Shown here: one piece after another, positions 1 to 64,000 of the stretch
Layout: each line of letters starts with the position of its first letter
Position numbering within the stretch: position 1 is the first letter of the stretch
The notes under the pieces: model-generated
Seen by the model: the letters and a program-made list of their open reading frames with translations, nothing else
What the model was told of the DNA's origin: nothing
Database searches by the model: none
Sequence record: NC_052658.1
DNA from: Escherichia phage nepoznato
Direction: 5' to 3' (one strand)
DNA: 64,000 nucleotides
Made by a program: the position numbers and the translations under genes

Positions 1-1344
1 GCACGTCGCGCTGGTGTGTATGACAAATTGTGTGAAGGTATTGTGAAGGTGTATGGCTGGGAGGGAGAAGATGATCCAACCTGTTCAGGTGATTTTGCAA
101 TGAACGATATGACCTTCCCATATATTTCCTACAATGTCTCCACTGGTGAAATAAACGGTGTAACCAGCACCAGTGTTGATCGTTATCCAGACGCAGAACA
201 AACCACAGGAGGTTACATGTTAGATTTGATTCTTAAGAAATCAGGGTTATTGGGAATCGAAGACGTTTTCGTAGATGCAGATAGTTTATCATTAGGAGAT
301 GTTGTTAAACTACTGGTAGACTTTAGGTTTGCAACAGGTAAAAGCTTCTGGAAGCCAGAAGATGCTGAACGTTTGAAGACAATCGATCCAAGTATGTATG
401 AACTGCCACAATATAAAGATAAACAATTCCGCAAGGTTATCTTCTTTGATCGTCAAGCAGGCTTAGATGCAATGCATATTGAAGTTGGGGATTTACCACG
501 CCCACACTCTGCTGCTACTGGTGATCGCGGCCTTGTAGAAGTCACGGCTCAAGAATTTAAAAATATGTTTGCTGCGAAATACGATGAAGCTGCGCCTGTG
601 CCAAGTATTGAGGAGCAAGAGGAAGAACAGTTTGTAGCGGAAGATACTGCATTTGAATATCTGCCGAACACAGGTGTTATGCCTTCGGAAGATTTCGTGC
701 AGGTTCGCTTCAACAATGGTCAAACAGATGTTGCTAAGGGAACAGTGTTCACTTGGAATATCGACAATCTGGAAGAGTGGGCGATTAAAGAATACTTCAT
801 TCTCCCGCGCACGGCAAAATACAACTATAATAATGGTGGACACCGCCCTTGTGGTGGTCACGTAGAAGTTCTCTTTCGTGACGGAACTACGGATAGTGGA
901 TCGGCTACGCATTTCACTTGGGGTCATGTTGGATATGATCGGGATATTGTTGGTTGGCTTCCAACTAACAACCCTAAACCACGTTACCGTAAGCCTCGTA
1001 AGAAGCCTCCGGTAGGTAAGAAGAGTGTCGTTCGTGTCCTCTACACTACGCAACAGACCTACACATTTAAAAATGTGGTAGACGTGCAAGTAACCGAGGA
1101 GCGAGTTTATATCCAATATGATCGTGAAGTTACAGAGGGTATCAAAGAATCGGTTACTACCGAAATTGAAAATAAGCTTGTTATGGCAATCATTGTGGAA
1201 GAAAGTAAAGTAGAGAACGGTAAAGCCTATACTGTTCGTGATAGCTTCTTGCGTAATATCGATGGAACCTGGGATTACAATGGACACGATGGGACCGCTG
1301 TGAAGAACGGTAAGATCATGGGAAGACAATTCCTCTCCAAATGA
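1..1344 (+). CDS. Hypothetical protein, possibly 5' partial (frame is open back to position 1; GTG at 16 is the first possible start)
   Basis: Long ORF with no in-frame stop from position 1; lysine/proline-rich stretch PKPRYRKPRKKPPVGKK; no recognisable catalytic motif. Confidence 0.5.
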   Translation, partial: ARRAGVYDKLCEGIVKVYGWEGEDDPTCSGDFAMNDMTFPYISYNVSTGEINGVTSTSVDRYPDAEQTTGGYMLDLILKKSGLLGIEDVFVDADSLSLGDVVKLLVDFRFATGKSFWKPEDAERLKTIDPSMYELPQYKDKQFRKVIFFDRQAGLDAMHIEVGDLPRPHSAATGDRGLVEVTAQEFKNMFAAKYDEAAPVPSIEEQEEEQFVAEDTAFEYLPNTGVMPSEDFVQVRFNNGQTDVAKGTVFTWNIDNLEEWAIKEYFILPRTAKYNYNNGGHRPCGGHVEVLFRDGTTDSGSATHFTWGHVGYDRDIVGWLPTNNPKPRYRKPRKKPPVGKKSVVRVLYTTQQTYTFKNVVDVQVTEERVYIQYDREVTEGIKESVTTEIENKLVMAIIVEESKVENGKAYTVRDSFLRNIDGTWDYNGHDGTAVKNGKIMGRQFLSK

Positions 1345-1352
1345 TAAAACTT

Positions 1353-1377
1353 AAAGGCGCACTTTGCGCCTTTTTTG
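1353..1377 (+). terminator. Rho-independent terminator
   Basis: Hairpin GGCGCA-CTT-TGCGCC (1356-1370) followed by TTTTTT (1371-1376), just after the stop at 1342-1344. Confidence 0.7.
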
Positions 1378-1447
1378 ATTTCCCTCAAAGCTTTTTTCGG
1401 TTGAAAGAGGTAGAATAATAGTTCTACTCACAAAATAAGGATTAATA

Positions 1448-2320
1448 ATGAAAGATTTGTACCAAGATGTTTTTTCTTTTTTAGATCGCACTTCAGAAAC
1501 ATACACTAGAGAGAATGCAAACAAACCTTCCCACCTTGTTAACACGCACAGGGATCTCTTGGCGGGGATTTTAAGCAAACATATGGCAATGACACAGATA
1601 CTGCCAAAAAACTTGTCAGAATGGCATACAGAAGGTTTTGGACATATTCACGACTTGGATTATCTGCTCTCTCCTCTTACAAACTGTTGTCTTGTTAATT
1701 ATCAAGATATGTTAGAGAATGGTTTTAAGATCGGTGCTGCACAGATAGAAAAACCAAAATCTATTGGAGTAGCTACTACAGTGCTAACTCAAATCATCCA
1801 AGCTGTTGCCTCCAGTCAGTATGGAGGTCAGACGTGTGCGCACATTGATAAAGGTCTTAGTCCTTATGTTGAAGCCAGTTTCCTTAAAAACATGGAGATA
1901 ACCAAACGTCGCTACGGTTGTTATGCAAGGAAAGAAGCCCTAGAAATGACCGAACAAGATGTATATGACGCTATGCAAACTCTTTTGTATCAGGTTAACA
2001 CTTTAATGAGTGTTAATGGACAATCTCCTTTTATTACAATCAGTATGGGTCTGGATACCTCTGTTTTTGGCAGAATGATCACAGCTAACTATCTTAAAGT
2101 GCATAGTAACGGTCTAGGTAAAGATCATGTAACGCCTGTATTCCCTAAAGTTATTTTCTTTTTACAAGAAGGTGTTAACATGAAACCTAGTGATCCTAAC
2201 TACGACCTTAAGCAACAAGCTTTGGCATGTTGTGCTGATCGTATTTATCCAGATTTTATTTCTGTTCCTTTGAACAAAGAAGTTACGGGATCAGCAGATG
2301 GTACCGTTACGAGTATGGGT
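1448..2320 (+). CDS. nrdD: Anaerobic ribonucleoside-triphosphate reductase NrdD, exon 1
   Basis: Class III RNR N-terminal/catalytic region (e.g. KPKSIGVATTVLTQIIQAVASSQYGGQT, DPNYDLKQ). Exon ends after ...TSMG; the last exon base is T, as expected at a group I 5' splice site. The ORF as read runs on to a stop at 2327-2329. Confidence 0.8.
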
Positions 2321-3090
2321 AAACTATAACTGCTCATGTAAAATCTGCCTAAACGGGGGAACTCTCAACAGAGACAATCCCGTGCTAAACGTAACAGAAC
2401 TCCCAACACAGAAGAAGGGGGTACTGATATGAGAAAACAAATTCGTGATTTTGAAGGGTATGAAATTGACGAGCTTGGAAATGTTTATTGTACCAGGTAT
2501 AAGGATGAAAGAATCCTTCGCTCGTGGGAAGAAATAAACACAGGATACCAACTTGTCAGAATACGTAAAAACAAGAAAACTGTTTGCTTTCGGGTGCACA
2601 GACTTGTAGCTGAAGCGTTTTTACCCAATCCAGACAATTTACCTTATGTGAAGCATAAAGGTGACAATAGGAAAGACAACAGTGTATACAATCTTGAGTG
2701 GGGATCTTGTCCAGACAACACGCAAGAGGGTTACGATAATAACTGTTATGCTTTCTACACAAGGTGTCACAGTGTAAAAGCTACTCATAAGGCTACTGGT
2801 GAAGTTTTTTACTTTAAAAGTCTGAGATGTTGTGCTGACGCTTTAGGGTTGGACAGAAAAAGAATATCTGCAATCTTAAAACAAGGAGCACCAAATAATT
2901 ATGATTATGAGTTCTGTTACGAAATGCCTAACGACTAGCTGTGATGAATGTAGCAGCGTAGGGTGTAAGCCTATGACACCCCAAATGGTAGACATGCTTT
3001 AAGCATGAAGATATAGTCTGATCTGCATGGTGACATGCAGCAGCACGTAATGGTGCGGGAGTGGCCTTGCGAGCCACTTTGAACATAATG
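2321..3090 (+). mobile_element. Group I intron (T4 td/nrdD-like, IA2-type core) interrupting nrdD and carrying an HNH endonuclease ORF
   Basis: AAATCTGCCTAAACGGGGGAACTCTCAACAGAGACAATCCCGTGCTAAAC (about 2341-2390) closely matches the T4 td intron core as recalled; S-element-like AAGATATAGTCT at 3007-3018; intron ends in G (3090). Joining 2320 to 3091 gives SMG|CRSFL, matching E. coli NrdD PMGCRSFL. Exact boundaries are inferred, not verified. Confidence 0.7.
2429..2938 (+). CDS. HNH-family homing endonuclease (intron-encoded)
   Basis: ATG at 2429 with a GGGGG SD-like run upstream; HNH-type motif around VKHKGDNRKDNSVYNLEWGS; lies wholly inside the intron. Confidence 0.65.
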   Translation: MRKQIRDFEGYEIDELGNVYCTRYKDERILRSWEEINTGYQLVRIRKNKKTVCFRVHRLVAEAFLPNPDNLPYVKHKGDNRKDNSVYNLEWGSCPDNTQEGYDNNCYAFYTRCHSVKATHKATGEVFYFKSLRCCADALGLDRKRISAILKQGAPNNYDYEFCYEMPND

Positions 3091-4032
3091 TGTAGAAGTT
3101 TCTTGTCATACTATGCAACAGAGCAAGGAGAAAAATATGATGGACGATTCAACCTTGGAGTAGTTTCTATCAACTTGCCTCTGATTGCTGCGGAAGCGAG
3201 AAGTAAAGGAGAATCTTTCACCGATCTTCTTAATAAACATATGGAGATAGCCTACGATGCTCACATGCTACGTGTAAACCGTATCAGACATACCAAAGCA
3301 TCTGAAAACCCTATTCTTTTCATGGAAGGGGCTTTAGCGCGTTTAAATGCCAATGATGAAATTGGTGTTTTGTTTGAAGGTGGTTATGCTTCTATTAGTA
3401 TTGGTTATGTAGGTCTTGCCGAAGCTTTGGAAATCCTTTATCCAGAAGAAAAAGATAAAAAGGAACTTGGTAAAAACATTCTGCAACATATGAAAGATGT
3501 GTGTGCTGTGTTTAAAGAGCGATCTAAGCTGGCATTTAGTCTCTATGGAACTCCAGCAGAATCTTTGTGCTATAAGTTTGCAACAGCTTTAAATGAAAAA
3601 TACCCAGGTTTGGTAGAAAGAGACTATCTTACTAACTCTTTTCATCAACCTGTATGGTTGGTAACAAATCCTTTTGAAAAATGGGATTATGAAGCAGGTT
3701 TTGCACAGATTAGTAATGGTGGTAACATAAGTTATGTCGAAACACCAAACTTAAAGAATAACTTAGAAGCTTTGGAGACTTTAGTAGACTACGCTTATGA
3801 ACATATTCACTATTTTGGTATTAATCAGCCCGTGGATCAATGCTTTAAGTGTGGTTTTCATGGAGAATTTAAGGCAACGGCTAAAGGGTTTGAGTGTCCT
3901 GATTGTGGCAACCATGAAGAAGAAACTATTTCTGTAGTTAGACGTGTATCAGGGTATCTTTCTGCTCCTAATTCACGGCCTTATAACAAAGGTAAAATGC
4001 AGGAAGTTTTGCAAAGGGAGAAACATCTTTGA
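3091..4032 (+). CDS. nrdD: NrdD, exon 2 (glycyl-radical C-terminal part)
   Basis: CRSFL...GRFNLGVVSINLP, C-terminal zinc ribbon CFKCGFHGEF...CPDCGN and glycyl-radical motif RRVSGYL. The open frame begins at 3061 (GTG) but homology begins at 3091. Confidence 0.8.
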   Translation, partial: CRSFLSYYATEQGEKYDGRFNLGVVSINLPLIAAEARSKGESFTDLLNKHMEIAYDAHMLRVNRIRHTKASENPILFMEGALARLNANDEIGVLFEGGYASISIGYVGLAEALEILYPEEKDKKELGKNILQHMKDVCAVFKERSKLAFSLYGTPAESLCYKFATALNEKYPGLVERDYLTNSFHQPVWLVTNPFEKWDYEAGFAQISNGGNISYVETPNLKNNLEALETLVDYAYEHIHYFGINQPVDQCFKCGFHGEFKATAKGFECPDCGNHEEETISVVRRVSGYLSAPNSRPYNKGKMQEVLQREKHL

Positions 4033-4499
4033 ATTTTGCAGGATATGAACCTGTAGATCTTATTAATGGTGAGGGAGTTAGGTGCTCCCTCTGGGTTAGT
4101 GGTTGTAGCCACGGTTGTCGTGGCTGTTTTAACCAGAAAGCCTGGTCTTATTCTTACGGGGAACCGTTTACTCACGAAAATGTAGAGCAAGTTTTAAAAG
4201 ATTTGTCAAGACCGTTTGTAAAAGGTTTAACAATTTTAGGAGGAGAACCATTAGATCCGCAGAATATTTACAATGTTAAAAGCCTTATAGAAAAGGTTAG
4301 AGACGTTTATGGGTCAAGCAAAGATATAATGGTGTATACAGGATATACTTTTGAGGAAGTGCCTTTATATATTAAAAATCTTGTTGACATTATTGTAGAC
4401 GGAAAGTATGAAATAAACAATCCAACTACAAAACCTTTCAGAGGGTCAGATAATCAAAGATTATGGACCAAAACGGCAAGTGGTTGGCAATCAGATTAA
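4029..4499 (+). CDS. nrdG: Anaerobic RNR activating protein NrdG (radical SAM)
   Basis: Cysteine cluster CSLWVSGCSHGCRGCFN and LTILGGEPL; TTG start overlapping the nrdD stop; AGGGAG SD upstream. Confidence 0.8.
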   Translation: MNFAGYEPVDLINGEGVRCSLWVSGCSHGCRGCFNQKAWSYSYGEPFTHENVEQVLKDLSRPFVKGLTILGGEPLDPQNIYNVKSLIEKVRDVYGSSKDIMVYTGYTFEEVPLYIKNLVDIIVDGKYEINNPTTKPFRGSDNQRLWTKTASGWQSD

Positions 4500-4512
4500 C
4501 TTAGGAGGTTTC

Positions 4513-4704
4513 ATGGTTACATATTTTGCTGTAGGAGATAGAGTAGGGACGGCAGGAGAACTGTTGAAGAACAGTGATCGGGACGTTAAGGAGATTCTTG
4601 CAACCCTTGTGGATATTTTACAAAGAAAAGAGTTGCTTTCTGATCGAGATGTTGCTAAATTACTTGATATCGGAGGAGATGAACTTCAAAGACTTCCATT
4701 TTAA
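4513..4704 (+). CDS. Hypothetical small protein
   Basis: ATG at 4513 preceded by AGGAGG (4503-4508); 63 aa; no motif. Confidence 0.4.
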   Translation: MVTYFAVGDRVGTAGELLKNSDRDVKEILATLVDILQRKELLSDRDVAKLLDIGGDELQRLPF

Positions 4705-4719
4705 GTGAGGAGATAAGTA

Positions 4720-5325
4720 ATGCAACATAGTGTAGTAGTCAACATGCCGAATAGTGGGGATAAATCTTTTGGTGTCCCTGCTAAAAAAGTGTGGAAAGCC
4801 CATTTTCATCTTACTTTATCTAACGTTAGTTCTGAAGAGTTGATGAAAGCAGCTAAGATTATTGGTGCCAAATGCACAACAATTGATTTACATCGGGATA
4901 CAAAGTCTCAACGTGATCGTATGTTAACAAAGTATCAAAGCGATCTCGACACTACTTTAATGTTGCAGTGTGTAGAAAAACTTGAGAATGCAGGTTTCAA
5001 TGTTGTTCGTTACAAACTGGAACGAATGTTTAAACATGTTGCCTGTGTTCTTTTCATGGATCTAAGTAAAGAAAATTATGGAGAAGTTCACATTAAGACT
5101 TCAGCAAGTGATCCCGAAGTAGAAACAAACTTCTTCCGTATTTCTTCTAATGCTGAAGAAATTGATTACCGATTTTATAATGCTCGCTTATATTCCGCAG
5201 AAGATAAGTTGCGTTTCAATGAAGCGTATGATATGCTCTTGAACAGTGGGATACAGATAAAAGGCTACCACATAGAACAAGTGGTAGTGGACAGTAATCT
5301 TAACTTAGACGCATGGTGGGCTTAA
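4720..5325 (+). CDS. Hypothetical protein; weak 2H-phosphoesterase-like HxTx motif
   Basis: GAGGAG SD; one HLTL (H-x-T-x) motif near residue 30; a second canonical motif is not clear (VHIKTS). Confidence 0.45.
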   Translation: MQHSVVVNMPNSGDKSFGVPAKKVWKAHFHLTLSNVSSEELMKAAKIIGAKCTTIDLHRDTKSQRDRMLTKYQSDLDTTLMLQCVEKLENAGFNVVRYKLERMFKHVACVLFMDLSKENYGEVHIKTSASDPEVETNFFRISSNAEEIDYRFYNARLYSAEDKLRFNEAYDMLLNSGIQIKGYHIEQVVVDSNLNLDAWWA

Positions 5326-5326
5326 T

Positions 5327-5983
5327 ATGACTATTAAACATATCTCTTTTGATGTATGGAACACACTGATCACAGCAAACTCCAATTACGCAGACATGCG
5401 AGCCTGGACTATCGCAAAATATGGAGATATTACGGAAGTGGAAGCAAGAGCAGCTTATAAGAAGATCAAAAAGGAACTGGATAATGCAGCACTTCAAGGC
5501 AAAGCCGAGTGTGCAGCATACGCCTGGGAAAGACTTGGTTCTGAACTTGGGATAACACCTTGGAAGTCTGCAAAGCTTCGTTTCGAGTGTGAACAGTGGT
5601 TCCTTAAGTTTCCACCACACGTAGCCGTGGATCTGCCGATGTACTTGCTGTATCTTTCGGGACGTTATGATTTGAGTATTAAGAGCAATACCAACTTTAT
5701 ATCAGGGGATATCCTGCGTCGTGCTTGTAAGTTTGATAGTTGGAATTGTTTTGAGTTCACCCATTTCTCGGATGAAGCTTTACTTTGTAAACCAGATCCG
5801 CGATTCTTTGCTCGCACGCTCACATATTCTCCGATCCCTCTGTTAGGGCACGAAGTATTGCACGTAGGCGATAGTGAAGAATATGATGGAAAATGTGTTG
5901 ACTTAGGATTTAACTTCTGTCATATTAAGAACCCTAACGACTTACTAGAGAAACTTAAAAGAGGAGAAATTGTAAATGCGTAA
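5327..5983 (+). CDS. HAD-superfamily hydrolase-like protein
   Basis: N-terminal ISFDVWNTLI (haloacid-dehalogenase-type DxYGT-like motif I variant) and C-terminal HVGDSEEYDG (motif IV-like). Confidence 0.5.
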   Translation: MTIKHISFDVWNTLITANSNYADMRAWTIAKYGDITEVEARAAYKKIKKELDNAALQGKAECAAYAWERLGSELGITPWKSAKLRFECEQWFLKFPPHVAVDLPMYLLYLSGRYDLSIKSNTNFISGDILRRACKFDSWNCFEFTHFSDEALLCKPDPRFFARTLTYSPIPLLGHEVLHVGDSEEYDGKCVDLGFNFCHIKNPNDLLEKLKRGEIVNA

Positions 5984-6803
5984 TCAAACTCAAATTTTTG
6001 CAAATAAATTTGATGACCTGGAAACTGCTACTTTTGATATCCAAGATTATTCAAAATTGAAATTTGGTAGTAACCAAGCCGCGCGTCGTATGGGTAAAGA
6101 ATTGGCACTTCAGTTTTTTGCTCAAGTGGCAATGAAACATATTGGGGAACAATTTGTTATCATTCCTTCTCCTTACAACCATGTGCATAATGCTGCAACA
6201 ATGATGACAGATCATTTTATTAATTACTTTAACATGTTGCAATCACAATATAATCAAGGTCGTTCAGCAGAACTGGACATTATTCATCGTAAAGTTAGCT
6301 ATATCAACGATTATGGTTTCTTGGATAAAGCTAGTCGTAAGAAACTTATTGATGGGGATACATTCTACTGCAACAAAGAATTCTGGGGTGATAAGAAGCT
6401 TGTATTCATTGATGATGTAAATATCACTGGAACGCATGAAGACAAACTGATTGAGATTCTTGATGAAAATCAAGTTAAAAATGATGTTTACTTCCTGTAT
6501 TTTGCAAAATATGAAGGTAATCAAGCAGATACCGAAGCTAAACTGAATTTTAACTACATTAATACACCAGAAGCGTTTGTTAAAATGATTAATGAAGAAC
6601 GTGATGCACAGTGTCTTGTTCGTCCTATTAAATATCTTATGGGCCAAAATCATGAAGACTTCAAAATCATTCTTAGCCAATTGCCACACTACTATGTAGA
6701 GCAACTTTTCTTCGGCTGTTTAGCTGAAGGCTACAATCGAATTGCAAAGTATACTGAAAACTTTGAATTCTTGGATCGTTACACAAAACAACACATTCTG
6801 TAA
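5976..6803 (+). CDS. Phosphoribosyltransferase (PRTase)-like protein
   Basis: KKLVFIDDVNITGT resembles the type I PRTase PRPP-binding loop; GAGGAG SD; start overlaps the end of the HAD-like gene. Confidence 0.5.
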   Translation: MRNQTQIFANKFDDLETATFDIQDYSKLKFGSNQAARRMGKELALQFFAQVAMKHIGEQFVIIPSPYNHVHNAATMMTDHFINYFNMLQSQYNQGRSAELDIIHRKVSYINDYGFLDKASRKKLIDGDTFYCNKEFWGDKKLVFIDDVNITGTHEDKLIEILDENQVKNDVYFLYFAKYEGNQADTEAKLNFNYINTPEAFVKMINEERDAQCLVRPIKYLMGQNHEDFKIILSQLPHYYVEQLFFGCLAEGYNRIAKYTENFEFLDRYTKQHIL

Positions 6804-6817
6804 TAAGGAGCTAAAAA

Positions 6818-7291
6818 ATGCTTAAAATGAAAACAGGTAATCTTATTGATGCCGCTAAAGCAGGTGAAGTAACTGTTATTGCTCATTGTTGCAATTGTAT
6901 GTGTAATATGGGGGCAGGAATTGCTCCGCAAATTAAACGAGCATTCCCTTATGCATATGCGGCGGATTTAGACACAATGGCTGGTGATCAGAGTAAGTTA
7001 GGTTCTTTTAGTTTAGGGGTGCCAGACGAACAATCAGACCCTTTGGTATATAATCTATACGGGCAATACCGTTACGGATATAATGCTAAAGGTCGTCAGT
7101 TGGACTATGATGCCCTATACGATGCACTAATAGCTATGGCTAATGATTTGCTTCTCCGTGACCAAAAATGTAAGATCGGTTTACCTATGATTGGAGCGGG
7201 ACATGCCGGAGGTAATTGGGCTATCATCCAAGTGATGATTGAAGAAACTTTAGTAAAAACAGGTCACGATGTGACTATTTATAAACTTTAA
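6818..7291 (+). CDS. Macro-domain (ADP-ribose-binding/processing) protein, divergent
   Basis: VTVIAHCCNCMCNMGAGIAPQI aligns with the macro VxNAAN..LxGGGGVDGAI region; LPMIGAGHAGGNWAII aligns with the second macro motif; 157 aa. Confidence 0.55.
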   Translation: MLKMKTGNLIDAAKAGEVTVIAHCCNCMCNMGAGIAPQIKRAFPYAYAADLDTMAGDQSKLGSFSLGVPDEQSDPLVYNLYGQYRYGYNAKGRQLDYDALYDALIAMANDLLLRDQKCKIGLPMIGAGHAGGNWAIIQVMIEETLVKTGHDVTIYKL

Positions 7292-7303
7292 GAGGAGATT
7301 AGT

Positions 7304-7525
7304 ATGGGTGTTTTTGCAGGTATTGTTGCAGTGGTAAGCTTTTTTGTTATTGCTTTTATGCTTAGTTTGATTCCAGCTTGGTTACTGTTGCTGGCTTACA
7401 ACTATGTTGCTGAAGTTATGGGTCATGCAGATATCACTGTCCCAGTAACCTTCTGGACCGTGGTTTGTGTTTCGTTTATTCTGGCTGTATTACGAGGAAT
7501 CTTTTCCTCTCATTCAACAAAATAA
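7304..7525 (+). CDS. Small membrane protein (two predicted TM helices)
   Basis: AGAGGAG SD; hydrophobic segments FAGIVAVVSFFVIAFMLSLIPAWLLLLAY and TVVCVSFILAVL. Confidence 0.5.
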   Translation: MGVFAGIVAVVSFFVIAFMLSLIPAWLLLLAYNYVAEVMGHADITVPVTFWTVVCVSFILAVLRGIFSSHSTK

Positions 7526-7528
7526 GTG

Positions 7529-7557
7529 TTGACATAGTTCTTAAAAAGAGTAAGATA
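7529..7557 (+). promoter_or_regulatory. Sigma70-like promoter upstream of terC
   Basis: TTGACA at 7529-7534, 16-17 nt spacer, TAAGAT -10-like hexamer; followed by a leader hairpin GCGGGGA/TCCCCGC (7569-7587) before the SD. Confidence 0.45.
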
Positions 7558-7604
7558 TATCACATGAAGCGGGGAATAGTTCCCCGCAAAGAGAGGAGAA
7601 AAGA

Positions 7605-8579
7605 ATGCAACTCGGTTTCCCAATTATTGATGTAGTTGTTTTAGTTGGTATTTTGGCATTGTCTATTGGTATCGATTTCTTTGGTCATAAAGAGAATAAA
7701 GAAATTGGAATTAAATCTGCTTTGCTTTGGTCTATTTTTTGGATTGCTTTAGCTTTAGGATATTACGCATTCATTTGGGTAGAACATGGTAAAGAGTTTG
7801 CCGCGCTTTTCCTAAGTGGCTATGTGTTGGAAAAGAGTCTTTCTGTAGATAACCTGATGGTGTTCATGGCAATTTTTGCAAGCTTTGGAATTAAGAGCAC
7901 ACATCTCCAACATAAGATTTTACTTTGGGGGATTGCAGGAGCCATTGTCTTCCGAGGTATTTTTGTTGCAGCAGGCACCGCTTTGTTTAACCTTCATTGG
8001 TCGGTACAAGTGTTGTTCGGTTTGATTGTAGCTTGGTCTGCCGTAGCTATCATCAAAGGTGGTGACGAAGAAGAGGATATTGATTACTCTAAGCATTGGG
8101 CTGTTCGTTTAGTAGGTAAAGTTCTGCCTGTGCACAATGCACTGGATGGTGAAAAGTTCATTACCATTAAGAATGGTATTAAATATGCAACTCCTGCTCT
8201 TCTTTGTGTGTTTGTTATTGAGCTTACAGATATTGTCTTCTCTTTTGATTCAGTTCCGGCTGTGATCGGTGTGACACAAGAACCTCTGCTGGTTTATTCT
8301 GCAATGCTGATGGCTGTTCTTGGTTTACGTGCGCTTTTCTTTGTGTTAAGTGTAGCTGTGAAATATCTGGTTCACTTAGAGAAAGCTGTTGCTGTGGTTC
8401 TGGTGTTTGTTGGTGTTAAACTTATGTATCACCCGTTCGGTGAAACACTTCATGCCAAGTGGTCATTCCTCCCGCATGATATTTCCCCTAACGTAAGTCT
8501 GATGATTGTTCTAGGCACATTAGCTCTTGGTGTTATTGCAAGCTTTATCTTCCCTGAAAAAGAAGAAGCTGCTGTTTAA
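7605..8579 (+). CDS. terC: TerC-family integral membrane protein
   Basis: Multi-pass membrane protein with the TerC signature EKSLSVDNLMVF and a second SFDSVPAV segment; 324 aa. Confidence 0.8.
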   Translation: MQLGFPIIDVVVLVGILALSIGIDFFGHKENKEIGIKSALLWSIFWIALALGYYAFIWVEHGKEFAALFLSGYVLEKSLSVDNLMVFMAIFASFGIKSTHLQHKILLWGIAGAIVFRGIFVAAGTALFNLHWSVQVLFGLIVAWSAVAIIKGGDEEEDIDYSKHWAVRLVGKVLPVHNALDGEKFITIKNGIKYATPALLCVFVIELTDIVFSFDSVPAVIGVTQEPLLVYSAMLMAVLGLRALFFVLSVAVKYLVHLEKAVAVVLVFVGVKLMYHPFGETLHAKWSFLPHDISPNVSLMIVLGTLALGVIASFIFPEKEEAAV

Positions 8580-8585
8580 TAGATG

Positions 8586-8610
8586 AGCCTCCTTCGGGAG
8601 GCTATTTTAT
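8586..8610 (+). terminator. Rho-independent terminator after terC
   Basis: Hairpin AGCCTCC-TTCG-GGAGGCT followed by ATTTTAT. Confidence 0.65.
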
Positions 8611-8621
8611 AGGAGAGACTT

Positions 8622-8972
8622 ATGAATAATTTTGATGAAATTCAAGAACTTGTTTGGGATTTATCTGGTGATGTGGATTACATTTCAGATTATCTTTCAA
8701 AAGTTTACCCTGGGGTAAGCGTTATGATTGTGACCAAAGATCCGATTAATTTGCCTCCTAATGTGGTAGCTTGTTGTGGAAGTGGTTCAGGAGAAGTAGA
8801 GCCTGTATCTCGTTGGGAATTAACTAAAGCTGTTTCAAAACGAAACGGTGAAGTTTTGAATATTGATATTGAACAAATATGGACTTCTCCAGCAGCCAAA
8901 TGGAATGATCCGAATGGTTGGGATTTGTTCTTCTGGGATAATGAAACTGATGATGAGGTATTTTTAAAATGA
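8622..8972 (+). CDS. Hypothetical protein
   Basis: ATG with SD; 116 aa; no motif. Confidence 0.45.
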   Translation: MNNFDEIQELVWDLSGDVDYISDYLSKVYPGVSVMIVTKDPINLPPNVVACCGSGSGEVEPVSRWELTKAVSKRNGEVLNIDIEQIWTSPAAKWNDPNGWDLFFWDNETDDEVFLK

Positions 8973-9214
8973 AATACTTGTTGGTTGTGTTTGAAAATAT
9001 CTGTTTTGCAATAGGGTTGTTTGTTGTAATTTTTGTATTGACAAGCGTAATCAACGGCAGTAAAGTGAGTTTATACCGAGATGGAGAGCAAATTTATTGC
9101 TTCTCTGGAGATTTCAAACACAGATGTATTAATAGTCAAAATGAGGAAAGCAAATATGAAAAAACTAGCCCTGATTTTAATTGGTTGTATCTTTTTAACA
9201 GCTTGCGAGGATGA
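8969..9214 (+). CDS. Hypothetical small membrane protein (uncertain; overlaps the lipoprotein start)
   Basis: N-terminal hydrophobic segment LLVVFENICFAIGLFVVIFVLTSV; overlaps the next gene. Confidence 0.3.
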   Translation: MKYLLVVFENICFAIGLFVVIFVLTSVINGSKVSLYRDGEQIYCFSGDFKHRCINSQNEESKYEKTSPDFNWLYLFNSLRG

Positions 9215-9593
9215 AACAAATCCTGCACAATACCAACAACCTCCTCAACAATACGCCCAACAAGGATCTGATGGAGATACAACTATTATCAACAATGGTG
9301 GCGGTTCTAGTAGTAGCGGTGTTGGTGAGTTTGCTACAGGTATGTTGTTAGGGCATATGATGAGCGGTGGTAGTAATCGTAGTGGCGGGGATTATAACGA
9401 TAACAGAACAATTATTAATAAACATTATAACACACCTAAACCGAAGACTAATTTTTATGGTAAGCCTAAACAAGAGACAAAAACTTATGAAAAGCCGAGA
9501 CAAACTTTTAAAACAAATAGTAGCTATACAACTCGTAAATCTTACAATAGCCCTTTAAGTAAAAAGAGTTCATCTCGTAGCAAGCGACGTTAA
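9156..9593 (+). CDS. Lipoprotein (signal peptide plus lipobox), Q/G/S-rich with a lysine-rich C-terminus
   Basis: MKKLALILIGCIFLTAC lipobox; GAGGA SD at 9143-9147; alternative ATG at 9141; low-complexity mature region. Confidence 0.55.
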   Translation: MKKLALILIGCIFLTACEDETNPAQYQQPPQQYAQQGSDGDTTIINNGGGSSSSGVGEFATGMLLGHMMSGGSNRSGGDYNDNRTIINKHYNTPKPKTNFYGKPKQETKTYEKPRQTFKTNSSYTTRKSYNSPLSKKSSSRSKRR

Positions 9594-9608
9594 TAAGGAG
9601 AAAAAACA

Positions 9609-10052
9609 ATGACAATTTCTATCCGTACTTCCATTACAGGTGTTAAAAGTTTGCCTAATGCTTTGCAAATTACACGCGCTTTGAGGGATACGTTCTCCGC
9701 TGTGGATGAGCATAAGATGCTTGATAATCTCTCAAATTGGCCTTATTTTCATTATTTTAAAAATGAAGACGACGAGTTTATAGATGCTGTTTCTTATGGT
9801 TATGATTTCGGTAAGGAGGTTTCTCCTGAAGAATTTGTAGCTATGGTGTTCCCAAACGGTTTGCCTACTCGCAGTAAACGTAAAAAAGGACCAAAAAACA
9901 AGAAACGTGCTACTAACAAAGCTACCATTTTCTTTACTGATGGCACACAATATACGATTAAAGATTTTGAAGAGGTATCTTATACAGCAGGTGGGAATCT
10001 TTCTTTCTACACCATCAAAAAAACAAAACCCTACGTTCAGCCATGTTTCTAA
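9609..10052 (+). CDS. Hypothetical protein
   Basis: ATG with GGAG SD; 147 aa; basic patch KRKKGPKNKKR. Confidence 0.45.
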   Translation: MTISIRTSITGVKSLPNALQITRALRDTFSAVDEHKMLDNLSNWPYFHYFKNEDDEFIDAVSYGYDFGKEVSPEEFVAMVFPNGLPTRSKRKKGPKNKKRATNKATIFFTDGTQYTIKDFEEVSYTAGGNLSFYTIKKTKPYVQPCF

Positions 10053-10206
10053 CATGATTGAAATGTTAGTAGAAGATATTGAAAGCGTGGCTGTGTTAGG
10101 TATGCATAAAAGCTTTTTAATTACAAATATTTCAGATTTCAGTGCACGTTTATCTGGCCCTGATTTTGAAGCCACGACCACGCATTTCACTTTTAAGGTG
10201 TAAGTT

Positions 10207-10797
10207 ATGCATACCGAGAGAGACTTGCAACTCTTGTGGTGGGAAGTGATGCAGGAAATAAAAGAAGATTTTCCTGTTTACTACAACATGTTACGTGAAG
10301 CAGGATATAAAGCTTGCGTTAGAAACAAAGTGAATAACTCTTTTGGTTGGTGCAATTACCGAGATAAGATTGTTGTTGTAAATTGGCACTTGCATAAGAA
10401 CTCCACAAGAGATATGATCGTGGATACAATGAAGCACGAAATTGCTCACGCTATTGATGGTTGTATGGGTAAGTTTAGTAGGCATGGTGCTCATTGGCAA
10501 AAACTGGCAGCAGAATTAGGGGCTAATCCTAAAGCCACTTCCAAAGAGCCGTTGAACCACGAATATAAATATGTTCTTGTTCTGGTAGATAGGTTTGCGA
10601 CAAGATGTGTTAGAGGTTATAATCGTAAACCTAATCGCATGTACCCAGGTAAGCAACCTAACATGTGGTTGAAATCAGATAAAGAAGGAACTGAAGGAAA
10701 ATTATGGTTGTATAAATGGGATGATTGGGTTAAAGTAGCTAAAGAGTACGGTGTTTCACCATATATAAGAGATGCAGAAGAGGAGAATGAAGAATGA
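10207..10797 (+). CDS. SprT-like zinc metalloprotease domain protein
   Basis: HEIAHAID (HExxH) in a SprT-like context, followed by ...HGAHW. Confidence 0.5.
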   Translation: MHTERDLQLLWWEVMQEIKEDFPVYYNMLREAGYKACVRNKVNNSFGWCNYRDKIVVVNWHLHKNSTRDMIVDTMKHEIAHAIDGCMGKFSRHGAHWQKLAAELGANPKATSKEPLNHEYKYVLVLVDRFATRCVRGYNRKPNRMYPGKQPNMWLKSDKEGTEGKLWLYKWDDWVKVAKEYGVSPYIRDAEEENEE

Positions 10798-11906
10798 CAA
10801 GTCCATTTTTAAAAGCAGCTACTGGTGGTCAGAAGAAGTCTGAAATGAGTGTATTCGCTGCAACAACAGATGCAAGTAAATCTGTATTCGCTCCAAGTGT
10901 GTTAGATGCCAGTCCTGTTTATGCACCAGCAGCACCGCAAGAAGTTCCAGTTTTGCCTGCTATGACCCGACAAGAGATCGAAGAGATTGGGGCAGAGGCA
11001 GGAACAACCTTGCGTTCCTTGAATGCCGAGGTATTAAAACATCAACGTAGTAATCAAGGCGATCAGATGAGTGAACGACTCACAGCTTTGATTAAACAGG
11101 CAAAACAACTTGATCCAAATTCTATTAAACAAAGCAAGGGTATTACTAAACTCATTAAAAAAGTTATGGGTATGAAAGAAGACCTGTTCGGGGAGTTTGA
11201 TAATGTTAATAACCGTATTGAAGAGTTGGTAAAGAACCTTCAAATGGATATTCGCAAAGAAGAAGATTCCTTGGTATATCTTGAAAAGCTACATCAAGCT
11301 ATTGGACAATATGCTGCAAGTTTGAACCGAGATATGCAGCTTCTAACAGCAACCTATGAAAAAGAAGAACAAGCTTTGGCTGCTCTTCCAGAAGATGCAG
11401 TAGAACAGCGACAAGTGATCCGAGATACTTTGGATCTTCTGGAGATTCGTATTGCAGATTTAAAAGCATTGCGCCTACTGTGTGTCCAAATGGGACCGCG
11501 TGTACAAGGTATGCAAAAAGTTTCTGCAAGCTTAATGCGATCTGCGCGTAACATAGTAAATAATGTTATTCCTGCTTACTCTGCTAACTTCTCAATGTAT
11601 ATCGAGAGTTTACGTCAAATGAAAGCAGCAGAGACGCAGAATAACGTTCTTGATGAATTTAACCTGGCAATTAAACTGGGTAGCGATCTTGCCACACAGA
11701 ATCAGATCGAAGCAGCAGCACTGGCTAACCGTCAAGTGTTGGATATTGAAACTCTGCGTCACGATCAGGAAAACTTGGTTAAGATGTTGGAAGAAACTAA
11801 CCGCATCAATACGGAAGCCCGTGCTGCTCGTGTTGATTATATTAATGAAGTTCAATCTCTGGAAGACGGGATGGTAGCTGCTGTGAAACGAGGGCTTGGT
11901 AAATGA
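10794..11906 (+). CDS. Coiled-coil protein, tentatively TelA-like (toxic anion resistance family)
   Basis: 370 aa, largely helical/coiled-coil; size and context (terC/terD neighbourhood) fit TelA; no diagnostic motif verified. Confidence 0.3.
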   Translation: MTSPFLKAATGGQKKSEMSVFAATTDASKSVFAPSVLDASPVYAPAAPQEVPVLPAMTRQEIEEIGAEAGTTLRSLNAEVLKHQRSNQGDQMSERLTALIKQAKQLDPNSIKQSKGITKLIKKVMGMKEDLFGEFDNVNNRIEELVKNLQMDIRKEEDSLVYLEKLHQAIGQYAASLNRDMQLLTATYEKEEQALAALPEDAVEQRQVIRDTLDLLEIRIADLKALRLLCVQMGPRVQGMQKVSASLMRSARNIVNNVIPAYSANFSMYIESLRQMKAAETQNNVLDEFNLAIKLGSDLATQNQIEAAALANRQVLDIETLRHDQENLVKMLEETNRINTEARAARVDYINEVQSLEDGMVAAVKRGLGK

Positions 11907-12100
11907 GAATCCGTATCTATATAATTGATGAAGACATTGGTGTCCGTTATGATGACGAAAAACGATTCGCACCGATGGGAGGCATATATCCCCCAAGTGT
12001 TCTAGCAGTTTGTCGTGATTGTTATATTTATGAAGGTTGTCGTAACTTCCGTAAATTCCAACTACTTGCAGATATTGACTTCAACGAGGAGGAGGAGTAA
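11903..12100 (+). CDS. Hypothetical small protein
   Basis: Start overlaps the upstream stop (translational coupling); 65 aa; acidic C-terminus. Confidence 0.4.
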   Translation: MRIRIYIIDEDIGVRYDDEKRFAPMGGIYPPSVLAVCRDCYIYEGCRNFRKFQLLADIDFNEEEE

Positions 12101-12271
12101 TGAAAATATTACGAGTGAATATTGAAACTGCTTGGTGTGGATGCAATGAGGTTGTGGATATCGAAATTGAAGATGATATGTCTCAAGAGGATATAGAAGA
12201 TCTTGCACACGAAACCTTTCAGGACTATTGTAATTACGGGTTTCATATTTTAGAGGAGGAAGAAGATGTTT
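12100..12271 (+). CDS. Hypothetical small acidic protein (57 aa, below the ORF-track cutoff)
   Basis: ATG at 12100 preceded by GGAGGAG; translation MKILRVNIETAWCGCNEVVDIEIEDD...; stop at 12269-12271. Confidence 0.4.
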
Positions 12272-12469
12272 AACTACGATAACGATCCTAATATTATCCA
12301 GTTAACCCGACAAGAACTGATCACAATCATTGAAGATGCTTTTATTGATGGTTGGAATACACAAGATAATGATTGGGGTGGACCCGAAGCTTTTCTGGAA
12401 CATCATAAAACGTATGGAGACTTTTGTGAAACCACTGTAGCTCTTGATAATCTGAAGGAGGGTTTGTAA
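12266..12469 (+). CDS. Hypothetical small protein
   Basis: GAGGAGGAAG SD; 67 aa. Confidence 0.4.
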   Translation: MFNYDNDPNIIQLTRQELITIIEDAFIDGWNTQDNDWGGPEAFLEHHKTYGDFCETTVALDNLKEGL

Positions 12470-13029
12470 TGGGTTGTTTTAGTTTTTTGTGTAAGGAATC
12501 TGGAAAAGCTGCCCTTTCTACTTCTTTCGACGGATCACCTTGTTATCTCTTTCTTTTGAAGGACGGTGTTGTTATTGAAGAGATGTATGGCAACTATGAT
12601 AGTTATGGTTGTGTTTTCTCTGGAAAGGAGGATGAAAATGGCGTTCGTGAACGGTTCGAATGGGCTATGGATTGGGGTAAGGTTTGTGATTTAATGCATT
12701 CCTCAAATCCAAGGGACGGTATTGCTATGGTGCTGGAAGAGTACTTTACAGGTGAAATCCCTACAGAACAATCTGACGGAGATCCTAATCAAGGTTGGGG
12801 TGATGGTGAAGAAGATCCAGATTGTTTTTTCAGCACAGAAAAGAATAAGTTTAAACGTGTTGACAACCCTTATCACAAAGTGCATAATACTCTCATTGAA
12901 ACAGAAGATGACAAGATGGAAATTGAAGAAGATCCTCTTGTAACACTTCCTATAAGTGAGTTACAAAAGATCACTAAGGAAGCTTACGATTTGGGCTTCA
13001 AAATTGGTAGAGGAGGTATGCGTGTTTAG
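12469..13029 (+). CDS. Hypothetical acidic protein
   Basis: Start overlaps the upstream stop; 186 aa; very acidic C-terminal half. Confidence 0.45.
   Translation: MGCFSFLCKESGKAALSTSFDGSPCYLFLLKDGVVIEEMYGNYDSYGCVFSGKEDENGVRERFEWAMDWGKVCDLMHSSNPRDGIAMVLEEYFTGEIPTEQSDGDPNQGWGDGEEDPDCFFSTEKNKFKRVDNPYHKVHNTLIETEDDKMEIEEDPLVTLPISELQKITKEAYDLGFKIGRGGMRV
12860..12888 (+). promoter_or_regulatory. Sigma70-like promoter (inside the 12469 gene) ahead of the first Ter cassette
   Basis: TTGACA (12860-12865), 17 nt spacer, CATAAT (12883-12888). Confidence 0.45.
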
Positions 13030-13300
13030 ATTCAATATTCAAGAAGAAAAGTGTCAGGATTTACCTATTGCTTTCGAAGATCTTGGCATAGGGGCCACAT
13101 TCATGTATTATGATGCCTATGAAGACGCAGGGTTGGATACATACCGTAACTTGGTGTTCATTAAAAATTCCACAAACAGTGCGATCTGTATTAATGGATC
13201 ACTAGCACAACGAGGCTATACTCATTGCATCCCGCCAGATACAAATATGGTGGAAGTAGATTTAGAAGTTACCAACATTACACTTAAGAAGGAGAAATAA
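13022..13300 (+). CDS. Small protein, paralog A of a duplicated pair (cassette 1)
   Basis: GTG start with AGGAGG at 13011-13016; about 35-40% identical by eye to the 14322 protein (shared FxIxxxK, DLxxGxTFxY, GLD, VxLxVTxITLK). Confidence 0.5.
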   Translation: MFRFNIQEEKCQDLPIAFEDLGIGATFMYYDAYEDAGLDTYRNLVFIKNSTNSAICINGSLAQRGYTHCIPPDTNMVEVDLEVTNITLKKEK

Positions 13301-13301
13301 T

Positions 13302-14096
13302 ATGTCCGAGAAAATCAGCCTGAAAAAACGTCAAGAAAACCTTGCTTTCTCTCTGAAAAAGAATAAGAACCTGAATGAAGGTAAGATTGTTCTTCGTGTA
13401 GCATGTGCTCTAGATATTTCTGGTAGTATGCATGGTCTATATTCTAGTGGGGTAGTGAGTGATTTTGTAGGTAAACTGCTTCCTTTTGGTATGCTGTTCG
13501 ACGATAATCAACAAATTGATATGTGGGCCTTCAATACGAGTTCCCAAGAGCTTACTCCAGCAACAGCAGATGTTTACGATGACTATGTTGGTAAATGTAT
13601 GCGTAATGTTCGTATCGGAGGTGGAACAAATTACGCCCCTGTAATGGCGGATATCTACGATGAGTATTTTGGCACTGTTACTAAATATATTACCACTAAA
13701 CAAGTGGTACAAGAGGAGGCTCCAAAGAAAGGCTTCTTTAATCGTCTGCTTGGTAAAACTGAAACAGTGTCTGTAGAGCGTGAAAAAGTTGTAGCTGTAT
13801 CTGAACCAGGTGCTGACGTTACCCCTGGTGTTGTATTCTTCCAGACGGATGGTGAGAATGGTGATCCTAGTGCTGTTCGTCGTCTTATCGAAGAGAATAA
13901 GAATAAACCTATTTATTGGTTCATGGTTGGCGTTGGTAATGAGAAGTTCGGCTTCCTGAAAGAACTGGCAAATGCTTATGATAATGTTGGTTTTATTGGC
14001 ATTAAAGATTTAGACTTGACAGATTCAGAGCTTTATGACAAACTCTTATCTGAAGAGTTCGGAGAGTGGGTTGTTAAAGTAGGTGCTAAAAAATGA
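13302..14096 (+). CDS. vWA-domain protein with a TerD-type N-terminal ISLKK peptide (TerF/TerY-like)
   Basis: N-terminus MSEKISLKK...FSLKK, then vWA MIDAS motif LRVACALDISGSM (DxSxS). Confidence 0.55.
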   Translation: MSEKISLKKRQENLAFSLKKNKNLNEGKIVLRVACALDISGSMHGLYSSGVVSDFVGKLLPFGMLFDDNQQIDMWAFNTSSQELTPATADVYDDYVGKCMRNVRIGGGTNYAPVMADIYDEYFGTVTKYITTKQVVQEEAPKKGFFNRLLGKTETVSVEREKVVAVSEPGADVTPGVVFFQTDGENGDPSAVRRLIEENKNKPIYWFMVGVGNEKFGFLKELANAYDNVGFIGIKDLDLTDSELYDKLLSEEFGEWVVKVGAKK

Positions 14097-14341
14097 TCGA
14101 CGAGCTTGCCTCTCAAGTCATAGAAAATTATTGGCGCGAGAGAGAAGCTTTCATTATGCGCAGTCTCAAAGAGTATTTCATTGGGACTGTGCGAATGGAA
14201 GATATTGTAAGTAGAGTAGAGATTCATGTATGGCCCGATTATGAAGAATGGGTTGACAAAGAAAATGAAAATGCTATAATTCTTCGTATATACAAACCGG
14301 AGATAACATTAGGAGGAAGAAGTGTTAAACTTCGAAATTGA
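14093..14341 (+). CDS. Hypothetical small protein
   Basis: Start overlaps the upstream stop; 82 aa; contains the next cassette's promoter. Confidence 0.35.
   Translation: MIDELASQVIENYWREREAFIMRSLKEYFIGTVRMEDIVSRVEIHVWPDYEEWVDKENENAIILRIYKPEITLGGRSVKLRN
14253..14280 (+). promoter_or_regulatory. Near-consensus sigma70 promoter ahead of the second Ter cassette
   Basis: TTGACA (14253-14258), 16 nt spacer, TATAAT (14275-14280). Confidence 0.55.
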
Positions 14342-14591
14342 TGAGCAAAAAGTAAATAAACGATGCCTTACCATTAAAGATTTGGATGTAGGAGATACTT
14401 TCGTCTATGAAAATGCATTTGACGAAAATGGTTTAGACCTTAGTGAAATCATTGTTTATTTAAAAGTAGATGATGGGGAAAATGATTGTTCTGCTGTAGA
14501 ACTAAACCATCATGCACAATTAGTATCAATCCAAAACACATCTAAGCTTTTGGAAGTAGAATTGACTGTAACTGGTATTACACTTAAATAA
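14322..14591 (+). CDS. Small protein, paralog B of the duplicated pair (cassette 2)
   Basis: GTG start with AGGAGG at 14311-14316; paralogous to the 13022 protein. Confidence 0.5.
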   Translation: MLNFEIDEQKVNKRCLTIKDLDVGDTFVYENAFDENGLDLSEIIVYLKVDDGENDCSAVELNHHAQLVSIQNTSKLLEVELTVTGITLK

Positions 14592-14606
14592 TAGAGGAGA
14601 CAAAAG

Positions 14607-15209
14607 ATGACTGATAAAATTTCCCTGAAAAAAGGCTCTAGCGAAAAAATTTCCCTGAAGAAAGTTGCTCCGGCTCTGAAAGAACTGCGCCTGGAATTCT
14701 CTTGGAAATCTGATTCTAAACTGGATCTGGATGTAAGTGCACTGGTTTGTCGTCACAATGCCGCTGGCAATCCTGAAATGCTGTCTGCACGTCACCTGGT
14801 TTGCTATGCTAACAAGTTTGATCCTGAACGTTCTACCTTCGCTGGTGACGATGTTCGTGATGGAACTGGCAGCATGGAGCAGATTGATATTACTCTGGCT
14901 AAAATCTCTCCTGATGCACAAGAGATTGCCTTTGTTCTGACCATTGATGATGATACAGGTCTGAAACGTTTTGGTCATGCTTCTGAAGGTATGCTTAAAA
15001 TCTTTGACTCCGAGCGCAATGTGGAAATTCTGGATTTTGACTTCCTGGCTCCTGAAGTAGCTGGCAACACAATCTGCCACGTGGCTTCCTTGGTTCGTGA
15101 AGATGGGGAATGGAAGCTGAAAGCATATGGTGTAGGTAAAGCTGGTCTGGATATTTGTGATGTGGTCATGGCCTTCGGTGGTAAAAAAGAATGGTATGAA
15201 TGTCCATAA
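14607..15209 (+). CDS. terD: TerD-domain protein
   Basis: N-terminal double repeat KISLKKG...KISLKK, then TerD-family motifs DLDVSAL, GDDVRDGTGS, EWKLKAYGVGKAG; codon usage strongly biased to CTG/CGT/GGT. Confidence 0.8.
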   Translation: MTDKISLKKGSSEKISLKKVAPALKELRLEFSWKSDSKLDLDVSALVCRHNAAGNPEMLSARHLVCYANKFDPERSTFAGDDVRDGTGSMEQIDITLAKISPDAQEIAFVLTIDDDTGLKRFGHASEGMLKIFDSERNVEILDFDFLAPEVAGNTICHVASLVREDGEWKLKAYGVGKAGLDICDVVMAFGGKKEWYECP

Positions 15210-15227
15210 TAATTAACAAATGATTTT

Positions 15228-15247
15228 GAGGGGGAGAAATCCCCCTC
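15228..15247 (+). terminator. Hairpin after terD (weak terminator)
   Basis: GAGGGGG/CCCCCTC stem; no strong T-tract. Confidence 0.35.
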
Positions 15248-15276
15248 TTGCAATAAAGCCTCTATCGTGTTATACT
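15248..15276 (+). promoter_or_regulatory. Sigma70-like promoter for the SleB-like gene
   Basis: TTGCAA (15248-15253), 17 nt spacer, TATACT (15271-15276); AAAGGAGG SD before the TTG start. Confidence 0.45.
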
Positions 15277-15308
15277 AGAAATTCGTTAACTTAAAAAGGA
15301 GGCAAAAT

Positions 15309-15830
15309 TTGCTGATAAAAAACTTTGTAACAGTTGCGTTACTATCCTTAACTGCTTTTACATTTACACCTGTTGTGGCGAAAGCCGAAGCTGCAAACGT
15401 AAAAACCGCTAAAGTAGTTCACAAATGTACAAAGCAATATAATGATAAAATTCTATTAGCTTGTGCAATTTACGCAGAAGGTCGCGGTCTGGGTAAAAAA
15501 GGAATGAATGCCGTTGGGAATGTGGTAATCAACAGAAGAAATGATACCTACTTCCCTAACACAGTCAGAGGAGTCTTGTTCCAGAAAGGACAATTCTCAT
15601 ATGCGAAAACTTTTAACGTAACAGAGAAAGATAAGTGGCAGGAAGCAAAAGCAATAGCGGAGCGTTTACTTTATCTAGAGAAACATTTTCCTGAATTGCG
15701 GTCTGTTTTAGATGTTACTAAAGGTGCTCTATACTTCAAGAAACGGAATATAAAGACACACTGGGAACGTGATATGCGTCTTGTTTATCGAGATAAAGTG
15801 CATGGTTTCTATCTACCAAAGGGGAGTTAA
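15309..15830 (+). CDS. Secreted cell-wall hydrolase, SleB-like
   Basis: Signal-peptide-like N-terminus (LLSLTAFTFTPVVAKA), then CAIYAEGRG...GMNAVGNVVINRR...TVRGVLFQKGQFSY typical of SleB/Hydrolase_2; TTG start. Confidence 0.6.
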   Translation: MLIKNFVTVALLSLTAFTFTPVVAKAEAANVKTAKVVHKCTKQYNDKILLACAIYAEGRGLGKKGMNAVGNVVINRRNDTYFPNTVRGVLFQKGQFSYAKTFNVTEKDKWQEAKAIAERLLYLEKHFPELRSVLDVTKGALYFKKRNIKTHWERDMRLVYRDKVHGFYLPKGS

Positions 15831-15831
15831 A

Positions 15832-16116
15832 ATGCAAGAAGATAATACTGTTGTTGTAGCAAGTTACCTGGTTGTCGGTCTTACCGAAGAGGATGTATAC
15901 TACACCCGTAAGCATTTAGAAGCATACGCTACTTTGTTTATGGAAGATGAAAAGGATGTAGATAAATATAGCATTGATATGATCAACGACAGTATTTATC
16001 CTTGTATGGTTCTTAAAGTAGATGCTGTGTTGTGGGAGCGTTTTGCAAGGACTCATGATGCTGTAGAATGCTCCGCAGTAATGTCTCAAAACAACATTTT
16101 AGGGGAGATTCATTGA
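15832..16116 (+). CDS. Hypothetical protein
   Basis: ATG at 15832 with GGGGAG SD; the listed ORF begins earlier, inside the preceding gene. Confidence 0.4.
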   Translation: MQEDNTVVVASYLVVGLTEEDVYYTRKHLEAYATLFMEDEKDVDKYSIDMINDSIYPCMVLKVDAVLWERFARTHDAVECSAVMSQNNILGEIH

Positions 16117-16346
16117 TGGGAGAAGTCATTGAAGTCAATTTTCGCACTAAACAGAAAGTGCAAAAATATGTCGTTATTAAAAACATTTGCGTTGTCTGCT
16201 TCAATACAGTAATATACGACTCACGACGCGGAGAAAACGAAAATGAACCTTACATTGAAATTTCTAAGAACAAAGGTCAATGTATTTGTAAGAACTGTGC
16301 AGTAGCTATTAAGGAGGTTGTAAATGAAAACGCTTGGGACCAATGA
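16116..16346 (+). CDS. Hypothetical small Zn-ribbon-like protein
   Basis: ATG overlapping the upstream TGA; cysteine pairs CVVCF...CICKNC. Confidence 0.4.
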   Translation: MGEVIEVNFRTKQKVQKYVVIKNICVVCFNTVIYDSRRGENENEPYIEISKNKGQCICKNCAVAIKEVVNENAWDQ

Positions 16347-16515
16347 AACTGGCGAAATCTCTCTTCAAGAAGTGACAAACGACAAACTGATTAAGCTACG
16401 AGACGTAGCTCGTGACCATCTTCAAGAATCTTTTAAAGAATACATGGAAGCACGAGATCGTGTCATCCAAATCCAACAGGAAATGATTAAACGTGGGATT
16501 GTAGCCGACAGTTAA
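16324..16515 (+). CDS. Hypothetical small protein
   Basis: AGGAGG SD; 63 aa. Confidence 0.35.
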   Translation: MKTLGTNETGEISLQEVTNDKLIKLRDVARDHLQESFKEYMEARDRVIQIQQEMIKRGIVADS

Positions 16516-16531
16516 TATAACGGAGGGGAGA

Positions 16532-17095
16532 ATGATTTATTATATTACTCCCTATCTGACAGGAAATATCGGCAAGGCTATCAATGAAGCCATTGCCGTT
16601 CTTCCAGATGATAGTTGGGTGTGTTTAAGAGATACCGATACAATGTTCCTCCTACCTGATCAACCATCTATGCTTGAAGAGCTTGTTATGTCAAACCCGC
16701 CTTTTGATGTAATAGGTGCAACTTGTAACAGGTTAGGCAGTGGTTATCAACTTTTCTCTAACCAAATTAACGATGATCCAGATATTCTAAACCATATAGA
16801 ATATGCTAAGATTGCAAGAGAATATCATAAAGTGAGTGTTGAAGAAGTTCCTTTCGGAACACCTCTAGCAGGTTTCTTTTTGCTTTTTAGAAAATCCTTG
16901 TGGAATGAAATTCCTTTCGAAGAAAAATCTATCCAATTCGACTTAATTTTCTCTCGCACTTTACATGAAAAAGGAAAGAGGTTAGGATTGATGCGGGGAA
17001 TGTATCTATTTCACATTTACAGATTAGGTCAAACAAATCCTCAACGGTCTATACATCATTTATTACACTGTCACGATCACAGTAAAACTATTTAG
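16532..17095 (+). CDS. Putative glycosyltransferase (GT-A-like, tentative)
   Basis: GGAGGGGAG SD; Rossmann-like N-terminus and DTD motif; 187 aa. Confidence 0.3.
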   Translation: MIYYITPYLTGNIGKAINEAIAVLPDDSWVCLRDTDTMFLLPDQPSMLEELVMSNPPFDVIGATCNRLGSGYQLFSNQINDDPDILNHIEYAKIAREYHKVSVEEVPFGTPLAGFFLLFRKSLWNEIPFEEKSIQFDLIFSRTLHEKGKRLGLMRGMYLFHIYRLGQTNPQRSIHHLLHCHDHSKTI

Positions 17096-17103
17096 GAGAG
17101 AAA

Positions 17104-17787
17104 ATGGAAAATATTAAAATCGGAGTGGGTGTTATCACTGTAGGTGTCCGTCCACTTAAAGACTACCTTGTAACAGATCCACGTGCAGATTTTCGAGTAT
17201 TCAACGATCCAGACCGTAAAGGTGTAGCTTATGCCAGGAATGAACTTATGCACCAGTTTTATGAAGAAGGTTATGATTATTGGTTTATTTTTGACGACGA
17301 TTGTTACCCAGTCATGGAAGGATGGGAAACATACTTTGTAGATCAAGCTGTTTCTGGAGGATGGGATTTCTTTGGTATGCCGGAGTACTTCAAAGATAAA
17401 GTTGTTGGAAGCAAAGGAGAAGTTATTCTCTGGGAACTTGCAATGTGTCAATTTGCAATGTATTCTCGTGCCGTTGTTGAAAAGATGGGTTATTTCCGCC
17501 CTTACACTCACGGTTATGGTTTTGAAGATGCCGAATGGGGACACCGTTTGAAAGCTGCTGGTTTGAATCATGGTATTCAGGCAACACCTTGTCCACTTCG
17601 TATCATGGCTTATATCCACCCAGACGATGTTTTTGGAAACAATCCTATGCCTTTTGCTAATCTGACAAAAGAAGAGAAAGAAGCTGCTATCGAGATTAAC
17701 TGGGAAGAATATAAAGCATCTTTAGAGGATATTAAAAATGGGAAAATCCGAATTTCCTATGAGGAGGCACTAGCACATGTCAAATAA
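17104..17787 (+). CDS. Glycosyltransferase, GT-A fold (DxD)
   Basis: YDYWFIFDDDCYP (DxD) and GFEDAEWGHR. Confidence 0.45.
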   Translation: MENIKIGVGVITVGVRPLKDYLVTDPRADFRVFNDPDRKGVAYARNELMHQFYEEGYDYWFIFDDDCYPVMEGWETYFVDQAVSGGWDFFGMPEYFKDKVVGSKGEVILWELAMCQFAMYSRAVVEKMGYFRPYTHGYGFEDAEWGHRLKAAGLNHGIQATPCPLRIMAYIHPDDVFGNNPMPFANLTKEEKEAAIEINWEEYKASLEDIKNGKIRISYEEALAHVK

Positions 17788-18724
17788 AAAATGGTCTAAA
17801 CTAAAAATTGATGCAAAACCTCACAGCGGTTGTGACTATCATCGTATTGTTATGCCATTTAACAACAATAATATTCAACCTAAGAAAGATGTTGTTGTGT
17901 TTAACCGTATCCATTCTAAAGGTGCAGAATACGTTTTATCTTTGAAACGTCAAGGTGTTAAGATTGTTGTAGATTTAGATGATTTCTACCAACTTAATCC
18001 AGAACATTATTTAGCAAGTCTATACGAGTCAAACACTCATGCTATTGTAGCTATGGTTAAGCTTGCTGATGTGGTTATTGTGACTACGGAATATTTGGCA
18101 TATAAGATCCGTCACTTAAATAGGAATGTTGTTGTGATCCGAAATGCGCTTCCTTTTGATAGCGGACAATTTACTTTGTCAAATGACCGTTCATCCGGTA
18201 CCCCTATTGTATGGGCTGGAGGTGCTAGTCACGAACCCGATTTACGACTAGTCTCTAACACTTTTGATGATGAACTTCTTACTATTGCGGGGTATGAAGC
18301 TTCGCAGAGTATCACAGGGCAAGAGTGGATTAAAATCCGTAGAAATTTACCAAATGCCAAATATAAAGCTGCTGTAAAAGATTTAGATAATTACATGAGT
18401 GTTTACGAAAGTCATGCTATTGCTATAGCTCCTTTGGTAGATAATGATTTTAATAATTGTAAAAGTAATCTCAAAATCCTTGAAGCTGGGGCAAAAGGTA
18501 TTCCGATTGTTTGTTCTAAGGTATTACCTTATTTTAACCCTGTAGATGCTCGCGCTGTTGCTTACGCAGAGAATAAAGCTGAATGGCATTACGAAATTGT
18601 TAAGCTTCTTCGCAATCCGAACTATCGGGAAGATCGCGGCTTGTTCTTAGCGGAACATGTTCGAACACATTATAATCTGGCAGATGCAAACGAATTGCGA
18701 CGCCAGGTTATTGAAAGCTTGTAG
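17777..18724 (+). CDS. Glycosyltransferase, GT-B fold (GT1-like), paralog 1
   Basis: C-terminal NNCKSNLKILEAGAKGIPIVCS resembles the GT1 E-x7-E/EAxAxG motif; N-terminus HSGCDYHRIV. Confidence 0.5.
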   Translation: MSNKKWSKLKIDAKPHSGCDYHRIVMPFNNNNIQPKKDVVVFNRIHSKGAEYVLSLKRQGVKIVVDLDDFYQLNPEHYLASLYESNTHAIVAMVKLADVVIVTTEYLAYKIRHLNRNVVVIRNALPFDSGQFTLSNDRSSGTPIVWAGGASHEPDLRLVSNTFDDELLTIAGYEASQSITGQEWIKIRRNLPNAKYKAAVKDLDNYMSVYESHAIAIAPLVDNDFNNCKSNLKILEAGAKGIPIVCSKVLPYFNPVDARAVAYAENKAEWHYEIVKLLRNPNYREDRGLFLAEHVRTHYNLADANELRRQVIESL

Positions 18725-18731
18725 GTGAAGT

Positions 18732-19676
18732 ATGGGACAAATAATTCTTGACAATCGTAACGGAATCAATTATAGTGTCTGCGATTTCCATAGGGTAGTG
18801 CTGCCTTACTCAAGGCAGTTCTCTTCACAACCTAAACACAACGTTTTCGTTTTTAACGGAGTGCCAACAAAAGGTAAAGAGGGCTTTTTAGCCCTTAAAA
18901 ACCTAGGCTTTAAAATGGTTATGGATTTGGATGACTCTTTAGTTATTCCAAAAGGACACATGTTAGAAGGTATTTTTGAATCAGGTATTCGTGAACATTT
19001 AAAATGGTTTTTAGAGCACAGTGATCTTGTTACAACTACGACACCTGTCTTGCAAGTTGAACTTTCACAATATAATGATAATGTGCACATAATCCCTAAT
19101 GGACTTCCTTACGATGAAGGTCAATTTGTGTTGACCCGTGATCGCTACTCCAAAACTCCATTAGTCTGGGCTGGAAGTGAAACACATAAACAAGATTTGG
19201 CTATCTTACCCGATTTTGGTAAAGATCTTACAATATGTGGTTTTCGTAGGGATTCTGAAGTTTTAAGTAGTCGTGAATGGTCTTTAATCAGAGAAAATGT
19301 AGCACCAACTTGTGTTTATGAAGGTGTAAGACCATATGCCAACTACATGGAATCTTACGATGGTCATCAAATCAGTCTTGCACCATTGATCGATAACGTG
19401 TTTAATAATGCAAAAAGCAATCTTAAAATTCTTGAGGCAGGTGCTAAGGGTTTACCTTTAATCTGCTCTCCTCGTGAGAATTATCATACACAAGAGTTTA
19501 AAGATTTGTTATTCTTTGCTGAAACACCTTCCGAGTGGAAAGATATTACGGAATACTTATTAAGTGCTCCCGATGTTTGCATGGAGAAAGGATTAGCATT
19601 AGCTAAGTATGTCAGGACTCATTATCACATTGATGTGTTGAATGAGCGTCGTAGACTTTTATTTGAGGAGCTATAA
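18732..19676 (+). CDS. Glycosyltransferase, GT-B fold, paralog 2
   Basis: Collinear with the previous protein (CDFHRVVLP..., NNAKSNLKILEAGAKGLPLICS); tandem duplicate. Confidence 0.5.
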   Translation: MGQIILDNRNGINYSVCDFHRVVLPYSRQFSSQPKHNVFVFNGVPTKGKEGFLALKNLGFKMVMDLDDSLVIPKGHMLEGIFESGIREHLKWFLEHSDLVTTTTPVLQVELSQYNDNVHIIPNGLPYDEGQFVLTRDRYSKTPLVWAGSETHKQDLAILPDFGKDLTICGFRRDSEVLSSREWSLIRENVAPTCVYEGVRPYANYMESYDGHQISLAPLIDNVFNNAKSNLKILEAGAKGLPLICSPRENYHTQEFKDLLFFAETPSEWKDITEYLLSAPDVCMEKGLALAKYVRTHYHIDVLNERRRLLFEEL

Positions 19677-19954
19677 TGATTAACACTTTTGATTTTGAAT
19701 ACACCACTCGTAACGGGAAAGCCTTGGTCGTGGAGGTGGATTACTATTATGAAGAACCTAATCCACTTTCTCGTGAAAGCGATTGGGATTACCACGGAGG
19801 GCTTTTAATTGACGGTATTCGTTTTTATGAAGGATCTACAGAAGTTTTTGAAAAAGATTTAAATGTAACTGTAGCAGAAATTGCTTTCCAATTTAGAAAG
19901 CACATGGAAGAACTAGAAGCAGAATATATGATGGAGACTAACGAACCATTTTAA
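19676..19954 (+). CDS. Hypothetical protein
   Basis: ATG overlapping the upstream stop; 92 aa. Confidence 0.4.
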   Translation: MINTFDFEYTTRNGKALVVEVDYYYEEPNPLSRESDWDYHGGLLIDGIRFYEGSTEVFEKDLNVTVAEIAFQFRKHMEELEAEYMMETNEPF

Positions 19955-19966
19955 CAGGAGAACAAA

Positions 19967-21745
19967 GTGTCGCACATTATAACTAAATATGGATTTGATG
20001 TTGATCTTAGCAAGGAAGGACATACAGGTTGTCCGCGCTGCATGAAAAATGGCAAGGATCGCTCTCGTAATAACCTGATGGTTTACGGATTAGATTCTAA
20101 TGGAGAGCATAAAGGTGCTAAGTGCTTTGCGTGTGAATACACTATTCCTAGCGTAGAATGGTTACGAGAAAATGGTGAAGTTTTAGAAGAAGAGGAGGAG
20201 ATTGTGGGTTCGGAATTTAATAAACAGATTCATCGTAAAATTGTTCAAGAAACATCAACCAACCCACGTGGTTATCGAGGCATTAAAGAAAAAGTTTCAT
20301 CTTTCTATGGTGTTCGTTATGAATACCGTCAGGAAGGGGATCAGATGGTAGTAGAAAGTTGTTTATATCCAACTACCATCGGTAAAGAATTGGTTGGTTT
20401 TAAGCGTCGTATTCATCCTAAAGATTTCAGTAAACCTATTGGTCAAGTAGGTAAAGATGTAGATCTTTTTGGACAAATTCGTTTTGCAGACCGTTCTCAT
20501 ACTGTTGTAATTACAGGTGGTGAACACGATGCTCTGGCAGCTTATCAAATGCTATCTGAAAACTTGGACAGTAAATATGAGCTTCCAGCCGTAGTAAGTG
20601 GCACAACTGGTGAAACCAGTATGTATAAACAAGTTCAGGCACAATATCCTTTCTTTGAAAAATTTAAGAAGATTATTGTTTGCATGGATAACGACAAAGC
20701 AGGTAACGAGGCATTTGAAAATATTGTTAAGGTGCTGCCTCGTAACAAAGTCTACCGTATGCAGATGGATCTTAAGGATGCCAATCAGTATCTGGAAGAA
20801 GGTCGTGCAAAAGATTTCGTAAAAGCTTTTTGGAGTGCTCGTCTATACACCCCAGCAGGTGTTTATGCTTCTAATGTCTTGTATGAAGCTGCATTGGAAT
20901 GCTTGGAATCCAAGATGATTACCTTGCCTCCTTTTATGCGTGTTGCTGCAAATATGTTGGGTGGTGGTTTAGTAGAGGAAGAGATTACAGTCATCCTGGC
21001 AAAGACCAGTATCGGTAAAACTTTGATGGTGAACGAGATCACCAAACATATTATTGTTGCACACCCAGAACATACCCTAGGTATTCTGTCCTTGGAAGCA
21101 ACTTATAAAAAGTATTCTCGTAACCTGTTATCCTCTTTCCTACACATTCCTCTACACAGGAAAACACCAGAAGAGAAATTTCAAATCTTGGAAGAGAATA
21201 AAGAAAAAATCCTAGATTTTTACGAAAGAGAAGATGGATCACCACGTTTTTATGTGTGTGATGATCGTGGAGCAGATGTGGAGTCTATCAAAGAAAAAGT
21301 TTTGGAGATGATCATCTATTTTGGAGTAACAATTCTTGTTATCGACCCTTATTCTGATTTGCTTTCTGGTATGGATGTTCAAGCCCAGGAAGAGTTAGCA
21401 ACATGGTTGAAGCGAATCATGAAAGAGTATGCTATAACTATTATCGTCATCTCACACGTTAAGAAGTCAGCTAACGGTGGCAATGAGCACTTAACAGAGG
21501 ACGATGCAATGGGTAGTAGTTTCTTGGCTAAAGGTGCTGGTATTACCTTGGCTTTGGAACGAGATAAGGCTGCTGAAGATCCTGTAGAACGTAATACAAC
21601 TCATTGCTTTATCCTAAAAAACCGTGAGTTCTCGGAGACTGGTCCAGCAGGGCAGTTTTACTATGACATTAGAACTGCAACTCTTCACGACAAAGAGCAG
21701 TATTTTAACAACCCTGCTAACTTACCTACGGATAGCAACTACTAA
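19967..21745 (+). CDS. Bifunctional DNA primase/helicase (T7 gp4-like)
   Basis: N-terminal zinc ribbon (CPRCMK...CFACEY), TOPRIM-like VITGGEHDALAAYQM / CMDNDKAGNEA, helicase Walker A AKTSIGKT and Walker B VIDPYSDL; GTG start with AGGAG SD. Confidence 0.8.
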   Translation: MSHIITKYGFDVDLSKEGHTGCPRCMKNGKDRSRNNLMVYGLDSNGEHKGAKCFACEYTIPSVEWLRENGEVLEEEEEIVGSEFNKQIHRKIVQETSTNPRGYRGIKEKVSSFYGVRYEYRQEGDQMVVESCLYPTTIGKELVGFKRRIHPKDFSKPIGQVGKDVDLFGQIRFADRSHTVVITGGEHDALAAYQMLSENLDSKYELPAVVSGTTGETSMYKQVQAQYPFFEKFKKIIVCMDNDKAGNEAFENIVKVLPRNKVYRMQMDLKDANQYLEEGRAKDFVKAFWSARLYTPAGVYASNVLYEAALECLESKMITLPPFMRVAANMLGGGLVEEEITVILAKTSIGKTLMVNEITKHIIVAHPEHTLGILSLEATYKKYSRNLLSSFLHIPLHRKTPEEKFQILEENKEKILDFYEREDGSPRFYVCDDRGADVESIKEKVLEMIIYFGVTILVIDPYSDLLSGMDVQAQEELATWLKRIMKEYAITIIVISHVKKSANGGNEHLTEDDAMGSSFLAKGAGITLALERDKAAEDPVERNTTHCFILKNREFSETGPAGQFYYDIRTATLHDKEQYFNNPANLPTDSNY

Positions 21746-21764
21746 GGGCTTCGGCCCTTTTATT
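21745..21764 (+). terminator. Rho-independent terminator after the primase-helicase
   Basis: AGGGC-TTCG-GCCCT followed by TTTTATT. Confidence 0.6.
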
Positions 21765-21775
21765 AAAAATACCTG

Positions 21776-21804
21776 TTGACAACTTTGCGGAAGGGACTTA
21801 TACT
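21776..21804 (+). promoter_or_regulatory. Near-consensus sigma70 promoter
   Basis: TTGACA (21776-21781), 17 nt spacer, TATACT (21799-21804); strong SD GAGGAGAAG before ATG 21838. Confidence 0.6.
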
Positions 21805-21837
21805 TGTCTCATCAACCAAACAAGAGGAGAAGTAAAA

Positions 21838-22269
21838 ATGCGTATGACAATCGATCTGAATGCAAAAGTTAAAGCTGCTGGTGCTCTAGGTGCTGGTGTT
21901 ATTAAACACAAACAAGCGTTGGCATTTGCCATCCCACACATGATTGTTGAGGATCATCCTGAAGAGTTTGCTGTAAAAGTTGTTGAGAACAATGTCTCTG
22001 TTATTGAGTATATCCCAACTGGACGTTCTTACCGTGTTGTTTCTTCTAAAGGTTTCCGTTTCGATGTAAGCCCTTCTTTCACAAAAGGTGCTGGTCGTAG
22101 TAAAGTGGGTATTCTTTCTTACAAATATTATATCGATAAAGTTGCAGATGGTGTTGCATTCTGTCGTGTAAGTGAAGGTAAAGTAGATATCATCTTTAAA
22201 AATACCAAAAACATGGTTATTTCTGATGATGGTAAAGTTGACCTCACTATTGAGTTCGCTAACAACTAA
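21838..22269 (+). CDS. Hypothetical protein (likely abundant early/middle product)
   Basis: Strong promoter and SD; codon usage biased to host-preferred codons; 143 aa. Confidence 0.5.
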   Translation: MRMTIDLNAKVKAAGALGAGVIKHKQALAFAIPHMIVEDHPEEFAVKVVENNVSVIEYIPTGRSYRVVSSKGFRFDVSPSFTKGAGRSKVGILSYKYYIDKVADGVAFCRVSEGKVDIIFKNTKNMVISDDGKVDLTIEFANN

Positions 22270-22278
22270 GGAGGACTA

Positions 22279-23073
22279 TTGAGCAAGTTGAACACACTTG
22301 ATCAATATTACACTAACCCCGCTTATGCGGGGTTCTTATGTGATAAGATCAAAGAAATTTTTGGAGAGGAAGCTAACTACGTAGAACCATCTGCGGGAGA
22401 AGGGGCTTTCTCTTCTTGTTTTAAAAACATAACTTCTTTTGATATTGACCCTAAGTTTGAAGATTGTATTGAGGCAGATTTTTTAGCTCAATCTGTTGAG
22501 TCTGTTGGCAGTGTAACTGCTTTTGTCGGTAATCCTCCGTTTGGAAAAAATGCTAGTCTTGCCATTAAGTTCTTTAACCATTGTGCTGAAATGTTGGATA
22601 ACGAAGGTGGTATTTGTTTTATCTTGCCTCGCACATTTCAAAAAATCTTTTTTGCACACAAACTAAATCCCCACATGCATCTTCTTTACGAAGAAGAATG
22701 TCCAAAAGGATCTTTTATTCTTCATGGAGAACCTTGGGATGTTCCTTGTGTATTCCAGATATGGATTAAACGCAACGAGAAGCGTTCTCCCGTTGTTTTA
22801 GGAGAAAATCGACTATTCGTATTAGGCAACAGTAAAGACTACGACATAGCCGTTAGGAGAGCGGGAGCAAGTGCAGGTAAAGTGTTATCAGAAGAGGATT
22901 CTTTATCTGAAGCATCTACCTATTTTTTAAAAGCCTTGACTTCTGATCTTAAAACGCGTATCATTGAGGCTTACCCGTTACTTAAAGCTGAAGCTAGTAA
23001 AACTGCGGGAGTAAGAAGTTTAAGTTTAAAAGAACTTCAGTGGGTTCTGGAGAACATTAGAAAGGAGGAATAG
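22279..23073 (+). CDS. N6-adenine DNA methyltransferase (NPPF motif)
   Basis: Motif I-like EPSAGEGAF and motif IV GNPPFG; TTG start with AAGGAGG SD. Confidence 0.6.
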   Translation: MSKLNTLDQYYTNPAYAGFLCDKIKEIFGEEANYVEPSAGEGAFSSCFKNITSFDIDPKFEDCIEADFLAQSVESVGSVTAFVGNPPFGKNASLAIKFFNHCAEMLDNEGGICFILPRTFQKIFFAHKLNPHMHLLYEEECPKGSFILHGEPWDVPCVFQIWIKRNEKRSPVVLGENRLFVLGNSKDYDIAVRRAGASAGKVLSEEDSLSEASTYFLKALTSDLKTRIIEAYPLLKAEASKTAGVRSLSLKELQWVLENIRKEE

Positions 23074-26000
23074 TGAGTAAGTTTACATGGGATATTGAAG
23101 CAAACGGATTGTTGAATAATGATACTATTGATTATTTAGCTAGTCCTTATCGTCTCAAAGACACATTTCAAATGCACTGTATTGTCTTAGAGAACCATGA
23201 AACAGGAGAAATAGTAGCTTTCCACGATGGCCCTAAATACATTTTTGATGGTCGTCCTTATGAAGAGTCAGATGATAAATATACATATGTTCTTAAAGAA
23301 TATGTGGCGCAAGATTACACACATTTTCAACTAAAAGATTTCCCAGATTTTATTAATCATGAAGGTTATTTTAAAGACAAGCCTGAATATTTGGTTGAAA
23401 TGGCTGTGGCACACAACGGTATCAACTATGACTGGTTGGCTACAAAACTGTTTTATGGATTAGATTACAGTGTTAAATATAACACGTGGGGTAAAAGCAA
23501 GGTAAAACTTATTGACTCCTTAATTTTGAGTAAAGTGTTAAACCCAGATCGAAAGATTGAGGGCAAATCAGGACATAGTTTGGCAGCACTTTCTCGAAAG
23601 GCAGGCGGGGATGTAAAAATAGATTTCCGTAAAGAGATTCCAGAAGAAGATCGATTTAAGACTTTTGCTGCGGATATGCTTTATTACTGTATCTATGATA
23701 ACAAAGCCAACACAAGTGTATATAATTACCTCATGGAAGAATGGGGTGATTATGATAAATGGGAAGGTCCATTTGAACTTGAACAACGTGTAGCAGACAT
23801 TATCACGCGCCAGGAACACCGTGGGTTTGCTTTTAACATGAAGCAAGCAGAAGAGAACCTTGCTTTTTTGGATGCAGAAATGGAACGTCTTCGTTTACTC
23901 GTTGAGCCTATTTTGCCACCTAAACCAGCAACAAAAGGTTATCTTAAAGCTTTTATTCCGCCTAAATTGCAAATTAAAAAGAACCTCGAACCAACTAACC
24001 ATATGATCAATTTTGCTAAAAAACATGATGGTCATTTGGAAGAGAGGGATGGCGATTGGTGGTTAGTTATGTTGGGGAAAGAGTGGAAACTGCCAGTTGC
24101 AGCAGATGAGCCTTTGTGTGATCCTAATATCCCTGCAACATTGAACGATACAACCCATATTAAAAACTGGCTTGTAGGATTAGGTTGGGTACCGTCTGAA
24201 TATAAAGATAAAGACTTGACTCTTAAATCTGGCACCAAGATTAAAAAGAGTGAGGAAGAACTTCAGAAAGGTATTCGAGCTTACATTGAGCAAACTCTAT
24301 CTTCTAATTTTTGTCAGGATCGTTGTGATCATCTGGAGTGCACACCGGAAACCTTGGAAAGGAAGATTCAAGAGCGTATAGCAAAAGGTAAAGGTCGCGG
24401 TCTTAAAGTATTGACTAACCCATGTTTTACCAAAGGTCAGGAAAAAGAAATTTGTCCTAACCTGCAAGCTTTGGGTGAGAAATTTCCTTATGCTACACAG
24501 ATTGTAGAATACTTAACGTATAAACACCGTAGGAACTCTATTTTAGGTGGTGGTGCCGATTGGGAAGAAGACGAAGAAGATCAAGAATACAACAAAGGTT
24601 TCTTGGCAGCAGTTCGTGCAGATGGACGTATACCTACGCCAGCGGCTACATGCGATGCAGCAACCTCTCGTATGAAGCATAGGTCTGTAGCCAATATTCC
24701 TCGTGTTACCTCTTTGTTTGGATGGCAGATGCGTAACCTGTTTGGTGTAGAGGTTCCTAAATACTTCCAGATTGGTTATGACTTTGATTCATTAGAGGCG
24801 AAGATTGAGTCGCATTATACGTGGAGATATGATAATCCTGATCATGCTTACTGTAATGCACTTCTGTTAGAAAAACCAAACGATGTGCATACTATGATGG
24901 CAAAACATATTACTGATATTATTGGACGTAAGTTTGAACGTGGTCCTGCTAAGAGCGTTAAATACGGTTGTGTACCTGTAGATAATACGGAAGTGTTAAC
25001 AAGAACGGGTTGGAAGAAACGTAAAGATCTTTTTGTAGGGGATGAAGTTTTATCTTATAATACTCACACCGCTCTTTACGAATATACCCCTATTCTTAAG
25101 CTGTGGGACTATAACGATGCAGAAGTTGTCTCTCTCGGTAACAAGTGGTTCAAAGTAGAAGTTACTAACGATCATATGTGGATTAACGCACAGAGAAAAA
25201 CTATGCGATCAGATGGTAACAATGTTAAGTATATGCAAGTGGAGCGTAGATCTACAGAGGATTTAAACTCGGAGTCAAACATAATTGCAGCAGGGCGATC
25301 TGGTGTGGTGTCTACTCTAACAGTGGAAGAAGGTCGTTTCTTAGGCTGGCTTCTTTCGGATGGCTACTATAAGTGGTCTGGCAAAGCCAGAAATAAAGTA
25401 ATGGGTATTACAGTCACGGTAGATCAAGATGAGAAAAAATTCTTAGAAGAAGCACGTGAGGCTGTGGGAGATATCTTCACATTTGACGAGTATGTATCTG
25501 GAACGATGCATTCATTACGTCCTAATAAGAGTCAGTTTAGGGAATTTTTGACTAAATGTGGCGTTGAAGTGGGTCAAAATAAGCACGAAGTGGACTGGTC
25601 TACATTAATTGCTAATCAAGGTCAAGCTGTGTTGGAAGCATTCTTAGAGGCATTCTGGATGGCAGATGGTCATAAGCGTCCAAACGGCAGTCTTGTTATC
25701 CGTCAAAAGAAAGGTAAGATTAGCGACGCTGTTTCTTTGGCTATCAATATGACAGGTAATATTGCGTATGGTTCTGTTCAAAAAGATGGCATGTTAACGT
25801 TGGCAATCAATAACGGACAAACTATTTCAGGACAGAGGTTGACAAAAGCTTTTTCACGAGTAACAGATGTATTCTGTATCTCAACCAAGAATGAATCTTT
25901 TGTTATGCGTCAGAATGGTTTTATCACGTTGACAGGTAACTGCACGTACGGCGCTCAAGCAGACAAGGTTGCTAAAACAATTGGTAGCGATAAATACACA

Positions 26001-26642
26001 GGGCAACTGGTGTTCGATGCTTTCTGGGAAGCTGCATTCCCACTGGCGCGTCTTAAAGAACGTTTAAACGATTTCTGGGTTAAGACTGGTAAACAGTATG
26101 TTTTGGGTATTGACGGTCGTAAGGTTCCTACTCGTTCTGCTCACGCGATTCTTAACTCTCTGTTCCAAAGTGGTGGGGTTATCTGTGCTAAACGTGCAAT
26201 GGTTATTTATGACGACATGATCGAAGAAGAAGGGCTAAGTGTTGACTTCTTTAAAGATGACTGGAAGAATAAAGACTTCGTGCAACAAATGATTGCATAT
26301 CACGATGAAGCCCAGCTTGAAGTTTCTCGTAGCCTTGTAGAATTTAAATGGTTTTCACCTGAATCATTAGGTTGGAAGAAAGTAGACGATCCTGAAGAAC
26401 AAAAGAAAATTGATAAAGAATGCCTTGCTAAAGTTGAAGAATGGAAGCATAATAAGGAAAAAGAGACAGGGCAAATTTGGGCTAACATTCATGAATCTCC
26501 CAAAGGTGGATGGTTTACAGCCTATAGTCGGGCAGGTGAACTTGCTGCTTTAGCTGTTACTAAGGCTGGAGAATTTTACAATCTTAATGTTCAGCTTACT
26601 GCCGGATATGATGTGGGTAACTCCTGGGCGAGCTGCCATTAG
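23073..26642 (+). CDS. Family A DNA polymerase with 3'-5' exonuclease, interrupted by an in-frame intein
   Basis: Exo I WDIEANGL; Pol A motif A IGYDFDSLEAKI; motif B RGPAKSVKYG|[intein]|CTYGAQADKVAKTIG; motif C YHDEAQLEV; GTG start with AAAGGAGG SD. Confidence 0.8.
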   Translation: MSKFTWDIEANGLLNNDTIDYLASPYRLKDTFQMHCIVLENHETGEIVAFHDGPKYIFDGRPYEESDDKYTYVLKEYVAQDYTHFQLKDFPDFINHEGYFKDKPEYLVEMAVAHNGINYDWLATKLFYGLDYSVKYNTWGKSKVKLIDSLILSKVLNPDRKIEGKSGHSLAALSRKAGGDVKIDFRKEIPEEDRFKTFAADMLYYCIYDNKANTSVYNYLMEEWGDYDKWEGPFELEQRVADIITRQEHRGFAFNMKQAEENLAFLDAEMERLRLLVEPILPPKPATKGYLKAFIPPKLQIKKNLEPTNHMINFAKKHDGHLEERDGDWWLVMLGKEWKLPVAADEPLCDPNIPATLNDTTHIKNWLVGLGWVPSEYKDKDLTLKSGTKIKKSEEELQKGIRAYIEQTLSSNFCQDRCDHLECTPETLERKIQERIAKGKGRGLKVLTNPCFTKGQEKEICPNLQALGEKFPYATQIVEYLTYKHRRNSILGGGADWEEDEEDQEYNKGFLAAVRADGRIPTPAATCDAATSRMKHRSVANIPRVTSLFGWQMRNLFGVEVPKYFQIGYDFDSLEAKIESHYTWRYDNPDHAYCNALLLEKPNDVHTMMAKHITDIIGRKFERGPAKSVKYGCVPVDNTEVLTRTGWKKRKDLFVGDEVLSYNTHTALYEYTPILKLWDYNDAEVVSLGNKWFKVEVTNDHMWINAQRKTMRSDGNNVKYMQVERRSTEDLNSESNIIAAGRSGVVSTLTVEEGRFLGWLLSDGYYKWSGKARNKVMGITVTVDQDEKKFLEEAREAVGDIFTFDEYVSGTMHSLRPNKSQFREFLTKCGVEVGQNKHEVDWSTLIANQGQAVLEAFLEAFWMADGHKRPNGSLVIRQKKGKISDAVSLAINMTGNIAYGSVQKDGMLTLAINNGQTISGQRLTKAFSRVTDVFCISTKNESFVMRQNGFITLTGNCTYGAQADKVAKTIGSDKYTGQLVFDAFWEAAFPLARLKERLNDFWVKTGKQYVLGIDGRKVPTRSAHAILNSLFQSGGVICAKRAMVIYDDMIEEEGLSVDFFKDDWKNKDFVQQMIAYHDEAQLEVSRSLVEFKWFSPESLGWKKVDDPEEQKKIDKECLAKVEEWKHNKEKETGQIWANIHESPKGGWFTAYSRAGELAALAVTKAGEFYNLNVQLTAGYDVGNSWASCH
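24969..25940 (+). mobile_element. Intein (324 aa) with a LAGLIDADG-type homing endonuclease domain, inserted in Pol A motif B
   Basis: Begins with Cys (CVPVDNTEVLTRTG), block B TNDHMW, LAGLIDADG-like LGWLLSDGYY and EAFWMADGHK, ends ...FITLTGN followed by extein Cys; removal rejoins KYG + CTYGA into a canonical motif B. Confidence 0.7.
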
Positions 26643-26659
26643 TTAACTCATTGTTTTAT

Positions 26660-26677
26660 AAGGGGCTTCTGCCCCTT
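26660..26677 (+). terminator. Hairpin after the DNA polymerase (weak terminator)
   Basis: AAGGGGC-TTCT-GCCCCTT followed by TATAGG; short T-tract. Confidence 0.35.
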
Positions 26678-26690
26678 TATAGGAGGAGAT

Positions 26691-26882
26691 ATGCATTACG
26701 ATTTAGACTGTCTTGGTATGCCTTACCTACCAGATGAATTTGAAGGTGAAGAAGAACGTGAATGGGACGATGGGGATATCCGTTGTTGGTCTTGTGGTAA
26801 AGATATGTCTTATGAACAGCATATGCACAACGATGGCTACTGCATACATTGCTATAATGAAATTGATCTGGAGGAAGATTAA
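26691..26882 (+). CDS. Hypothetical small acidic Zn-ribbon protein
   Basis: AGGAGG SD; CWSCGK...CIHCYNE; acidic termini. Confidence 0.45.
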   Translation: MHYDLDCLGMPYLPDEFEGEEEREWDDGDIRCWSCGKDMSYEQHMHNDGYCIHCYNEIDLEED

Positions 26883-27049
26883 TGGGAAATGGTATCATGA
26901 TTTGCTATAAAATTGTGCGTATTGTCGGAGACGAAATTACCACTCGGTATTTTATGATAGAGTCTCAAGCCGATGATGTTTACAATGACTGGCTTGAAAA
27001 AGGTGGATACGATTTTGTATCTAAAGAAACTTTCCGTTTAGAAGTATAA
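26882..27049 (+). CDS. Hypothetical small protein (55 aa, below the ORF-track cutoff)
   Basis: ATG at 26882 overlapping the upstream stop; open to 27049. Confidence 0.3.
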   Translation: MGNGIMICYKIVRIVGDEITTRYFMIESQADDVYNDWLEKGGYDFVSKETFRLEV

Positions 27050-27059
27050 GGAGAAAACA

Positions 27060-27278
27060 ATGCGTAAATTAGTGAGCTTTAATGTTTCAATTCTTGTTGA
27101 TGAACAAAATGAAGATGTTATTAAAGGTCTTGCAAATAAGATTGAAGGTGGAATGACGGAAGCAGAAGTATGGGAAGAATGTGCTCGACTTTATGAGGAA
27201 GGTGTTATTGAGGTCTTGGGGGATGAGATTAATATGGACGATGTTGTAAAAGTAACTGTGGAGCGTATCCATGACTAA
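27060..27278 (+). CDS. Hypothetical small acidic protein
   Basis: AAGGAG SD; 72 aa. Confidence 0.45.
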   Translation: MRKLVSFNVSILVDEQNEDVIKGLANKIEGGMTEAEVWEECARLYEEGVIEVLGDEINMDDVVKVTVERIHD

Positions 27279-27864
27279 ATCAAAACAAATCAATATTGCC
27301 AAAGAAATTCTTACCGTATTAAAGATTGCTGATCCTAATTCTGTCTTGGCTGGCGGCGCTGTTCGTGATTGGCGTATTCTTGATATTGCTGGACGTGATC
27401 TGGATTTTTACACGTCTCTTCCTGCACATCGATCAGAAGAGCAAATACAAGAATTGATTGCATCTGCTTTGATGGGAACTAATGTTCGTAAATTAGGAAA
27501 CAAAGAGGCTTCTGACAATTATGAGGGTGTTACTGGTCTTAAACACGTTTTTGAGTTTGAACATGATGGTCAGCTTTGCAACCTTATGATTATGGAACCA
27601 AGCGTAATGACAACCTTTCTAAATGAGTTTGATCTGTCCATCTGCCAGGCTGCATTTGATGGGAAGGATTGCTATTATTCTAAAGATTTTGAAACAACCT
27701 TGGAAACAGGGATCTGCTTCTTGCACAAAGATGTTAGAGAAGATGCCAAACACGTTATTAAAATTGCTACACGTTTCCCATATCTTCGTTTTGTGAAAGA
27801 GGTTAAGGTTCCACGTCCACCTCAAGTAGATACCAGATTGGAAGAAGATGATATTCCTTGGTAA
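27271..27864 (+). CDS. Minimal Pol-beta-superfamily nucleotidyltransferase (CCA-adding/poly(A) polymerase head-domain type)
   Basis: LAGGAVRDWRILDIAGRDLDFY matches the GGxVRD...DxD head-domain signature; 197 aa; ends EEDDIPW. Confidence 0.55.
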   Translation: MTKSKQINIAKEILTVLKIADPNSVLAGGAVRDWRILDIAGRDLDFYTSLPAHRSEEQIQELIASALMGTNVRKLGNKEASDNYEGVTGLKHVFEFEHDGQLCNLMIMEPSVMTTFLNEFDLSICQAAFDGKDCYYSKDFETTLETGICFLHKDVREDAKHVIKIATRFPYLRFVKEVKVPRPPQVDTRLEEDDIPW

Positions 27865-27871
27865 TTAAAGC

Positions 27872-27902
27872 TTGACAATATTAAACATTTTATGATAGGA
27901 TA
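27872..27902 (+). promoter_or_regulatory. Sigma70-like promoter
   Basis: TTGACA (27872-27877) with a downstream TAGGAT/ATAGGA -10-like element; precedes ATG 27910. Confidence 0.35.
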
Positions 27903-27909
27903 GCATTCA

Positions 27910-28302
27910 ATGACTGAACGTTCTAAGATAGCTGTTGAAACTGTTTATGGAAACTACACCAGTTTGACACTAGTTGAGAAAAATGTTGTAGGTCTTGACA
28001 ACTCTTTTTATTTTCAAATTTTGGTTATTCAAGGTGGAAACAAGAAGCTAACTGCTCGTGTCGAAACATCTGAAATAATTGAAACCACTGTTACAAACAA
28101 AGAATTCATTTCACTGCAAGATACAATCCGAAACGTTATAGACGAAGAAGGCAAAGCTGCCACAATTAAACTCGGAGGTTTCCCAGTGCAAATAGTTCAT
28201 TTTCCTAATGGTGAAATTGGAGTTGGAATAGGTAAAGGTAAATACCTGTTAGAGCAAGATGATATGGAAAGACTCCGCTCTTTCTGTGCAAAATTAATGT
28301 AA
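27910..28302 (+). CDS. Hypothetical protein
   Basis: 130 aa; no motif. Confidence 0.45.
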   Translation: MTERSKIAVETVYGNYTSLTLVEKNVVGLDNSFYFQILVIQGGNKKLTARVETSEIIETTVTNKEFISLQDTIRNVIDEEGKAATIKLGGFPVQIVHFPNGEIGVGIGKGKYLLEQDDMERLRSFCAKLM

Positions 28303-28318
28303 TATAGAGGAGATAATA

Positions 28319-29206
28319 ATGTCCATAATTAATACTGAAACTGATCGTAAAGGCAAAACCGTAACTTATGCAACTGGTATCGTAGACTACGTTAAACTGG
28401 ATAAATTCGCTGAACCTAAAACTTTTCATTGGGAAGGAAAAACGATTGTTTCAACTCACCGAGCTTCTCTTGTTCTGAAAGAGAAAGGTGCTAAACCAGA
28501 GGAGAAAGGTGTTTGGATTTCTCTTGGTGATATTGAACTGAAAGAAGGTTATGAAAACCTGCAAGTTAAAGAAGGTGATAACTGGATCACTATTGAAAAA
28601 GGTGTAGAAGTAAGTATTGATATTGATCGCGTTGACAATAAAGGCGGTAAAACTTACTACAATACTAAAAAATCTCGTATTACAGTATTGTCTACCGATG
28701 GTGTTCAGAAGTCTAACAAATCTTCTGGCAATAAGGGTTCCAACGATGCTGCTCCTAAACAGTCCTATAAAAAACGTGATACTGTAGGTCTGGAAACTGG
28801 TCACGCAGTAAATGGTGCGCTGGAACTGATTCGTAATGGTGTTAAAGGCGATGCTTTTGATATCGCTGGGGTTGTTCAATCTGCGACTGTCACGTTGAAA
28901 TCGGAAATTGCTGAATCTCGTGGCGTTGATATTAATGATTATGATCTTGGGGCAGCTGTTGGTCACGCTATTCTCAATGCTTGTAAAGACCATACCATTA
29001 AGACTGTCTCTGTAGAAGATCTGATTGATTCTGCTCGTAAAGTTCTGGCTCTGTCTGATAAAGTTGCTGCTGCCATTCGTGGTTCCGCAGAACAACCTAA
29101 GAAAGAAGAGAAGAAAGAAGTTAAAAAGCCTGAACCACAACCAGAACCAACTCCAAGCAATCAAGAAGAACCTCCAATGGACTTCGATGATAATATTCCT
29201 TTTTGA
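28319..29206 (+). CDS. ssb: Single-stranded DNA-binding protein with an E. coli-type acidic C-terminal tip
   Basis: C-terminus ...NQEEPPMDFDDNIPF is nearly identical to the E. coli SSB tip ...EPPMDFDDDIPF; flexible G/S/K linker before the tail; host-optimised codon usage. Confidence 0.65.
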   Translation: MSIINTETDRKGKTVTYATGIVDYVKLDKFAEPKTFHWEGKTIVSTHRASLVLKEKGAKPEEKGVWISLGDIELKEGYENLQVKEGDNWITIEKGVEVSIDIDRVDNKGGKTYYNTKKSRITVLSTDGVQKSNKSSGNKGSNDAAPKQSYKKRDTVGLETGHAVNGALELIRNGVKGDAFDIAGVVQSATVTLKSEIAESRGVDINDYDLGAAVGHAILNACKDHTIKTVSVEDLIDSARKVLALSDKVAAAIRGSAEQPKKEEKKEVKKPEPQPEPTPSNQEEPPMDFDDNIPF

Positions 29207-29634
29207 TCAGTAAGTTATGCTCGTGTTGTGGGGCTGAAAAGCCCCTCAACATGTTCCAAGTAAGGAAGGCTTCTAAAGATGGCTATACGGCATCCTGTAA
29301 AGCTTGCTTAAAAGAACGTGACCGTATACGAGATCAAGACCCTAATCGTAAAGCAGCAAAAGAAAAGTATGTAAAGGGAAAAGGAAAGGATAAAGCAGAC
29401 GCGGCTAAAAAACGTTGGCAAGAAAAGAATCCCAAGAAGCGTAGTGTTCACGTTTTAGTTGGCAACGCACTCCGAGATGGAAAGTTAGTAAAACAACCTT
29501 GCCAAGTGTGTGGGTCTGTTGATGTTCATGCTCATCATTGTGATTATGATAAACCGTTAGATGTTCTATGGCTGTGTCCTCTGCACCATGAAGCTTGGCA
29601 TCAAGAACATGGGGAAGGGTTGAACGCTGAATAA
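29203..29634 (+). CDS. HNH endonuclease-like protein (free-standing)
   Basis: C-terminal HAHHCDYDKPLDVLWLCPLHHEAWH (HNH zinc-finger type); start uncertain (TTG 29203 or ATG 29251); a GGGGC/GCCCC hairpin lies at 29228-29243. Confidence 0.55.
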   Translation: MISKLCSCCGAEKPLNMFQVRKASKDGYTASCKACLKERDRIRDQDPNRKAAKEKYVKGKGKDKADAAKKRWQEKNPKKRSVHVLVGNALRDGKLVKQPCQVCGSVDVHAHHCDYDKPLDVLWLCPLHHEAWHQEHGEGLNAE

Positions 29635-29636
29635 AA

Positions 29637-29668
29637 GAAAGGAGCCAAATGGCTCCTTTTCTTATTTA
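29637..29668. terminator. Bidirectional terminator between the convergent early and structural blocks
   Basis: 10-bp stem GAAAGGAGCC/GGCTCCTTT(T) with loop AAAT, T-runs on both strands; lies where the plus HNH gene and the minus fibre gene converge. Confidence 0.6.
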
Positions 29669-32334
29669 TAATTGGAAGGAATGTTGTTATAATCAGAAAG
29701 TTTTGTGCAATACCTGAATAGGTAACTATTAGCTACTCCGCCTAATGTATTTGTTAATGTTGTTCCTGTTCCTGTAAGATTTGTGCATCCACTAAAGAAA
29801 GAAGATAATGCTCCACGTTTACCACAAACAGTTAACCCTGGGTTGTCATTAAAGATCTTATTAAAATCTGTAAGTCCTAAACAACCTTGGAATGTAGCTG
29901 TTAAAGAGGTCACTTTCGTTGGAATATTATCAAACATTCCTGCTGGAACTTCTGCAAGAGAGGTGCAATCTTTAAAGGTGTAAGAATATCTTGTAACTTT
30001 TGACAGATTCTTAAATAAATCTGAAGGAATAGATGTTAAAGATGTACAACCTTCAAACGTGCTTGACATTGTTGTCATTGAAGGAAATAAAGCATCACTG
30101 AATAATCCTTCAGGGATAGCTGTCAAACTTGTGCAGCCAGAGAAGATACCGCTTATAGATGTTCCGGTGTAAGATGTGTTACTAAAACAATCAGAAGTTA
30201 TTCGTCTTAAGTTAGCACAACCTTTTAAGAATTGTGAGGCTGGGCTTGTAGAATAACTAATTCTATTACCGCCCCAAAGTTCTAAAAGACTTTGGTTTGC
30301 TTCCATAGACACTTCCACACTATTAACTACGGAAGCACTTGCAAATTCAATAGCCAGTCTGTATTCTCCTGCTGGATAACTATCCACTGTAGAGAAAGCT
30401 TTGTTTCTAAATATTACCTTACTTGAAGGAACTACAACGTCATCCACCTTAACTACAAAGTTAGCTGGTGCGACAGTACCCGATAAAGTTGGGAACGTAA
30501 TCGCCCCATCTGCCGAGTGGTTGAAATATCCGTTTAGAACCGTTAAACTACTACTCGGAGATGGAGCTAACTCCTTTCCCGCAACAGCGTTCACCGTTAA
30601 ATAAGAACTATCAGAAGCGGTAACAACACCTTGATACGTAGCTGTGCAACCAATCCTACAACCACCATCACCAACACCAGTTATTACACCAGTTGTAGGA
30701 TCTACTGTAGCAACATTAGGATCTGTAGTTGTATACTCAACAACCATACCAGGTAAGCTTGCTGCTCCTGTTGGCGTTATTTCTGCTACTATTGTTTGTG
30801 TTGTTCCTACATCCATCGCAGATAAGCTAGGGGTGTAAACGCTCAATGTTGAAGCATATCCTCTAGAGGTATCTGATAAAGTTGTTCCTTCAGCGTTTAA
30901 GGCTGTCATACCTGCATCAAAACCACCTTCTGCTTGGAAAGTCATTAAGCCAGTAGATGATATTGTCATGTTTGCAGGGGCAGAAGAAGTGTATTTAATA
31001 TTGAAAAGTTTACCTCCTTCTGGGCTAACAGAATGTGTCAACTGTTTAGTTCCACCTACAATACAAATTCCTAAAGAATCTGTAGTTAAGCTAGTTGCCA
31101 GCACATCACCCGTAATCACGGAGCTTGCTATTGGTGTGAATTTATTATAGTTTAGACCACTATTGAACAGATATGACGCTTTCCCATCTTTCCAAATACC
31201 GGAATAATACATATCTCCATTATAAACGAAAAAGGTTCCTTGATAACCTAATTGGTTAGTAACATCCATATTCAGCGTATGAACGCTTGTGAGCTTGTTT
31301 ATATCCCAGGCACCCACTCCTTCAGGTTTAACTGGTTTTCCCACTTGGAGTGGATCTCCGCTCGCAGAATCATACCCCAAACCTAAGTTTGCCGTATAGT
31401 TCTTACCAATAGCCCACAAGGAATTATTAATCCCAACGAAAAAAGAGTGGCGGCTTGGTGGAAACTTCCATGTTGAGAAACCTGCTGCAAAGGTATCCAG
31501 TTTAGTGTAGGTTGTTTCTGTATTAGACCTAACATATAAGTAGTTTACTGTACCCGTGCCGCCGGAGGTATCTCCTACAACTATTGTCTGGGAAACTGTA
31601 TTGATGTAATCTTTGACATACACTGTTTCAGTAGCGGATATTTTGGCATTGACAAAAGCTGTTGTTGTGTTATTATTACCTGCTAAACCTTTACTAGCTC
31701 CACAAACACGCAAGGTTCCCACATTGTTGACATAAGAGCATTGGTTGTAGCCTGCATCAAAAGCAACTGCTGCACTTGTTATCTGACGAGGAGTAGAAAC
31801 TTCGTTAGTAGTACTTGCACCTAAACTGCCTACTGTGTTTTGACCTGATCCATAAAGAACACCACTATTCATTAACCAGAGAGTGTTGTTATATCCTCCC
31901 TTAACCTCTTTAAGATTGGCTAAAGAGATAGTCCCTGTTATTACAGATGGAAAGCTGGTCCAAGTAGTTACACATGCATCCATACCACCTGCTGCTATAG
32001 ATCCTACCAACCCTGCTGTCAATCCTGAATATTGCCATCCCCCACTGTTAGTTTTAATAACAAAACAACGATCTGCGGTAAACACATCCGCTACTACAGT
32101 AGAAGCTAAGTGGAAATTATTGAATCGTGCACTACGAGTTCCATCTGCAATCTCACCAAAAAGGTTTGCGCCTTGAGTAAACAATCTACCATCATTAAGC
32201 AAAATTGCTAAACTGCTATTAGAATTACCAGCATTATCTGGGTAATCTAAAGTGATTACTTTTTTAACAATACCTGCTGGCAGAGGAACGACACCAGTGC
32301 TGGTCATAATAGTAAATATTGGAATTGGAAACAT
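29662..32334 (-). CDS. Tail fibre / receptor-binding protein with C-terminal BspA-type leucine-rich repeats
   Basis: 890 aa; repeated F-x-x-C-T-x-L-T-x-I/P units near the C-terminus (FSGCTSLTAIPEGLFSD, FEGCTSLTSIPSDLFKN, FKDCTSLAEVPAGMFDN, FQGCLGLTDF, FSGCTNLTG); GGAGGG SD. Confidence 0.55.
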   Translation of the reverse strand: MFPIPIFTIMTSTGVVPLPAGIVKKVITLDYPDNAGNSNSSLAILLNDGRLFTQGANLFGEIADGTRSARFNNFHLASTVVADVFTADRCFVIKTNSGGWQYSGLTAGLVGSIAAGGMDACVTTWTSFPSVITGTISLANLKEVKGGYNNTLWLMNSGVLYGSGQNTVGSLGASTTNEVSTPRQITSAAVAFDAGYNQCSYVNNVGTLRVCGASKGLAGNNNTTTAFVNAKISATETVYVKDYINTVSQTIVVGDTSGGTGTVNYLYVRSNTETTYTKLDTFAAGFSTWKFPPSRHSFFVGINNSLWAIGKNYTANLGLGYDSASGDPLQVGKPVKPEGVGAWDINKLTSVHTLNMDVTNQLGYQGTFFVYNGDMYYSGIWKDGKASYLFNSGLNYNKFTPIASSVITGDVLATSLTTDSLGICIVGGTKQLTHSVSPEGGKLFNIKYTSSAPANMTISSTGLMTFQAEGGFDAGMTALNAEGTTLSDTSRGYASTLSVYTPSLSAMDVGTTQTIVAEITPTGAASLPGMVVEYTTTDPNVATVDPTTGVITGVGDGGCRIGCTATYQGVVTASDSSYLTVNAVAGKELAPSPSSSLTVLNGYFNHSADGAITFPTLSGTVAPANFVVKVDDVVVPSSKVIFRNKAFSTVDSYPAGEYRLAIEFASASVVNSVEVSMEANQSLLELWGGNRISYSTSPASQFLKGCANLRRITSDCFSNTSYTGTSISGIFSGCTSLTAIPEGLFSDALFPSMTTMSSTFEGCTSLTSIPSDLFKNLSKVTRYSYTFKDCTSLAEVPAGMFDNIPTKVTSLTATFQGCLGLTDFNKIFNDNPGLTVCGKRGALSSFFSGCTNLTGTGTTLTNTLGGVANSYLFRYCTKLSDYNNIPSNYK

Positions 32335-32345
32335 TTAAACCCTCC

Positions 32346-32372
32346 ATAAAAAGAAAGCCCCTTTCGGGGCTT
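32346..32372 (-). terminator. Rho-independent terminator (minus strand) after the collagen-like fibre gene
   Basis: Minus-strand hairpin GAAGCCCCGAAAGGGGCTTTC followed by TTTTTAT. Confidence 0.5.
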
Positions 32373-32375
32373 CTG

Positions 32376-34400
32376 TTATCGTGTTACAACAACCATGTCC
32401 ACGATATTACCCACACCAGGATACGTTAATTGCAAAATTGTTACTGCGTTGGCAGTAGTTGCTATTTCTGTATCATTCAGTGCTCCATAAGACGCATCTA
32501 GTGTAACCGTGTGTCCCGTTGTATCTTGAATCAAATAAATCATTGCTGAAAACGCTTTAGGCTTTGTAGAGCCAGTGACACCAGGCCATGCTCCAACTGT
32601 TAAAGCATCGGTTACTGTAACAACATACATATTGGAAGTTCCAGAAGGAGTCCAAGATGCTCCAGAGTTGGCAGTAGTTGTTTCAAGTTCCATGAAACCT
32701 GCTGTAACTCTAGTTGGTGTTATAGCTTCCGTAGGATCTGATCCTGATATTTCAATCCAGTTTCCATCAGAACGACCATAAGTCAAGCCGTCTTGAGGGG
32801 CTTCTGGTATACTAGGAAGAGTTCCTATAAGTGTCCACGTAGAAGAATCTGTTTTCTTAAATACTGCTCCAGTGGTAGTATTGAAGGCGTAATCATTGAT
32901 AACACCGTCTCCTGCGACTGGATTAGTTGTTGCTACAAACCACTGTGCGCCGTCCTTACCGTTGGCCCCATCAGTACCGTTGGTTCCGTTTGTTCCAGGA
33001 TCACCCTTATCTCCTTTATCCCCTTTTTCACCTTTGTCGCCCTTAATACTTCCCATGTCAACAAAAGATGCGGAATTGGTGTCTTGATCGTAGGTATAGA
33101 TGTAAAGATTACTGGTATCCTCAGTTAAGTAGGCATCACCATAGTTATTATAAACAGGGAGAGCTTCTCCGTTTGCAACATGACCTTTAGCTGTAATAGA
33201 TCTGCCTCCCAAACTGCCTACATTGAGCCAAGTTTGGTTGTCATCAATCCACACATAAAGTTCATTTTTTATGATGTAGGCATCACCGACCTCCGCTACA
33301 GAGGGTAACTCTGAAACATCTGCCAATTCTCCGTTTACAGAAAGACCTGCACCAACTGGACCTTGGATACCTTGAACACCCTGTTCACCTTGTGGACCAG
33401 GATCTCCCTTCTCGCCCTTGTCTCCCTTTTCACCTTTTAAAGCAGCAACAAAATCTACTTCTGTCCCTTCATTACCAGCGTCCAGCCAACTTTGATATGC
33501 AGATTTCCCTTCGTCTCCATCTGTTCCATCTAGACCGTCTTTACCTGCCTCACCTTGTGGACCTTGAGGACCAACAATATTACCCATGTTGACCCAAGCT
33601 GTCCCATTAGAGACATAAAGATTACCATTAATAGAATAAGCTTGGCTTACGTTTTCAGAGTTAGGTTGTGGTAAGTTACTTGTAGAAGGCAAATCTCCAC
33701 GGTAATCAAAACCATTAGCGTTGACACCAGGTGCACCCTGTGGACCTGTAGGACCAACGTCTCCTTTATCACCTTTTATAGAGGCAAGAAAGTCATAAAC
33801 AGATCCTGTATTACCATCTGCCAACCATACCTCGTAAGCTGATTTCCCTTCTGGTCCAAGAGAAGAAATAAGTTTCCAAACAGAACCGTCCCAAGCGTAA
33901 ATCACATCACCTACGATATAACCATCCCCTGCAACGTTACCTGTAGATGGTAGTTCACTAGTGCTTGCTAATGATCCTTTAATATTAAGTTGAGCACCAG
34001 TATCCCCTTTCAAAGAAGCAAGCCATTGTGCTTCTGTTCCAACAAAACCATTATCAAGTGCGATCTGATAAGCCGATTTACCAGCTTCAGGTATTGCTTC
34101 TGACAAATCATCGATCTGTTGTTGCACTGCCGTAAACTTGGCATTGATAATTGCTATATCATCAGCAGTCCCAACACTTTGCCATGCAAGGGAAGAAATA
34201 CCACCTGTGGTGGCTGGCGTAGAGTTTGCTGGAACTACTTTAGGAAAAGTTCCTTTCCATTGGTAATAATTCCCTTCTGCCGCTAACAGCAAAACTTCAC
34301 GGGAATTACGTAATGTAAAACCTGCCTCAAAACTGCGACGTTTTCGATAAGTAGCTTCTACCAGATCGGCTATCGCACTATTAGGTCTTGTTAAATTCAT
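32376..34400 (-). CDS. Tail fibre protein with collagen-like Gly-X-Y repeats
   Basis: Runs of GEKGDKGEKGDPGPQGEQGVQGIQGPVG and GDKGEKGDKGDKGDPGTNGTNGTDGANGKDG. Confidence 0.65.
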   Translation of the reverse strand: MNLTRPNSAIADLVEATYRKRRSFEAGFTLRNSREVLLLAAEGNYYQWKGTFPKVVPANSTPATTGGISSLAWQSVGTADDIAIINAKFTAVQQQIDDLSEAIPEAGKSAYQIALDNGFVGTEAQWLASLKGDTGAQLNIKGSLASTSELPSTGNVAGDGYIVGDVIYAWDGSVWKLISSLGPEGKSAYEVWLADGNTGSVYDFLASIKGDKGDVGPTGPQGAPGVNANGFDYRGDLPSTSNLPQPNSENVSQAYSINGNLYVSNGTAWVNMGNIVGPQGPQGEAGKDGLDGTDGDEGKSAYQSWLDAGNEGTEVDFVAALKGEKGDKGEKGDPGPQGEQGVQGIQGPVGAGLSVNGELADVSELPSVAEVGDAYIIKNELYVWIDDNQTWLNVGSLGGRSITAKGHVANGEALPVYNNYGDAYLTEDTSNLYIYTYDQDTNSASFVDMGSIKGDKGEKGDKGDKGDPGTNGTNGTDGANGKDGAQWFVATTNPVAGDGVINDYAFNTTTGAVFKKTDSSTWTLIGTLPSIPEAPQDGLTYGRSDGNWIEISGSDPTEAITPTRVTAGFMELETTTANSGASWTPSGTSNMYVVTVTDALTVGAWPGVTGSTKPKAFSAMIYLIQDTTGHTVTLDASYGALNDTEIATTANAVTILQLTYPGVGNIVDMVVVTR

Positions 34401-34436
34401 TTATCTCTCCTATTATTAGACCATTCTATTGGAAGA

Positions 34437-34455
34437 AGAGGGGGAATCCCCCTCT
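34437..34455 (-). terminator. Intergenic GC-rich hairpin (possible terminator)
   Basis: AGAGGGGG-AAT-CCCCCTCT between two minus-strand fibre genes; weak U-tract. Confidence 0.3.
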
Positions 34456-34464
34456 CTATTTCCA

Positions 34465-37400
34465 TTAGGTTGTTGGCACATCTACCACTGGTGTTGGGCG
34501 AATAACCGCAGTATTACCTACAGAAACATTACTAGAATCGTTAGGTATGGTTTTGATTCTAACTCCAGCACTCGTAGGCGTTACAATTGGATCTGCAATG
34601 TCTATTTTAACTGGGTTAGTCCACGTATCATTATCTTGATAAGGTGCACGAGTGATAACTGTGTCCAAATCTGCTCCACCTACACCAGCACCAGGAATAC
34701 GGATACGTGTTCCTGCTGACAGAGGATAGTGATACAACCAAGAAGCGTTTGTTGCTGTCCCATTAGGAGTCAAGTTCTGGGTCAGGAAGGTATCTCCTGC
34801 TTGTGTAGCTCGAATACCGAAAGCTGGGATATCTGGAATGTATGCCCCACTTGTTGTTACAAGGAAGAACGTATTATCCGCTTTGACTATCATATCCCCT
34901 TTGTCAAACTCCTTCCCTGTTGGGAAATGCATCCCATCAATGTTTCGGCTAGGGTTAGGCTCTAAGTAATAAACTTTGCCAGTTGTCCCTACAATAGCTC
35001 CAATACCACCTGCGATATTGGTATACATATTAGCTTCAACATTACAGTTGACACGATGAATATCCGAGTAACGGCAACGGCTCCACTGTGGACGACCAGT
35101 AACCATCGTCTTGCCATCTGGGTAACAGTTTACGTTAACCATCTCAAGAACAGATTTTTCTCTACGGAAGAATCCATCATAAAATGTCCCTGGACCAGAT
35201 TCAGGTTGACCAACACAATCGAAGATATTACAGGTGATGTTAGACATTGAAAGCCAAGAAGCTATACCGAACAACTGCAATGCGGCGCAACGAATATTTT
35301 CAAAGCTAACTCTGTTTTCATAACCTGGCCCAGCGGAAACTCCCGCAAAAACACGCCCAGTTTTGGTGTGAATGTTACGAACAGAATAGTTAAAGCATGG
35401 ATTTGAAGGTCTACCCTGTGCCGGAACTACCGGATTACCCTCTTCGTCCAGAACTGCGTTAGTTCCCCACTCCAAATAAATCATACGGATATTACTTGCA
35501 AGTGTGCTACCGTCTGTTTTAGGCTCTCCATAAACACCATCAATCGTAAAGTCTTTACTTCCATACATTACAACTGCGCCAGTTGCCAAACCTGTCCCAA
35601 CAGATACAGTTTGGTCTGGATCGCCATGAATGTTTTCGATAGAGATATTACGACCAACTTCTACGTGGACAATCTGACGACAACGTTTTGCAAAAACGTT
35701 ACGAATTGTAATATTCTTGCAATATTGATCATCAGGAATTCCGTAACCATATGGTCCTTTACCAGCTACACCAATACCGATACCCCAGTTGGACAGAGGA
35801 ATAGGAGCGTTAGTCCCATCGATATTAGACAGGTAAATATTCTCAATCACACAACCATCATCATAATGTTTATTGATGACGTTCAGTTCTATTGCATCAC
35901 CTTGCATGTCCATGAAGGTAAGGTTACGGAAGACACCGCGTGTTACTGGTTCCCCTGTTCCTTGTTGAAGGATGCCATATAACCCGTTTTTAAAAGTACA
36001 ATTATCAATTTCAAAAGTACCTGATATTGGGTTGCCTTGGAATACCAAGCTACCAACTTGACCTGCGCGAGGAGCACCGTCCCACAAACAATCGAACATG
36101 CGCACAGCACCACCCCAATACATAACACGAGAGTTACGGAAAGTTGTGCCTTCTACTGTAGCATTTTGCACACGATAGTCACGTTGACCACGGAACACAC
36201 CCCCACGCAAAGTGATACCTTGAATATCAAAAGAGCTTGTCGTGAAAGTCATATCGCAACCGTAAGCATCGAGAATCTTGCTTTTCGAAGCTTTTGCTGC
36301 TAACAGTGCCGCCTGGAAAGCTGCTTCTGGTGTGGTATAGGTAGTTGTATTGTTAGCAAATTCGGACAAGTAGACAACATCGAATAAATCGTTGTATGTT
36401 CCACCACGAGGGGTTAACAGTCCTTCTGTATTGGTCAGAACCCATGCATTTGGACCTAATCCACCGCTTGTCTCCAATGTATCAGAGGCCAAAATACTTT
36501 TTGGTAAACTTCCAGCCCAACGATAACGACCAGCACCACGTCCAATCGTCTGATTTTTAGCTGTCAGAGTTACGTTATTACCAAAGCTTGTAGGCAAATG
36601 AACAAACTGTCCACGTTCAACAGCCAGTGCAGAAAGATCTACGGACCCCCCAGAATAAGTCATTACTCCAGAAACAGATAAGGATGTTAAAGTTCCTGTG
36701 ATGTTAGGAGGTAATGTGTAGGAAGACTGTGCTACTGGATCATACAGAGCTTTAATCCCTGTTAACGATTGACCTGCTGTTGCGTAAGCCACCTCATCAT
36801 CTAACAAACCATATTTACGAGCAATAGTTTGCAGAGGGACTTTATCCATGCTTTCTGTTAGTTCTTCCGTTTTTGTTTCTAAACTAACAAGACGGTTCTC
36901 TAGATTAGGATCTGTATCTGCTGAAGCTACGATTTTACCAATATAAGCAAAAAGCTTGTTTGGTAGTCCTGTTGCAGGATCGTGTCCCAAAGGTTCAGAT
37001 AAAATGATTTTACTATCTTCTATGCGGAAAGCTTCTCCCAGAACCTGAATAACACCATTGATTGTAACAATAGCACTATCAAAGATGTAGGGAGGACTGA
37101 TTACTGTTTCATAACCAGTTGCACCAGAATATACCCAAGGGGTGACTTCTGTTGCTAGTTGTTCTGTCTTCAGTCCCCACAATACCCAGTTGTTATCTCC
37201 TACTGGAGTCCCTTGCATAGGAATTGGGTTTACCAGCGTAGCATTAGGCGCATAGTAATAACCACTCAACACTCCGTTCTGGAAATAACGAAGTTGGTTA
37301 AAAACTGTTTCGTTTGTGCCTTGCGCCCAATCTAATGGACTTTTAAAGAAAAAGTTGTCAACAAGGGCTTTTCTCAGGGTTGGTATCAACCCTGATTCTG

Positions 37401-37518
37401 TTTCAATACTCTCTGTAGCACTTCCATTAATAACATCATGGAGTTGGTTAGACGAGAAAATAACCAGATCTACGCCCTGTTCGAGAGACGTTGCTGGATA
37501 TGTTGGGAATGTTGCCAT
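34465..37518 (-). CDS. Tailspike with right-handed parallel beta-helix (putative polysaccharide depolymerase)
   Basis: 1017 aa; repetitive beta-helix rungs (NCTFKNGLYGILQQG, VFRNLTFMDMQGDAIELNV, ITIRNVFAKRCRQIVHVEVGRNISIENIHG). Confidence 0.55.
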   Translation of the reverse strand: MATFPTYPATSLEQGVDLVIFSSNQLHDVINGSATESIETESGLIPTLRKALVDNFFFKSPLDWAQGTNETVFNQLRYFQNGVLSGYYYAPNATLVNPIPMQGTPVGDNNWVLWGLKTEQLATEVTPWVYSGATGYETVISPPYIFDSAIVTINGVIQVLGEAFRIEDSKIILSEPLGHDPATGLPNKLFAYIGKIVASADTDPNLENRLVSLETKTEELTESMDKVPLQTIARKYGLLDDEVAYATAGQSLTGIKALYDPVAQSSYTLPPNITGTLTSLSVSGVMTYSGGSVDLSALAVERGQFVHLPTSFGNNVTLTAKNQTIGRGAGRYRWAGSLPKSILASDTLETSGGLGPNAWVLTNTEGLLTPRGGTYNDLFDVVYLSEFANNTTTYTTPEAAFQAALLAAKASKSKILDAYGCDMTFTTSSFDIQGITLRGGVFRGQRDYRVQNATVEGTTFRNSRVMYWGGAVRMFDCLWDGAPRAGQVGSLVFQGNPISGTFEIDNCTFKNGLYGILQQGTGEPVTRGVFRNLTFMDMQGDAIELNVINKHYDDGCVIENIYLSNIDGTNAPIPLSNWGIGIGVAGKGPYGYGIPDDQYCKNITIRNVFAKRCRQIVHVEVGRNISIENIHGDPDQTVSVGTGLATGAVVMYGSKDFTIDGVYGEPKTDGSTLASNIRMIYLEWGTNAVLDEEGNPVVPAQGRPSNPCFNYSVRNIHTKTGRVFAGVSAGPGYENRVSFENIRCAALQLFGIASWLSMSNITCNIFDCVGQPESGPGTFYDGFFRREKSVLEMVNVNCYPDGKTMVTGRPQWSRCRYSDIHRVNCNVEANMYTNIAGGIGAIVGTTGKVYYLEPNPSRNIDGMHFPTGKEFDKGDMIVKADNTFFLVTTSGAYIPDIPAFGIRATQAGDTFLTQNLTPNGTATNASWLYHYPLSAGTRIRIPGAGVGGADLDTVITRAPYQDNDTWTNPVKIDIADPIVTPTSAGVRIKTIPNDSSNVSVGNTAVIRPTPVVDVPTT

Positions 37519-37521
37519 TAA

Positions 37522-37857
37522 TTACCCCTTATTCTGTGTACGTTTAACTATGTCATCTAGCATCATTTGGATAGTCGCATTCTTGAGGTCCATAATCTTT
37601 TCAATCTTTTGCTCAAGAGTGTTATTATTTGCCATTAATGTAGAGTTAATTTGATTTAGCATCTGGGTAAGTTCGGCTTTAGTTGCATAAGTTGATTCAA
37701 CAAAGACCAACTTCTTCTCTAGCTCTCGACTTTTCTCCTCCATTTCCTCAAGATCAGAGCCGAATTTATCCATTTTTTGTTTGAAAAAGAACCAGATGAC
37801 TCCGATTAAAGGGATAATTGCATCCTTAGCAAGTCCCCATGCTTCTTGAAATTCCAT
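37522..37857 (-). CDS. Small membrane-anchored coiled-coil protein
   Basis: N-terminal TM segment IIPLIGVIWFFF, then charged coiled coil; 111 aa. Confidence 0.4.
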   Translation of the reverse strand: MEFQEAWGLAKDAIIPLIGVIWFFFKQKMDKFGSDLEEMEEKSRELEKKLVFVESTYATKAELTQMLNQINSTLMANNNTLEQKIEKIMDLKNATIQMMLDDIVKRTQNKG

Positions 37858-37867
37858 ACTGTATCCC

Positions 37868-38407
37868 TTACTGAGTAGGTCTATCAGGCCACTGAATGTT
37901 GTTCAAGTCTTTCAGATCTAATAGAACTAAAGATGCTCGATATAATTTAACAGCTTTTAACCATTTTTCTTGTGTCTCTGACAAACCTTGTAACTCTTGC
38001 AAATCTGTCAAAGCACCTATTTGGTTTCCAGCCCACGTTAATTCTGTCTCTAAGGTAGTATCCACATCTTCTTGTGTCCAAGTGTTGTGTTTTTCAAAAG
38101 TTATTCCATTATATCTCCATTGTCTTGGATATTCAGTCATACCTTTTGGAACATTATCTGTAACAACAACACGCATATTGTGGGGGAATAATCCTGCTGC
38201 GTCCTCCCCTACACCTAAAACTAAATTATCAGTGTTTAAGCTAACAAAATATGCATCAGGATACTTAGCATCCAACTCTTTCGACAAATCATACCAATCC
38301 CTGCCAGACGAATCCTTTAGAAATCCTACTCCTAAACTAATTAAAAAGAGCGTATCCTCATTAGGTTCTGGAGTATATAGTTCAAAACCATCGTAAACAA
38401 TATTCAT
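37868..38407 (-). CDS. Tail fibre assembly (chaperone) protein
   Basis: C-terminal LSETQEKWLKAVKLYRASLVLLDL resembles Tfa-family proteins; lies immediately downstream of a fibre gene. Confidence 0.5.
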   Translation of the reverse strand: MNIVYDGFELYTPEPNEDTLFLISLGVGFLKDSSGRDWYDLSKELDAKYPDAYFVSLNTDNLVLGVGEDAAGLFPHNMRVVVTDNVPKGMTEYPRQWRYNGITFEKHNTWTQEDVDTTLETELTWAGNQIGALTDLQELQGLSETQEKWLKAVKLYRASLVLLDLKDLNNIQWPDRPTQ

Positions 38408-38422
38408 TATTTATTCTCCTAC

Positions 38423-39454
38423 TTAATAGCTTACTGTTACCCATCCACCATTCACATAATACTGCAATGGCCCAGACCAATAAGAAGCACCACGAAGTTC
38501 TTTCTTATTACCGAAAGCCCAACCAGTCATAACGTGACCAGCATAATAAGGTGACTCTGATACACCTAATTGGATACGTCCGTTAATACGAACTGCTGTT
38601 ACACGGGCATTAACTTGATTTTGAAGTGAGTTTATTTGATTTTGTAAGCTGTTCTGCAAATTATCAATACGAGAATTTAAATTGCTGTTAACGTTATTCA
38701 AATTATTTTGAACACTGTTAATATTTGTTTGTAATGTGTTTTGAAGAGAGCTTAAACGAGAGTTCAAATAATCCAAGCGAACCAAGGCATTTCCGTTAGA
38801 AGTGTCTTGTCCATTGTTTGATCTTGGATTATCTATTAGAACATAACCTGCATCATATAAACGAACACCTGCGGCTACACCACCTGTGCTAGGATTTCTA
38901 CGATAAATATAAAGTTGACCTCCACTTTGATATTCCGCAGAAATCTCTCCGTTAGTTTGTCCTGCAAAGTTCTTGAAAAACAGGGTTGCAGGATCTGTTG
39001 TGGAAGTACCGTTAACATAAACATCACCACCATAAATAGCACCACCTGCATCACGTTTTACCAACACGTTTGGTGTTACTATTGAACTAGTAGCATCTGT
39101 AATGTTTGCCGATAAGTGATTATGACTGTTATCTTGAACTTGGATAGATAAAGTAACTTCTTTATTACCATTCCAAGTAGCCTCACCAGTAGCATCACCT
39201 GCCATTGTAATCTTAGTTCCAACTAAAGGCAAGTAAGTATTAGGTAAAGTTGGAATAAAGTCATCCACCAAATAACGAATCCATAAACCGATATTATTAA
39301 GAATCCAGTTCATTTCTTCGCAAGTCATGATTTGACCATAATCCATACCAACTGTGCGGATGGTTTCTTTAGGTCTAATTTTGTTTGTGTTTAAAGTTCC
39401 TGGGAGCGTTACAGTTTGTGTAGCCCAGTCAGGATAATATATTGGCTTCGCCAT
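38423..39454 (-). CDS. Tail fibre protein
   Basis: Heptad-like repeat block NSRLSSLQNTLQTNINSVQNNLNNVNSNLNSRIDNLQNSLQNQINSLQNQVN. Confidence 0.6.
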   Translation of the reverse strand: MAKPIYYPDWATQTVTLPGTLNTNKIRPKETIRTVGMDYGQIMTCEEMNWILNNIGLWIRYLVDDFIPTLPNTYLPLVGTKITMAGDATGEATWNGNKEVTLSIQVQDNSHNHLSANITDATSSIVTPNVLVKRDAGGAIYGGDVYVNGTSTTDPATLFFKNFAGQTNGEISAEYQSGGQLYIYRRNPSTGGVAAGVRLYDAGYVLIDNPRSNNGQDTSNGNALVRLDYLNSRLSSLQNTLQTNINSVQNNLNNVNSNLNSRIDNLQNSLQNQINSLQNQVNARVTAVRINGRIQLGVSESPYYAGHVMTGWAFGNKKELRGASYWSGPLQYYVNGGWVTVSY

Positions 39455-39463
39455 TTAAACTCC

Positions 39464-40093
39464 TTAATCTATTTGCTTGAGAAGCGTACACATGCGTCCT
39501 GTTTCATCCCCAGTAGATTCCATGTACAGGGAACCTAAACCACCAATACCATGAGGCGGTTTGGTAGCATAATAAGAACTAAAACCAAAAGCTGATCCTG
39601 CTTTTGCTCCAAGACGGTAGCTGCTAATAATAGGAAAAACACTTAGCAACTGCTCTAAAGCTTGATCAGATTGAAGACACAGGTTGTAGAAAAACACGTC
39701 AAAGGTTTTATTCAAACCTACATAAGTATTAAGCGTTTCACGCTCGGTTCCTGTGAAACGGGCGAAGATATCAATTATGTCACCACGAGTCCCCGATGAG
39801 GCTACGCGGTAAGCCCTGATTTTTAATATTGTTCTATACTCTTCATCATCAGAGCCATTACGTTCGATCCCCATTTCTTCTCCTAAGATATCTAGGTATT
39901 TGCCTGTGGCTGTGGAGATCAAGCGGTGTTTAGCAAGATAGATCATTGCCTGATCTATCTTTTGCTTTTCACTGGATACGATGTAGAGGAGCTTGACAAT
40001 GTTAGGAGAAGATTTAAAATCTTCAATCAGAAGGTTTTTAACGTCTTCATTGATACTGGCCCAAGTTGTTACATGGTCAACACTCACTGCCAT
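39464..40093 (-). CDS. Baseplate protein (position equivalent to P2 gpI)
   Basis: Positional inference only, between a J-like gene and a fibre gene. Confidence 0.35.
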   Translation of the reverse strand: MAVSVDHVTTWASINEDVKNLLIEDFKSSPNIVKLLYIVSSEKQKIDQAMIYLAKHRLISTATGKYLDILGEEMGIERNGSDDEEYRTILKIRAYRVASSGTRGDIIDIFARFTGTERETLNTYVGLNKTFDVFFYNLCLQSDQALEQLLSVFPIISSYRLGAKAGSAFGFSSYYATKPPHGIGGLGSLYMESTGDETGRMCTLLKQID

Positions 40094-40095
40094 TT

Positions 40096-41583
40096 TTACA
40101 CTCCATACTCGTAAGAAATGTTATCAAGGTCAAAAGAAGGGACAACATTATAAGCAGGAATTATATTATTCTCTGTATATTTACTGTCATCCTCAGTATT
40201 AAGTTTAACATAAACACGAAGAGAAGTCAAGCGTCCAAAAGCAAGTGCTGCATAAATAACACCTTTGATTTGATCGTTCGTTACTGAAGAACCTAACTCA
40301 AAGTAAGCTTGCAGGTTTTGTAAAGCTTCTACGATGTTTTGTTTTTCTGTTCCACTTAAAGTTGTTCCGTTGACAGTTTGATAAACAAGTTTTACGGAAT
40401 ACATAGCAGAAGCACCAGGAGAGAAGCGAATAATTTCTTGTCCTCCATCTTCTGTTGTAACTGTTATGTTAGTTGTTCCGTGTGTCAAAGTGTTGATTGG
40501 TTTGGTTTTATAGATAACATTTGCAATTTCTTCTGCACTGCCACCATAAACTATAGTCTGGAAAGTCATAGCTGGAGCGTGTTCTTGATCATGTAACGTA
40601 GGGTTATCATAAATCTTCACCTTAGTGACACCATCTGTAAGCAGTAGTGCTTTCACAATAGCTGCTCGTGTCCCTGCGTTAGCTTCGTCAACGTTGTCAT
40701 TGAAACGAGAGCGGAATTCTGCATCTGTCTCAACATCTCGACCAGGAGAAAACGAATAGAAGTTACCACTATCAAGATAACCTGTAAAGGTAGAAGATAT
40801 CCCTGTAATAGACTCCACACCCACCGGATTGTATCCTTTCTCTGCTGCAACTACCGGAATTTCACTCCATTTGGTTCCAACTGGAACACTAGCATAAAAT
40901 TTGATAGGAGTTACTAGTCCCACTGGAGTATCACTGGTTAAAGAAGTAAAACCAATTGACAAGTTACCAGAATCAGAAAATACAAGACTACGATCAGCCT
41001 CTGTTAAGTTTGCCTTGATAAAAGTTTCAAGATCGGCTATAAATGTAGAAGAACCAGGTGCAAGTGTTTTACTGTTTAGTCCTCCATCTATCGCACTTTG
41101 TGCATAAAAAGTAATATTTGGAACACCTGTAGCAGTGGCATTAGCACGAGAAATTTGATAAGCTGCAATCTTAGCATTCAACATAGTTGGTGTGCTAACA
41201 TAGTAGTTCATATCGCTATCAGAGTTGAAGTAAATATCTGTGCCTAACTCGTAAGTCCAAGCTGCTTTGTTATTACTTTTAACATATGCATAACCTGTAC
41301 TTGCTGCTGCCCCTGCTCGATAGAAACCACGTTTAGAAAAGATTTCGTCAAGATAAATACCTTCTGCACCATCCAGTGTTTGAGTATTATAAACCCCTTG
41401 CATACCTTCCCACAATGTGTAATCTGTGTATGCAATTATTCTAAACAGTTGTCCGATCACAGTATCTTCCGAAGTGGCTGCATCTACACCAAATGTGTTT
41501 TTTACTGCTGTCATGTAGTTGTTTAAAACATCGTCAAAAGTCGGGATTACAAATCCCGCATCTGTCAAACCATATTCGTCCAT
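40096..41583 (-). CDS. Baseplate J-like protein
   Basis: 495 aa; size and position in the baseplate cluster fit gpJ/gp6-like wedge proteins; not motif-verified. Confidence 0.4.
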   Translation of the reverse strand: MDEYGLTDAGFVIPTFDDVLNNYMTAVKNTFGVDAATSEDTVIGQLFRIIAYTDYTLWEGMQGVYNTQTLDGAEGIYLDEIFSKRGFYRAGAAASTGYAYVKSNNKAAWTYELGTDIYFNSDSDMNYYVSTPTMLNAKIAAYQISRANATATGVPNITFYAQSAIDGGLNSKTLAPGSSTFIADLETFIKANLTEADRSLVFSDSGNLSIGFTSLTSDTPVGLVTPIKFYASVPVGTKWSEIPVVAAEKGYNPVGVESITGISSTFTGYLDSGNFYSFSPGRDVETDAEFRSRFNDNVDEANAGTRAAIVKALLLTDGVTKVKIYDNPTLHDQEHAPAMTFQTIVYGGSAEEIANVIYKTKPINTLTHGTTNITVTTEDGGQEIIRFSPGASAMYSVKLVYQTVNGTTLSGTEKQNIVEALQNLQAYFELGSSVTNDQIKGVIYAALAFGRLTSLRVYVKLNTEDDSKYTENNIIPAYNVVPSFDLDNISYEYGV

Positions 41584-41846
41584 TAGTCATCCTCTTTGGT
41601 AGATTGTGATCTGCCCCAACGTAAATCAATAAGATTTTTCATGAGGCGAGAAGGGGTTATCATGAAAACAAAAGCCCAACCCATCCATTCAGGAATTTCT
41701 TTTTCTATTCCTAAAAAGATAAACATGCCTGTCATAACCGACATGCCTACAGCGTTCCAGACTTTCGTAGAGCTTACCCCGTTGCCGGGGTAAGTGCAGA
41801 ACATTCCGCGAATAAATTTTTTAAAACCGTTTTTCTCTTTAACCAT
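41583..41846 (-). CDS. Small membrane protein (two TM helices) embedded in the tail module
   Basis: Hydrophobic segments VMTGMFIFLGI and WMGWAFVFMITP; 87 aa. Confidence 0.4.
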   Translation of the reverse strand: MVKEKNGFKKFIRGMFCTYPGNGVSSTKVWNAVGMSVMTGMFIFLGIEKEIPEWMGWAFVFMITPSRLMKNLIDLRWGRSQSTKEDD

Positions 41847-41894
41847 GAGTACCTCTAAGTGAGATATAAAGATTGAAATACCGCCTAAGCGGTA

Positions 41895-44660
41895 TTATTT
41901 ACTTTCCAGGGTTGCAAGTCTTTCTTCAAGAGCTTTTAACTTTTTACGTTGATAAGCCATCTCAATAAAAAACATTTGGTCAGCGCGGATACCCCATCGC
42001 GATCCTGCTGGAATTATTTCGATAGTTTCTACAACATCTTCTACGATTGTTACTGGATTACCTTCTTCATCAATTACAACATTCCCTTCATCATCAAATA
42101 AAGGGATTTCTTTTTGTCCCGTAACAACACTATCGTACATAGCAGGGTATTCATCATAACACAGAAAAGCATACTTACAATCAGTGCTATTTTCATCCAT
42201 TAAACCATAATTAATCAGAATATCTCTTACATCTTGAGCTATAACACCAAAATGAATACGCGCAGAATCTCCTTTCTCCGCGATAGCACTCAGCCATTGG
42301 TAAGAGATTACATGAATATCTTCCCACGCTTTCAGTAAAATATCTTCAATCTCTGTAGGTTTAGTTTTTAATGTTCCATCTGAAGTATTAATGGTTCCTG
42401 TAGATGCGTACACTTCTGACCATCTATTAGATGCACCACCTAATGCAACTTGTCCATCTAAATACGGCATGAAATTATTTTGGGTATATGCTCCTCCTGG
42501 GGCATATAAAACTGCTCTGTTTGGATACGTATGGTTTGAACCATATAGTTGTAATAGCGATCCATCAGTAACGTAAGGAGTTTCTCCTCCACATAAGATT
42601 AGTCGCTGTTCAGAAGGATTTTTTATTGGGACATTTTTTGCAACAACCCCATAATCACCATCTAATTTTATTCTAACGGCAGATTGTTGTGTCCCATCAT
42701 GCTCAAGACCAGTAACTGTTAAAGAGTGTACTTGCACATCATTATCAAAAGTTACAGGGGCTGAGACATGCCTTACCCCATCCGTACCCATAGATACAGG
42801 CAATGTACGGTTTGGCGTAGCTCCATATTTGAAATCACGTGATACAAAATCATGTTCGGTAATCTTTAGTCTATAGCTATATAAATCGGCTGGATGACCA
42901 TCATGCTTGTACCATAATTTTTTACTATTATCCCCAATAGACCAAGGAGATAAGAAATCTTCGCCTCCAAAGATATAATATAACCAACCATCTTTAACAC
43001 ATACCGAACCAACACCACATGCAGAATTAACAATATGCCCTTGATACATCTGATCAGTGATATTAAACCATTGAACATCGGATAAAGATGCAGGCCATGC
43101 AGATACATTAATCTTGCACATAAACGTTCGAGGATACGTACCTTTATATCTATTATCTAGTTCTTCTCCTTCCCATTCTCCAAATGAACGTTCTGTACCA
43201 AAGATATAAAGGTAGTTACCAACTTTTGCAAATGGTAGGTTTGTATGATGAACGTTGTTAGGAAATCTTAAGTAATTCCAGTTTTCTCCAAGGTCAGCAC
43301 TCATTGCTAATGTAGAACCAGCAGCAGAAGTTGAAGTACCCCTAGTAGTTAAATATAAAATTCCATCATAATATTTAATGCAGGGTTCTGCTGCATTGTC
43401 AGCATATTCTTGACTAATTGTTCTACGAGTAAAAGAACTTGGGTCAGAGTAAGCATTATTGAAATACAAAATACCTAATCTTCTTGGGGAAACATCACCA
43501 TTGTGATAACCCACAGCAAAAGTGTAATTATCATCATCTATAACTGTAAAACTATGGGTTTCTGTAACACATAAGTCTGCATTAGTAGAATAGGCAACAT
43601 CTGGTAATTCTGTAATTTCCCAAGGGCTATCCCAGAAACGTGTTCCAAAATGCCAAGTAGTTCCTGTATTATCTATATTAGATGTGGCAGCACTCGCTAA
43701 TGTAACAGTAAATGTATCCTTGTTAATTACAGATGCAACAGTCATATTTCCAGATACACCAGTTGCACCTGAATTGGAAAAGTTAACAGCATCTCCAACT
43801 TTAAGACCATGTTTTTCTAAAACAATCGTCGCCGTAGTAGACCCAGAACTAATTGTTATACCTCCAGTCGGCCTTCTATAATAAGGCATTGGACGTGACC
43901 AAAGTTCTGCTTTCTTCAATCGCATGTTAGATAAGTAACGGGTTTCGATGACTGCATATAGGCGATTACCACATACGCCCATACTCATACAATGATAGTT
44001 AACTTTGTTTGCTGAAGAGGCATTATAATCAGGATGAATTGGAGTTAACCATTCTGGCATAGACCAAGTTTGTCCATCATCTCCTGATTTAACCCACGCT
44101 ACATGGAGGTTTTGTACACCATGACGTTCGCCAGCCATAAATGGTGCATATATGACATTGTCATAAACAAACGTCTTATCTTGCGTCCAAGCATTGTAAA
44201 ATGGTGTATCCGTAATCTTTGTCAGATTTCCATCGAAGAAACCTTCAGATACATAAGTAAGGGGTTGTCCAACAATACGCTCGTAAACAAAAGCAGCGTT
44301 TTTAAACTTGCTTATATCTGGTAGTGTTGTAACCTTGAAAGTGAGATTACGCCCATCAATAATCCATCCATCAGGCATAGCAGCAAGAAGCTGTGTTATG
44401 GCATTAGTATCGTCTGTTACTCCGTCACCTACTGCTCCCCATCCTCTAGGATCACCTTCATCTCTCCAGCGTGACATTTGAAGTTCTGGGTACTTGGTAG
44501 CTCCAGAAATATCTTTTAACTGGGTGGCTAAAACCACCCCAGTGTCAGTAAGAAAGTTGGAAACTGTGCTTTTAACAGTCTTATCAGGTTGGTCTAAAAC
44601 CAGGTAATCTGAACCATTAACTTTTGATGTTTCGGGTAAATTAGTAATTGTAGTTGACAT
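41895..44660 (-). CDS. Tailspike with C-terminal intramolecular chaperone (peptidase S74-like) domain
   Basis: C-terminal region ...TSDGTLKTKPTEIEDILLKAWEDIHVISYQWLSAIAEKGDSARIHFGVIAQDV is typical of self-cleaving endosialidase-type chaperone domains; 921 aa. Confidence 0.6.
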   Translation of the reverse strand: MSTTITNLPETSKVNGSDYLVLDQPDKTVKSTVSNFLTDTGVVLATQLKDISGATKYPELQMSRWRDEGDPRGWGAVGDGVTDDTNAITQLLAAMPDGWIIDGRNLTFKVTTLPDISKFKNAAFVYERIVGQPLTYVSEGFFDGNLTKITDTPFYNAWTQDKTFVYDNVIYAPFMAGERHGVQNLHVAWVKSGDDGQTWSMPEWLTPIHPDYNASSANKVNYHCMSMGVCGNRLYAVIETRYLSNMRLKKAELWSRPMPYYRRPTGGITISSGSTTATIVLEKHGLKVGDAVNFSNSGATGVSGNMTVASVINKDTFTVTLASAATSNIDNTGTTWHFGTRFWDSPWEITELPDVAYSTNADLCVTETHSFTVIDDDNYTFAVGYHNGDVSPRRLGILYFNNAYSDPSSFTRRTISQEYADNAAEPCIKYYDGILYLTTRGTSTSAAGSTLAMSADLGENWNYLRFPNNVHHTNLPFAKVGNYLYIFGTERSFGEWEGEELDNRYKGTYPRTFMCKINVSAWPASLSDVQWFNITDQMYQGHIVNSACGVGSVCVKDGWLYYIFGGEDFLSPWSIGDNSKKLWYKHDGHPADLYSYRLKITEHDFVSRDFKYGATPNRTLPVSMGTDGVRHVSAPVTFDNDVQVHSLTVTGLEHDGTQQSAVRIKLDGDYGVVAKNVPIKNPSEQRLILCGGETPYVTDGSLLQLYGSNHTYPNRAVLYAPGGAYTQNNFMPYLDGQVALGGASNRWSEVYASTGTINTSDGTLKTKPTEIEDILLKAWEDIHVISYQWLSAIAEKGDSARIHFGVIAQDVRDILINYGLMDENSTDCKYAFLCYDEYPAMYDSVVTGQKEIPLFDDEGNVVIDEEGNPVTIVEDVVETIEIIPAGSRWGIRADQMFFIEMAYQRKKLKALEERLATLESK

Positions 44661-44668
44661 TTTTACTC

Positions 44669-46822
44669 CTATATATAAAATTTTTGTGTTGTTACTAAAT
44701 CTTCTCCAGATTTAGTGGCTAATGTAATTCCACTTATGGTGGCAATCTCAACATTTACCTGTTTAAGAGTGATATCCTGTAAATAAACGTTCAAAGGCAC
44801 GTTACCCATATAGAAAACTTGGGATTGAGAATTAACTACCGTGATAGAATCATGCATTATTTGAGGATAGGCCCATATATATTGTGTAAGTCCGTCAAAC
44901 TTATTGGCGTTCAACACTATGTTACCTATAATCATCTTCCAAAGATATGTGCGGTAGTTTGATTTAGGATCAAAGCCATACAAAGGTGCAAGAGTAGCAT
45001 CTGGAACAAAACCTGCAAGATAATGTATCTTATCATAACTAAAACCTAATTGTTCATTAGGTATTGTGATAGCGTCAAAAGATTTTTCCATCTTACCTTC
45101 CAACAACCAGTCATAACATTCTGAACAATAAAAGTCGAAGTTTTCTGGGATATAATAATCTTTAGGGAAGTTAACAAACTCCATCATACCGTTACCTAAA
45201 ATGGATGGCACAAATGGTAATAATGTAACTTTAGCTCCAGGATAGGCTAATCTAGTATCTGTTGCAAACTTTGCAACTCTTAATCCTAGTTTACGAGACA
45301 AAAATGCATAGTATTCGTCAAACGGCGTTCCTGTTTTATAATTATCTATTGTTCCTACATCTTGTGCAAATAAACCTGTTTCTGTGTTGAATGCTAGTTT
45401 AGTAGTGTAATCGTATATACAAGGCATTTTACTCGCTGTATTATACCACCACCAAGGCTCACCAATTTGAATGACAACTGGAATATTATTAGCTTGCGAA
45501 ATAGATGCTATTTTATTAATAACATTTTGCAAATATTTCATACCTTCGTCAATAGTTGGAGACAACACATAACTAGGAGGCTCATACCCTGTTGCTGCAA
45601 GAGCATCGTTCCAATCATGCTGGACCCATTCGACAGGACAAACTGTGCTCATCAACTCAAAACTTAAAGAGTTCATTATTGTGTAACCCTTCTCGTTCGC
45701 TACAGAATGGAAACTATTTAGCCAAGCTTCTGTAGCTGGATTCAGGAAGACAGATCTATTTAAAGCCCAAGATGTTCCGTTCCATGAGAACTCATAATAG
45801 TGAGACATTCCATTGTAATGGTTAATCATTCCACGATAACCTAGTGCATATGTATTATAAATAACTCTCTCTGGAGTCAGGTTATACATATCGTCATAAG
45901 ATGTGCACATGCGAATATCATGTTCAGGCTGGACAAGGTTACTGACTTTCATCATACTATAACCAGAAGTAGGTTCAAGAAGAGTGAAAGTAAACCAAGC
46001 CTCTTGACTATCAATAGGCACAATCTCTTCTATTTCTTCATACCTTGCTGTAATCAAAGAGAAGAAAATATTATCTACAGCACTCATGTCCAAAGGAATA
46101 TCATTATTAGGACCAGAGAAGATATTACCAAAATCTAATTTGATTGTAGCTGTTTTACCATCTTCTGAAATATCTGAAGCATAAAATCCTAAACTAACAT
46201 AGTGGACACTTTTATCCAAGAGAGTTACAGTCAAAGTTGGCACCAAAGGTTCTTCTTTAAAACCTGGCATGTTTTGACTAATTTCCATTTTAAACCAAAG
46301 TTTCTCTGAACTTAAATCTGTGTGGGGTAAATACCCAACACCTTTATGGTCATATTTGTCAACTGTGCTCCAGATAACCCCTGCCAAACCTGCTGTTGTT
46401 CTGTTTACAAATCTTGCAGTAAAAGAGTCTCCATGAGATACAATAGAACAACTTTCCGTTGCTTGAGAATCTATTGTCCAATACATAGGAGAGAACATTT
46501 TAACGTCTTTTGTAGTCCAAGTTATTGGAGTAGTATTTTCTTGGATAGTAGTTATAATACAATTGATGGTCGTTTCAACCATCATGTTATTTTGACTAAT
46601 CCCTGAAACTTGGAGGGAGAAGTTAAGATCTATTGAGTTCTTTGGTCGTTCAAATACTTCAACCACAATGGTAGCAGAATCAGCATCATCAGGGAACACA
46701 AGTGTTCCCGATTTTGCTATATAATCTCTACCAGCGACTGCTGTTCCGTCAACAGTCGTGTAGTTAAATGAACTCGCATTTACTCTCTTGTCTCGCGTGA
46801 CAGTAAATATAGCTTGTTTCAT
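44669..46822 (-). CDS. Large tail-associated protein (putative tailspike / receptor-binding protein)
   Basis: 717 aa in the tail fibre cluster; no motif identified. Confidence 0.4.
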   Translation of the reverse strand: MKQAIFTVTRDKRVNASSFNYTTVDGTAVAGRDYIAKSGTLVFPDDADSATIVVEVFERPKNSIDLNFSLQVSGISQNNMMVETTINCIITTIQENTTPITWTTKDVKMFSPMYWTIDSQATESCSIVSHGDSFTARFVNRTTAGLAGVIWSTVDKYDHKGVGYLPHTDLSSEKLWFKMEISQNMPGFKEEPLVPTLTVTLLDKSVHYVSLGFYASDISEDGKTATIKLDFGNIFSGPNNDIPLDMSAVDNIFFSLITARYEEIEEIVPIDSQEAWFTFTLLEPTSGYSMMKVSNLVQPEHDIRMCTSYDDMYNLTPERVIYNTYALGYRGMINHYNGMSHYYEFSWNGTSWALNRSVFLNPATEAWLNSFHSVANEKGYTIMNSLSFELMSTVCPVEWVQHDWNDALAATGYEPPSYVLSPTIDEGMKYLQNVINKIASISQANNIPVVIQIGEPWWWYNTASKMPCIYDYTTKLAFNTETGLFAQDVGTIDNYKTGTPFDEYYAFLSRKLGLRVAKFATDTRLAYPGAKVTLLPFVPSILGNGMMEFVNFPKDYYIPENFDFYCSECYDWLLEGKMEKSFDAITIPNEQLGFSYDKIHYLAGFVPDATLAPLYGFDPKSNYRTYLWKMIIGNIVLNANKFDGLTQYIWAYPQIMHDSITVVNSQSQVFYMGNVPLNVYLQDITLKQVNVEIATISGITLATKSGEDLVTTQKFYI

Positions 46823-46830
46823 TTTACCCC

Positions 46831-49707
46831 TTACTCGGTAACGTCCACACTAATGTTTGCCATTGTCAAAACAGTAAGTGCAGGAATATTGCTCGAATCC
46901 AAAACAGGTAATGCATTTTGGGGATTAAGTTTTTTGTATAAAGCATACAACCCAAAACCACGTAACAACTCTCCAGCGTGGAAGCCAAAGAAGACTCCGT
47001 TATCACTATCTGGTCTAGGAGCGGCACTCCAACAACCATTCATGACGTGATTAGGACCAAGAACAATATAGTTTTCCTGAATAAGTTCAAAACAGCGGTC
47101 TGCTACTATTTTAATGTTAGGAATTTCTGAATCATATCCAGCCATCCCCATTATAGCACATCCCGCCATAAAGAGCGCAGACATGTGACTTGTAAAGTCA
47201 TCTACAGGCGCAGCCACTTCTCCATTGGGATAAAATATTGTTGGTGTTCTTCCTTCGTTGTTATCTTGGAACCATTTCAGATAGTTGATCCAGTTTTTAC
47301 AAACTGTTAAAAGTTTTTCAGGAACTTCGGCTCCTCGTTTTTTCAGTTCGTATACCGTATGACACGCACAGAAGAATGCTCGTGCTTCATAACCATCCCA
47401 AGCTTTATCGTTCCAATGATACATTGTGAACTCATTTTTGTTTCCATATTTATGAGCATCCCAACGATCCCAAACATAAGCTTGTGCCATTGGCCCAGGC
47501 ATTACAGGGGCAAACTTATTATAAAACCACATTTGTGAATCATATAAAAAGTCTATACTGTTGTTCATACGAACCCAGTCAATATCTCTCCCTTTAAAAC
47601 AATATAAGGATGGGTATTGATAACCTGGGTAAGGAATACCACGCCAACCGTCATATAATGCTGTATTAGGATCACTAATATTGGAAAATGGAATGATTCC
47701 TGGAGTATAATTCAAACTGTCAAGTTTGTAGTCCAGTATTGTACAATCTCCAAGTTTTGCTGTATAAGGATTTTCAGATGAAACTGTAACCCTGAAATAC
47801 ATTGTGTAATCATCACCAGTGGCTGAAGAATACAAAGATGGGATATCGTTAACGCAATAAAAATCGATTGCCCCTGTCAAGCCATTTGCAGGTTCAGAAT
47901 CCAATGCAATATTGATCTGATCAACAGCAGTCAGGTTTATTGACGAAGGTTTTGCCTCTGTGTCTTCGTGATTAGGTTGCCAAGTACTTAATTTGAAATC
48001 GGCAGGACTTAAAGCTTTAGTAACCCATGCAGAATTTGTTTTTTCTAACATGGCCCACCATCTCCAACCTGCGGAATCCGTAATAGTGATGTTAAAATCA
48101 TCTGTGTATGAACGATACGTAATAGATTTTAAATTGGCTGTTTTAGTTGGTGTTAACCAAAACCCAACAGTAAAACCACCATCTGAATCCATATTAGCAG
48201 AAACTATCTGATCACTATTTGTCCCAGCAATACCAGTTGCATATTTATATTGTATCACAGTATTGCTTCCCCAGTCAACAATAATTCTGGGTTCAGCAAT
48301 AATATATACACCACCTCCAGGAGGTTCGGTGCGCATAAAACTAGATAAAGGTATATCCATCTTAGTCATATTAGCTGCACCAAGAGGTAAGCCACAACGA
48401 TATGTCACTGTGTCTGTTTCACTCTTAGTTTTGCTTAATTCTAGCTCTGGACGGAAAAGAACACCTTCCCCTGCATCATCTACACCTTGAAACTCAATAC
48501 GCAGTTTTGAATTCTGATCTACTCTGAACCAAACTGCCTGTTGTTCTAGAGTTGTTTGTGCTGAAACATCTTGGCGAATTACTGTGTATCCTAATTCGTC
48601 ACGAGAATATTTAGGTATTGCTGTAGATGGGTATGAGTAATCATACGAGATACCATCTGTAAAAGGAATTATTGCTGTCGTAGATCTACGGAAGAATTTA
48701 TCAAACATATCGATGTTTGAGTAGTCTTGACACAACAATAAAGAAGATTGCCAGCAAAGCCAGTATTTTCTCTCTCCTGTGATCTGATACATCAAGTAGT
48801 TTGCATCACACCACCACGTTTCAGCATCGGAAGCATTATCTTGATAACCTAACTCTACCGGAACGTTTACAGGACGGTTATGCCACATCTCATTACGTTT
48901 AAGTAGATACCCACCGTGTTCTACAGGGTTGCATGTAGCGTAGTTGAATTTATAGTCACCGTTCACAGAAGCGTTTTTAAGTTGCACTGTTCCATATTCT
49001 GCAAAGCTATGACCAGTAGATAAAATGTTACCATCCCAATCAACTTTACGTCCTAGACGGTCTATAATCCATTCAACGTCCCACTGATCTCCATATTCTT
49101 TCCAGTTGGTTGAACCATCTGGGTTAGTTGCATACACTGTTGCGTTAACAGAGTTCCAACCAAGATTACCATTGAAAGCAAACCAAGCTTTATCTAAGTA
49201 TTCTCCCCAGTGTGGCGCACCTTTAGGAATAACAGTCCTTCCGTTAATCCAAGTCATCATGCTACCTTTGAACCCACCGTGCGTAGGATACCCATCATCT
49301 GTGAGAGGGTAATGTGCTAAACGTGGTTCTTTACCATTGATGATCCAGTTGGGACGATATTTAGCCGGAGGATCAGGAATAGGTTGGCCCCCGAAGAAGT
49401 GATCTATATAGGCTTGCCAATACTTCTCGGCAGATTCAAGATATTTTTTATCCCCTGTAGCCAAATATGCATAAGCAAAACCAGTGATAAGCACAGATTG
49501 ACCTTCGGTAGTAGCGTCACCGTTTGGTTGCCCTTCCTGCGCTGTCCAGTTAATAAAGTGTCTGTTGTTCGCCAATACGTTTTGTGGGTTGATAATGTAA
49601 TGCTGAACCGTAGGATCTATGGTAAGCCCAGTATTTCTTTCCAAAAACTGAACCAACCCTTCAATCAACTGAAACGTGTTGTCAATATTGTGCTTAACTC
49701 TTGACAT
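46831..49707 (-). CDS. Large tail-associated protein (putative glycan-degrading enzyme)
   Basis: 958 aa; Trp/Tyr-rich C-terminal half suggestive of a carbohydrate-active fold; position in the tail cluster. Confidence 0.4.
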   Translation of the reverse strand: MSRVKHNIDNTFQLIEGLVQFLERNTGLTIDPTVQHYIINPQNVLANNRHFINWTAQEGQPNGDATTEGQSVLITGFAYAYLATGDKKYLESAEKYWQAYIDHFFGGQPIPDPPAKYRPNWIINGKEPRLAHYPLTDDGYPTHGGFKGSMMTWINGRTVIPKGAPHWGEYLDKAWFAFNGNLGWNSVNATVYATNPDGSTNWKEYGDQWDVEWIIDRLGRKVDWDGNILSTGHSFAEYGTVQLKNASVNGDYKFNYATCNPVEHGGYLLKRNEMWHNRPVNVPVELGYQDNASDAETWWCDANYLMYQITGERKYWLCWQSSLLLCQDYSNIDMFDKFFRRSTTAIIPFTDGISYDYSYPSTAIPKYSRDELGYTVIRQDVSAQTTLEQQAVWFRVDQNSKLRIEFQGVDDAGEGVLFRPELELSKTKSETDTVTYRCGLPLGAANMTKMDIPLSSFMRTEPPGGGVYIIAEPRIIVDWGSNTVIQYKYATGIAGTNSDQIVSANMDSDGGFTVGFWLTPTKTANLKSITYRSYTDDFNITITDSAGWRWWAMLEKTNSAWVTKALSPADFKLSTWQPNHEDTEAKPSSINLTAVDQINIALDSEPANGLTGAIDFYCVNDIPSLYSSATGDDYTMYFRVTVSSENPYTAKLGDCTILDYKLDSLNYTPGIIPFSNISDPNTALYDGWRGIPYPGYQYPSLYCFKGRDIDWVRMNNSIDFLYDSQMWFYNKFAPVMPGPMAQAYVWDRWDAHKYGNKNEFTMYHWNDKAWDGYEARAFFCACHTVYELKKRGAEVPEKLLTVCKNWINYLKWFQDNNEGRTPTIFYPNGEVAAPVDDFTSHMSALFMAGCAIMGMAGYDSEIPNIKIVADRCFELIQENYIVLGPNHVMNGCWSAAPRPDSDNGVFFGFHAGELLRGFGLYALYKKLNPQNALPVLDSSNIPALTVLTMANISVDVTE

Positions 49708-50180
49708 TAAATAACTCCTGCTAAAACTAAGCTACCTGTCCAAGTTGCTCCATTATCATAACTGATAAACTCAAAAGTGTCTGTTGCACCTTGACGATAA
49801 CTCAAAACTGGGGAACGACCAAAACTCCATTTTACAGAAGAAGGCCATACGACTTTATTTGCACCACTTCCTTGACGCAAAGCTAAAGTAAAGTTTAAAA
49901 CTGCATTTGTTGCTACTGGAATATTAGTAAAACTAATTGTGCACGTTGCAGAAGATAAAGTTGCTGAAAAATATTCTGCCGAACTAATATCTAATGCCAA
50001 GGTGCTAGTTACTGTTCCCCGTGCATTCAGACGGTTTCTAGTTACCCCTGCACCACTCAACAGCACTTTCAAAGAAGTTTTCTTTGTTATTCCAGCCTGA
50101 TCTGTTACAAAGAAATCTGTATCAGACACAGAGGTTGTTTGTGTAAGATCAGAAATTTTGATCGTAGTTAAATCTGCCAT
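49707..50180 (-). CDS. Tail/baseplate protein
   Basis: 157 aa; translationally coupled to flanking baseplate genes. Confidence 0.4.
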   Translation of the reverse strand: MADLTTIKISDLTQTTSVSDTDFFVTDQAGITKKTSLKVLLSGAGVTRNRLNARGTVTSTLALDISSAEYFSATLSSATCTISFTNIPVATNAVLNFTLALRQGSGANKVVWPSSVKWSFGRSPVLSYRQGATDTFEFISYDNGATWTGSLVLAGVI

Positions 50181-50806
50181 TACTCTTCTACTCCTGTCAT
50201 AGCTGTTATACCGAAATTATTGTTTGTAGCTAATGCATCACCTTTTTCGTTAACCATGATTCTTTCCACTGCTGACTCTGTAGACCATTCATTCCACCAA
50301 GTAGAGTAGGTATCACGTGGCAAACCAACAAAGTTGATAAAGCGATAAAGTCTATTCGAATTCTCAACAATACTGTAAGCTTCACAAATGATCGCTGCAT
50401 TGTCTTCACCAGCTTCAGGGTAAATAAACTCTTCAGAAGGTTGAGTATTGAATATAGATGTTACTGTATCTGCTCCAACTGTGACCATAACTGTCATTGA
50501 GTAATAACGTTGATCCATGTCATAAGCAGATTTATAACTGTTTATTGTATCTATGTAAACGTTTTTGGCAATCTCCGCTAAAAATATTCTGTCTACAATA
50601 TCTTTCTTTCTAGCAACACCAATAATCTCTTGTAAGTAAGGAACACCGAAGTTAGTATTTAAAAACCACTCTCCACGATACGTGTTCAGAGTTATCCCAA
50701 GAGTTTGTGCTGCAATTTCTGTTCTGGTTGTGGTGAGGACCAAATCCCCATCGTCCATGATGAGGTCGTTGTTTGGTCCAAGCTTTAAGTCAAAAGGGAT
50801 TCCCAT
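50180..50806 (-). CDS. Baseplate protein
   Basis: 208 aa; position next to the spike gene. Confidence 0.4.
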   Translation of the reverse strand: MGIPFDLKLGPNNDLIMDDGDLVLTTTRTEIAAQTLGITLNTYRGEWFLNTNFGVPYLQEIIGVARKKDIVDRIFLAEIAKNVYIDTINSYKSAYDMDQRYYSMTVMVTVGADTVTSIFNTQPSEEFIYPEAGEDNAAIICEAYSIVENSNRLYRFINFVGLPRDTYSTWWNEWSTESAVERIMVNEKGDALATNNNFGITAMTGVEE

Positions 50807-50807
50807 G

Positions 50808-51542
50808 TTAGGCTCCTGTTGGTTTTAAGGACTCGGCACTTGAGCTACCGCTCTGAATGTTACGAACCGTGTGCGTGTGAGTATGGAATCCGATGCCATT
50901 ACCATCTGTCATCAAACCGTTCTGATCTATTTTAAGACCATTAATATCTGCTACGCCGCCTTTGAAAGTTAAATTACCACCTTTTAGATCCAAAGTCCCT
51001 GTGCCATCTGTAATAGTAATACCAGAGGTAGTAATATCTATTTTCATCCCTTGACTATTCCATATTGAAATATTACCTGTAGGGTCGAAAGAAGCGTACG
51101 TGTTTTTGTTATTAGAAATAACTACCTTTTCAGAATCTACAGCTTCTGTTGAATCTGTTCCTGTAGCTATTTTGGGAATAAAACAAATAGGGTATAATCC
51201 ACAAGGCTGCATAAAAGTGGATGATGAAGAGGTTTCCCCACTAGTTTGCAGTGCATTAGAAGGATCTCTTTCAGAAAATATAACAGTTCCTAAATCGCCA
51301 GCTTTAATAGGGAATGAGATTCTTCCTGTCCCACCACCATTAACCATAAAAGGAACATCTTCAAAAGTAGGGTAATCTATTTCATCTTCGCTAGATCGTG
51401 TGTTTTTAACAATAGATTCTAAGGTGACAGTCTTAGCACCATAATTAACGCCAGTCACACGGACTGGCAGGGCTGTATGGACTTCTGCTAATTGTTCTGT
51501 CATTAAGCCACGCATTGCTGTGACAAAATTCAATGCATCCAT
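50808..51542 (-). CDS. Baseplate central spike (P2 gpV-like)
   Basis: C-terminal beta-helix with HTHTHT motif (GIGFHTHTHTVRN), as in metal-binding spike tips of gpV-type proteins. Confidence 0.55.
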   Translation of the reverse strand: MDALNFVTAMRGLMTEQLAEVHTALPVRVTGVNYGAKTVTLESIVKNTRSSEDEIDYPTFEDVPFMVNGGGTGRISFPIKAGDLGTVIFSERDPSNALQTSGETSSSSTFMQPCGLYPICFIPKIATGTDSTEAVDSEKVVISNNKNTYASFDPTGNISIWNSQGMKIDITTSGITITDGTGTLDLKGGNLTFKGGVADINGLKIDQNGLMTDGNGIGFHTHTHTVRNIQSGSSSAESLKPTGA

Positions 51543-52552
51543 TATTTCTCCTTAGTCATTATTTCAGACACGGATACACACTCCACTTCAGTAACCCACT
51601 CTTTACCCTCTTTATCACCATTGTGAGAAACAGAAACAACTTTAAACGGACCATCATAATCTCGGCTTTTTAACCAGATTGTTTTTTCTGGTAATATTGC
51701 ACCATTCATTTGGCATTTGAATTTAACACCGTCTGTAGGTTTCTTTGCCTTCTTAGAGGACTTGGTAACTTTTTTAGTAGGTTTTATATCGTTGTGGAAT
51801 GGTTCTGGACTTCCTATCAGACCAGTTTCAGGGCTAATATAGGCGCTACGTGCACTAGACATTTGTGAACGAGGAGTGACATAAACAGATCCATCTTGTA
51901 TTGATACATTGTGATCAATACTTTTACAAATATGTTCTAGGTAATGTGAAGTGTTTCCACACATAGCTGTTGCTGAAGATAAGGTTTGATCATTATCTAC
52001 GTGTATATTACCTTCTGTAGTTCCTAAATCCTTTACCAAATCTGTCACAACACGTTTGATTTTAGTTCCTTTTGGATAACTGCGACTTGTTCTTGCTTCT
52101 GCAATGTTAATCCCGCCATCCAAACAGTGTAAAGTGGTTTTCCTGTCTACCGAGTCAAAAGTATCACTAACCCACTGGATAGTTCCTTTGAAGACCATAA
52201 CCAACTCTTCACCTTCGTATCCTACCGCTAAAGCAACAGCCAAGTTATTTCGGATACCACGGTTTATATAGTTAACAGTATCATCCGAAAGGTTATAAAC
52301 TACAATCTCTGCTTGGTTAGGATCTTTGTTATTATCTTTCTTAATACTGAAGGTTATTTGATGGTCTTGCAACAAATACAAATTAGAAGAGGATTTTTCT
52401 GTTGTCCCTAACTTGGTATCCAAATCTACTGTAGATTTAAATGCCGAGTTCTTAGTTCTCTTCTGTATTGTGTTTGTGGCAGAACCAATTAATAATTTGT
52501 ATGCCCTGTTTAAATTAGGGGCAGGAGCTTTTGTATACTCTCTTTCTGCCAT
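51542..52552 (-). CDS. Tail protein (hub / gpD-like position)
   Basis: 336 aa; positional inference. Confidence 0.4.
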   Translation of the reverse strand: MAEREYTKAPAPNLNRAYKLLIGSATNTIQKRTKNSAFKSTVDLDTKLGTTEKSSSNLYLLQDHQITFSIKKDNNKDPNQAEIVVYNLSDDTVNYINRGIRNNLAVALAVGYEGEELVMVFKGTIQWVSDTFDSVDRKTTLHCLDGGINIAEARTSRSYPKGTKIKRVVTDLVKDLGTTEGNIHVDNDQTLSSATAMCGNTSHYLEHICKSIDHNVSIQDGSVYVTPRSQMSSARSAYISPETGLIGSPEPFHNDIKPTKKVTKSSKKAKKPTDGVKFKCQMNGAILPEKTIWLKSRDYDGPFKVVSVSHNGDKEGKEWVTEVECVSVSEIMTKEK

Positions 52553-52561
52553 ATTATCTCC

Positions 52562-52975
52562 TTACGCCTGATTAGGTTTGTTATCAATATAAACCAATAC
52601 AAAACGTTTATCTCGACCTGTAGTTGTATACCCAGGACGACCATTAATCTTAACTGTATCTACTATATACAATTGACCATCTGGCACACTTTCAAGATAT
52701 TTATAAGGTTTAAGAAGATCTAAACCATTTGTAACTTTGAAACTTATACTTGGGTCATCTCCAGATAATCCAATCTGACATTGCCAAGACTCGTCCCTAG
52801 TGTTCCACCTTAAACGAATGTCATAATCAACTCCATCTAATGTAACTGTATATGTTTGATCAGGATACTCTTCAGTTTTCAGGTACCATGCAAAATAAGT
52901 AGAATGGTCCTCTAGATAAACTGCACTGTAGCCTGTATTACTTGTAGACCTTGTTGTTTTAGAATAAGTTGTCAC
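52562..52975 (-). CDS. Tail protein
   Basis: 137 aa; positional inference. Confidence 0.4.
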   Translation of the reverse strand: MTTYSKTTRSTSNTGYSAVYLEDHSTYFAWYLKTEEYPDQTYTVTLDGVDYDIRLRWNTRDESWQCQIGLSGDDPSISFKVTNGLDLLKPYKYLESVPDGQLYIVDTVKINGRPGYTTTGRDKRFVLVYIDNKPNQA

Positions 52976-52977
52976 TA

Positions 52978-53679
52978 TTAACCTCCGTTGTTTGTTGGGG
53001 TATTAGTAGCTTCAGCAGTTCTTACTGTAATATCTGACTTAGGACCATTCGAAGCAACTCGACCTTTCACATCACCACCAGTCGATTTATTTGGTGCTGT
53101 TTTTACAGCAATAGCATTAGTAGTGGCCTTAGAAACGAGACGGATTTGTTCAAACTCTAAATCAAATTGCATAGCAAATTCAGATTTATAATCATAAGAG
53201 TAGCCTTTGAGAATAACATTTTCAAAAGTCCTGTGTTCTGTCAAAAGAACTATTGGTTGTCTTGACTCAAATATTTGATCTAGATATTCTATTGCTTGAG
53301 AAATCCTTGCCCCATTTACACCTGCACTGTATAATTGATCTCGCATAAGCCGAATTGGTGTTTCGGTAATTATACCTGAAAGTTTAAATCTGTTGTTTTT
53401 TATTTGAACGTGGTCACTTACATCCGATCCTGATTCTACTGGAAAACTTGTAACATCTGCCTCACGAGTTACACCTACTTCAGGGACCGAATCGAAAGTA
53501 ATTGCTTTAAAGTTTTGAATGTATTGATCACTTGAACTATTATAAACACTTGCTAAAATGCAGAAACCATTATCACCCTTTACAGTAGATGCCGAGGTAT
53601 TTTTATTCTCGGTAGAGTTGATTTCCTGTTCTGCCTTATAGACGGCTCTCACCGACTGTTGTGGAGTCATTGCTGCCAT
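52978..53679 (-). CDS. Tail protein (gpU-like position)
   Basis: 233 aa; directly downstream of the tape measure gene. Confidence 0.4.
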   Translation of the reverse strand: MAAMTPQQSVRAVYKAEQEINSTENKNTSASTVKGDNGFCILASVYNSSSDQYIQNFKAITFDSVPEVGVTREADVTSFPVESGSDVSDHVQIKNNRFKLSGIITETPIRLMRDQLYSAGVNGARISQAIEYLDQIFESRQPIVLLTEHRTFENVILKGYSYDYKSEFAMQFDLEFEQIRLVSKATTNAIAVKTAPNKSTGGDVKGRVASNGPKSDITVRTAEATNTPTNNGG

Positions 53680-53774
53680 GATAACCTCGTAGTAATGATA
53701 ATGCCAAAAGGAAGATGCAAGATCTTCCCATATTGATTATTGTAACACATATAGAAACTTCGTGTCAAGGGAAA

Positions 53775-53798
53775 CGAAAAAACCCCGCCGAAGCGAGG
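53775..53798 (-). terminator. Rho-independent terminator (minus strand) after the tape measure gene
   Basis: Minus-strand hairpin CCTCGC-TTCG-GCGGGG followed by TTTTTT. Confidence 0.6.
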
Positions 53799-53805
53799 TA
53801 TTTTA

Positions 53806-55746
53806 TTAACCACCAGTGTTAGATTGTCCACTTAGAGTTGAAAGAGACAAACGTTGGAAAATGCTATTTCCGCTATTTTGAATTCTTGCATCAAGAATAT
53901 TTCCAAACTCTGAAGAAGGGCTGATCGTAACTTTGATAAGATCACTTGGTATTGCTACCGTATTCTCAACAACAGGTTGATTACGAGCCAAACTTACGTT
54001 AGGTGTATAGGCTGATTCACGTAAATCTTCAAGAGGATTACCAAATCCAAAAGCACGTGTCCTTGTTTGTTCTCCTCTCCACATACGACCAATATCTTGT
54101 GTATCAATACCTGTTAAATTGTACAACCAATCTGCTACAGGATTGCTGTCTCCACTTTGCGTTGCCTCGTATGCTTTTTGTGCCATAGATTTATTAGGAT
54201 CTGTGTTATCTCCGAATGTATCTGGGAATGTTTCTTTAAGCCAATTGGTAAAAGATCCGAAACCATCTCCCAATTCTTTAGCAAAACCTCCTAATTGAAC
54301 TGTTGTCTTACCGAGTTCTTCACCTAAATCTTTGGCAAACTGATCTAGCACTTTAACATTATCCAACCAAGAATCATCTTTAGGTAAGGCTTTCACAAAA
54401 CCCTCTAAGAAGTGGTTCTGCATACCTTGACCTACAAGCTGAACTGTTGCAGCAAAACGAGTAAACTCTTTAGAAGCATCTATTTGTTCTTGAGTTAATG
54501 TTGCACCTGTTCTTTGAAGCATTTTCAATACTTCATTATACCCTTCGCCGTTTTTACTAAACATACGTTGGTAGTGCATAAGGTCATCACCAAGGTTTTC
54601 AAGAAGTCGCCCGATTTGAGCAGAGTTCATACCTCGACGCTCACCTTCATTAACAGTAGCCTGAATAAAAGCTAAAGGATCGTTCTGTAAAGGTTTAAGC
54701 TGTTCTGGATTCCATCCAAACAAGTTCATAATGTCATTTATGCCATTATCACCGCCTTTCCACTTCCCTTCTTTCTCATTCCATTTTGAGGCTAAAACTG
54801 TATTACCAAGACGTTCACGAACGTCTTTAATATTATCTATTGACTTAATAATATTTGCAGAGTCTACACCGTTCTGTTCACCCCAAGCTGTCATTGCCAA
54901 AATAGCGTTGGCGTTTGTCTGAACGTTTTCAGCACCACGACTTACAAGTTTAATTCTTTCGTTAGTATTCATCAACGTGTTACCAACTACAGAACCACCT
55001 GCAAACAGCCCAGCACCTATTAAAGAGGATGCAATCATGCGTGGATTAAGACCTGCTGCACCTTCTTTTAATTGTCCATATCGACGATCACGATCACGTT
55101 TTTGTTGAGCTAATTCACGCTTACGGTTGCGTTCTATATCTCTAAGTTCACGATTTCGCATACGTATACGCATTTTAGCTTCTGCTTCTAGCTCTCTACG
55201 AATACGGCGACGACCGCGAACCTCGTCTTCTATTTCAGCATTCTTTTCACGATGAGATCTGCGTAAGGCATCTAACTGGTGAGCAAGAGCTTGGTTCATA
55301 CGTTGAAGAGTTATTTCACCCTTTTTGTATTGCTCTACAGCTTTACCCATAACGTCTCTAGCTTCTTGCATAGCGCCAGGACTGGCTTTACTAAATGCTC
55401 TTGCTCGATAGTTAAAGTTCTGCAAACGAAGATTACCTAAGTCTTCCCTACGTGCTGCTGCTTTAGCTTCGCGTTCAGCAGCTTTACGAGCTTTTTCTTC
55501 TTCTCTTCCTTGCGGGGTTTTAGGAGTTCTAGGTCTGCCAGATCCGCCTACAGGAGCACCCGCTCCAGCGGGAGTAGGTGCTCGCATAGGTTTTTGACTT
55601 TGAGTTTGAGCTTTCTTAAGTTCACGCTCAATCTCTTTCATTTGTTGTCTAAACTTGGTCATGTTCATAGTGGGTTGCATTTTATTTGCAAACTTCTGAA
55701 CACTCAACACGGCATCTTTTGCTTCCTTGAGACTGTTCTTGTCCAC
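53806..55746 (-). CDS. Tail tape measure protein
   Basis: 646 aa; long N-terminal Arg/Glu-rich coiled coil, central hydrophobic segment MIASSLIGAGLFAGGSVVG; downstream of the frameshifted chaperone. Start is GTG with an SD almost adjacent, so the exact start is uncertain. Confidence 0.65.
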   Translation of the reverse strand: MDKNSLKEAKDAVLSVQKFANKMQPTMNMTKFRQQMKEIERELKKAQTQSQKPMRAPTPAGAGAPVGGSGRPRTPKTPQGREEEKARKAAEREAKAAARREDLGNLRLQNFNYRARAFSKASPGAMQEARDVMGKAVEQYKKGEITLQRMNQALAHQLDALRRSHREKNAEIEDEVRGRRRIRRELEAEAKMRIRMRNRELRDIERNRKRELAQQKRDRDRRYGQLKEGAAGLNPRMIASSLIGAGLFAGGSVVGNTLMNTNERIKLVSRGAENVQTNANAILAMTAWGEQNGVDSANIIKSIDNIKDVRERLGNTVLASKWNEKEGKWKGGDNGINDIMNLFGWNPEQLKPLQNDPLAFIQATVNEGERRGMNSAQIGRLLENLGDDLMHYQRMFSKNGEGYNEVLKMLQRTGATLTQEQIDASKEFTRFAATVQLVGQGMQNHFLEGFVKALPKDDSWLDNVKVLDQFAKDLGEELGKTTVQLGGFAKELGDGFGSFTNWLKETFPDTFGDNTDPNKSMAQKAYEATQSGDSNPVADWLYNLTGIDTQDIGRMWRGEQTRTRAFGFGNPLEDLRESAYTPNVSLARNQPVVENTVAIPSDLIKVTISPSSEFGNILDARIQNSGNSIFQRLSLSTLSGQSNTGG

Positions 55747-56088
55747 CTTAAACGTAACAACGTTACTAATTTTTGCATTGTATTCGGGAAGATTCGTTAA
55801 TTCTTCCCCGCTTTCGCTGCTGTAAGTTTCCCTACAGATTAGACTATATCTTCATCTACATGAGACGCTTTGCGCTTCGGACCACTTGATCCTACTCCCT
55901 TTCGGGATAGTCGTTGAACCTTCTCCTAAACGGAGCTTGGCTGCTGATTACCCAATCCACACACTTTTCAAACCGTGGCTTCATCTTTCGATTCGCAGTG
56001 GTAGTGTGGCTCTAAGGGTGTCCCAGCAATTCACAAAGTTGATAATGTGTATCACTACACATTAGCCCCTAAGTTAAGGCGTTAATTT
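55747..56088 (-). other. 342-nt non-coding spacer between the zinc-ribbon/T5orf172 ORF and the tape measure gene
   Basis: No ORF on either strand in an otherwise tightly packed operon; contains short hairpins (e.g. TCCC-TTTC-GGGA near 55905-55916). Confidence 0.4.
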
Positions 56089-57405
56089 CTAACAAAGTAT
56101 TCCTCCATTATCTTCAAAGATTTTCATAATGTTTTCCAGGTTGTAGATATAAGTTGTCTCTGTCCACCCGTCTGGAATGTCTTGTTGGGAGAAAACTCCG
56201 CAAGGTAAAACGTCTTTCACTTCTTTCTCTGCGGTGCGACAAGCTGCCACAGTTTCAAATCTATATAACTTAAACTTGTGTAGTTTATATTTAGCAAGTC
56301 GATTTTGTTGCCTTATTCTTATTCTTGGATTTTTTGTTATTCCAAATTTAAGACCAATAATACCAAGACCCTCATCTTCCACCAGGTGAATATAAGCATA
56401 GGTCTGATTTTTACCTCTACATTCTGGACAACCTTGTTCACCGTGTATAAAGTTTGTGATTGATATTTGTTGGATGCCGTGGGTTTTGCAAGAGTATTGA
56501 AAAGAACTCTTATTTGATTTGTAATCAATAAGCTTTACAAAAGTGTATCCACGTTCCTCACAAACCTTTTTCAATTGTTCTTTCATGTCGGTTTCTGGTT
56601 TCGGTTTGTGTCCGTGACAAGTAATACAACGGTTTCCCGATAACAAACCAAAAACAGTCATCTCTATCTCACCACCATGTTCTTCGCAAAAAACTACGAC
56701 TTTTGAGCGATTACCTTTAAACTTCCCAATCCAACGAATAAAGCTATAAGGTGTTTCAGTGTTAATTCGTAAAATATATTGCTCTTCAGTGTATACATAC
56801 CTTGAAGAACAACGACAAGGTTTAGCACCCCTCAAAAGATTAGACTTCATGCCTTCAAAGATACCAGAGCAAAGTCCAGCTTTTACAAACTTATCATTTG
56901 AACATGTAGGGCAGGTAACAAACCAATAAGGACTCCAACCATTTTTATCTTTTCTTTCAGATTTGGTAAAAGTAGTCCCATCTTCAAAGAAGCCTGTTGC
57001 CAAGAAATCTTCAGCTTTTACTAAATCTTTTCTTTTCCTGGGATCTACACACTTTGGACAACCCACACCCTTTCGAATCGTTGAAATTATACCAGTGTTC
57101 CATTCCCCATGTTCAGGACAAACACAACGGATTTTTGTAGAACTTGAGCCTGTGTATTCTTTACTCCAACCTAAAAAAGTATATCCTAAAGCTTCTGTAG
57201 CTCTCTTTGCTACGATGTAGGCTTGATCTTCACTTAGTTTTGGACATTTTGAGCAACCACAAGGTGTTTGCCTACCAAAGTTACTTTTGAACATGCTGAA
57301 AGGTTGAGGATAAAGTTCTTTATCTTCTGAACAGATAGAGCATGTAACCAAAATTTTGTCTGGATTGTTTGGGTCTTGACCTATAATATTTAAAACGCCA
57401 CGCAT
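56089..57405 (-). CDS. Zinc-ribbon repeat protein with C-terminal T5orf172/GIY-YIG-like domain (putative homing endonuclease-like selfish gene)
   Basis: Repeated CxxC modules (CSICSEDK, CGCSKCPK, CPEHG...CPKC, CPTCSN, CITCHGH, CPECRG); C-terminal YAYIHLVEDEGLGIIGLKFGITKNPRIRIRQQNR...DGWTE; GGAG SD; inserted between the chaperone and the tape measure gene. Confidence 0.5.
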   Translation of the reverse strand: MRGVLNIIGQDPNNPDKILVTCSICSEDKELYPQPFSMFKSNFGRQTPCGCSKCPKLSEDQAYIVAKRATEALGYTFLGWSKEYTGSSSTKIRCVCPEHGEWNTGIISTIRKGVGCPKCVDPRKRKDLVKAEDFLATGFFEDGTTFTKSERKDKNGWSPYWFVTCPTCSNDKFVKAGLCSGIFEGMKSNLLRGAKPCRCSSRYVYTEEQYILRINTETPYSFIRWIGKFKGNRSKVVVFCEEHGGEIEMTVFGLLSGNRCITCHGHKPKPETDMKEQLKKVCEERGYTFVKLIDYKSNKSSFQYSCKTHGIQQISITNFIHGEQGCPECRGKNQTYAYIHLVEDEGLGIIGLKFGITKNPRIRIRQQNRLAKYKLHKFKLYRFETVAACRTAEKEVKDVLPCGVFSQQDIPDGWTETTYIYNLENIMKIFEDNGGILC

Positions 57406-57457
57406 GATGTTACTCCTCTATTCAATAAAAGAAGTATACCACCGTGACGTTTTAAAG

Positions 57458-58206
57458 TCAAACAAGTTTCTTAAACAAATCTGACATTTTATTTGTCTGG
57501 TTTTGATGTTTTCTCTTTATTGAAGTGTCTTTAACATACATGGCTTCAACATACTCTTCGTATGTTAAATACTCATATAGTTTTAAAAGATAATCTACAC
57601 CGTAGTTATCTAATGTTTTCAGTGTTTCCGAGGTATCTTTAACGACTTTGCAAAGAATAACCTCATACCACTTCAAAGTAAGGGTTTTCGTTGCTGTGTC
57701 GATAGCATGTTCAATCGCAGGTGTTAATTTGCTGCTAAACTCGTCATCGCCTGAAGCTGTGTGAACAGTTTTCCGAAACCTCGTTTGAAAAAAGGGCCGT
57801 AGTTTACCTCCAGAACTTTAGCAGTAAGATCTAACACTAGTTCTGGGTGAGCCATAAATAATTCATCAAAATTTTCTGCAACGTTATAACCGTCTTGGGT
57901 ATAAACCTCATCTAAAATTTTACGCAAAAAGACCGTTAAATTCTTTTCTTCCAAACCTGCAAAAAGTTGAATCAGTGCCATAGCAATACGTGACTCAAGG
58001 TCTTCGTCTGCGGACATTGTTGCTGTGCTATACATAGTCATAGGAACAACCAGAACACTACCCAATTCTGGAATCCTGTCAAACACTTTAGATGGACTCC
58101 ACTTCATAATACGGAAAGTAACAGATCTGTTTCCATCTAACGGAATCTCAACTACTTCTTCTGGTCGAGCATATTTTTGAATTGTGTTATCTTGTTCTTG
58201 TGACAT
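57458..58206 (-). CDS. Tail assembly chaperone, -1 frameshift fusion product (gpE+E' / gpGT analogue)
   Basis: Slippery heptamer C-CCT-TTT on the minus strand (plus coordinates 57796-57790) in the 0 frame; the -1 frame is open from there to the stop at 57458 and runs into the listed 57458..57676 ORF with no intervening stop. Confidence 0.55.
57724..58206 (-). CDS. Tail assembly chaperone (short, in-frame product; P2 gpE / lambda gpG analogue)
   Basis: 160 aa ORF between tube and tape measure; GAGAGGA SD; contains the slippery site near its 3' end. Confidence 0.6.
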   Translation of the reverse strand: MSQEQDNTIQKYARPEEVVEIPLDGNRSVTFRIMKWSPSKVFDRIPELGSVLVVPMTMYSTATMSADEDLESRIAMALIQLFAGLEEKNLTVFLRKILDEVYTQDGYNVAENFDELFMAHPELVLDLTAKVLEVNYGPFFKRGFGKLFTQLQAMTSLAAN

Positions 58207-58226
58207 ATTTTCCTCTCTAATGATAA

Positions 58227-58246
58227 AAAGGGCATTTCTGCCCTTT
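58227..58246 (-). terminator. Intergenic hairpin between the tube and chaperone genes (possible attenuator/terminator)
   Basis: AAAGGGCA-TTTC-TGCCCTTT; modest U-tract. Confidence 0.35.
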
Positions 58247-58251
58247 ATTTA

Positions 58252-58731
58252 TTATTGAATTGTCAGAGCAGAGATTGAGTTAAGGGTGCTCAAACCTACA
58301 CCAACTTCATTACGCAGAAGGCTTGCATCTTTAAGACCAATAACCCATTGGTTCTCTGTAATCATTTCGCCAATAGTATCTTCAGGCTGACTTTGAATCC
58401 ATCCAATCGTGCTAATGTAATAGCCACGTGGGTCTTCCAAGTAAACACTGAACGCTACTTGACGAGTAGAATACATTGTTTGTGCATATGTTGCAAGTAC
58501 TTCGTTAGCTGGAGATGTGCGTTGCAAAGACATTGTGAGTGTTCCCAAACGGTTACGACTCAAAGCTAGTGAAACGTCGCCATCAGTCCCTGAATAAGGG
58601 TTGATAATATCGTTAGATTTAGCAATAACGATTTTAGTATCAGCCGCAAAACCCCACGGTTCCCAACCACCTAATGAAAGGATAACTTGAGATGGGTCGT
58701 AGGCCATTACGCCAGTAAGCATTTTATCCAT
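58252..58731 (-). CDS. Tail tube protein
   Basis: 159 aa; immediately downstream of the sheath gene and upstream of the chaperone-frameshift-tape measure set; AGAGGA SD. Confidence 0.5.
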   Translation of the reverse strand: MDKMLTGVMAYDPSQVILSLGGWEPWGFAADTKIVIAKSNDIINPYSGTDGDVSLALSRNRLGTLTMSLQRTSPANEVLATYAQTMYSTRQVAFSVYLEDPRGYYISTIGWIQSQPEDTIGEMITENQWVIGLKDASLLRNEVGVGLSTLNSISALTIQ

Positions 58732-58746
58732 TATAGATCCTCTTTA

Positions 58747-58763
58747 TTTTGATAACGGGGGCT
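58747..58763 (-). terminator. Intergenic hairpin between the sheath and tube genes
   Basis: CGGGGG-CTTAA-CCCCCG; weak U-tract. Confidence 0.3.
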
Positions 58764-58777
58764 TAACCCCCGCCGTA

Positions 58778-60151
58778 TTAGTTTGCAGTACGGTTAGTCA
58801 GGACGTTGACCTGAACTTTAACGTAATGGAAGAAGCCAGCGTAAACATATTCAATCTTCATCCCATCGACCAGACGAGCATTGATTTGCGCATCAGTCAT
58901 ATCGGCACGAGAAGGAATATAAACAATAGGTTTCAGATCGACACGCAAACCAGTCTCTTCAGAAGTAACAACTTCATTAGCGATGGAACCGTTGAGGATA
59001 CCTACTTGGATCGGGTTAGCCAGAACAGCTTGTCGAATCAAAGCCAGACCGTTTGAAGTAGCACGAACACCACCACCCAGCATAGACTGTTGTTTAAACA
59101 GTGTAAACAGTGATTCTTCTGTGCGAGCTTTAAACCACAAAGCATGAACAACATAGTCAACAAAGAAACCGCTAACCATCAATCCATCACGATAGAACAG
59201 AGTTCCATGCTCTTTACGATAGATGTTACCGTTCTGTTGAACAATATTGTTTTCCGAAGTCTGATCCAGTTTCTCGATCTCTACACCTACCAGTGTTTTA
59301 CCGTGAAGAGTAGTTAAACCAGGTTGACGAGAACAGATTGCACCAACAACTGCCGCTTCTGGGAATACAGAATCTGCATCGGTCATCCACAAAGCAAAGC
59401 AAGTGTTATTATAACCGAGGTCATTCAGTCGTTCCAGAACGTTATCTTCTGCTTTCGTTTTAATTCCAGGTTCAGAGCTAGAGAAGAAGTAAACTTTATC
59501 ATTCTCTTCTACCCATGCAGCCAAAGCTAGAACATCTTCTGTTTCATGGGAATCTGAAAGGGTCCAGAACCAGCTACTATCAATATCATGCAGAGCAGCA
59601 ATATCTTCCGTAATAGCATTAGCATAGACAGTTTCTTGAGTGAAACCTGTGCTGTCAATAGAACCAAACTTACCTTCTACTGGAGTGAAAGTCATTGCAG
59701 CGCCGTTGTTAGCTACTGTAAACAGTGGGCCATAAACAAGATCTGCATTGATCATTTCAGTCAGACCAACTACAATCTCTTGTGCAGTTGCAGTGTCATC
59801 AGCAATGAATTTAAATTCTTTTTTCTTGGTACCATTTTTGATGGTAATTGTGTAAGTTGCACTATCTTCTACGATTGGAGTTAGAGTAAAGTTTGTAACT
59901 TCACGCTTACCAACCATGACTTGATCTGGTGGGAACAAACCGTTAAACAGTTTGACTGCCATAATATACGCTGGATCATTTAATCCATAACCTGCTTCCA
60001 AAAGTGCATCGGAAGAAGAGTAATATTGAATCGCTTCGCCAGTTACGTTCTGACCTGTAAGGATCAGGGGAATATCGAACTGGGTTTCACGAATTGATGT
60101 AGCACCATACAGTAAAGTTACGGTTGCTACCTTTTCACGAAAAGTTGCCAT
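58778..60151 (-). CDS. Tail sheath protein
   Basis: 457 aa; conserved position upstream of the tube gene; call is positional. Confidence 0.5.
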   Translation of the reverse strand: MATFREKVATVTLLYGATSIRETQFDIPLILTGQNVTGEAIQYYSSSDALLEAGYGLNDPAYIMAVKLFNGLFPPDQVMVGKREVTNFTLTPIVEDSATYTITIKNGTKKKEFKFIADDTATAQEIVVGLTEMINADLVYGPLFTVANNGAAMTFTPVEGKFGSIDSTGFTQETVYANAITEDIAALHDIDSSWFWTLSDSHETEDVLALAAWVEENDKVYFFSSSEPGIKTKAEDNVLERLNDLGYNNTCFALWMTDADSVFPEAAVVGAICSRQPGLTTLHGKTLVGVEIEKLDQTSENNIVQQNGNIYRKEHGTLFYRDGLMVSGFFVDYVVHALWFKARTEESLFTLFKQQSMLGGGVRATSNGLALIRQAVLANPIQVGILNGSIANEVVTSEETGLRVDLKPIVYIPSRADMTDAQINARLVDGMKIEYVYAGFFHYVKVQVNVLTNRTAN

Positions 60152-60185
60152 TTATGCTCCTGTTAGAAACTTAATTCCAATGAGT

Positions 60186-60845
60186 TTATTCGGTAGGGTT
60201 GTTAAATAATGATCCATTTTGATTAACTGACGAGTATTCGCCTGGAACCAAAGTAATTGCATAAACCCTGTTTAGAATTAAATCTAAAGGGATAGGATCA
60301 TTGTAACTATCTCTGAATGAACGGATGTGCATGTTGATTGCTTCTATTGGTGTAGTAGCAATATCTTCAATACTCATACGAGTGTTGAACGTCATAACCA
60401 TACGCGCTCTTAATTCAGTCTTATCTCCGTCTACAATCGTATTGGCTTGAGCTATATTAGAGGCTCCTAAAAAACCAAGACCTTTAGAATAGAGATGTTT
60501 GTATTTTAATTCCTCTGCACCACGGAGAGCAGCCAGAACATAGCTCATCAAAGTGGTAGGCCTTCCACGATAGGCTACAAGTTCAATCTCGTAGGTATTA
60601 TCCATCTCGTAGGAATACATATCATTTTGAATAGAGCTTCGGTAAGACCAACCTCCAGAATCGCTGGAAGTGATAATACGTAGTGCTAGGTAAGGAGTAT
60701 CCGGTTTAATGAATGGCTTATCCATAACATAGACTGGCAACCCCACTAATTCTTGAAGGAAGCCACCTATATTTAAGTAGATGGCATTTTCGTATGCTTC
60801 TATTTGTTGGTAAATATTAGCCAAAGTTTCCTCCTTCTGTTCCAT
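60186..60845 (-). CDS. Virion protein (head-tail joining / tail completion region)
   Basis: 219 aa; between head and sheath genes. Confidence 0.4.
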   Translation of the reverse strand: MEQKEETLANIYQQIEAYENAIYLNIGGFLQELVGLPVYVMDKPFIKPDTPYLALRIITSSDSGGWSYRSSIQNDMYSYEMDNTYEIELVAYRGRPTTLMSYVLAALRGAEELKYKHLYSKGLGFLGASNIAQANTIVDGDKTELRARMVMTFNTRMSIEDIATTPIEAINMHIRSFRDSYNDPIPLDLILNRVYAITLVPGEYSSVNQNGSLFNNPTE

Positions 60846-61266
60846 AAGACCAGGAGTTGTTTTGATCGTCTAATATTGCAACACAGTGATGATGGACTAA
60901 GAAAGATGTTCTGGTCCAATCTTTAAGGGAATAAACAGAATACCATTTACCATCTATCAATATCTGATCTGATAACTGTTCTGTTCCTTGTTGTAACCCC
61001 TTCATTTCTGTTTTAGTCCAGAAACTATATTGAGCCTTAGATCTGTAACCTTCAGGTAGTGCATTCAGTGTTTTACCAGATATCGGTTGTAAGCTTGCCG
61101 CTTCAATAGTAAATGGTTCATATTCTACACTACTTTCTAAGTTAGCAATAACTGAACCAACCGCCTCTTTGTAGACTCGTCTACGACCTTGGTATTCAGT
61201 TAGATCAAGGAGAGTAAATTGATCTAGTAACACTTGTATCTCCTTTTTAGTATACATCAAAAACAA
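60817..61266 (-). CDS. Virion protein (head-tail joining region)
   Basis: 149 aa; overlaps the downstream gene by 29 nt. Confidence 0.4.
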   Translation of the reverse strand: MFLMYTKKEIQVLLDQFTLLDLTEYQGRRRVYKEAVGSVIANLESSVEYEPFTIEAASLQPISGKTLNALPEGYRSKAQYSFWTKTEMKGLQQGTEQLSDQILIDGKWYSVYSLKDWTRTSFLVHHHCVAILDDQNNSWSYGTEGGNFG

Positions 61267-61278
61267 AGTTTATGCAAG

Positions 61279-61767
61279 TTATTTTTTAGACTTGCTTTTT
61301 GTGATTTTTGTTTCGATTGCATTTATCATGTATGCCGTATCTATTAAGATATGATTAGAATAGTTGCCTTTATCTTGTCGTATCTTAATTGTCACAGGAG
61401 ATAAAGGACGATAACGTTGCATTGCAATCGCTTGAGCTATTCCTTCTCTAGAGGCTCTCGCTATAGGCTCAAAAACAGCTAACCCGACATTATTCATTAA
61501 GTAATTTGCAAACACCTGCTTCATCTTTTTAGCGATATTGTTCTGTGAGATAACAGCACCATCTGTTATAAAAGGGCGAGCAGGTATGTTATTTGTTTCA
61601 TTACCATATTGTTGAATAGCTGCTATTGCAGGAATAGTGAGATCTGATTCAGGATGCCTTTTGTTTGTTAAAAAACCAGCTTCGATTTGAACTTGTTCGA
61701 GGTCCATCATCTTTTTGATAATGGTTTCCCAATCCGTATCATCACCTGGTAAGATCTCACTTTCCAT
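61279..61767 (-). CDS. Virion protein (head completion region)
   Basis: 162 aa; positional. Confidence 0.4.
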   Translation of the reverse strand: MESEILPGDDTDWETIIKKMMDLEQVQIEAGFLTNKRHPESDLTIPAIAAIQQYGNETNNIPARPFITDGAVISQNNIAKKMKQVFANYLMNNVGLAVFEPIARASREGIAQAIAMQRYRPLSPVTIKIRQDKGNYSNHILIDTAYMINAIETKITKSKSKK

Positions 61768-62315
61768 TATTTGTCCCTACGATAAAAAGAAACAGGTCCA
61801 TAATTTCGCAAATAATTAACGTTGCGTGTATTACGATCAACACTTGCAACATTACCAAGACCATTTACAGAGTTAGGATCGCTGTTTACTCGATCAATCT
61901 CACGAGCATCAACACCACCAATAAGAACTTTACTGGTTGCTCCTCGTCCTGCCGTGCACCCAGGAATGACCATAAGGCCATTTAAATAGTTATGATAAAT
62001 ATCTTCCCACGGAGACTTATAAGTTACTTGACCGTTGTTAAATTTAACTTCAACTTCGACTTCACCCATCTTTTCTCTGCGGGACATAGCTCCTCCTGTT
62101 TGAGTATTGTTATTAAGAACATCGTTGTTCCATAAATACTCTAAAACAGAAATCAAGCTGTTCCACAATACTGCACACTTATCCTTATCTTCATTCCCTA
62201 TAATATCAATCCAAGTCTGGATGATCTGAATCAGCATTGCATCTGGCAATACTTCTTGAGAAGGGTTATAAACAAGAATTCGGATCAGTGGTGCCAACTC
62301 TACCGCATTCAGCAT
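61767..62315 (-). CDS. Virion protein (head completion region)
   Basis: 182 aa; positional. Confidence 0.4.
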   Translation of the reverse strand: MLNAVELAPLIRILVYNPSQEVLPDAMLIQIIQTWIDIIGNEDKDKCAVLWNSLISVLEYLWNNDVLNNNTQTGGAMSRREKMGEVEVEVKFNNGQVTYKSPWEDIYHNYLNGLMVIPGCTAGRGATSKVLIGGVDAREIDRVNSDPNSVNGLGNVASVDRNTRNVNYLRNYGPVSFYRRDK

Positions 62316-62324
62316 AAGCCCACC

Positions 62325-62723
62325 TTATTTTTTACGAAGGGAACGTTTTTTAGCTGGAGTGTCTACCGCTTCTACTTTTAAAACTTCTTCTTTGATTTTT
62401 ACAGGTGCATAGTCTTCGTAACTTACAAGATAGTAACCCATGTGTTCTTCACTTGCAAAAGGATGTACAAGAATACCTGTTTCTTCTCTCAAACGCGTGA
62501 GGAAGTGAATGAAGTTTCCACCTAATGCAATACGACCATCTTTCAGATAGAAAGACATTGGTGGCGCAGATACTAATGTTTTATCAGCATCAATCAGTGG
62601 TGAAAGCGATTCGAAATCACGAATCATTTCGTGATAACTAAAGTAACGTTTCAATTCTGGGTTTGACATATCAATCTCCTCATTGTAAACTCTTGTTGTA
62701 AACAGAAAAGGCTCGCCCATCAC
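62325..62723 (-). CDS. Virion protein downstream of the major capsid gene
   Basis: 132 aa; positional. Confidence 0.4.
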   Translation of the reverse strand: MMGEPFLFTTRVYNEEIDMSNPELKRYFSYHEMIRDFESLSPLIDADKTLVSAPPMSFYLKDGRIALGGNFIHFLTRLREETGILVHPFASEEHMGYYLVSYEDYAPVKIKEEVLKVEAVDTPAKKRSLRKK

Positions 62724-62753
62724 GGACGAGCCTCTAATATTAACAGAGTTCTG

Positions 62754-63755
62754 TTAAGCCGTAGTCAGTTTAACTACCAGTTCTGGACGAGTGTTAACTG
62801 CGAGCAGCGAGAATTCAGACTGAAGCTGAATGGTGCGGTGCTGGCTGATCATGAAGGTATACAGTTCACGAGCCTGGGTGTTAGCCAGTTCTGGAGTATC
62901 CGCAGGAGCGTAGTGCGCCTGGAACATACCTTCGATACCCATAGGCAGAACATATGCTTCACCAGCAGGGATGTTACCGTGGATATCTTCAATGTAAGTT
63001 ACACCGTTCCATTCGAACACCTGAACATCCATGTTACCGCTAAGGCGGTCACGCAGAAGGTTAGGAGTTCCCTGGAAATACTGATATGCCTGGCGAACAA
63101 ATGGAGAGTTAACCAGAGATGCGAAAAATTCACGAGAACACAGAGCTACGATACGAGTAGCGGTAGAGCCATCTTGTTTAGTATCGATGATGTAAGCACG
63201 AGCTTCTTGCTCGATAGTGGTTGCTGGAGAAACAGTGGTAGAAGCAAAGTCTACAGCAACAGATTTCTGGGTAGCACCCCATTCGGTATACCAGTTGTAT
63301 GCAGAGTTAGCTGCACCACCTACGCCGTTATAGGCACGACCCATAACTGCTTCTGCAAAGATTTTCTCTTTGGTTTTTGCTACGTCACGCAGAATCTGGG
63401 ACATATAGCGGTTAACAACTTCAGCGTCTGTGCGCAGAGAGTCATTGATTCCTGCCATCGCAAAGCTACGGAAAGATTGAATATCTTGAGCTTTGATGTT
63501 TTTATCCAGAGGGAAGAACGGAATACGGAACGCTTTCAGTTCTGGATTTTTCATGGTCAGGAAGTTACGCTCACCACCACGCTCACGAGCGGAGATCAGA
63601 GCATCTTCAGCTTTTTCTTTACCGATTTCAATAGCGGTAGTTGAATGATAGTCAACGCTGAACAGATTCAGGCTGGCAATCAGTGTATCAGGGGAATCCT
63701 GAAGTTCGATCATAGGGCTGAAATCTACAACCTGATCTAAAATTACTGCTGGCAT
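62754..63755 (-). CDS. Major capsid protein (lambda gpE-like)
   Basis: 333 aa; C-terminal ...ANTQARELYTF... recalls the lambda gpE NTQARGLRTYG region; marked shift to host-optimal codons; AGGAG SD; follows a D-like gene. Confidence 0.6.
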   Translation of the reverse strand: MPAVILDQVVDFSPMIELQDSPDTLIASLNLFSVDYHSTTAIEIGKEKAEDALISARERGGERNFLTMKNPELKAFRIPFFPLDKNIKAQDIQSFRSFAMAGINDSLRTDAEVVNRYMSQILRDVAKTKEKIFAEAVMGRAYNGVGGAANSAYNWYTEWGATQKSVAVDFASTTVSPATTIEQEARAYIIDTKQDGSTATRIVALCSREFFASLVNSPFVRQAYQYFQGTPNLLRDRLSGNMDVQVFEWNGVTYIEDIHGNIPAGEAYVLPMGIEGMFQAHYAPADTPELANTQARELYTFMISQHRTIQLQSEFSLLAVNTRPELVVKLTTA

Positions 63756-63776
63756 TATATTAATCTCCTATTAAAA

Positions 63777-64000
63777 TTAAGAAGTGAAAACGACTTTTTC
63801 GGTCAGTTTCAGATCATGTGTTTCCAGTGCTGCTACGCCAGCGTCATCTACCAGGGAGCCATCTTTGTAGTATACTGCAAAGCGGTTCAGAGTAAGATCA
63901 CGTACGCCAACAACTGCGGTGAAAGTGTCACCTACTGCTACATCGTCAATACCGAACAGAGCATCAGTCCAAATCAGAACTTTAGCAGCATCGGCAGCTT
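63777..64000 (-). CDS. Head decoration protein (lambda gpD-like), C-terminal part only; the N-terminus lies beyond the window
   Basis: Open frame to the window edge, stop at 63777-63779; C-terminus ...KVLIWTD...RFAVYYKDGSL... resembles gpD (KLVAWDG...TLTFYKSGTF); host-optimal codons. Confidence 0.4.
   Translation of the reverse strand, partial: AADAAKVLIWTDALFGIDDVAVGDTFTAVVGVRDLTLNRFAVYYKDGSLVDDAGVAALETHDLKLTEKVVFTS

Follow-up and report, generated by a model that had tools for sequence, protein, structure and literature searches.

Introduction

In eukaryotes, proteases that act on DNA-protein crosslinks have been studied in depth. In phages, SprT-like peptidases have been noted in jumbo phages (PMC7824862), in Arthrobacter cluster AZ phages (bioRxiv 10.1101/2025.05.26.655371), and in mycobacteriophages (PMC12363180), and all three studies made the same Spartan-based functional prediction. 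ArdC of plasmid R388 (PDB 6SNA) has a Spartan-like metalloprotease domain, binds nucleic acid, and protects incoming DNA (PMC7213743). We found no experimental study of any phage or bacterial SprT-like protein in the searchable literature.

Here, we describe a SprT-like gene of Escherichia phage nepoznato (NC_052658.1), which is located in the 64,000-nucleotide stretch of DNA that we analyzed (the window). An earlier note on this DNA had proposed that the gene product might clear covalent adducts from phage DNA or degrade a DNA-bound host factor, and we regard this as plausible. The gene and its annotation are already known from public records, so that our analysis adds confirmation of an existing annotation and prediction. 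Positions 7000-13000 of the window are 98% identical to the Klebsiella phage ZCKP1, to ESCO5, ESCO13, and phAPEC8_ev052, and to about 60 other Phapecoctavirus genomes, and the protein is encoded at at least 99% identity in 58 records (tblastn). Most of these records annotate it as hypothetical; that of Escherichia phage EF1-1 lists a "SprT-like family protein". In Cronobacter phage Cronuts and Streptomyces phage Faust, a distant homolog is entered as a SprT domain protein or a SprT-like protease. Annotations of this type are already widespread among phages.

Gene model and selective constraint

The coding sequence of the SprT-like zinc metalloprotease corresponds exactly to an entry in the ORF list, as the earlier note had stated. 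It runs on the plus strand from an ATG at 10207 to 10797, stop codon included, encodes 196 aa, and is supported by Pfam, PHROGs, and dN/dS in addition to the ORF list. All elements of the gene described below lie on the same strand. Compared with a 94%-identical relative in IMG/VR locus L014, the whole gene shows a dN/dS of 0.05.

In the GenBank/RefSeq records of EF1-1 and ESCO5, the coding sequence has 549 nt and its start is placed 42 nt downstream, at 10249 (Met15). We consider the ATG at 10207 to be better supported by the sequence than this downstream start because a Shine-Dalgarno-like AAGGTG (10195-10200), read from the sequence, lies 6 nt 5' of it, because residues 1-14 are conserved among homologs that are 46-66% identical (M1 and W11 are invariant), and because the first 14 codons have a pN of 0.057 against a pS of 0.30. 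As judged from the latter values, these codons are under purifying selection too, and the EF1-1 and ESCO5 entries probably shorten the protein by 14 residues. Overall, these comparisons indicate that the gene is real and constrained.

The gene just upstream is split in the window into overlapping ORFs at 9609-10052 and 9907-10203. EF1-1 and ESCO5 have A6 in place of the A7 run at 10016-10022 of the window and contain a single CDS of 594 nt here (197 aa, phrog_27550). This homopolymer indel may be due to an error of sequencing, may mark a pseudogene, or may be a site of slippage.

Family membership and active site

In the Pfam SprT-like scan that the earlier note had suggested as a check, the protein matched PF10263 with an E value of 4.2e-09 and 36.7 bits, compared to a gathering cutoff of 25.6, over residues 31-107 (10297-10527), the core of the protease subdomain. 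The assignment to the SprT-like family thus holds. The zinc-binding motif HEIAHAID, which had been read from the sequence, is present at residues 77-84 (10435-10458), and because the PF10263 match is well above the gathering cutoff, it represents far more than a chance HExxH. Within this motif, HEIAH (10435-10449) contains the predicted zinc ligands H77 and H81 and the predicted catalytic base E78; it is invariant in all 138 aligned family sequences and is aligned with HEMIH of Spartan in a profile search. Conservation and profile alignment point to H93 (codon 10483-10485), located in RHGAHW, as the third zinc ligand. This residue is likewise found in 138 of 138 aligned sequences (W97 in 137 of 138) and is aligned with the His of GHGPEF in Spartan. 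The third ligand is therefore a His in a downstream motif of the GHGxx[FW] type, as in Spartan, and not the Glu of gluzincins.

The SprT domain of human Spartan was the best PDB match both by fold and by profile, and the fold of the protease subdomain is closest to solved SprT domains. Spartan was reached by the family profile only; a single-sequence search of the PDB returned nothing useful (best match HtpX, E value 1.3). Similarly, a word-indexed protein search yielded 4 clusters, and the homolog set was obtained from an exhaustive HMMER search instead. The subfamily profile matched 3,043 cluster representatives at an E value of at most 0.001. Among the PHROGs, the protein belongs to phrog_6445 (E value 1.5e-63), a group listed as of unknown function; weaker matches were obtained with phrog_3768 and others. 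It had no match to the PADLOC anti-phage defence models at an E value of at most 0.001.

The sequence data make it very probable that the gene product is an active SprT-family protease. That it is instead degenerate, or a zincin-fold protein without proteolytic activity (serving, for example, as a binding module or hydrolyzing something other than protein), seems extremely improbable, since the catalytic residues are all invariant in the 138 aligned sequences, the gene is under strong purifying selection, and true proteases (Spartan, minigluzincins, Wss1) are the best matches by a clear margin.

The family profile additionally matched the minor capsid protein P4 of the chlorella virus PBCV-1 (PDB 6NCL, chain c2; E value 1.7e-3) across the HExxH...H-x-x-W region, which hints at a SprT-like zincin fold in this giant-virus capsid protein.

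Position within the Ter cluster

The earlier note had placed the gene between the TerC block and a TelA-like gene, and this placement is accurate. TerC (PF03741) is encoded at 7605-8579, 1.6 kb upstream and separated by four small ORFs, and TelA (PF05816) follows directly at 10794-11906. The phage Ter cluster also holds genes for a PRTase, a macro-domain protein, a vWA-TerF protein, and a TerD protein. The stop codon of the SprT-like gene and the start codon of TelA overlap by 4 nt (ATGA, 10794-10797), and a terminator scan revealed no terminator-like site between the two genes. Co-transcription and translational coupling of the pair are likely from this arrangement. Right after TerC, at 8586-8603, we observed a strong terminator-like hairpin (AGCCTCC-TTCG-GGAGGCT) with a T-rich tail.

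The order SprT-like gene to TelA is kept in relatives with protein identities as low as 46% (KP13-26, two Logan contigs with P0004 and two with P0002, and the IMG/VR loci L014 and L015), while the surrounding small ORFs vary. One explanation would be that the protease is a component of the Ter module and processes or regulates TelA or another Ter protein (TerD, vWA-TerF, or TerC), for example in the activation or turnover of a membrane-associated complex. The position directly 5' of TelA in every relative examined, the ATGA overlap, the absence of a terminator between the genes, and the hairpin after TerC are all consistent with this. However, when the fetched flanks (about 10 kb) of 84 other phage loci with a family member were searched by tblastn, none showed a gene for TelA, TerC, TerD, vWA-TerF, or PRTase, and in Klebsiella phage 05F01 the SprT-like gene is not adjacent to TelA, two other genes lying in between. 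A survey of TelA-bearing phages likewise spoke against a functional link. Moreover, the sister genus Justusliebigvirus (PHB05) keeps TerC, TelA (79% identical), vWA, and TerD, and its 147.7-kb genome contains no family member (six-frame hmmsearch, best E value 2.2 compared to 1e-62 for the window). The slot upstream of TelA in PHB05 (L095, 4081-4932) encodes an unrelated 283-aa protein without a Pfam match. A recurrent association with Ter genes in independent lineages was thus not found; all positive cases are confined to one phage subfamily. We consider a role within the Ter module very unlikely, and the significance that the earlier note had implied for the Ter context was not borne out. 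As shared ancestry explains the synteny when all positive cases fall into one subfamily, the position beside TelA is best read, from these comparisons, as inherited within one phage lineage and not as membership in the Ter system.

Several additional features of this region were observed. The small ORF at 9081-9593, between TerC and the SprT-like gene, contains MKKLALILIGCIFLTAC, which reads as a lipoprotein-type signal peptide including a lipobox; a Gly/Ser-rich stretch and then a basic low-complexity region come next, and the ORF has no Pfam match. The macro-domain protein encoded at 6818-7291 in the Ter cluster, which relatives list as a phosphatase, is hit by the DarG model of PADLOC (E value 1.6e-10) and could be a phage-encoded DarG-like macrodomain reversing DarT ADP-ribosylation of DNA. 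At 14253-14280, about 330 nt upstream of the TerD gene, there is a perfect match to the sigma-70 consensus (TTGACA-16-TATAAT, preceded by TG). The promoter scan returned 34 promoter-like sites compared to 23.5 expected, and neither it nor the terminator scan gave an indication of the timing of expression.

Genomic contexts of relatives and distribution

Fusion proteins of 655-1054 aa are encoded on seven viral contigs of IMG/VR; each combines a SprT-like domain at the N terminus, scoring above the Pfam threshold, with SNF2-related and Helicase_C domains (L071, 9911-12121; L073, 9902-11965; L078, 9899-12049; L079, 5021-7168; L084, 9893-13057; L085, 9914-11932; L088, 3356-5323). Judging from its domain composition, such a fusion is a protease predicted to ride on a dsDNA translocase. 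The L084 fusion also contains a LAGLIDADG insert, which is intein- or homing-endonuclease-like.

In RB43-like Pseudotevenvirus genomes (T4-type), the homolog is located immediately 3' of the genes for the large and medium subunits of topoisomerase II and 5' of rIIA (L004, 3857-4453; L033, 9869-10477). Type II topoisomerases are well known to give rise to covalent complexes of protein and DNA. One relative lies beside genes for ClpS, UDG, and PolB on a contig of 656 kb. Among 149 ORFs that neighbour the gene at 56 non-redundant viral loci, a Pfam census revealed no recurrent operon partner; the domains found were scattered over functions in DNA metabolism and included HNH (4), PD-(D/E)XK (3), topoisomerase IV/gyrase A (2), C5-methylase (2), and ResIII (2), as well as UDG and primase. 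In phage nepoznato itself, the gene is part of a same-strand module with ribonucleotide reductases (RNRs), four glycosyltransferases, primase/helicase, Dam methylase, DNA Pol I, and SSB.

Two further loci are of note. In L007, a gene for a C5 cytosine DNA methylase (5138-5980) is inserted just after TerC, and the SprT-like protein of this relative is 46% identical to that of phage nepoznato. C5-methylases form covalent DNA intermediates. On the short metagenomic contig L013, a SIR2-domain gene (140-943) precedes and overlaps the gene (895-1461) for the full-length homolog P0009, which is 38-40% identical.

The close subfamily is confined to phages: among 185,579 species genomes, the single match was the phage itself in a metagenome-assembled genome (MAG). 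A bacterial origin or the existence of bacterial orthologs was considered and rejected, as the genome-contig scan found only the phage itself and the NCBIfam SprT score was far below the cutoff.

The SNF2 fusions, the adjacency to topoisomerase II, the DNA-metabolism neighbours, the position of the nepoznato gene in the replication module, the basic C-terminal domain of its product, and the phage-only subfamily indirectly favour action on DNA-associated proteins, with most of these contexts coming from relatives that are 27-38% identical.

The C-terminal domain and a proposed function

The protease core is followed by a predicted basic, aromatic-rich domain of beta-sheet plus helix (aa 113-185, 10543-10761), which lacks a cysteine cluster. 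It has a pI of 9.55, contains 15 K/R and 11 aromatic residues in 75 aa, and shows KY, Y-x-RKP, and T-x-GKL motifs conserved in the family alignment. We found no fold, PDB, or Pfam match and no detectable relative of this domain. With a single cysteine and no zinc site, the second subdomain was not recognizable as a ZBD or zinc ribbon following the protease core, and when searched alone it gave no structural match to the Spartan ZBD. The protein ends in a disordered acidic tail, PYIRDAEEENEE (10762-10794; pI 4.05, pLDDT 36 for the last residue block), which is not conserved among homologs.

We propose that the protein would act as a cytoplasmic, catalytically competent PF10263 zinc metalloprotease, with H77, H81, and H93 of its protease subdomain (aa ~1-110) as the zinc ligands and E78 activating the water. 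The basic, aromatic-rich domain (aa ~113-185) may anchor the enzyme on nucleic acid or on a partner bound to DNA. The enzyme would be expressed together with the phage replication and nucleotide-metabolism genes, and its most likely task would be to cut proteins that are bound to the replicating phage DNA or covalently trapped there, for example roadblocks, trapped enzymes, or host factors on the DNA. Whereas family, active site, fold, constraint, and setting are observed, we infer the association with DNA, the class of substrate, and the timing. Cleavage of proteins on DNA may well be the mechanism of the phage enzyme, although we advance it tentatively.

Some of the same evidence can be read differently. 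By analogy with the protease domain of ArdC, the protein might serve host takeover or counter-defence by cutting one or a few specific host proteins, for example one involved in defence or belonging to the nucleoid, irrespective of DNA damage, with the C-terminal domain recognizing the substrate and not DNA; we consider this rather unlikely but far from negligible. It would fit the patchy, accessory distribution of the gene, which is present in Phapecoctavirus and the Klebsiella relatives and absent from the whole genome of Justusliebigvirus PHB05, as well as the restriction of the close subfamily to phages and a C-terminal domain unlike any known DNA-binding fold. In addition, the variable copy number in jumbo phages was taken by Iyer et al. 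2021 to suggest host-protein targets (PMC7824862), and ArdC with its Spartan-like protease domain defeats type I restriction (PMC7213743). The contexts that favour action on DNA-associated proteins speak for the preferred reading, in which the protease would work on proteins at the phage DNA.

More speculatively, the protein could be the first case of a class of DNA-tethered proteases specific to phages, which would strip host proteins from replicating DNA or destroy them there, as a viral counter-defence by Spartan-like proteolysis. A previously undescribed basic domain without cysteines (KY...YxRKP...GRKxETxGKL) would then replace the zinc-binding subdomain of SprT, and the targets would be clamped or covalently trapped host proteins, including defence or nucleoid proteins. 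We judge this proposal unlikely.

Small SprT-like proteins occur commonly in phages. Experiments on them would close a real gap in annotation and might show by what means phages remove protein obstacles from their DNA or inactivate host factors bound to DNA. The SNF2 fusions and the unannotated C-terminal domain provide concrete entry points for such experiments.

Comparison with known systems

The phage protein resembles ArdC in carrying a Spartan-like metalloprotease domain on a mobile element. [quoted passage not shown] Wss1 of yeast and the archaeal minigluzincins (projannalysin, proabylysin, selecase) gave structural and profile scores below those of Spartan and lack an equivalent of the phage C-terminal domain.

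E. coli SprT (YggI) belongs to the same Pfam family and is of similar size, in a bacterial-world context. A C-terminal Cys4 zinc ribbon is typical of bacterial SprT; unlike these proteins, the phage protein has no Zn_ribbon_SprT match in the Pfam scan. Its score against the NCBIfam equivalog NF003421 (21.1 bits compared to a cutoff of 175) rules out a bacterial SprT ortholog.

Human SPRTN (Spartan) has 489 aa, and the phage protein is, with 196 aa, far shorter. The identity to the SprT domain of SPRTN (PDB 6MDX/6MDW) is just 15-20%, and the basic region and the SHP, PIP, and UBZ elements of the SPRTN tail are absent.

Other phage SprT-like proteins, namely gp46 of Arthrobacter phage Lizalica, mycobacteriophage MPC00488, the jumbo-phage peptidases, and the RB43/KVP40-group homologs (phrog_3768), are just 25-35% identical to the nepoznato protein. 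Some of them contain a C-terminal CxxC...CxxC, which the nepoznato protein lacks, and their contexts differ, including a lysogeny cassette and the topoisomerase II/rIIA region, with none in a Ter cluster. Common to these phage proteins are the domain itself, a length of about 150-200 aa, the HExxH motif, a predicted similarity to 6MDX, and the prediction of a DPC protease.

Follow-up and report, generated by a model that had tools for sequence, protein, structure and literature searches.

Ter clusters occur widely, in bacteria as well as on plasmids and in phages, and have been connected with resistance to tellurite, colicins and phages. Phage Ter operons, in which TerC, TerD, TerF-vWA and TelA are accompanied by PRTase and HAD genes, were described by Iyer et al. 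2021 in jumbo and related tailed phages (PMC7824862), and a phage Ter operon was likewise noted in phiKp34 (PMC8386662) and in PhiPsa374 (PMC9796965). The role proposed for them is the handling of membrane stress or the exclusion of competing phages.

The locus studied here lies in a window of 64,000 nucleotides, the whole stretch of DNA that was analysed, which belongs to a Phapecoctavirus, a phAPEC8-like E. coli myophage with about 60 genomes at 98-99% identity. The cluster runs in the order HAD, PRTase_3, Macro, TerC, SprT-like, TelA and S1-vWA-orf82-S2-TerD, where S1 and S2 are two copies of a small gene, S. HAD, PRTase_3, TerC, TelA, a standalone vWA protein of the TerF-C type and TerD are the same as in the published operons. 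The locus also has two copies of the small gene and internal sigma70-like promoter candidates. A small SH3-like family in front of vWA and/or TerD is unmentioned in the descriptions in PMC7824862, PMC8386662 and PMC9796965. We suggest that the region forms the distal end of a Ter stress-response cluster encoded by the phage, with an old vWA-TerD pair, that only S was duplicated, and that S is a lineage-specific accessory subunit co-translated with its partner. Taken together as one explanation, this is in our judgement moderately probable. The features of the region are listed below.

12469..13029, plus strand: orf186 (186 aa, phrog_14928); P1 is in its 3' part, and its end shares 8 nt with the start of S1.
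12860..12888, plus strand: P1, sigma70-like promoter candidate TTGACA-N17-CATAAT, 11/12 matches, inside orf186, 134 nt upstream of the S1 start.
13022..13300, plus strand: S1 (92 aa), the paralog upstream of the vWA gene; GTG start, AGGAGG at 13011-13016.
13302..14096, plus strand: vWA-TerF-like protein (264 aa), PF10138 at E=1.6e-37.
14093..14341, plus strand: orf82 (82 aa, phrog_22387), between vWA and S2; contains P2.
14253..14280, plus strand: P2, sigma70-like promoter candidate TTGACA-N16-TGnTATAAT, 12/12 matches with the extended -10 TG, inside orf82, 42 nt upstream of the S2 start.
14322..14591, plus strand: S2 (89 aa), the paralog upstream of TerD; GTG start, AGGAGG at 14311-14316.
14607..15209, plus strand: TerD-domain protein (200 aa), PF02342 at E=3.2e-28.
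15228..15247, plus strand: GC-rich hairpin of 8 bp with a GAAA loop, 18 nt past the TerD stop.

All six coordinates given in the first-pass annotation for the promoters, the small proteins, vWA and TerD are correct. From 12469 to 14591 adjoining genes overlap or abut and there is no intergenic DNA; orf82 overlaps both the vWA stop (ATGA) and the S2 start (20 nt). Upstream of S1, orf186 (dN/dS 0.12) is kept in phi92 (as gp175), PsgM04F and loci L008 and L010. An 80-aa orthologue of orf82 (dN/dS 0.34) is found in L010 and PsgM04F, and orf82 is absent from phi92. Pfam, PADLOC and PHROG assigned no function to S1, S2, orf82 or orf186. At E<=0.01 the PADLOC models, for example TerY-P, gave no match for these four proteins or for TelA, TerC, vWA and TerD.

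The protein downstream of S1 matches PF10138 at 130.1 bits (cutoff 29.4); an insertion divides the match in two, and the Pfam domain starts at residue 31. Its MIDAS is intact (D38xS40xS42, T109, D183), and in 17 homologues every one of these residues is invariant except S40, which is nearly so. In the AF2 model (pLDDT 90.7) a helix at residues 7-20 carries ISLKK...SLKK, and the Foldseek matches are RGLG1/2, the BON1 copine and integrin I-domains (E~1e-5), as for a vWA (Rossmann-like) fold. The protein has no TerD Pfam match, and the 30 residues before its vWA domain form one predicted helix; it is not TerF proper, the fusion of TerD and vWA. With the bacterial TerF of the terZABCDEF system (PF02342+PF10138) it shares the TerF-type vWA domain and a helix-forming phiSLxK...SLxK segment before it. 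However, the phage encodes the two domains in different genes, with orf82 and S2 between them, and their order, vWA and then TerD, is the reverse of that in TerF. Unlike TerF, the phage vWA protein also has a long beta-hairpin insertion of 45 residues (125-169).

The TerD protein scores 98.9 bits against PF02342 (cutoff 25.3), its residues 5-179 covering positions 3-177 of the 187 in the profile, and it has the N-terminus canonical for TerD, ISLKKGSSEKISLKK. It aligns over the full length, from residue 5, to the solved TerD structures of K. pneumoniae (2KXT, E=1.5e-15) and Streptomyces (3IBZ, E=2.9e-14), with ISLKKG..ISLKK corresponding to VSLSKGG-NVSLSK. It is 91% identical in amino acids to its counterpart in PsgM04F (dN/dS 0.07). 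In the alignment of the Ca2+ motif (GDN-TGEGDGDDE type) the phage GDD-VRDGTGSMEQ stands opposite GDNRTGEGDGDDES, and several acidic residues are replaced. Metal binding of the phage protein may differ from that of 2KXT, since the phage has GTGSMEQ in place of its acidic Ca-binding stretch GDGDDE. vWA and TerD genes are neighbours with no S in phage L002 and also in L016, a mobile element of Neobacillus, and the two domains are fused in TerF proteins (P0068, P0071). Judging from these arrangements, vWA and TerD appear to be a functional pair of long standing that corresponds to a TerF split in two.

S1 and S2 are real genes and are under purifying selection (dN/dS of S1 0.19-0.24). In both, AGGAGG ends five bases before the GTG. 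Pairwise alignment confirmed that they are paralogous, as had been claimed: BLASTP aligns them end-to-end without gaps at 33% identity (E=2e-15), and both match phrog_11278 at E<=1e-45. The window contains these two copies of the family only. A word-indexed search for homologues returned close relatives only, and an exhaustive profile search added about 10 further diverged small proteins; the homologues form about 13 clusters at 50% identity. M1, F4, G24, F27 and G37 are invariant in 14 diverged members. Among isolate genomes the family is found in 124 genomes at 192 places; in the records listed, Phapecoctavirus-type phages have two copies, and phi92 and other Justusliebigvirus-type phages have one. 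The family appears to be confined to Stephanstirmvirinae-like phages and uncultured relatives. The NJ tree of S proteins is poorly resolved and gives neither a date for the duplication nor the S1 or S2 type of the L008 and L004 copies. A confident AF2 model, made for S1, predicts an SH3-like beta-barrel. Giant repeat proteins with He_PIG, DUF11 or HYR Ig-like repeats were rejected as homologues of S, because their matches are a motif-level summation, with a motif of about 16-50 residues matched many times; the AF2 model of S has no Ig sandwich.

In relatives S stays with the same two genes: of the loci that carry the family 12 were examined, and all 12 have S next to, or between, vWA and TerD, counting L012, where the sequence starts just upstream of S and TerD is the only visible neighbour. 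Four arrangements occur, S-vWA-TerD, vWA-S-TerD, vWA-S-S-TerD and S-vWA-x-S-TerD. S2 orthologues are immediately upstream of TerD in L004, L006, L007, L010, L012, L013 and PsgM04F. The S1-vWA junction is TAAtATG here, and across loci S meets vWA by TAAtATG or by a TAATG overlap. The S2-TerD gap is 15 nt with GAGGAG here, and across loci gaps before TerD are 11-35 nt with a Shine-Dalgarno sequence. In L004 two tandem S genes lie between vWA and TerD, and one of them is thus not coupled to vWA or TerD. Synteny supports the attachment of S to the pair; the tandem genes of L004 do not fit the duplication of a small gene together with an effector.

We propose the following course of events. The small gene S (phrog_11278) would have been duplicated, with one copy now before vWA and the other before TerD. 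Host sigma70 RNA polymerase would start at the internal P1, before S1-vWA, and at P2, before S2-TerD. Each S would be translated from its GTG with the strong Shine-Dalgarno sequence and be translationally coupled to its neighbour, so that S and its partner are made together. S might then serve a metal-binding vWA/TerD complex as an accessory or adaptor subunit particular to this lineage; the complex is thought, following Aravind and co-workers, to act at the membrane in stress handling or in the exclusion of competing phages. A dedicated-partner role of S for vWA/TerD is plausible because S is within or beside the pair in all 12 loci examined. We infer both the physical interaction between S and its partner and its biological role.

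Alternatively, S1 and S2 might be independent host-takeover or anti-defence proteins, SH3-like binders of a target in the host or a rival phage that share the Ter transcription units without working with vWA/TerD, which we consider unlikely. Such proteins would not be expected to stay at the vWA/TerD pair in 12/12 examined contexts, at identities down to ~23-30% and despite rearrangements, nor to conserve the tight translational coupling to vWA (TAAtATG/TAATG). Their independence would agree with the pace of evolution, since amino-acid identity to PsgM04F is 43-57% for S and 73-91% for the neighbouring genes, and this fast evolution also fits an arms-race protein acting on a host or rival target. 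It would agree as well with phages L002 and L003, where vWA-TerD is kept without S or has the slots of S filled by an unrelated small family, so that S is dispensable for the core pair. A fold search with S in BFVD matched nothing but its paralog and further phage proteins that are likewise uncharacterised; that many such small proteins have the same fold, and that S has no Pfam, PADLOC or NCBI-type annotation, would suit independent proteins too.

Within the accessory-subunit explanation a more specific version can be formulated, in which S1 docks on vWA and S2 on TerD as paralog-specific adaptors that control how a phage-specific, metal-binding TerD/vWA complex is assembled or targeted to the membrane. 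We regard it as quite unlikely in this precise form. The docking would possibly proceed through the C-terminal strand of S (V-x-L-x-V-T-x-I-T-L-K), which is conserved but poorly packed, pairing with the exposed (I/V)SLKK segment of the partner. If the adaptor reading is true, S is a previously unrecognised Ter component and gives a handle on the function of the Ter module during infection. The phage is lytic and easily grown in E. coli, and its diverged paralogs, one coupled to vWA and the other to TerD, would offer simple access to vWA/TerD assembly by genetics and biochemistry. On present evidence the advance over what is known of this type of phage gene cluster is incremental, and the architecture is already present in more than 60 sequenced genomes, where the products are labelled "hypothetical proteins".

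The predicted fold of S may resemble small SH3-like barrels such as FeoA, the C-terminal domain of DtxR/IdeR, the L2 C-domain, KOW, Tudor and HspQ, and S might be a nucleic-acid-binding regulator (a KOW/Tudor/L2-like barrel) of the translation or transcription of the downstream Ter genes. We hold this to be very unlikely. No sequence relationship of S to any of these domains was found, and S has conserved extensions outside the SH3-like domain, N-terminal M-x-x-F-x-I and C-terminal V-x-L-x-V-(T/S)-x-I-x-L-K, where AF2 confidence is lower.

The first-pass annotation had explained the locus by tandem duplication of a promoter, a small protein and an effector, followed by exchange of the effector, vWA versus TerD, behind an ISLKK leader; this is highly improbable. 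It was right that the two downstream proteins both begin with M(S/T)(E/D)KISLKK but carry different domains (PF10138 and PF02342). Comparison of the N-termini limits their likeness to about 8-20 residues (E=0.013). However, the motif cannot be read as a leader behind which effectors were swapped, since it is family-wide in both families, bacteria included, and occurs with or without an upstream small gene. All standalone vWA-TerF-like proteins, one bacterial protein included, begin with (I/V)SLxK...SLxK, and inside full-length TerF the same segment directly precedes the vWA domain. In TerD the motif makes up the canonical first strand and opens the domain in the alignment to solved TerD, whereas in the vWA protein it is predicted to be helical. 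DNA identity is locally raised across the small-gene end, the Shine-Dalgarno sequence and the downstream start, as a copied cassette would leave it, but the two genes encode the common residues by different codons (Ser by AGC and TCC, Ile by ATC and ATT), hence there is no trace of recent DNA duplication across this boundary. The swapping of effectors also conflicts with the age of the partnership: vWA and TerD are ancient partners, which TerF has as a fusion and many phages as neighbouring genes, whether S is there or not, and their adjacency and fusion are older than S.

The picture of two equivalent three-part units is borne out for the paralogous small genes and for strong promoter-like sites before both; it breaks down at the extra orf82 in unit 2, a gene that the first-pass annotation leaves unmentioned, and at the position of both sites inside upstream coding sequences. 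Among corresponding parts of the units only the small genes are homologous, and the downstream proteins share just the family-wide motif. The promoter-bearing upstream halves are unrelated: homology between the C-terminus of orf186 and orf82 was considered and rejected (BLASTP E=0.055, no DNA alignment upstream of the Shine-Dalgarno sequence). The orders S-vWA-TerD, vWA-S-TerD and vWA-S-S-TerD in relatives likewise speak against a cassette. The duplication is of the small gene alone, with no whole cassette.

P1 and P2 are the two best sigma70 matches in 10-17 kb, and both have the 16-18 nt spacing between -35 and -10 of a sigma70-type promoter. In the 64-kb window 8 sites match at 11/12 or better, 7 of them on the coding strand, and shuffled sequences give 3.0+-1.7. 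P1 has the same two hexamers in PsgM04F, L010 and phi92, with synonymous variation in the spacer, and is degraded in the more distant L008. The hexamers and TG of P2 are kept in PsgM04F and L010, where the spacer and the encoded residues differ. Promoter-like sites at the equivalent position before (S-)TerD are found in phi92, where the site is intergenic, and in L002-L009. Both -35 hexamers are within conserved protein motifs, so part of the hexamer conservation may be coding constraint. Literature searches on phi92, Phapecoctavirus and Stephanstirmvirinae yielded no usable transcript or promoter data; from sequence, P1 and P2 would be active promoters. That chance in AT-rich phage DNA produced the small ORFs and the promoter matches, as the many spurious frames in the ORF list and the frequency of 9-10/12 matches (29 found vs 18 expected) might suggest, is barely credible, and for S1 and S2 it is effectively refuted by their paralogy, purifying selection, homologue clusters, confident fold and strong Shine-Dalgarno sites, while the promoter hexamers are kept in diverged genomes.

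Downstream of TerD, the terminator scan did not flag the hairpin at 15228..15247, and its U-tract is weak. Its folding energy is -17.2 kcal/mol (z=-3.3), a stability equalled in 0/200 shuffles, and it probably marks the 3' end of the transcription unit or stabilises it.

The 2.9 kb around the two small genes S1 (13022-13300) and S2 (14322-14591) and the adjoining vWA and TerD genes match about 60 sequenced genomes of Phapecoctavirus (phAPEC8, EF1-1, ZCKP1 and others) at 98-99% identity; against phi92-like Justusliebigvirus and phage PsgM04F the identity is 72-73%. Because of the nucleotide identity to Phapecoctavirus, the locus is assigned at the sequence level to a lytic E. coli myophage of ~150 kb, subfamily Stephanstirmvirinae. 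Domain search finds the following genes upstream of S1.

5327-5983, HAD hydrolase
5976-6803, PRTase_3 phosphoribosyltransferase
6818-7291, Macro-domain protein
7605-8579, TerC
10207-10797, SprT-like protein
10794-11906, TelA

Ter stress-response systems have this gene set, and the Ter-associated 'signal biosynthesis' set is complete within 4720-11906. Phage Ter operons are known from earlier work, which proposes that they serve in competing with superinfecting phages (PMC7824862), and phage Ter genes are also noted for phiKp34 and PhiPsa374. The cluster is a member of this known class; its components give no matches to the PADLOC defence models. The S family and its exclusive link to vWA/TerD in the contexts examined appear to be undescribed.

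ORF, domain and promoter scans reproduce all coordinates of the first-pass annotation. By domain search, 13302-14096 is vWA-TerF-like (PF10138, E=1.6e-37) and 14607-15209 is TerD (PF02342, E=3.2e-28). The latter product is a bona fide TerD; the former is a TerF-C-type vWA and not a TerF, since it has no TerD domain. Its MIDAS residues are D38xSxS, T109 and D183 (alignment). In the phage vWA, the Pfam match is interrupted by a long beta-hairpin insertion (residues 125-169, 13674-13808), which AF2 models as strands 125-141 and 153-169; bacterial homologues lack it or have a much shorter one. S1 and S2 are indeed paralogs, with a full-length gapless alignment (33% identity, E=2e-15) and a common PHROG, phrog_11278. 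Both have GTG starts, each five bases after AGGAGG, and they are the only two S copies in the window.

Two promoters had been proposed, one before each small gene. The sites P2 (14253-14280, TTGACA-N16-TATAAT with TG, 12/12) and P1 (12860-12888, TTGACA-N17-CATAAT, 11/12) do rank first and second among sigma70 matches in 10-17 kb, but both lie inside upstream coding sequence. P1 is contained in a 186-aa gene (12469-13029, phrog_14928) that overlaps the S1 start; its product has a Cys-rich N-terminus (MGCFSFLCKES...) and no Pfam match, and its orthologue is directly upstream of S1 in phi92 (gp175), L008 and L010. P2 is contained in orf82 (14093-14341, phrog_22387, 82 aa), which overlaps both vWA and S2, is kept together with S2 in Phapecoctavirus, PsgM04F and L010, and is missing from phi92. 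The S1-vWA-orf82-S2 stretch has no intergenic space. At 11/12 or better the whole window has 8 sites, of which the coding strand carries 7 (shuffles 3.0 ± 1.7). PsgM04F, L010 and phi92 all keep the P1 hexamers unchanged, with variable third-codon positions in the spacer; L008, a more distant relative, no longer has P1. Likewise, PsgM04F and L010 preserve the P2 hexamers and TG exactly, even where spacer and encoded residues differ. In phi92, which lacks orf82 and S2, the 72 intergenic nt ahead of TerD contain TTGACT-N16-TAAAAT; in relatives further removed, a TTGAC(A/T)-N17/18 site lies within the 3' end of the vWA gene, before S/TerD. Since promoter-like sites recur there, it looks as if a separate putative start ahead of the (S-)TerD unit is conserved. 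The literature on this phage group yielded no transcript data. Past the TerD stop, a GC-rich hairpin (15228-15247, dG -17.2, z -3.3 by folding against shuffles) borders directly on a promoter-like TTGCAA-N17-TATACT with TG before the -10 hexamer, the two together spanning 15228-15276, and the endolysin gene starts at 15309. A run of glycosyltransferase genes lies beyond the endolysin region at 16532-19700 (EF1-1 annotation; window ORFs).

When 1.8 billion representatives are searched exhaustively with a profile, only ~12 diverged small proteins of 87-93 aa emerge as S family. Ig-repeat giant proteins were rejected as homologues, their matches being motif-level only. In isolate genomes the family occupies 192 places in 124 records, with two places in the Phapecoctavirus-type records listed and one in phi92 and the other Justusliebigvirus-type records listed. 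Gene orders among the related loci (L numbers) are as follows.

S-vWA-x-S-TerD: window, L010, PsgM04F
S-vWA-TerD: phi92, L008, L009
vWA-S-TerD: L006, L007, L013, L011
S-TerD: L012 (contig starts at S)
vWA-S-S-TerD: L004
vWA/TerD without S: L002, L003

A Neobacillus mobile element likewise has vWA next to TerD and no S. Since S is duplicated, lost or moved among loci and the pair is present without it, comparison of these loci identifies vWA-TerD as the conserved core. By the same comparison, S is an accessory gene that is mobile and lineage-specific: duplicated, lost and repositioned, always beside vWA-TerD in the contexts examined. To this extent synteny makes the earlier proposal of a dedicated partner plausible. 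In the distant phages L002 and L003 the S slots are taken by an unrelated acidic small family (110/116 aa; mutual BLASTP E=5e-10), before vWA (L002:4653-4985) and between vWA and TerD (L003:5744-6094), which looks like a non-homologous replacement of the accessory gene.

Evolution is far quicker in the two S genes than in vWA and TerD: amino acid identity to PsgM04F is 57% for S1, 43% for S2, 73% for vWA and 91% for TerD. For S1, a dN/dS of 0.19-0.24 shows purifying selection. In a BFVD fold search, S matches nothing but its paralog and phage proteins that are likewise uncharacterised. The monomer model is least confident in two conserved segments, one N-terminal (M-x-x-F-x-I) and one C-terminal (V-x-L-x-V-T/S-x-I-x-L-K), which would fit a role for them as interaction strands. 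With modest preference, we suggest the following mechanism. Host RNA polymerase would initiate at P1 and P2, and S1-vWA (junction TAAtATG) and (orf82-)S2-TerD (S2-TerD junction of 15 nt with GAGGAG) would be translated as coupled pairs. Inside a membrane-associated Ter module, the vWA protein with its MIDAS, and likewise TerD, would then have S as an accessory or adaptor subunit. The main rival, in which the S proteins would be fast-evolving effectors in their own right that merely share the transcription unit, takes up their divergence; set beside their constant place next to vWA/TerD in the contexts examined, it seems to us rather unlikely.

The first-pass annotation had read 12860-15209 as a tandem three-part cassette whose effector was swapped behind a shared (S/T)(E/D)KISLKK leader. 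The tandem cassette fails, as what precedes the small genes is not related between the units and orf82 is an extra gene between vWA and S2. The vWA and TerD proteins are similar as claimed, but only over the first 8-20 residues, and the motif is family-wide in both. In an alignment of 17 standalone vWA-TerF-like proteins (identity down to 28%, one from Neobacillus), L7 and K9 are invariant and L18 and K20 nearly so. Residues 7-20 of the window's vWA protein are predicted helical (AlphaFold, pLDDT 90.7), and the Pfam vWA domain begins at residue 31; a phiSLxK...SLxK segment directly N-terminal to this domain is also present in full-length bacterial-type TerF proteins. TerD ISLKKGSSEKISLKK aligns to VSLSKGG-NVSLSK, the very start of the solved K. 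pneumoniae TerD. Because the motif is family-wide, occurs in phage vWA and TerD proteins both with and without a small gene upstream, and has different codons for the shared residues in the two genes (Ser AGC vs TCC, Ile ATC vs ATT), the similarity is, judging from the alignments, an old property of both families rather than a trace left when a cassette was recently duplicated. Tandem duplication with later effector exchange, proposed from the paralogous small genes and these N-termini, is thus very improbable.

The Neobacillus vireti element (L016, 4404-8928; Phage_rep_O, recombinase) carries TerD-vWA-TerC, then a PRPP-synthetase-like protein and NAMPT; the gene order of this compact Ter module is as in TerF (TerD then vWA). 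In EF1-1 (L001, PQ571289) the S1 orthologue (9708-9905) is annotated from an internal ATG as 65 aa, and the S2 orthologue (10927-11196) is named 'RNA ligase', a label without support. TerD is named yceD or 'general stress protein 16U' in other records.

Follow-up and report, generated by a model that had tools for sequence, protein, structure and literature searches.

SleB-like proteins are known from several groups of virulent phages. In the Vequintavirinae they comprise CB7_83, CR3_087, PVP-SE1 gp243, 4MG_270 and the proteins of rV5-like phages. Expression of the Certrevirus homologue CB7_83 in E. coli was reported to be toxic, a signal peptide was reported for the protein, and a 65-aa holin candidate with two transmembrane domains (TMDs) overlaps the 3' end of its gene (PMC7344957). 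The related phages BME3 and PVP-SE1 have a lysozyme and a SleB homologue in the replication module, with no nearby membrane protein, and candidate class II holins are encoded elsewhere (PMC12210895). An endolysin and spanins, with no recognised holin, were identified in rV5-like phages (PMC6658697). T5 and T5-like phages encode T5.083 ('sleB'); in the T5-like phages an M15 endolysin and a holin form a pair, and the SleB-like gene is located far from it (PMC11180984). Infection by PAK_P3 leads to an accumulation of cell-wall precursors, for which gp151 was named as a candidate, and the authors proposed that gp151 degrades wall material during infection (PMC4933390). Mutant data on a requirement of such genes for lysis were not found in the literature searched. 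Lys44 of Oenococcus phage fOg44 and the SAR endolysins (P1 Lyz, R21) are each the sole endolysin of their phage; they come from other enzyme families, and their genes form part of lysis cassettes. The protein described here would resemble them as a muralytic enzyme that reaches the wall compartment without a holin, but differs in being a second enzyme encoded outside any cassette, with an N-terminus that does not look SAR-like.

The gene described here was found in a window of 64,000 nucleotides, the whole stretch of DNA analysed, from Escherichia phage nepoznato (NC_052658.1). Complete genomes of phAPEC8-like E. coli myoviruses, more than 60 in number, matched bases 13000-19000 of the window at about 98.5% identity, and by its sequence the window belongs to a Phapecoctavirus (Stephanstirmvirinae; phAPEC8-like, about 150 kb). 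The coding sequence for the precursor of a SleB/CwlJ-type cell wall hydrolase spans 15309..15830 on the + strand and encodes 173 aa, with a TTG start and a TAA stop at 15828-15830. No start other than TTG at 15309 would retain the hydrophobic N-terminus together with the catalytic Glu, as the next Met in frame comes at residue 66. Of the 83 genes annotated over 48 kb of a near-identical genome, only 5 start with TTG. The protein was 98.8% identical to the "putative cell wall hydrolase SleB" of phAPEC8, and in other records the label is 'endolysin' or 'cell wall hydrolase'. Both the gene and its peculiarities have been described before in literature and databases: the two lytic proteins of Phapecoctavirus have been published (PMC10793346), as have SleB-like genes of related phages that encode a signal peptide and are distant from any holin gene. 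phi92 gp170 is 74% identical and shares the neighbours, the hairpin, the promoter and the TTG start described below. The phAPEC8 and phi92 records contain nothing substantively different, and their SleB or 'endolysin' labels were given without experiments. The Vequintavirinae proteins are of equal length and show 34-38% identity; they share the signal peptide, the Cys pair (HxC...LAC), the preceding hairpin and often a non-ATG start, and likewise coexist with another endolysin. T5.083, too, is exported and consists of a single Hydrolase_2 domain, with about 37% identity in the core; it has an ATG start and other Cys positions and is shorter (149 aa).

Assignment of the protein to the Hydrolase_2 family was supported by profile score, motifs and fold. 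Pfam Hydrolase_2 (PF07486) matched residues 62-168 with 64.5 bits against a gathering threshold of 27 (E=1.5e-17), and PHROG 938 matched with E=8e-19. A phmmer search against the PDB gave Bacillus SleB as the sole match, with the catalytic YGE of SleB aligned to YAE (Glu57) of the phage protein. Among 118 homologues E57, N75, R76 and Q95 were invariant and H165, F167 and Y168 of the HxFY motif nearly so, and the family's Glu and its NR, QF and HxFY motifs were thus all present. The depth of the alignment was decisive for structure prediction: AlphaFold with 18 close relatives gave an unusable model (pLDDT 50.7), and with 118 sequences a model with pLDDT 87.5, exceeding 90 across most of residues 40-173. 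In a Foldseek search SleB (4F55/4FET) gave the only significant PDB matches, with probability 1.0 and TM scores of 0.69-0.75 normalised by target length, in agreement with the fold of the SleB catalytic domain. The phage protein shares with Bacillus SleB/CwlJ the catalytic-domain fold and the Y-x-E-[SA]-RG motif around Glu57 (codon 15477-15479), and its homology to SleB makes it a probable lytic transglycosylase, in which Glu57 would be the catalytic acid. Bacillus SleB also has a signal peptide, and carries in addition an N-terminal peptidoglycan-binding domain and depends on YpeB; by Pfam, neither such a domain nor any other second domain was found in the phage protein. In the AlphaFold model the first strand follows the predicted cleavage site after only about 11 residues, and a YpeB-like partner gene was not noted among the neighbouring ORFs. 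The architecture is therefore CwlJ-like, and the protein is not a SleB orthologue. Bacillus SleB needs muramic-delta-lactam, which E. coli lacks. Activity of the phage enzyme on E. coli peptidoglycan is therefore an assumption, and with no muramic-delta-lactam cortex in the host, substrate recognition would have to differ from that of SleB.

The N-terminus, MLIKNFVTVALLSLTAFTFTPVVAKA-EA, was read by rules as a Sec-type signal peptide of residues 1-26 (15309..15386, + strand), with signal peptidase I predicted to cut AKA-EA after residue 26. Its tripartite n/h/c layout comprises a basic Lys4, an h-region of 15 residues that ends at Pro21, and an A-x-A site, in which positions -3 and -1 are both small. 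Among 18 relatives (down to 58% identity) no segment varies more than the c-region. Still, for all 18 a residue that is small could be placed by eye at -1, and one that is small or aliphatic at -3, and a cleavage site kept despite such turnover of the c-region is the pattern expected of a signal peptidase I site. Equivalent signal peptides were found in T5.083 (SSQA-SH), an rV5-like phage (VVA-AP) and 4MG_270 (VLA-KD), and a crude rule detected signal-like N-termini in 121 of the 150 nearest cluster representatives. A paper on near-identical phages states that no signal peptides were found (PMC10698182). In composition the segment, with 0% Gly, resembled Sec signal peptides and was unlike the Gly-rich SAR domains. 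The Sec and SAR peptides used as references are sequences that we take to be typical, the SAR examples containing 13-21% Gly. The features of a SAR endolysin were thus absent, as shown by the lack of Gly, the conserved A-x-A and the lack of an adjoining membrane protein. Each of the 118 homologues has at least two Cys, and Cys40 (15426-15428) and Cys52 (15462-15464) are invariant within the subfamily; these two may form a disulfide, which would fit a periplasmic location. A lipoprotein was ruled out, as there is no Cys ahead of residue 40. From the signal peptide, the precursor would be exported and cleaved after Ala26 by signal peptidase I, giving a mature enzyme of residues 27-173 (15387..15827, + strand).

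The n- and h-regions were the most conserved part of the protein, with 88% identity compared to 67% for the mature part. Synonymous differences at codons 1-45 were 0.26-0.35, about half of the 0.55 in the remaining gene, so the conservation of the N-terminus is partly at the nucleotide level and need not reflect protein function. A search for an RNA element behind the conserved 5' end gave no credible Rfam match, and the folding of 15283-15450 was not unusual (z = -0.07).

A GC-rich hairpin, GAGGGGGA-GAAA-TCCCCCTC (15228..15247, + strand), lies directly 3' of the TerD gene and abuts the -35 element of a promoter. Its predicted dG was -16.9 kcal/mol, and counterpart hairpins in four relatives kept the GAAA loop while stem bases were changed (dG -14 to -18). 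A rho-independent terminator is annotated at the position of the hairpin in the ASO2A record. The terminator scan did not list the hairpin because the T-run is missing, there being no proper T-tract in this genome. The hairpin probably ends the upstream transcription unit. The sigma70-type promoter (15248..15276, + strand) consists of the -35 element TTGCAA (15248-15253), a 17-nt spacer and the -10 element TATACT (15271-15276), with an extended -10 TG at 15268-15269, and would place the transcription start near 15283. It agrees with the sigma70 consensus at 9 of 12 positions plus the TG, which is a weak match in this genome: promoter-like matches were not enriched, with 28 in 7 kb compared to 20.3 +/- 4.5 in shuffled sequence. 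A weak sigma70 match of this kind (TATACT, 9/12) proves nothing on timing. A Shine-Dalgarno sequence, GGAGG (15298..15302, + strand), was read from the sequence 6 nt ahead of the start codon.

The intergenic region was aligned with those of four relatives, phi92 and three from metagenomes, the proteins of which show 58-75% identity. Across the five loci, a -35 element of CTTGC[A/C]A, the 17-nt spacer and TG-n-TAnAAT were kept while the flanks diverged, and GGAGGC, the ribosome-binding site, and the TTG start were invariant. The preliminary description had given the gene its own sigma70-like promoter and a TTG start, and this conservation bears out both, even though the promoter scores only 9/12. 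The extended promoter motif occurred once in the window; a repeated phage promoter cassette was ruled out by the lack of further copies there. Homologues also have non-ATG starts, GTG in an rV5-like phage and TTG in 4MG. A strong hairpin just ahead of the ribosome-binding site was likewise found for the homologues of an rV5-like phage, of 4MG and of a Pakpunavirus. The conserved hairpin, promoter and TTG may reflect selection for an insulated, low-output gene.

Upstream of the gene is a Ter-type stress module encoding HAD-like, PRTase_3 and Macro proteins, a 73-aa membrane protein, TerC, a SprT-like protein, TelA, vWA-TerF and TerD. Downstream on the + strand there are three tightly packed or overlapping small ORFs at 15832-16116, 16116-16346 and 16324-16515 (PHROGs 16257, 15360 and 5932, function unknown), which are probably co-transcribed with the hydrolase gene. 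They are followed on the same strand by glycosyltransferase-like genes, so labelled in the annotation of near-identical genomes, and by primase/helicase and DNA polymerase genes. The order TelA, vWA-TerF, TerD, Hydrolase_2 was kept in all relatives examined, with a primase gene downstream, and phi92 and the metagenomic relatives have the same arrangement of small downstream ORFs. The glycosyltransferases are not conserved beside the gene and are absent in L009. Near-identical genomes also encode a dTDP-sugar pathway. The gene thus belongs to the replication/Ter/glycosyltransferase arm rather than the late arm, and is on the strand opposite to the structural genes. The homologues of Seunavirus and Certrevirus are followed by a small holin-like gene with two TMDs; in 4MG, a 57-aa protein with two TMDs and a basic tail is encoded 5 nt past 4MG_270. 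In Vequintavirus (rV5-like), the homologue gene abuts rIIA/rIIB. Here the three following ORFs are apparently soluble and Ter genes precede.

The gene was not placed beside holin or spanin genes, as it would be in a canonical lysis cassette. A TM scan found no TM-like segment in TerD or in the ORFs 16116-16346 and 16324-16515, and ORF 15832-16116 was judged soluble from reading its sequence and from its lack of a family match. As the gene is flanked by TerD on its upstream side and on the other by small ORFs that lack membrane features, the absence of an adjacent holin, as first described, was upheld. Three small membrane proteins elsewhere, encoded at 7304-7525, 37522-37857 and 41583-41846, had been named as candidate holin or anti-holin partners. 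These ORFs exist, but none matched a holin family in Pfam or PHROGs. ORF 7304-7525 sits between the Macro-domain gene and the TerC gene, and its position inside the Ter stress module makes a holin role less likely. Comparison of 7304-7525 and 41583-41846 with the holin-like protein 4MG_271 gave only a trivial similarity of TM segments. ORF 37522-37857 comes after a tail-fibre assembly gene, which is a positional hint only; the T4 holin gene t is also located after a tail-fibre assembly gene.

The window ends in a capsid gene, and tblastn found no T4-type lysozyme, spanin, terminase, portal or scaffold gene in it. The full annotation of the near-identical genome EF1-1 was read for lysis genes. 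This genome encodes a 166-aa T4 e-type lysozyme (Pfam Phage_lysozyme, E=5e-11), the aligned region of which shows 50% identity to T4 e. It has no TM-like or hydrophobic segment, i.e. it is of the cytoplasmic type, and its residues align with what we take to be the catalytic Glu11, Asp20 and Thr26 of T4. An overlapping i-spanin/o-spanin (Rz/Rz1) pair lies directly ahead of the large terminase gene of EF1-1, about 52 kb from the hydrolase gene in the near-identical genome. The lysozyme and the SleB-like gene were found in essentially equal numbers of records (63 at at least 95% identity, plus 67-68 at 60-90%). A canonical lysozyme and spanins encoded elsewhere in near-identical genomes weaken the idea, raised in the preliminary description, of an exported endolysin that needs no canonical holin. 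That description would have taken a different canonical endolysin/holin pair elsewhere in the genome, with this gene dispensable for lysis, as evidence against its reading; the near-identical genomes supply half of this, in that the lysozyme and spanins of such a system were found there and no holin was.

Data on expression timing come from Pseudomonas phage PAK_P3 (Nankokuvirus), whose gp151 is a Hydrolase_2 protein, 33% identical to the protein studied here and encoded among DNA-metabolism genes. The gp151 transcript was already present at 3.5 min and its relative level was equal at 13 min: the change from 3.5 to 13 min was not significant (log2FC 0.62), in contrast to increases of 4-13 log2 units for most structural genes (PMC4933390). 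By analogy with the homologue of Pakpunavirus SRT6, which has an uncleavable-looking N-terminal TM segment, gp151 probably has an N-terminal membrane segment with no obvious signal peptidase site, and the host differs from that of the phage studied here. In SRT6 a DNA ligase gene lies just upstream of the homologue, and an HD-phosphohydrolase gene comes directly after it. Such DNA-metabolism neighbours, the rIIA/rIIB neighbours in rV5-like phages and the annotated promoters nearby in T5 fit a non-late gene. Literature searches gave no transcriptome for the subfamily Stephanstirmvirinae and nothing relevant on expression of T5.083. A timing like that of gp151 may apply here, by analogy with a 33% identical homologue in a different host.

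The reading that we favour, with confidence only a little above even, is that of an accessory, Sec-exported periplasmic hydrolase that is made in small amounts, nicks the wall and is not the main endolysin. The early peptidoglycan-remodelling enzyme suggested in the preliminary description is the alternative that best fits the evidence. The main competing explanation, which we regard as rather improbable, is a Sec-exported endolysin like Lys44 that stays latent in the periplasm while the membrane is energised, until a holin or pinholin encoded elsewhere frees it by collapsing the proton-motive force, the lysozyme being redundant or a backup. It draws on the cleavable type of signal peptide, on PHROG 938 and the many GenBank records labelled endolysin, and on the Vequintavirinae. 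The holin-like gene with two TMDs after the SleB-like gene in Seunavirus and Certrevirus suggests that, in these two groups at least, the enzyme truly serves lysis, and the toxicity reported for CB7_83 when expressed in E. coli suggests that the enzyme may lyse cells alone. The overlapping 65-aa holin candidate of CB7_83 (PMC7344957) and the protein encoded 5 nt past 4MG_270 point in the same direction, and the lack of an identified holin in rV5-like phages (PMC6658697) leaves room for an unusual control of lysis. Set against this, a T4 e homologue with matching catalytic positions is conserved across the subfamily, and no membrane protein adjoins the gene here, in phi92 or in the three metagenomic relatives. 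The gene lies in the replication arm behind a host-type promoter, and the holin-like protein of 4MG has no detectable relative among the small membrane proteins of the window. In PVP-SE1-like and T5-like phages, moreover, the enzyme coexists with characterised or cassette-linked endolysins, and the PAK_P3 homologue is not a late gene. A SAR endolysin, held by an uncleaved N-terminal tether and active once released from the depolarised membrane, was considered very unlikely. The high conservation of the n- and h-regions is unusual for a mere targeting signal, the segment has several Thr and Ser, and the Pakpunavirus homologue looks uncleavable; but this conservation is partly at the nucleotide level, the segment lacks the Gly of the SAR examples, Pro and A-x-A stand at the canonical distance and are maintained in all 18 relatives, and no pinholin gene adjoins.

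It is also possible, although unlikely, that the enzyme has no lysis role, and serves peptidoglycan turnover that feeds precursor and sugar-nucleotide pools, or an envelope change such as a division block or phage exclusion. The accumulation of precursors in PAK_P3, with gp151 as a candidate (PMC4933390) and gp151 transcripts present at 3.5 min, agrees with this explanation, as do the position of the gene between the Ter stress module and glycosyltransferase-like genes and the dTDP-sugar pathway of near-identical genomes. However, the link to glycosyltransferases is not conserved, being absent in L009, the metabolomic link in PAK_P3 is a suggestion only, and a connection to lysis is favoured by the holin-like genes next to the homologues of Seunavirus and Certrevirus. 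A virion-associated lysin that pierces the wall at DNA injection is hardly credible. Wall-degrading activity in the baseplate is usual in large myoviruses, but a Sec signal peptide would send the protein out of the cytoplasm, where virions are assembled, the gene lies in the replication arm on the strand opposite to the structural genes, and for related Vequintavirinae the candidate reported as virion lysin is a baseplate lysozyme resembling T4 gp25 (PMC7344957).

The gene, its domain and fold, the conserved residues and regulatory signals, the genomic context and the presence of the other lysis genes are observations. The export, cleavage, enzymatic activity, timing, low dosage and physiological role that we infer for an accessory wall-nicking hydrolase could be connected as follows. 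The hairpin would close the Ter operon, and the conserved sigma70 promoter with its extended -10 would start a separate transcription unit, in which the conserved weak TTG start should hold the amount of enzyme low. The precursor would cross the inner membrane via Sec and be cut after Ala26, leaving an enzyme of about 147 residues, soluble in the periplasm and probably disulfide-bonded. From early or middle times of infection, small periplasmic amounts could nick or remodel the sacculus without any holin. Such nicking may prepare or speed the final lysis by the T4-type lysozyme, or may raise wall turnover; canonical lysis would be carried out by the T4 e-type lysozyme and the Rz/Rz1 spanins encoded elsewhere.

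The identification of two wall-degrading enzymes is of value for annotation, as many records give the name 'endolysin' to the SleB-like protein, yet the same genomes carry a T4 e-type lysozyme. In enzybiotic mining and in the engineering of lysis timing the two enzymes need to be told apart, and for cytoplasmic expression the signal peptide needs to be removed. A separate endolysin is present in at least the T5-like, rV5-like and phi92/phAPEC8-like groups. We tentatively suggest, as a possibility that is still doubtful, that exported single-domain SleB/CwlJ-like hydrolases form an unrecognised class of early or continuous, deliberately low-dosed periplasmic wall-remodelling enzymes in T5-, rV5-, phi92/phAPEC8- and PAK_P1/PAK_P3-like virulent phages. 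If so, low dosage would come from the hairpin ahead of the gene and the TTG or GTG starts, and the job of these enzymes would be other than terminal lysis, for example to condition the sacculus, to turn over the wall or to control cell shape. An exported SleB-like enzyme, encoded apart from the lysis genes, is retained in four unrelated groups of virulent phages. This raises the question of what task a wall hydrolase would have when sent to the periplasm long before lysis, and how the cell would stay intact meanwhile.

The virulent phage carries a Ter-type stress module on the plus strand of the window (4720-15209), upstream of the SleB-type hydrolase gene. The module comprises genes for HAD-like (5327-5983), PRTase_3 (5976-6803), Macro (6818-7291), TerC (7605-8579), SprT-like (10207-10797), TelA (10794-11906), vWA-TerF (13302-14096) and TerD (14607-15209) proteins and for a 73-aa protein with two transmembrane domains (7304-7525), all on the plus strand. 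From TelA as far as the hydrolase, gene order is kept across the subfamily Stephanstirmvirinae. A perfect sigma70 consensus (TTGACA-16-TATAAT with TG, 14253-14280, plus strand) was observed within the ORF at 14093-14341, shortly 5' of the GTG start of the following gene (14322).

Synonymous divergence over codons 1-45 of the hydrolase gene (15309-15445) was 0.26-0.35, about half of the 0.55 found elsewhere in the gene. No RNA family and no stable RNA structure was found as a cause of the low divergence in these codons. At the protein level, the h-region of the signal peptide was more conserved than the enzyme part. Downstream of the hydrolase operon, four glycosyltransferase-like genes were observed (16532-19700, plus strand), a label taken from the annotation of near-identical genomes; no Pfam match was obtained for the two of the four that were scanned. 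The glycosyltransferases are absent from one relative, the metagenomic L009. In near-identical genomes a dTDP-sugar pathway adjoins the T4-type lysozyme (35468-38746 in EF1-1, L001).

The minus-strand gene at 37522-37857, immediately after the tail-fibre assembly gene (37868-38407), encodes a 111-aa protein that has a coiled coil and, at its N-terminus, a weak transmembrane segment. In T4, the holin gene t is located after gene 38, the same relative position. The PHROGs label for the 111-aa product is 'lipoprotein', yet the protein contains no cysteine.

Public records under the names Campylobacter phage B15 and Acinetobacter phage ABPW7 contain a SleB-like gene that shares about 99% identity with its counterpart in E. 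coli Phapecoctavirus, and Campylobacter phage A141 matches exactly as E. coli rV5-like (Vequintavirus) records do. The Campylobacter and Acinetobacter host labels on these public records (MG065650.1, MG065672.1, OP562383.1) are probably wrong.

In phage 4MG, the SleB-like gene starts with TTG, and the gene for a 57-aa protein (L012 3030-3203) lies 5 nt after it. This protein, assigned to PHROG 24442 (unknown function), has two transmembrane segments and a basic C-terminus and is similar to a class II holin or pinholin. A counterpart is absent beside the hydrolase gene of the window. In an rV5-like phage (L007 2440-2500), 4MG (L012 2455-2495) and a Pakpunavirus (L011 1784-1824), the SleB-like gene has a ribosome-binding site that is directly preceded by a strong GC hairpin bearing a T-run. 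Since each hairpin abuts the ribosome-binding site, leaving no space for a promoter, SleB-like expression in these three phages may need read-through past the hairpin.

Follow-up and report, generated by a model that had tools for sequence, protein, structure and literature searches.

The 64-kb window analysed here, that is, the whole stretch of DNA under study, comes from a Phapecoctavirus, a phAPEC8-like E. coli myovirus, and the isolate shows ~97-98% identity to phAPEC8, the reference genome of the genus (NC_020079). We identified four ORFs on the + strand, at 16532-19676, where the sequence-only reading of this DNA had also placed them. These ORFs, denoted GT1 to GT4, and their neighbours are arranged as follows.

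15309-15830: Hydrolase_2 cell-wall hydrolase, upstream flank of the glycosyltransferase (GT) block
16532..17095, + strand: GT1, 187 aa, compact GT-A glycosyltransferase with a DxD motif (D34/D36)
17104..17787, + strand: GT2, 227 aa, GT-A-type glycosyltransferase with DDD at 64-66 and YGxED at 138-142
17777..18724, + strand: GT3, 315 aa, GT-B glycosyltransferase, paralog of GT4, with a basic N-terminal (acceptor) domain
18732..19676, + strand: GT4, 314 aa, GT-B glycosyltransferase of the GT4-family type, acidic
19676..19954, + strand: acidic 92-aa ORF whose start overlaps the GT4 stop (ATGA); PHROG 4240, unknown function
19967-21745: primase-helicase, downstream flank of the GT block

Eight nucleotides separate GT1 from GT2, GT2 and GT3 overlap by 11 nt, a gap of 7 nt precedes GT4, and GT4 overlaps the next ORF at the ATGA; between the flanking genes there are also three small ORFs upstream of the block and one, the 92-aa ORF, downstream of it. 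All four genes are already annotated as "glycosyltransferase" in RefSeq, and their products are almost certainly genuine members of this enzyme class. No 19-residue window in GT1-GT4 has transmembrane-type hydrophobicity, and GT1, GT2 and GT4 are acidic proteins (net charge between -5 and -13). The sequence-only reading had described four adjacent soluble glycosyltransferases, two GT-A-like and two tandem GT-B, located between a lysis-type hydrolase and a primase-helicase; the ORFs, their motifs, the GT3/GT4 identity given below and the lack of a membrane segment bear out the first part of this description, and the positions of the flanking genes bear out the second.

The block lies in a replication-type transcription unit, apart from the late structural genes. 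In a promoter/terminator scan of 15.0-23.2 kb, in which counts were no higher than in shuffled sequence, no + strand terminator-like site was detected inside the GT block. A few kb upstream, and co-directional with the block, is a Ter-type neighbourhood comprising PRTase_3, a HAD-like hydrolase, Macro, TerC, TelA, vWA-TerF and TerD. The four-gene block is syntenic across Stephanstirmvirinae (Phapecoctavirus and Justusliebigvirus), and the 92-aa ORF is syntenic in PaulScherrer. The latter shows no similarity to the ORF that follows the GT-B gene in a Serratia prophage carrying related genes (see below) and thus is probably not part of the portable cassette.

GT1 has a single Rossmann-like alpha/beta/alpha GT-A fold, and all 23 homologs compared, the most distant at 45% identity, retain D34 and D36 of the DxD motif. 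The only family matches were to PHROG 14179 and 26101, with no Pfam match of note, no NCBIfam match and no sequence relative in the PDB. The only close viral relative of GT1 is fused into gp42 of Cellulophaga phage phi17:1, which lies within the head module and adjoins a protein of the Methyltransf_24 family, also the Pfam family of the methyltransferase domain of mycobacteriophage Che8 gp108.

GT2 is predicted to be a GT-A-type, GT2/GT7-like glycosyltransferase in which D64-D65-D66 and Y138-G139-x-E141-D142 are invariant. It belongs to PHROG 2456 (E 1e-78), and its Pfam matches all score below the gathering threshold (TAGT, 19.3 against 27.5; Glycos_transf_2, 14.1 against 23.3; Glyco_transf_7C, 13.6 against 23); across the family, TAGT was matched by 11 of 16 members and Glycos_transf_2 by 5 of 16. 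Comparison of the GT2 profile with the N-terminal domain of mycobacteriophage Llij gp96, whose own Pfam matches are borderline GT-A (Glycos_transf_2/Glyco_transf_7C), gave a probability of 99.1% and an E-value of 7e-19 over 195 columns, approximately the full length (hhalign). Relatedness between GT1 and GT2 is not detectable, and a second duplication, giving rise to this pair, was accordingly rejected.

GT3 and GT4 are 41% identical (E 5e-78) and therefore can be regarded, from their sequences, as tandem paralogs, in agreement with the earlier reading. Both adopt the GT-B fold of two facing Rossmann domains. GT3 belongs to PHROG 7162 (E 4.5e-149), and its basic N-terminal (acceptor) domain has a pI of 9.5. 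GT4 is just above the Pfam cutoff for Glyco_trans_1_2 (25.2 bits, cutoff 25), and GT3 is below the cutoffs for Glyco_trans_1_4 and Glyco_trans_1_2 (22.7 and 20.4 bits). Of the donor-binding EX7E motif of retaining GT4-family enzymes, the second Glu is conserved almost without exception (E235, within 'LEAGAKG'), but the residue eight positions before it is not Glu; the invariant residues are K228 and K232 instead. The C-terminal domain of GT3/GT4 has weak PDB-sequence matches to TreT and PglA, and single-sequence and profile searches of PDB sequences with GT1, GT2 and GT4, as well as an NCBIfam scan of the three proteins, returned nothing specific and no family, respectively. Among the structural neighbours of the GT-B pair are many enzymes with lipid-linked acceptors and, for GT4, the small-molecule glycosyltransferases BshA, sucrose-phosphate synthase, TreT and the tetrahydrobiopterin glycosyltransferase.

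Comparative sequence analysis indicates that the block is a portable cassette, of which the GT2 and GT-B core, with or without GT1, recurs across phages that are not related to one another, most often next to genes for the terminase, portal or capsid. In the Serratia prophage, GT1-GT2-GTB is located between the lysis genes and the terminase, and in lambdoid phages, GT2-GTB is downstream of Q. In phage L013, the GT2/GT-B pair is found between TerL and the portal, decoration and capsid genes; in L029, L035, L037, L038 and L039, it lies just upstream of TerL, portal or MCP; and in L031, it is near the tape measure gene. An RmlB-like NDP-sugar dehydratase/epimerase is encoded within the cassette of L027, an observation that supports dTDP-rhamnose-dependent glycosylation. 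In small phages, accessory genes commonly cluster upstream of the terminase, so the argument from the neighbourhood of the cassette is suggestive at most. An exposed acceptor, such as a decoration protein, common to phAPEC8 and the cassette-bearing L013 was not found by Pfam or BLASTP searches.

A complete dTDP-L-rhamnose pathway is encoded in phAPEC8 by gp166-169, ~70 kb from the GT block, and all four proteins score above the NCBIfam equivalog cutoffs (rmlB, 431 against 365; rmlA, 465 against 361; rmlC, 225 against 156; rmlD, 237 against 224). The 64-kb window contains no Rml gene and no thymidylate-synthase-like gene; from the ~97-98% identity to phAPEC8, we infer that the rml genes are present in this isolate as well. 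An RmlC homologue (>=60% identity) occurs in 128 records, compared to ~125-130 for each GT, in the same phage groups, the comparison being one of totals only, and is present in both genera, Phapecoctavirus and Justusliebigvirus. Rhamnose probably serves as a donor for the cassette.

The reading that we consider best, albeit tentatively, is that the four enzymes assemble on virion proteins, step by step, a short glycan that probably contains rhamnose. GT1-GT4 would form a cassette of soluble, nucleotide-sugar-dependent glycosyltransferases, GT1 and GT2 being of the GT-A, metal/DxD type and GT3 and GT4 of the GT-B, GT4-family type, and each would add one sugar in turn; two successive sugar additions by the GT3/GT4 paralogs are plausible. 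The product would be an oligosaccharide of up to four residues on an acceptor other than DNA, with at least one step probably using dTDP-L-rhamnose from the phage's own RmlABCD, encoded elsewhere in the genome. With this supply, glycosylation would not depend on the sugar metabolism of the many hosts that these phages infect; Phapecoctavirus and Justusliebigvirus phages ranked among those with the widest host ranges in a recent collection of biocontrol phages (PMC10844046). The likeliest acceptor, itself a tentative assignment, would be at least one structural protein of the virion (capsid, decoration or tail/fibre), and the outcome would be a surface glycan coat comparable to that of mycobacteriophages. 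The order of action, the acceptor and the donor use of GT1-GT4 are inferred. Counting against a virion target are the location of the block in a replication-type unit, the lack of a shared candidate acceptor and the GT-B neighbours with lipid-linked acceptors. Among searchable papers, none directly demonstrated glycosylation of virion proteins in a Stephanstirmvirinae phage, and no experimental work on these glycosyltransferases or on glycosylated E. coli phage virions was found.

The main rival, which we consider possible but on the unlikely side, is that the soluble enzymes work on the cytoplasmic side of the inner membrane and transfer rhamnose or other sugars to lipid-linked intermediates of the LPS core, O-antigen, enterobacterial common antigen (ECA) or colanic acid. 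The Rml enzymes would also use dTDP-4-keto-6-deoxyglucose, from which the ECA sugar Fuc4NAc is made, and the phage would alter its own receptors, resulting in superinfection exclusion or in progeny being kept off cell debris. A broader form of this idea, which we regard as doubtful, is that the cassette and RmlABCD together reprogramme the sugar metabolism of the host envelope while the phage grows lytically: dTDP-4-keto-6-deoxyglucose would be diverted from ECA, the phage's own primary receptor, and LPS and ECA intermediates would be rhamnosylated, such that infected cells and debris stop adsorbing phage, superinfection is excluded and progeny are protected by receptor editing, with the same two- to four-gene cassette playing this role in many unrelated phages. 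However, no flippase, polymerase, GtrA/B/C-type or other membrane protein is encoded in or beside the cassette, the enzymes themselves lack membrane segments, and GT1, GT2 and GT4 are acidic. Moreover, Stephanstirmvirinae are strictly virulent, and remodelling of outer-membrane glycans would be slow within one lytic cycle, and the placement of the cassette amid head genes, in L013 and Cellulophaga phi17:1, is unusual for conversion genes. The comparative context favours a virion-protein target over modification of the host surface.

Improbable in our view is an acceptor of another kind: a host protein modified during takeover, a small molecule, such as the nucleoside-like product predicted for the Ter/PRTase/HAD gene set, or an oligosaccharide, free or lipid-linked. 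The Ter-type neighbourhood lies a few kb upstream of the block and reads in the same direction, a vWA-TerF gene is found upstream of the L027 cassette too, and the small-molecule enzymes among the GT4 structural neighbours also favour this reading. Nevertheless, no Ter genes accompany the cassette in the other phage backbones that were examined, the presence of four different glycosyltransferases points to an oligosaccharide and not to one single modification, and there is no specific similarity to known protein-toxin glycosyltransferases.

Glycosylation of modified DNA bases was one of three kinds of target that the sequence-only reading put forward without preferring any. In this scenario, a base in phage DNA that is hydroxymethylated, or activated in another way, would be glycosylated, perhaps rhamnosylated, with an anti-restriction or anti-defence role as in the glucosylation of 5-hmC in T-even phages. 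The scenario is unlikely given the evidence assembled here; bulk DNA is very probably not the target. Phi92-like phages of the BASEL collection, isolates other than this phage that belong to the sister genus and carry the same four-GT block, are 'exceptionally susceptible' to restriction-modification systems despite their dTDP-sugar machinery (PMC8594841; echoed in PMC10844046), and they are sensitive to Druantia III-A, which T4 glucosyl-hmC blocks. The hydroxymethylase that would prepare the acceptor base, a ThyA-family dCMP or dUMP enzyme, was found neither in the window, as the earlier reading had noted, nor in phAPEC8: the sole thymidylate-synthase-like gene there, gp156, resembles the ThyX type only weakly (31.1 bits; cutoff, 87.9), and no hydroxymethylase or TET/JBP product is annotated among the 307 features of NC_020079 (TET/JBP by annotation only). 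The window strongly avoids restriction sites (observed/expected: GTAC, 52/207; CCGG, 20/56; CTGCAG, 0/14.7; CCATGG, 0/8.6), and five DNA methyltransferase genes are annotated in the phAPEC8 record. Lambdoid and other small phages carry the cassette as well, with no nucleotide-modifying gene seen in the flanks examined. Furthermore, the acidity of GT1, GT2 and GT4 argues against a DNA acceptor, the TAGT and PHROG 842 matches are limited to the generic DxD region, and GT4-family enzymes outscore AGT and BGT in structural comparison; specific similarity to AGT, BGT or another proven DNA glycosyltransferase was not found. The repeated suggestion in the literature that DNA is rhamnosylated in these phages is therefore not supported by the available evidence.

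Glycosylation of the virion, if it takes place, would be of practical interest, as Phapecoctavirus and Justusliebigvirus phages are under development for therapy and biocontrol. A rhamnose-containing glycan coat on the particles would affect antibody recognition, clearance and adhesion to mucus and surfaces, as reported for glycosylated mycobacteriophages, and would be, as far as we could find, the first such case among phages of Gram-negative bacteria. This work also defines a small, portable cassette of GT2 and GT-B, with or without GT1, that is found in many unrelated phages and, with two to four genes that can be expressed in E. coli, represents a tractable system for acceptor identification.

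Among the known systems, T-even phages glucosylate DNA with the dCMP hydroxymethylase gp42 and alpha- and beta-glucosyltransferases, using UDP-glucose, whereas the phages considered here also have GT-A enzymes and a dTDP-6-deoxyhexose pathway but no hydroxymethylase, are restriction-sensitive, avoid restriction sites in the window and share the cassette with lambdoid phages. Seroconversion by prophage glycosyltransferases is exemplified by GtrABC of P22 and Shigella phages and by the prophage-encoded TarP of S. aureus. Unlike the Gtr systems, the GT block lacks the membrane proteins GtrA (flippase), GtrB (bactoprenol glycosyltransferase) and GtrC, with no Gtr-type Pfam family detected in the block or its immediate neighbours, and the phage is virulent; where temperate phages carry the cassette, it adjoins late or packaging genes rather than an integrase or att site.

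Virion glycosylation loci of mycobacteriophages, as cited from Freeman et al. 2023 in PMC11256854 and PMC12363180, include Che8 gp108-110, Llij gp96/gp98 and Corndog gp38, and Che8 gp110 is described as essential for capsid glycosylation (PMC12363180). Llij gp98 is 85% identical to Che8 gp110, and gp96 lies two genes upstream of this ortholog, a position that suggests a role of gp96 in virion glycosylation. Both the mycobacteriophage and the coliphage loci are phage-encoded clusters of several soluble glycosyltransferases, GT2 is homologous to the N-terminal domain of Llij gp96, and the relative of GT1 adjoins a protein of the Che8 gp108-domain family, Methyltransf_24. No direct homology was detected between GT1, GT2 or GT4 and Che8 gp108, gp109 or gp110 (for gp110, GT1 and GT2 gave no BLASTP match, and GT1 none by profile either); the mycobacteriophage link runs only through Llij gp96. 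The coliphage cassette differs in having no homolog of the GT25-like gp110 (Che8 gp110/Corndog gp38), gp108 or gp109 and in including GT-B enzymes, which are absent from the Che8 and Llij loci examined. Moreover, the phage considered here is a virulent 150-kb myovirus of a Gram-negative host with its own dTDP-rhamnose pathway, and virion glycosylation is proven in the mycobacteriophages, whereas here it is a prediction. The machineries for capsid and fibril glycosylation in giant viruses, such as chlorovirus PBCV-1 and Mimivirus, include virus-encoded rhamnose synthesis. The likeness to these viruses lies in the combination of virus-encoded synthesis of a rhamnose nucleotide sugar with several cytoplasmic glycosyltransferases, which would make the virion glycans independent of the host.

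The glycosyltransferase genes of Escherichia phage nepoznato belong to a cassette, consisting of GT2 and a GT-B gene with or without GT1, that is portable over unrelated phages, and this is the main new result of our analysis. The phage is a member of the genus Phapecoctavirus (phAPEC8-like virulent E. coli myoviruses, subfamily Stephanstirmvirinae), and the window is colinear with positions 128,726 to 68,279 of phAPEC8 (NC_020079), in reverse complement. The sequence-only reading had placed four consecutive glycosyltransferase genes at 16532-19676, between a lysis-type hydrolase and the primase-helicase, and both the coordinates and the setting hold:

Glycosyltransferase genes of the window
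16532-17095, + strand: GT1, GT-A-type, ORF of 187 aa
17104-17787, + strand: GT2, GT-A-type, ORF of 227 aa
17777-18724, + strand: GT3, GT-B, ORF of 315 aa
18732-19676, + strand: GT4, GT-B, ORF of 314 aa

Successive genes are spaced by an 8-nt gap, an 11-nt overlap and a 7-nt gap, and a 92-aa ORF follows GT4 with an ATGA overlap at the junction. Genes 5' of the block include three small ORFs and a Hydrolase_2-type cell-wall hydrolase (15309-15830), and those 3' of it include the primase-helicase (19967-21745), an N6-adenine methyltransferase-like gene and the DNA polymerase. Deposited genomes match the segment closely: identity is 97.7-98.3% for the best 30, and 63 records fall in the 95-99% range. 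The bare observation of four glycosyltransferases is thus correct yet already known: the phAPEC8 counterparts, gp071-074, are named "glycosyltransferase" in RefSeq, and the Rml pathway is likewise in print. Our analysis adds structural confirmation of the enzymes, including GT1, which lies outside every curated family.

Several neighbouring features were also observed. The 'endolysin' at 15309-15830 (+) is Hydrolase_2/SleB-like (E 1.5e-17), has a signal-peptide-like start (MLIKNFVTVALLSLTAFTFTPVVAKAEA) and sits in a replication-type transcription unit, not with a lysis cassette; phAPEC8 carries a separate T4-lysozyme-like gene at another site. The DNA polymerase ORF (23073-26642, +) encodes 1189 aa versus 865 aa in phAPEC8, and about 1 kb of it (about 24968-25956), containing the LAGLIDADG-like motif LGWLLSDGYY, has no phAPEC8 counterpart. 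This insertion is an intein, present or absent among close relatives; the ortholog in the BASEL phage PaulScherrer is annotated as intein-containing. Finally, 4720-15209 (+) is a Ter/Tel-type gene neighbourhood in a virulent phage:

Genes of the Ter/Tel-type neighbourhood
5327-5983, + strand: HAD-like hydrolase
5976-6803, + strand: ComF-like PRTase_3
6818-7291, + strand: Macro domain
7605-8579, + strand: TerC membrane protein
10207-10797, + strand: SprT-like
10794-11906, + strand: TelA
13302-14096, + strand: vWA-TerF
14607-15209, + strand: TerD

We take this neighbourhood to resemble the 'Ter-dependent stress response / nucleoside-like metabolite' system, reportedly predicted by Anantharaman, Iyer and Aravind in 2012. 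In L027, a distant relative among the metagenomic loci, vWA-TerF and a Band7 protein are also found 5' of the glycosyltransferase cassette.

GT1-GT4 are glycosyltransferases. GT2 carries two invariant motifs, DDD (64-66) and YGxED (138-142), and gives local, sub-threshold GT-A matches to Pfam TAGT, Glycos_transf_2 and Glyco_transf_7C; no relatedness between GT1 and GT2 was detectable on comparison. The tandem GT-B duplication proposed from sequence is borne out, as GT3 and GT4 are 41% identical (E 5e-78) and both keep the donor-site stretch KSNLKILEAGAKG. Similarly, a hydrophobicity scan of all four proteins found no membrane-type segment, in agreement with the earlier description of soluble enzymes. 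GT1, GT2 and GT4 are acidic (net charge -4.7, -13.0 and -8.5, respectively), and the basic part is confined to the N-domain of GT3 (pI 9.5, versus 5.8 in GT4).

Phages of the sister genus Justusliebigvirus, such as phi92 and PaulScherrer/Bas60, carry the block in synteny; it is reduced in some Klebsiella-infecting relatives, such as FKP3, with GT1 and one GT-B, the latter matched in three pieces. About 70 kb from the block, outside the window, phAPEC8 encodes RmlB, RmlA, RmlC and RmlD (gp166-169), all four over the NCBIfam equivalog cutoffs, and the phage should therefore make dTDP-L-rhamnose by itself, the obvious putative donor for at least one of the enzymes. RmlC homologues of at least 60% identity occur in 128 records from these phage groups, and each glycosyltransferase, tallied separately, in ~125-130. 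Olsen et al. had remarked on the pathway, speculating that hydroxymethylated nucleotides are rhamnosylated (PMC7552041). In L027 (IMG/VR 3300031372_000212), a gene at 8622-9686, inserted between GT1 and GT2, encodes an RmlB-like NDP-sugar 4,6-dehydratase/epimerase (phmmer E 1e-40; matches to Pfam Epimerase and GDP_Man_Dehyd), so that the cassette and 6-deoxyhexose synthesis are physically tied in this locus.

Unrelated phage backbones carry the most distant of the GT-B homologs. A prophage contig of Serratia sp. M24T3 has the order holins, endolysin, GT1, GT2, GT-B, HNH, TerS, TerL, capsid, portal (hhalign E 3e-60 for GT1 and 1e-54 for GT2), and lambdoid metagenomic contigs have Nin genes, Q antiterminator, HicAB, GT2 (E 8e-40), GT-B, lysis genes, terminase, portal. 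In the 45.8-kb contig L013, TerL is separated from the portal/decoration/capsid genes by GT-B and a GT2 homolog (E 5.5e-52). Scanning IMG/VR with the GT2 profile yielded 27 loci of variable composition:

Cassette composition in IMG/VR loci
GT1-GT2-GTB-GTB: 12 of 27 loci
GT1-(RmlB-like dehydratase/epimerase)-GT2-GTB: L027
GT1-GT2-GTB: L032
GT2-GTB-GT1: L031
GT2-GTB or GTB-GT2: L028-30, L035, L038, L039
GT2 alone: L033, L034, L037, L040, L041

GT2 and GT-B therefore form the conserved core pair, to which GT1 and the second GT-B are add-ons. The cassette lies just 5' of TerL/portal or head genes in L029, L035 (with MCP), L037, L038 and L039, and near the tape measure gene in L031; only L027, which is window-like, and L036 (flanked by PhoH, AAA ATPase and helicase) show a non-structural context. 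A different glycosylation island adjoins TerS in L014 (7227-10733; Logan SRR16123996 contig), comprising a distant GT-B relative of GT4, a protein of the Glycos_transf_2 family, a GT_PLOD-type glycosyltransferase and a DegT-type sugar aminotransferase. GT_PLOD is the family to which the collagen-lysine glycosyltransferases belong.

We propose that GT1-GT4 could act in series as soluble Leloir enzymes assembling a short glycan, four sugars at most, for which dTDP-L-rhamnose made by the phage Rml enzymes is probably one donor; the divergent N-domain pI of GT3 and GT4 suggests that their acceptors differ, as they would in successive steps. The most likely acceptor, on a tentative assessment, is one or more virion proteins. 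The main rival, a lipid-linked host envelope intermediate, is a doubtful though tangible possibility: ECA and LPS core glucose are receptors of these phages (PMC8594841), many structural neighbours of GT4 act on lipid-linked acceptors, and the cassette sites in temperate phages are classic moron positions, but membrane components are lacking and the phage is virulent.

Glycosylation of phage DNA appears improbable. The block is located among replication genes, GT2 has a 37-residue TAGT/PHROG 842 match around a generic DxD motif, and T4 AGT and BGT rank midway among the structural neighbours of GT4. However, Maffei et al. (PMC8594841) describe Vequintavirinae and relatives, the phi92-like phages among them, as "exceptionally susceptible" to RM defences "despite a putative dTDP glycosylation machinery", and we confirmed the same four-gene block in one BASEL phage of that set. 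Sensitivity to Druantia III-A, a system blocked by T4 glucosyl-hmC, is a further property of the subfamily. Nor was an acceptor-making enzyme found: the window has no ThyA-family hydroxymethylase, as the sequence-only reading had stated, and the genome-wide search for a dUMP/dCMP hydroxymethylase that it had proposed, run on the phAPEC8 annotation, returned none. The 'putative thymidylate synthase' gp156 of phAPEC8 (NC_020079 positions 45712-46710, outside the window; 332 aa) gives a weak ThyX-type match (31 bits versus a cutoff of 88, residues 22-176) and does not belong to the ThyA-family hydroxymethylases. Across the window, restriction sites are strongly counter-selected relative to a maximal-order Markov expectation, both 4-nt (observed/expected: GTAC 52/207, CCGG 20/56, GGCC 32/62, CTAG 86/150) and 6-nt (CTGCAG 0/14.7, CCATGG 0/8.6, CGATCG 0/6.4), the pattern expected of DNA visible to restriction enzymes. 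Furthermore, lambdoid and other small phages carry the cassette as well, with no nucleotide-modifying gene in the flanks examined, and all the enzymes but GT3 are acidic. A small-molecule acceptor, one candidate being what the nearby Ter/PRTase/HAD genes produce, or a host protein is similarly unlikely; the cassette occurs without these genes in the other backbones examined. We reason that the likely target shifts from DNA to virion proteins or envelope glycan, a shift that is new here, in a cassette of medical relevance.

The proposed virion protein glycosylation would have a parallel in a known system. Among deposited phages, the only GT2 relatives outside its own group are glycosyltransferases of >300 Llij/Boomer-type mycobacteriophages (Cheoctovirus, cluster F); the N-domain of Llij gp96 matches the GT2 profile over 195 columns (probability 99.1%, E 7e-19). 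Two genes away, Llij gp98 is 85% identical to Che8 gp110, reported as essential for capsid glycosylation (PMC12363180), and glycans are reported on capsid proteins of Che8 and Rita (PMC11256854). GT1 has a single close viral relative, the C-terminal half of gp42 from Cellulophaga phage phi17:1 (35% identity, TM-score 0.87). The gp42 gene lies inside the head module beside a Methyltransf_24 protein, and Methyltransf_24 is also the family of the Che8 gp108 methyltransferase domain. The suggested ties of GT1 and GT2 to proven virion glycosylation are those of homology and position only; GT1, GT2 and GT4 show no resemblance to Che8 gp108-110. Because the defining GT25-like enzyme of the mycobacteriophage system is absent from the cassette, membership of that system is not established; by analogy, mycobacteriophage virion glycosylation would nevertheless be the closest functional counterpart of the phage cassette.
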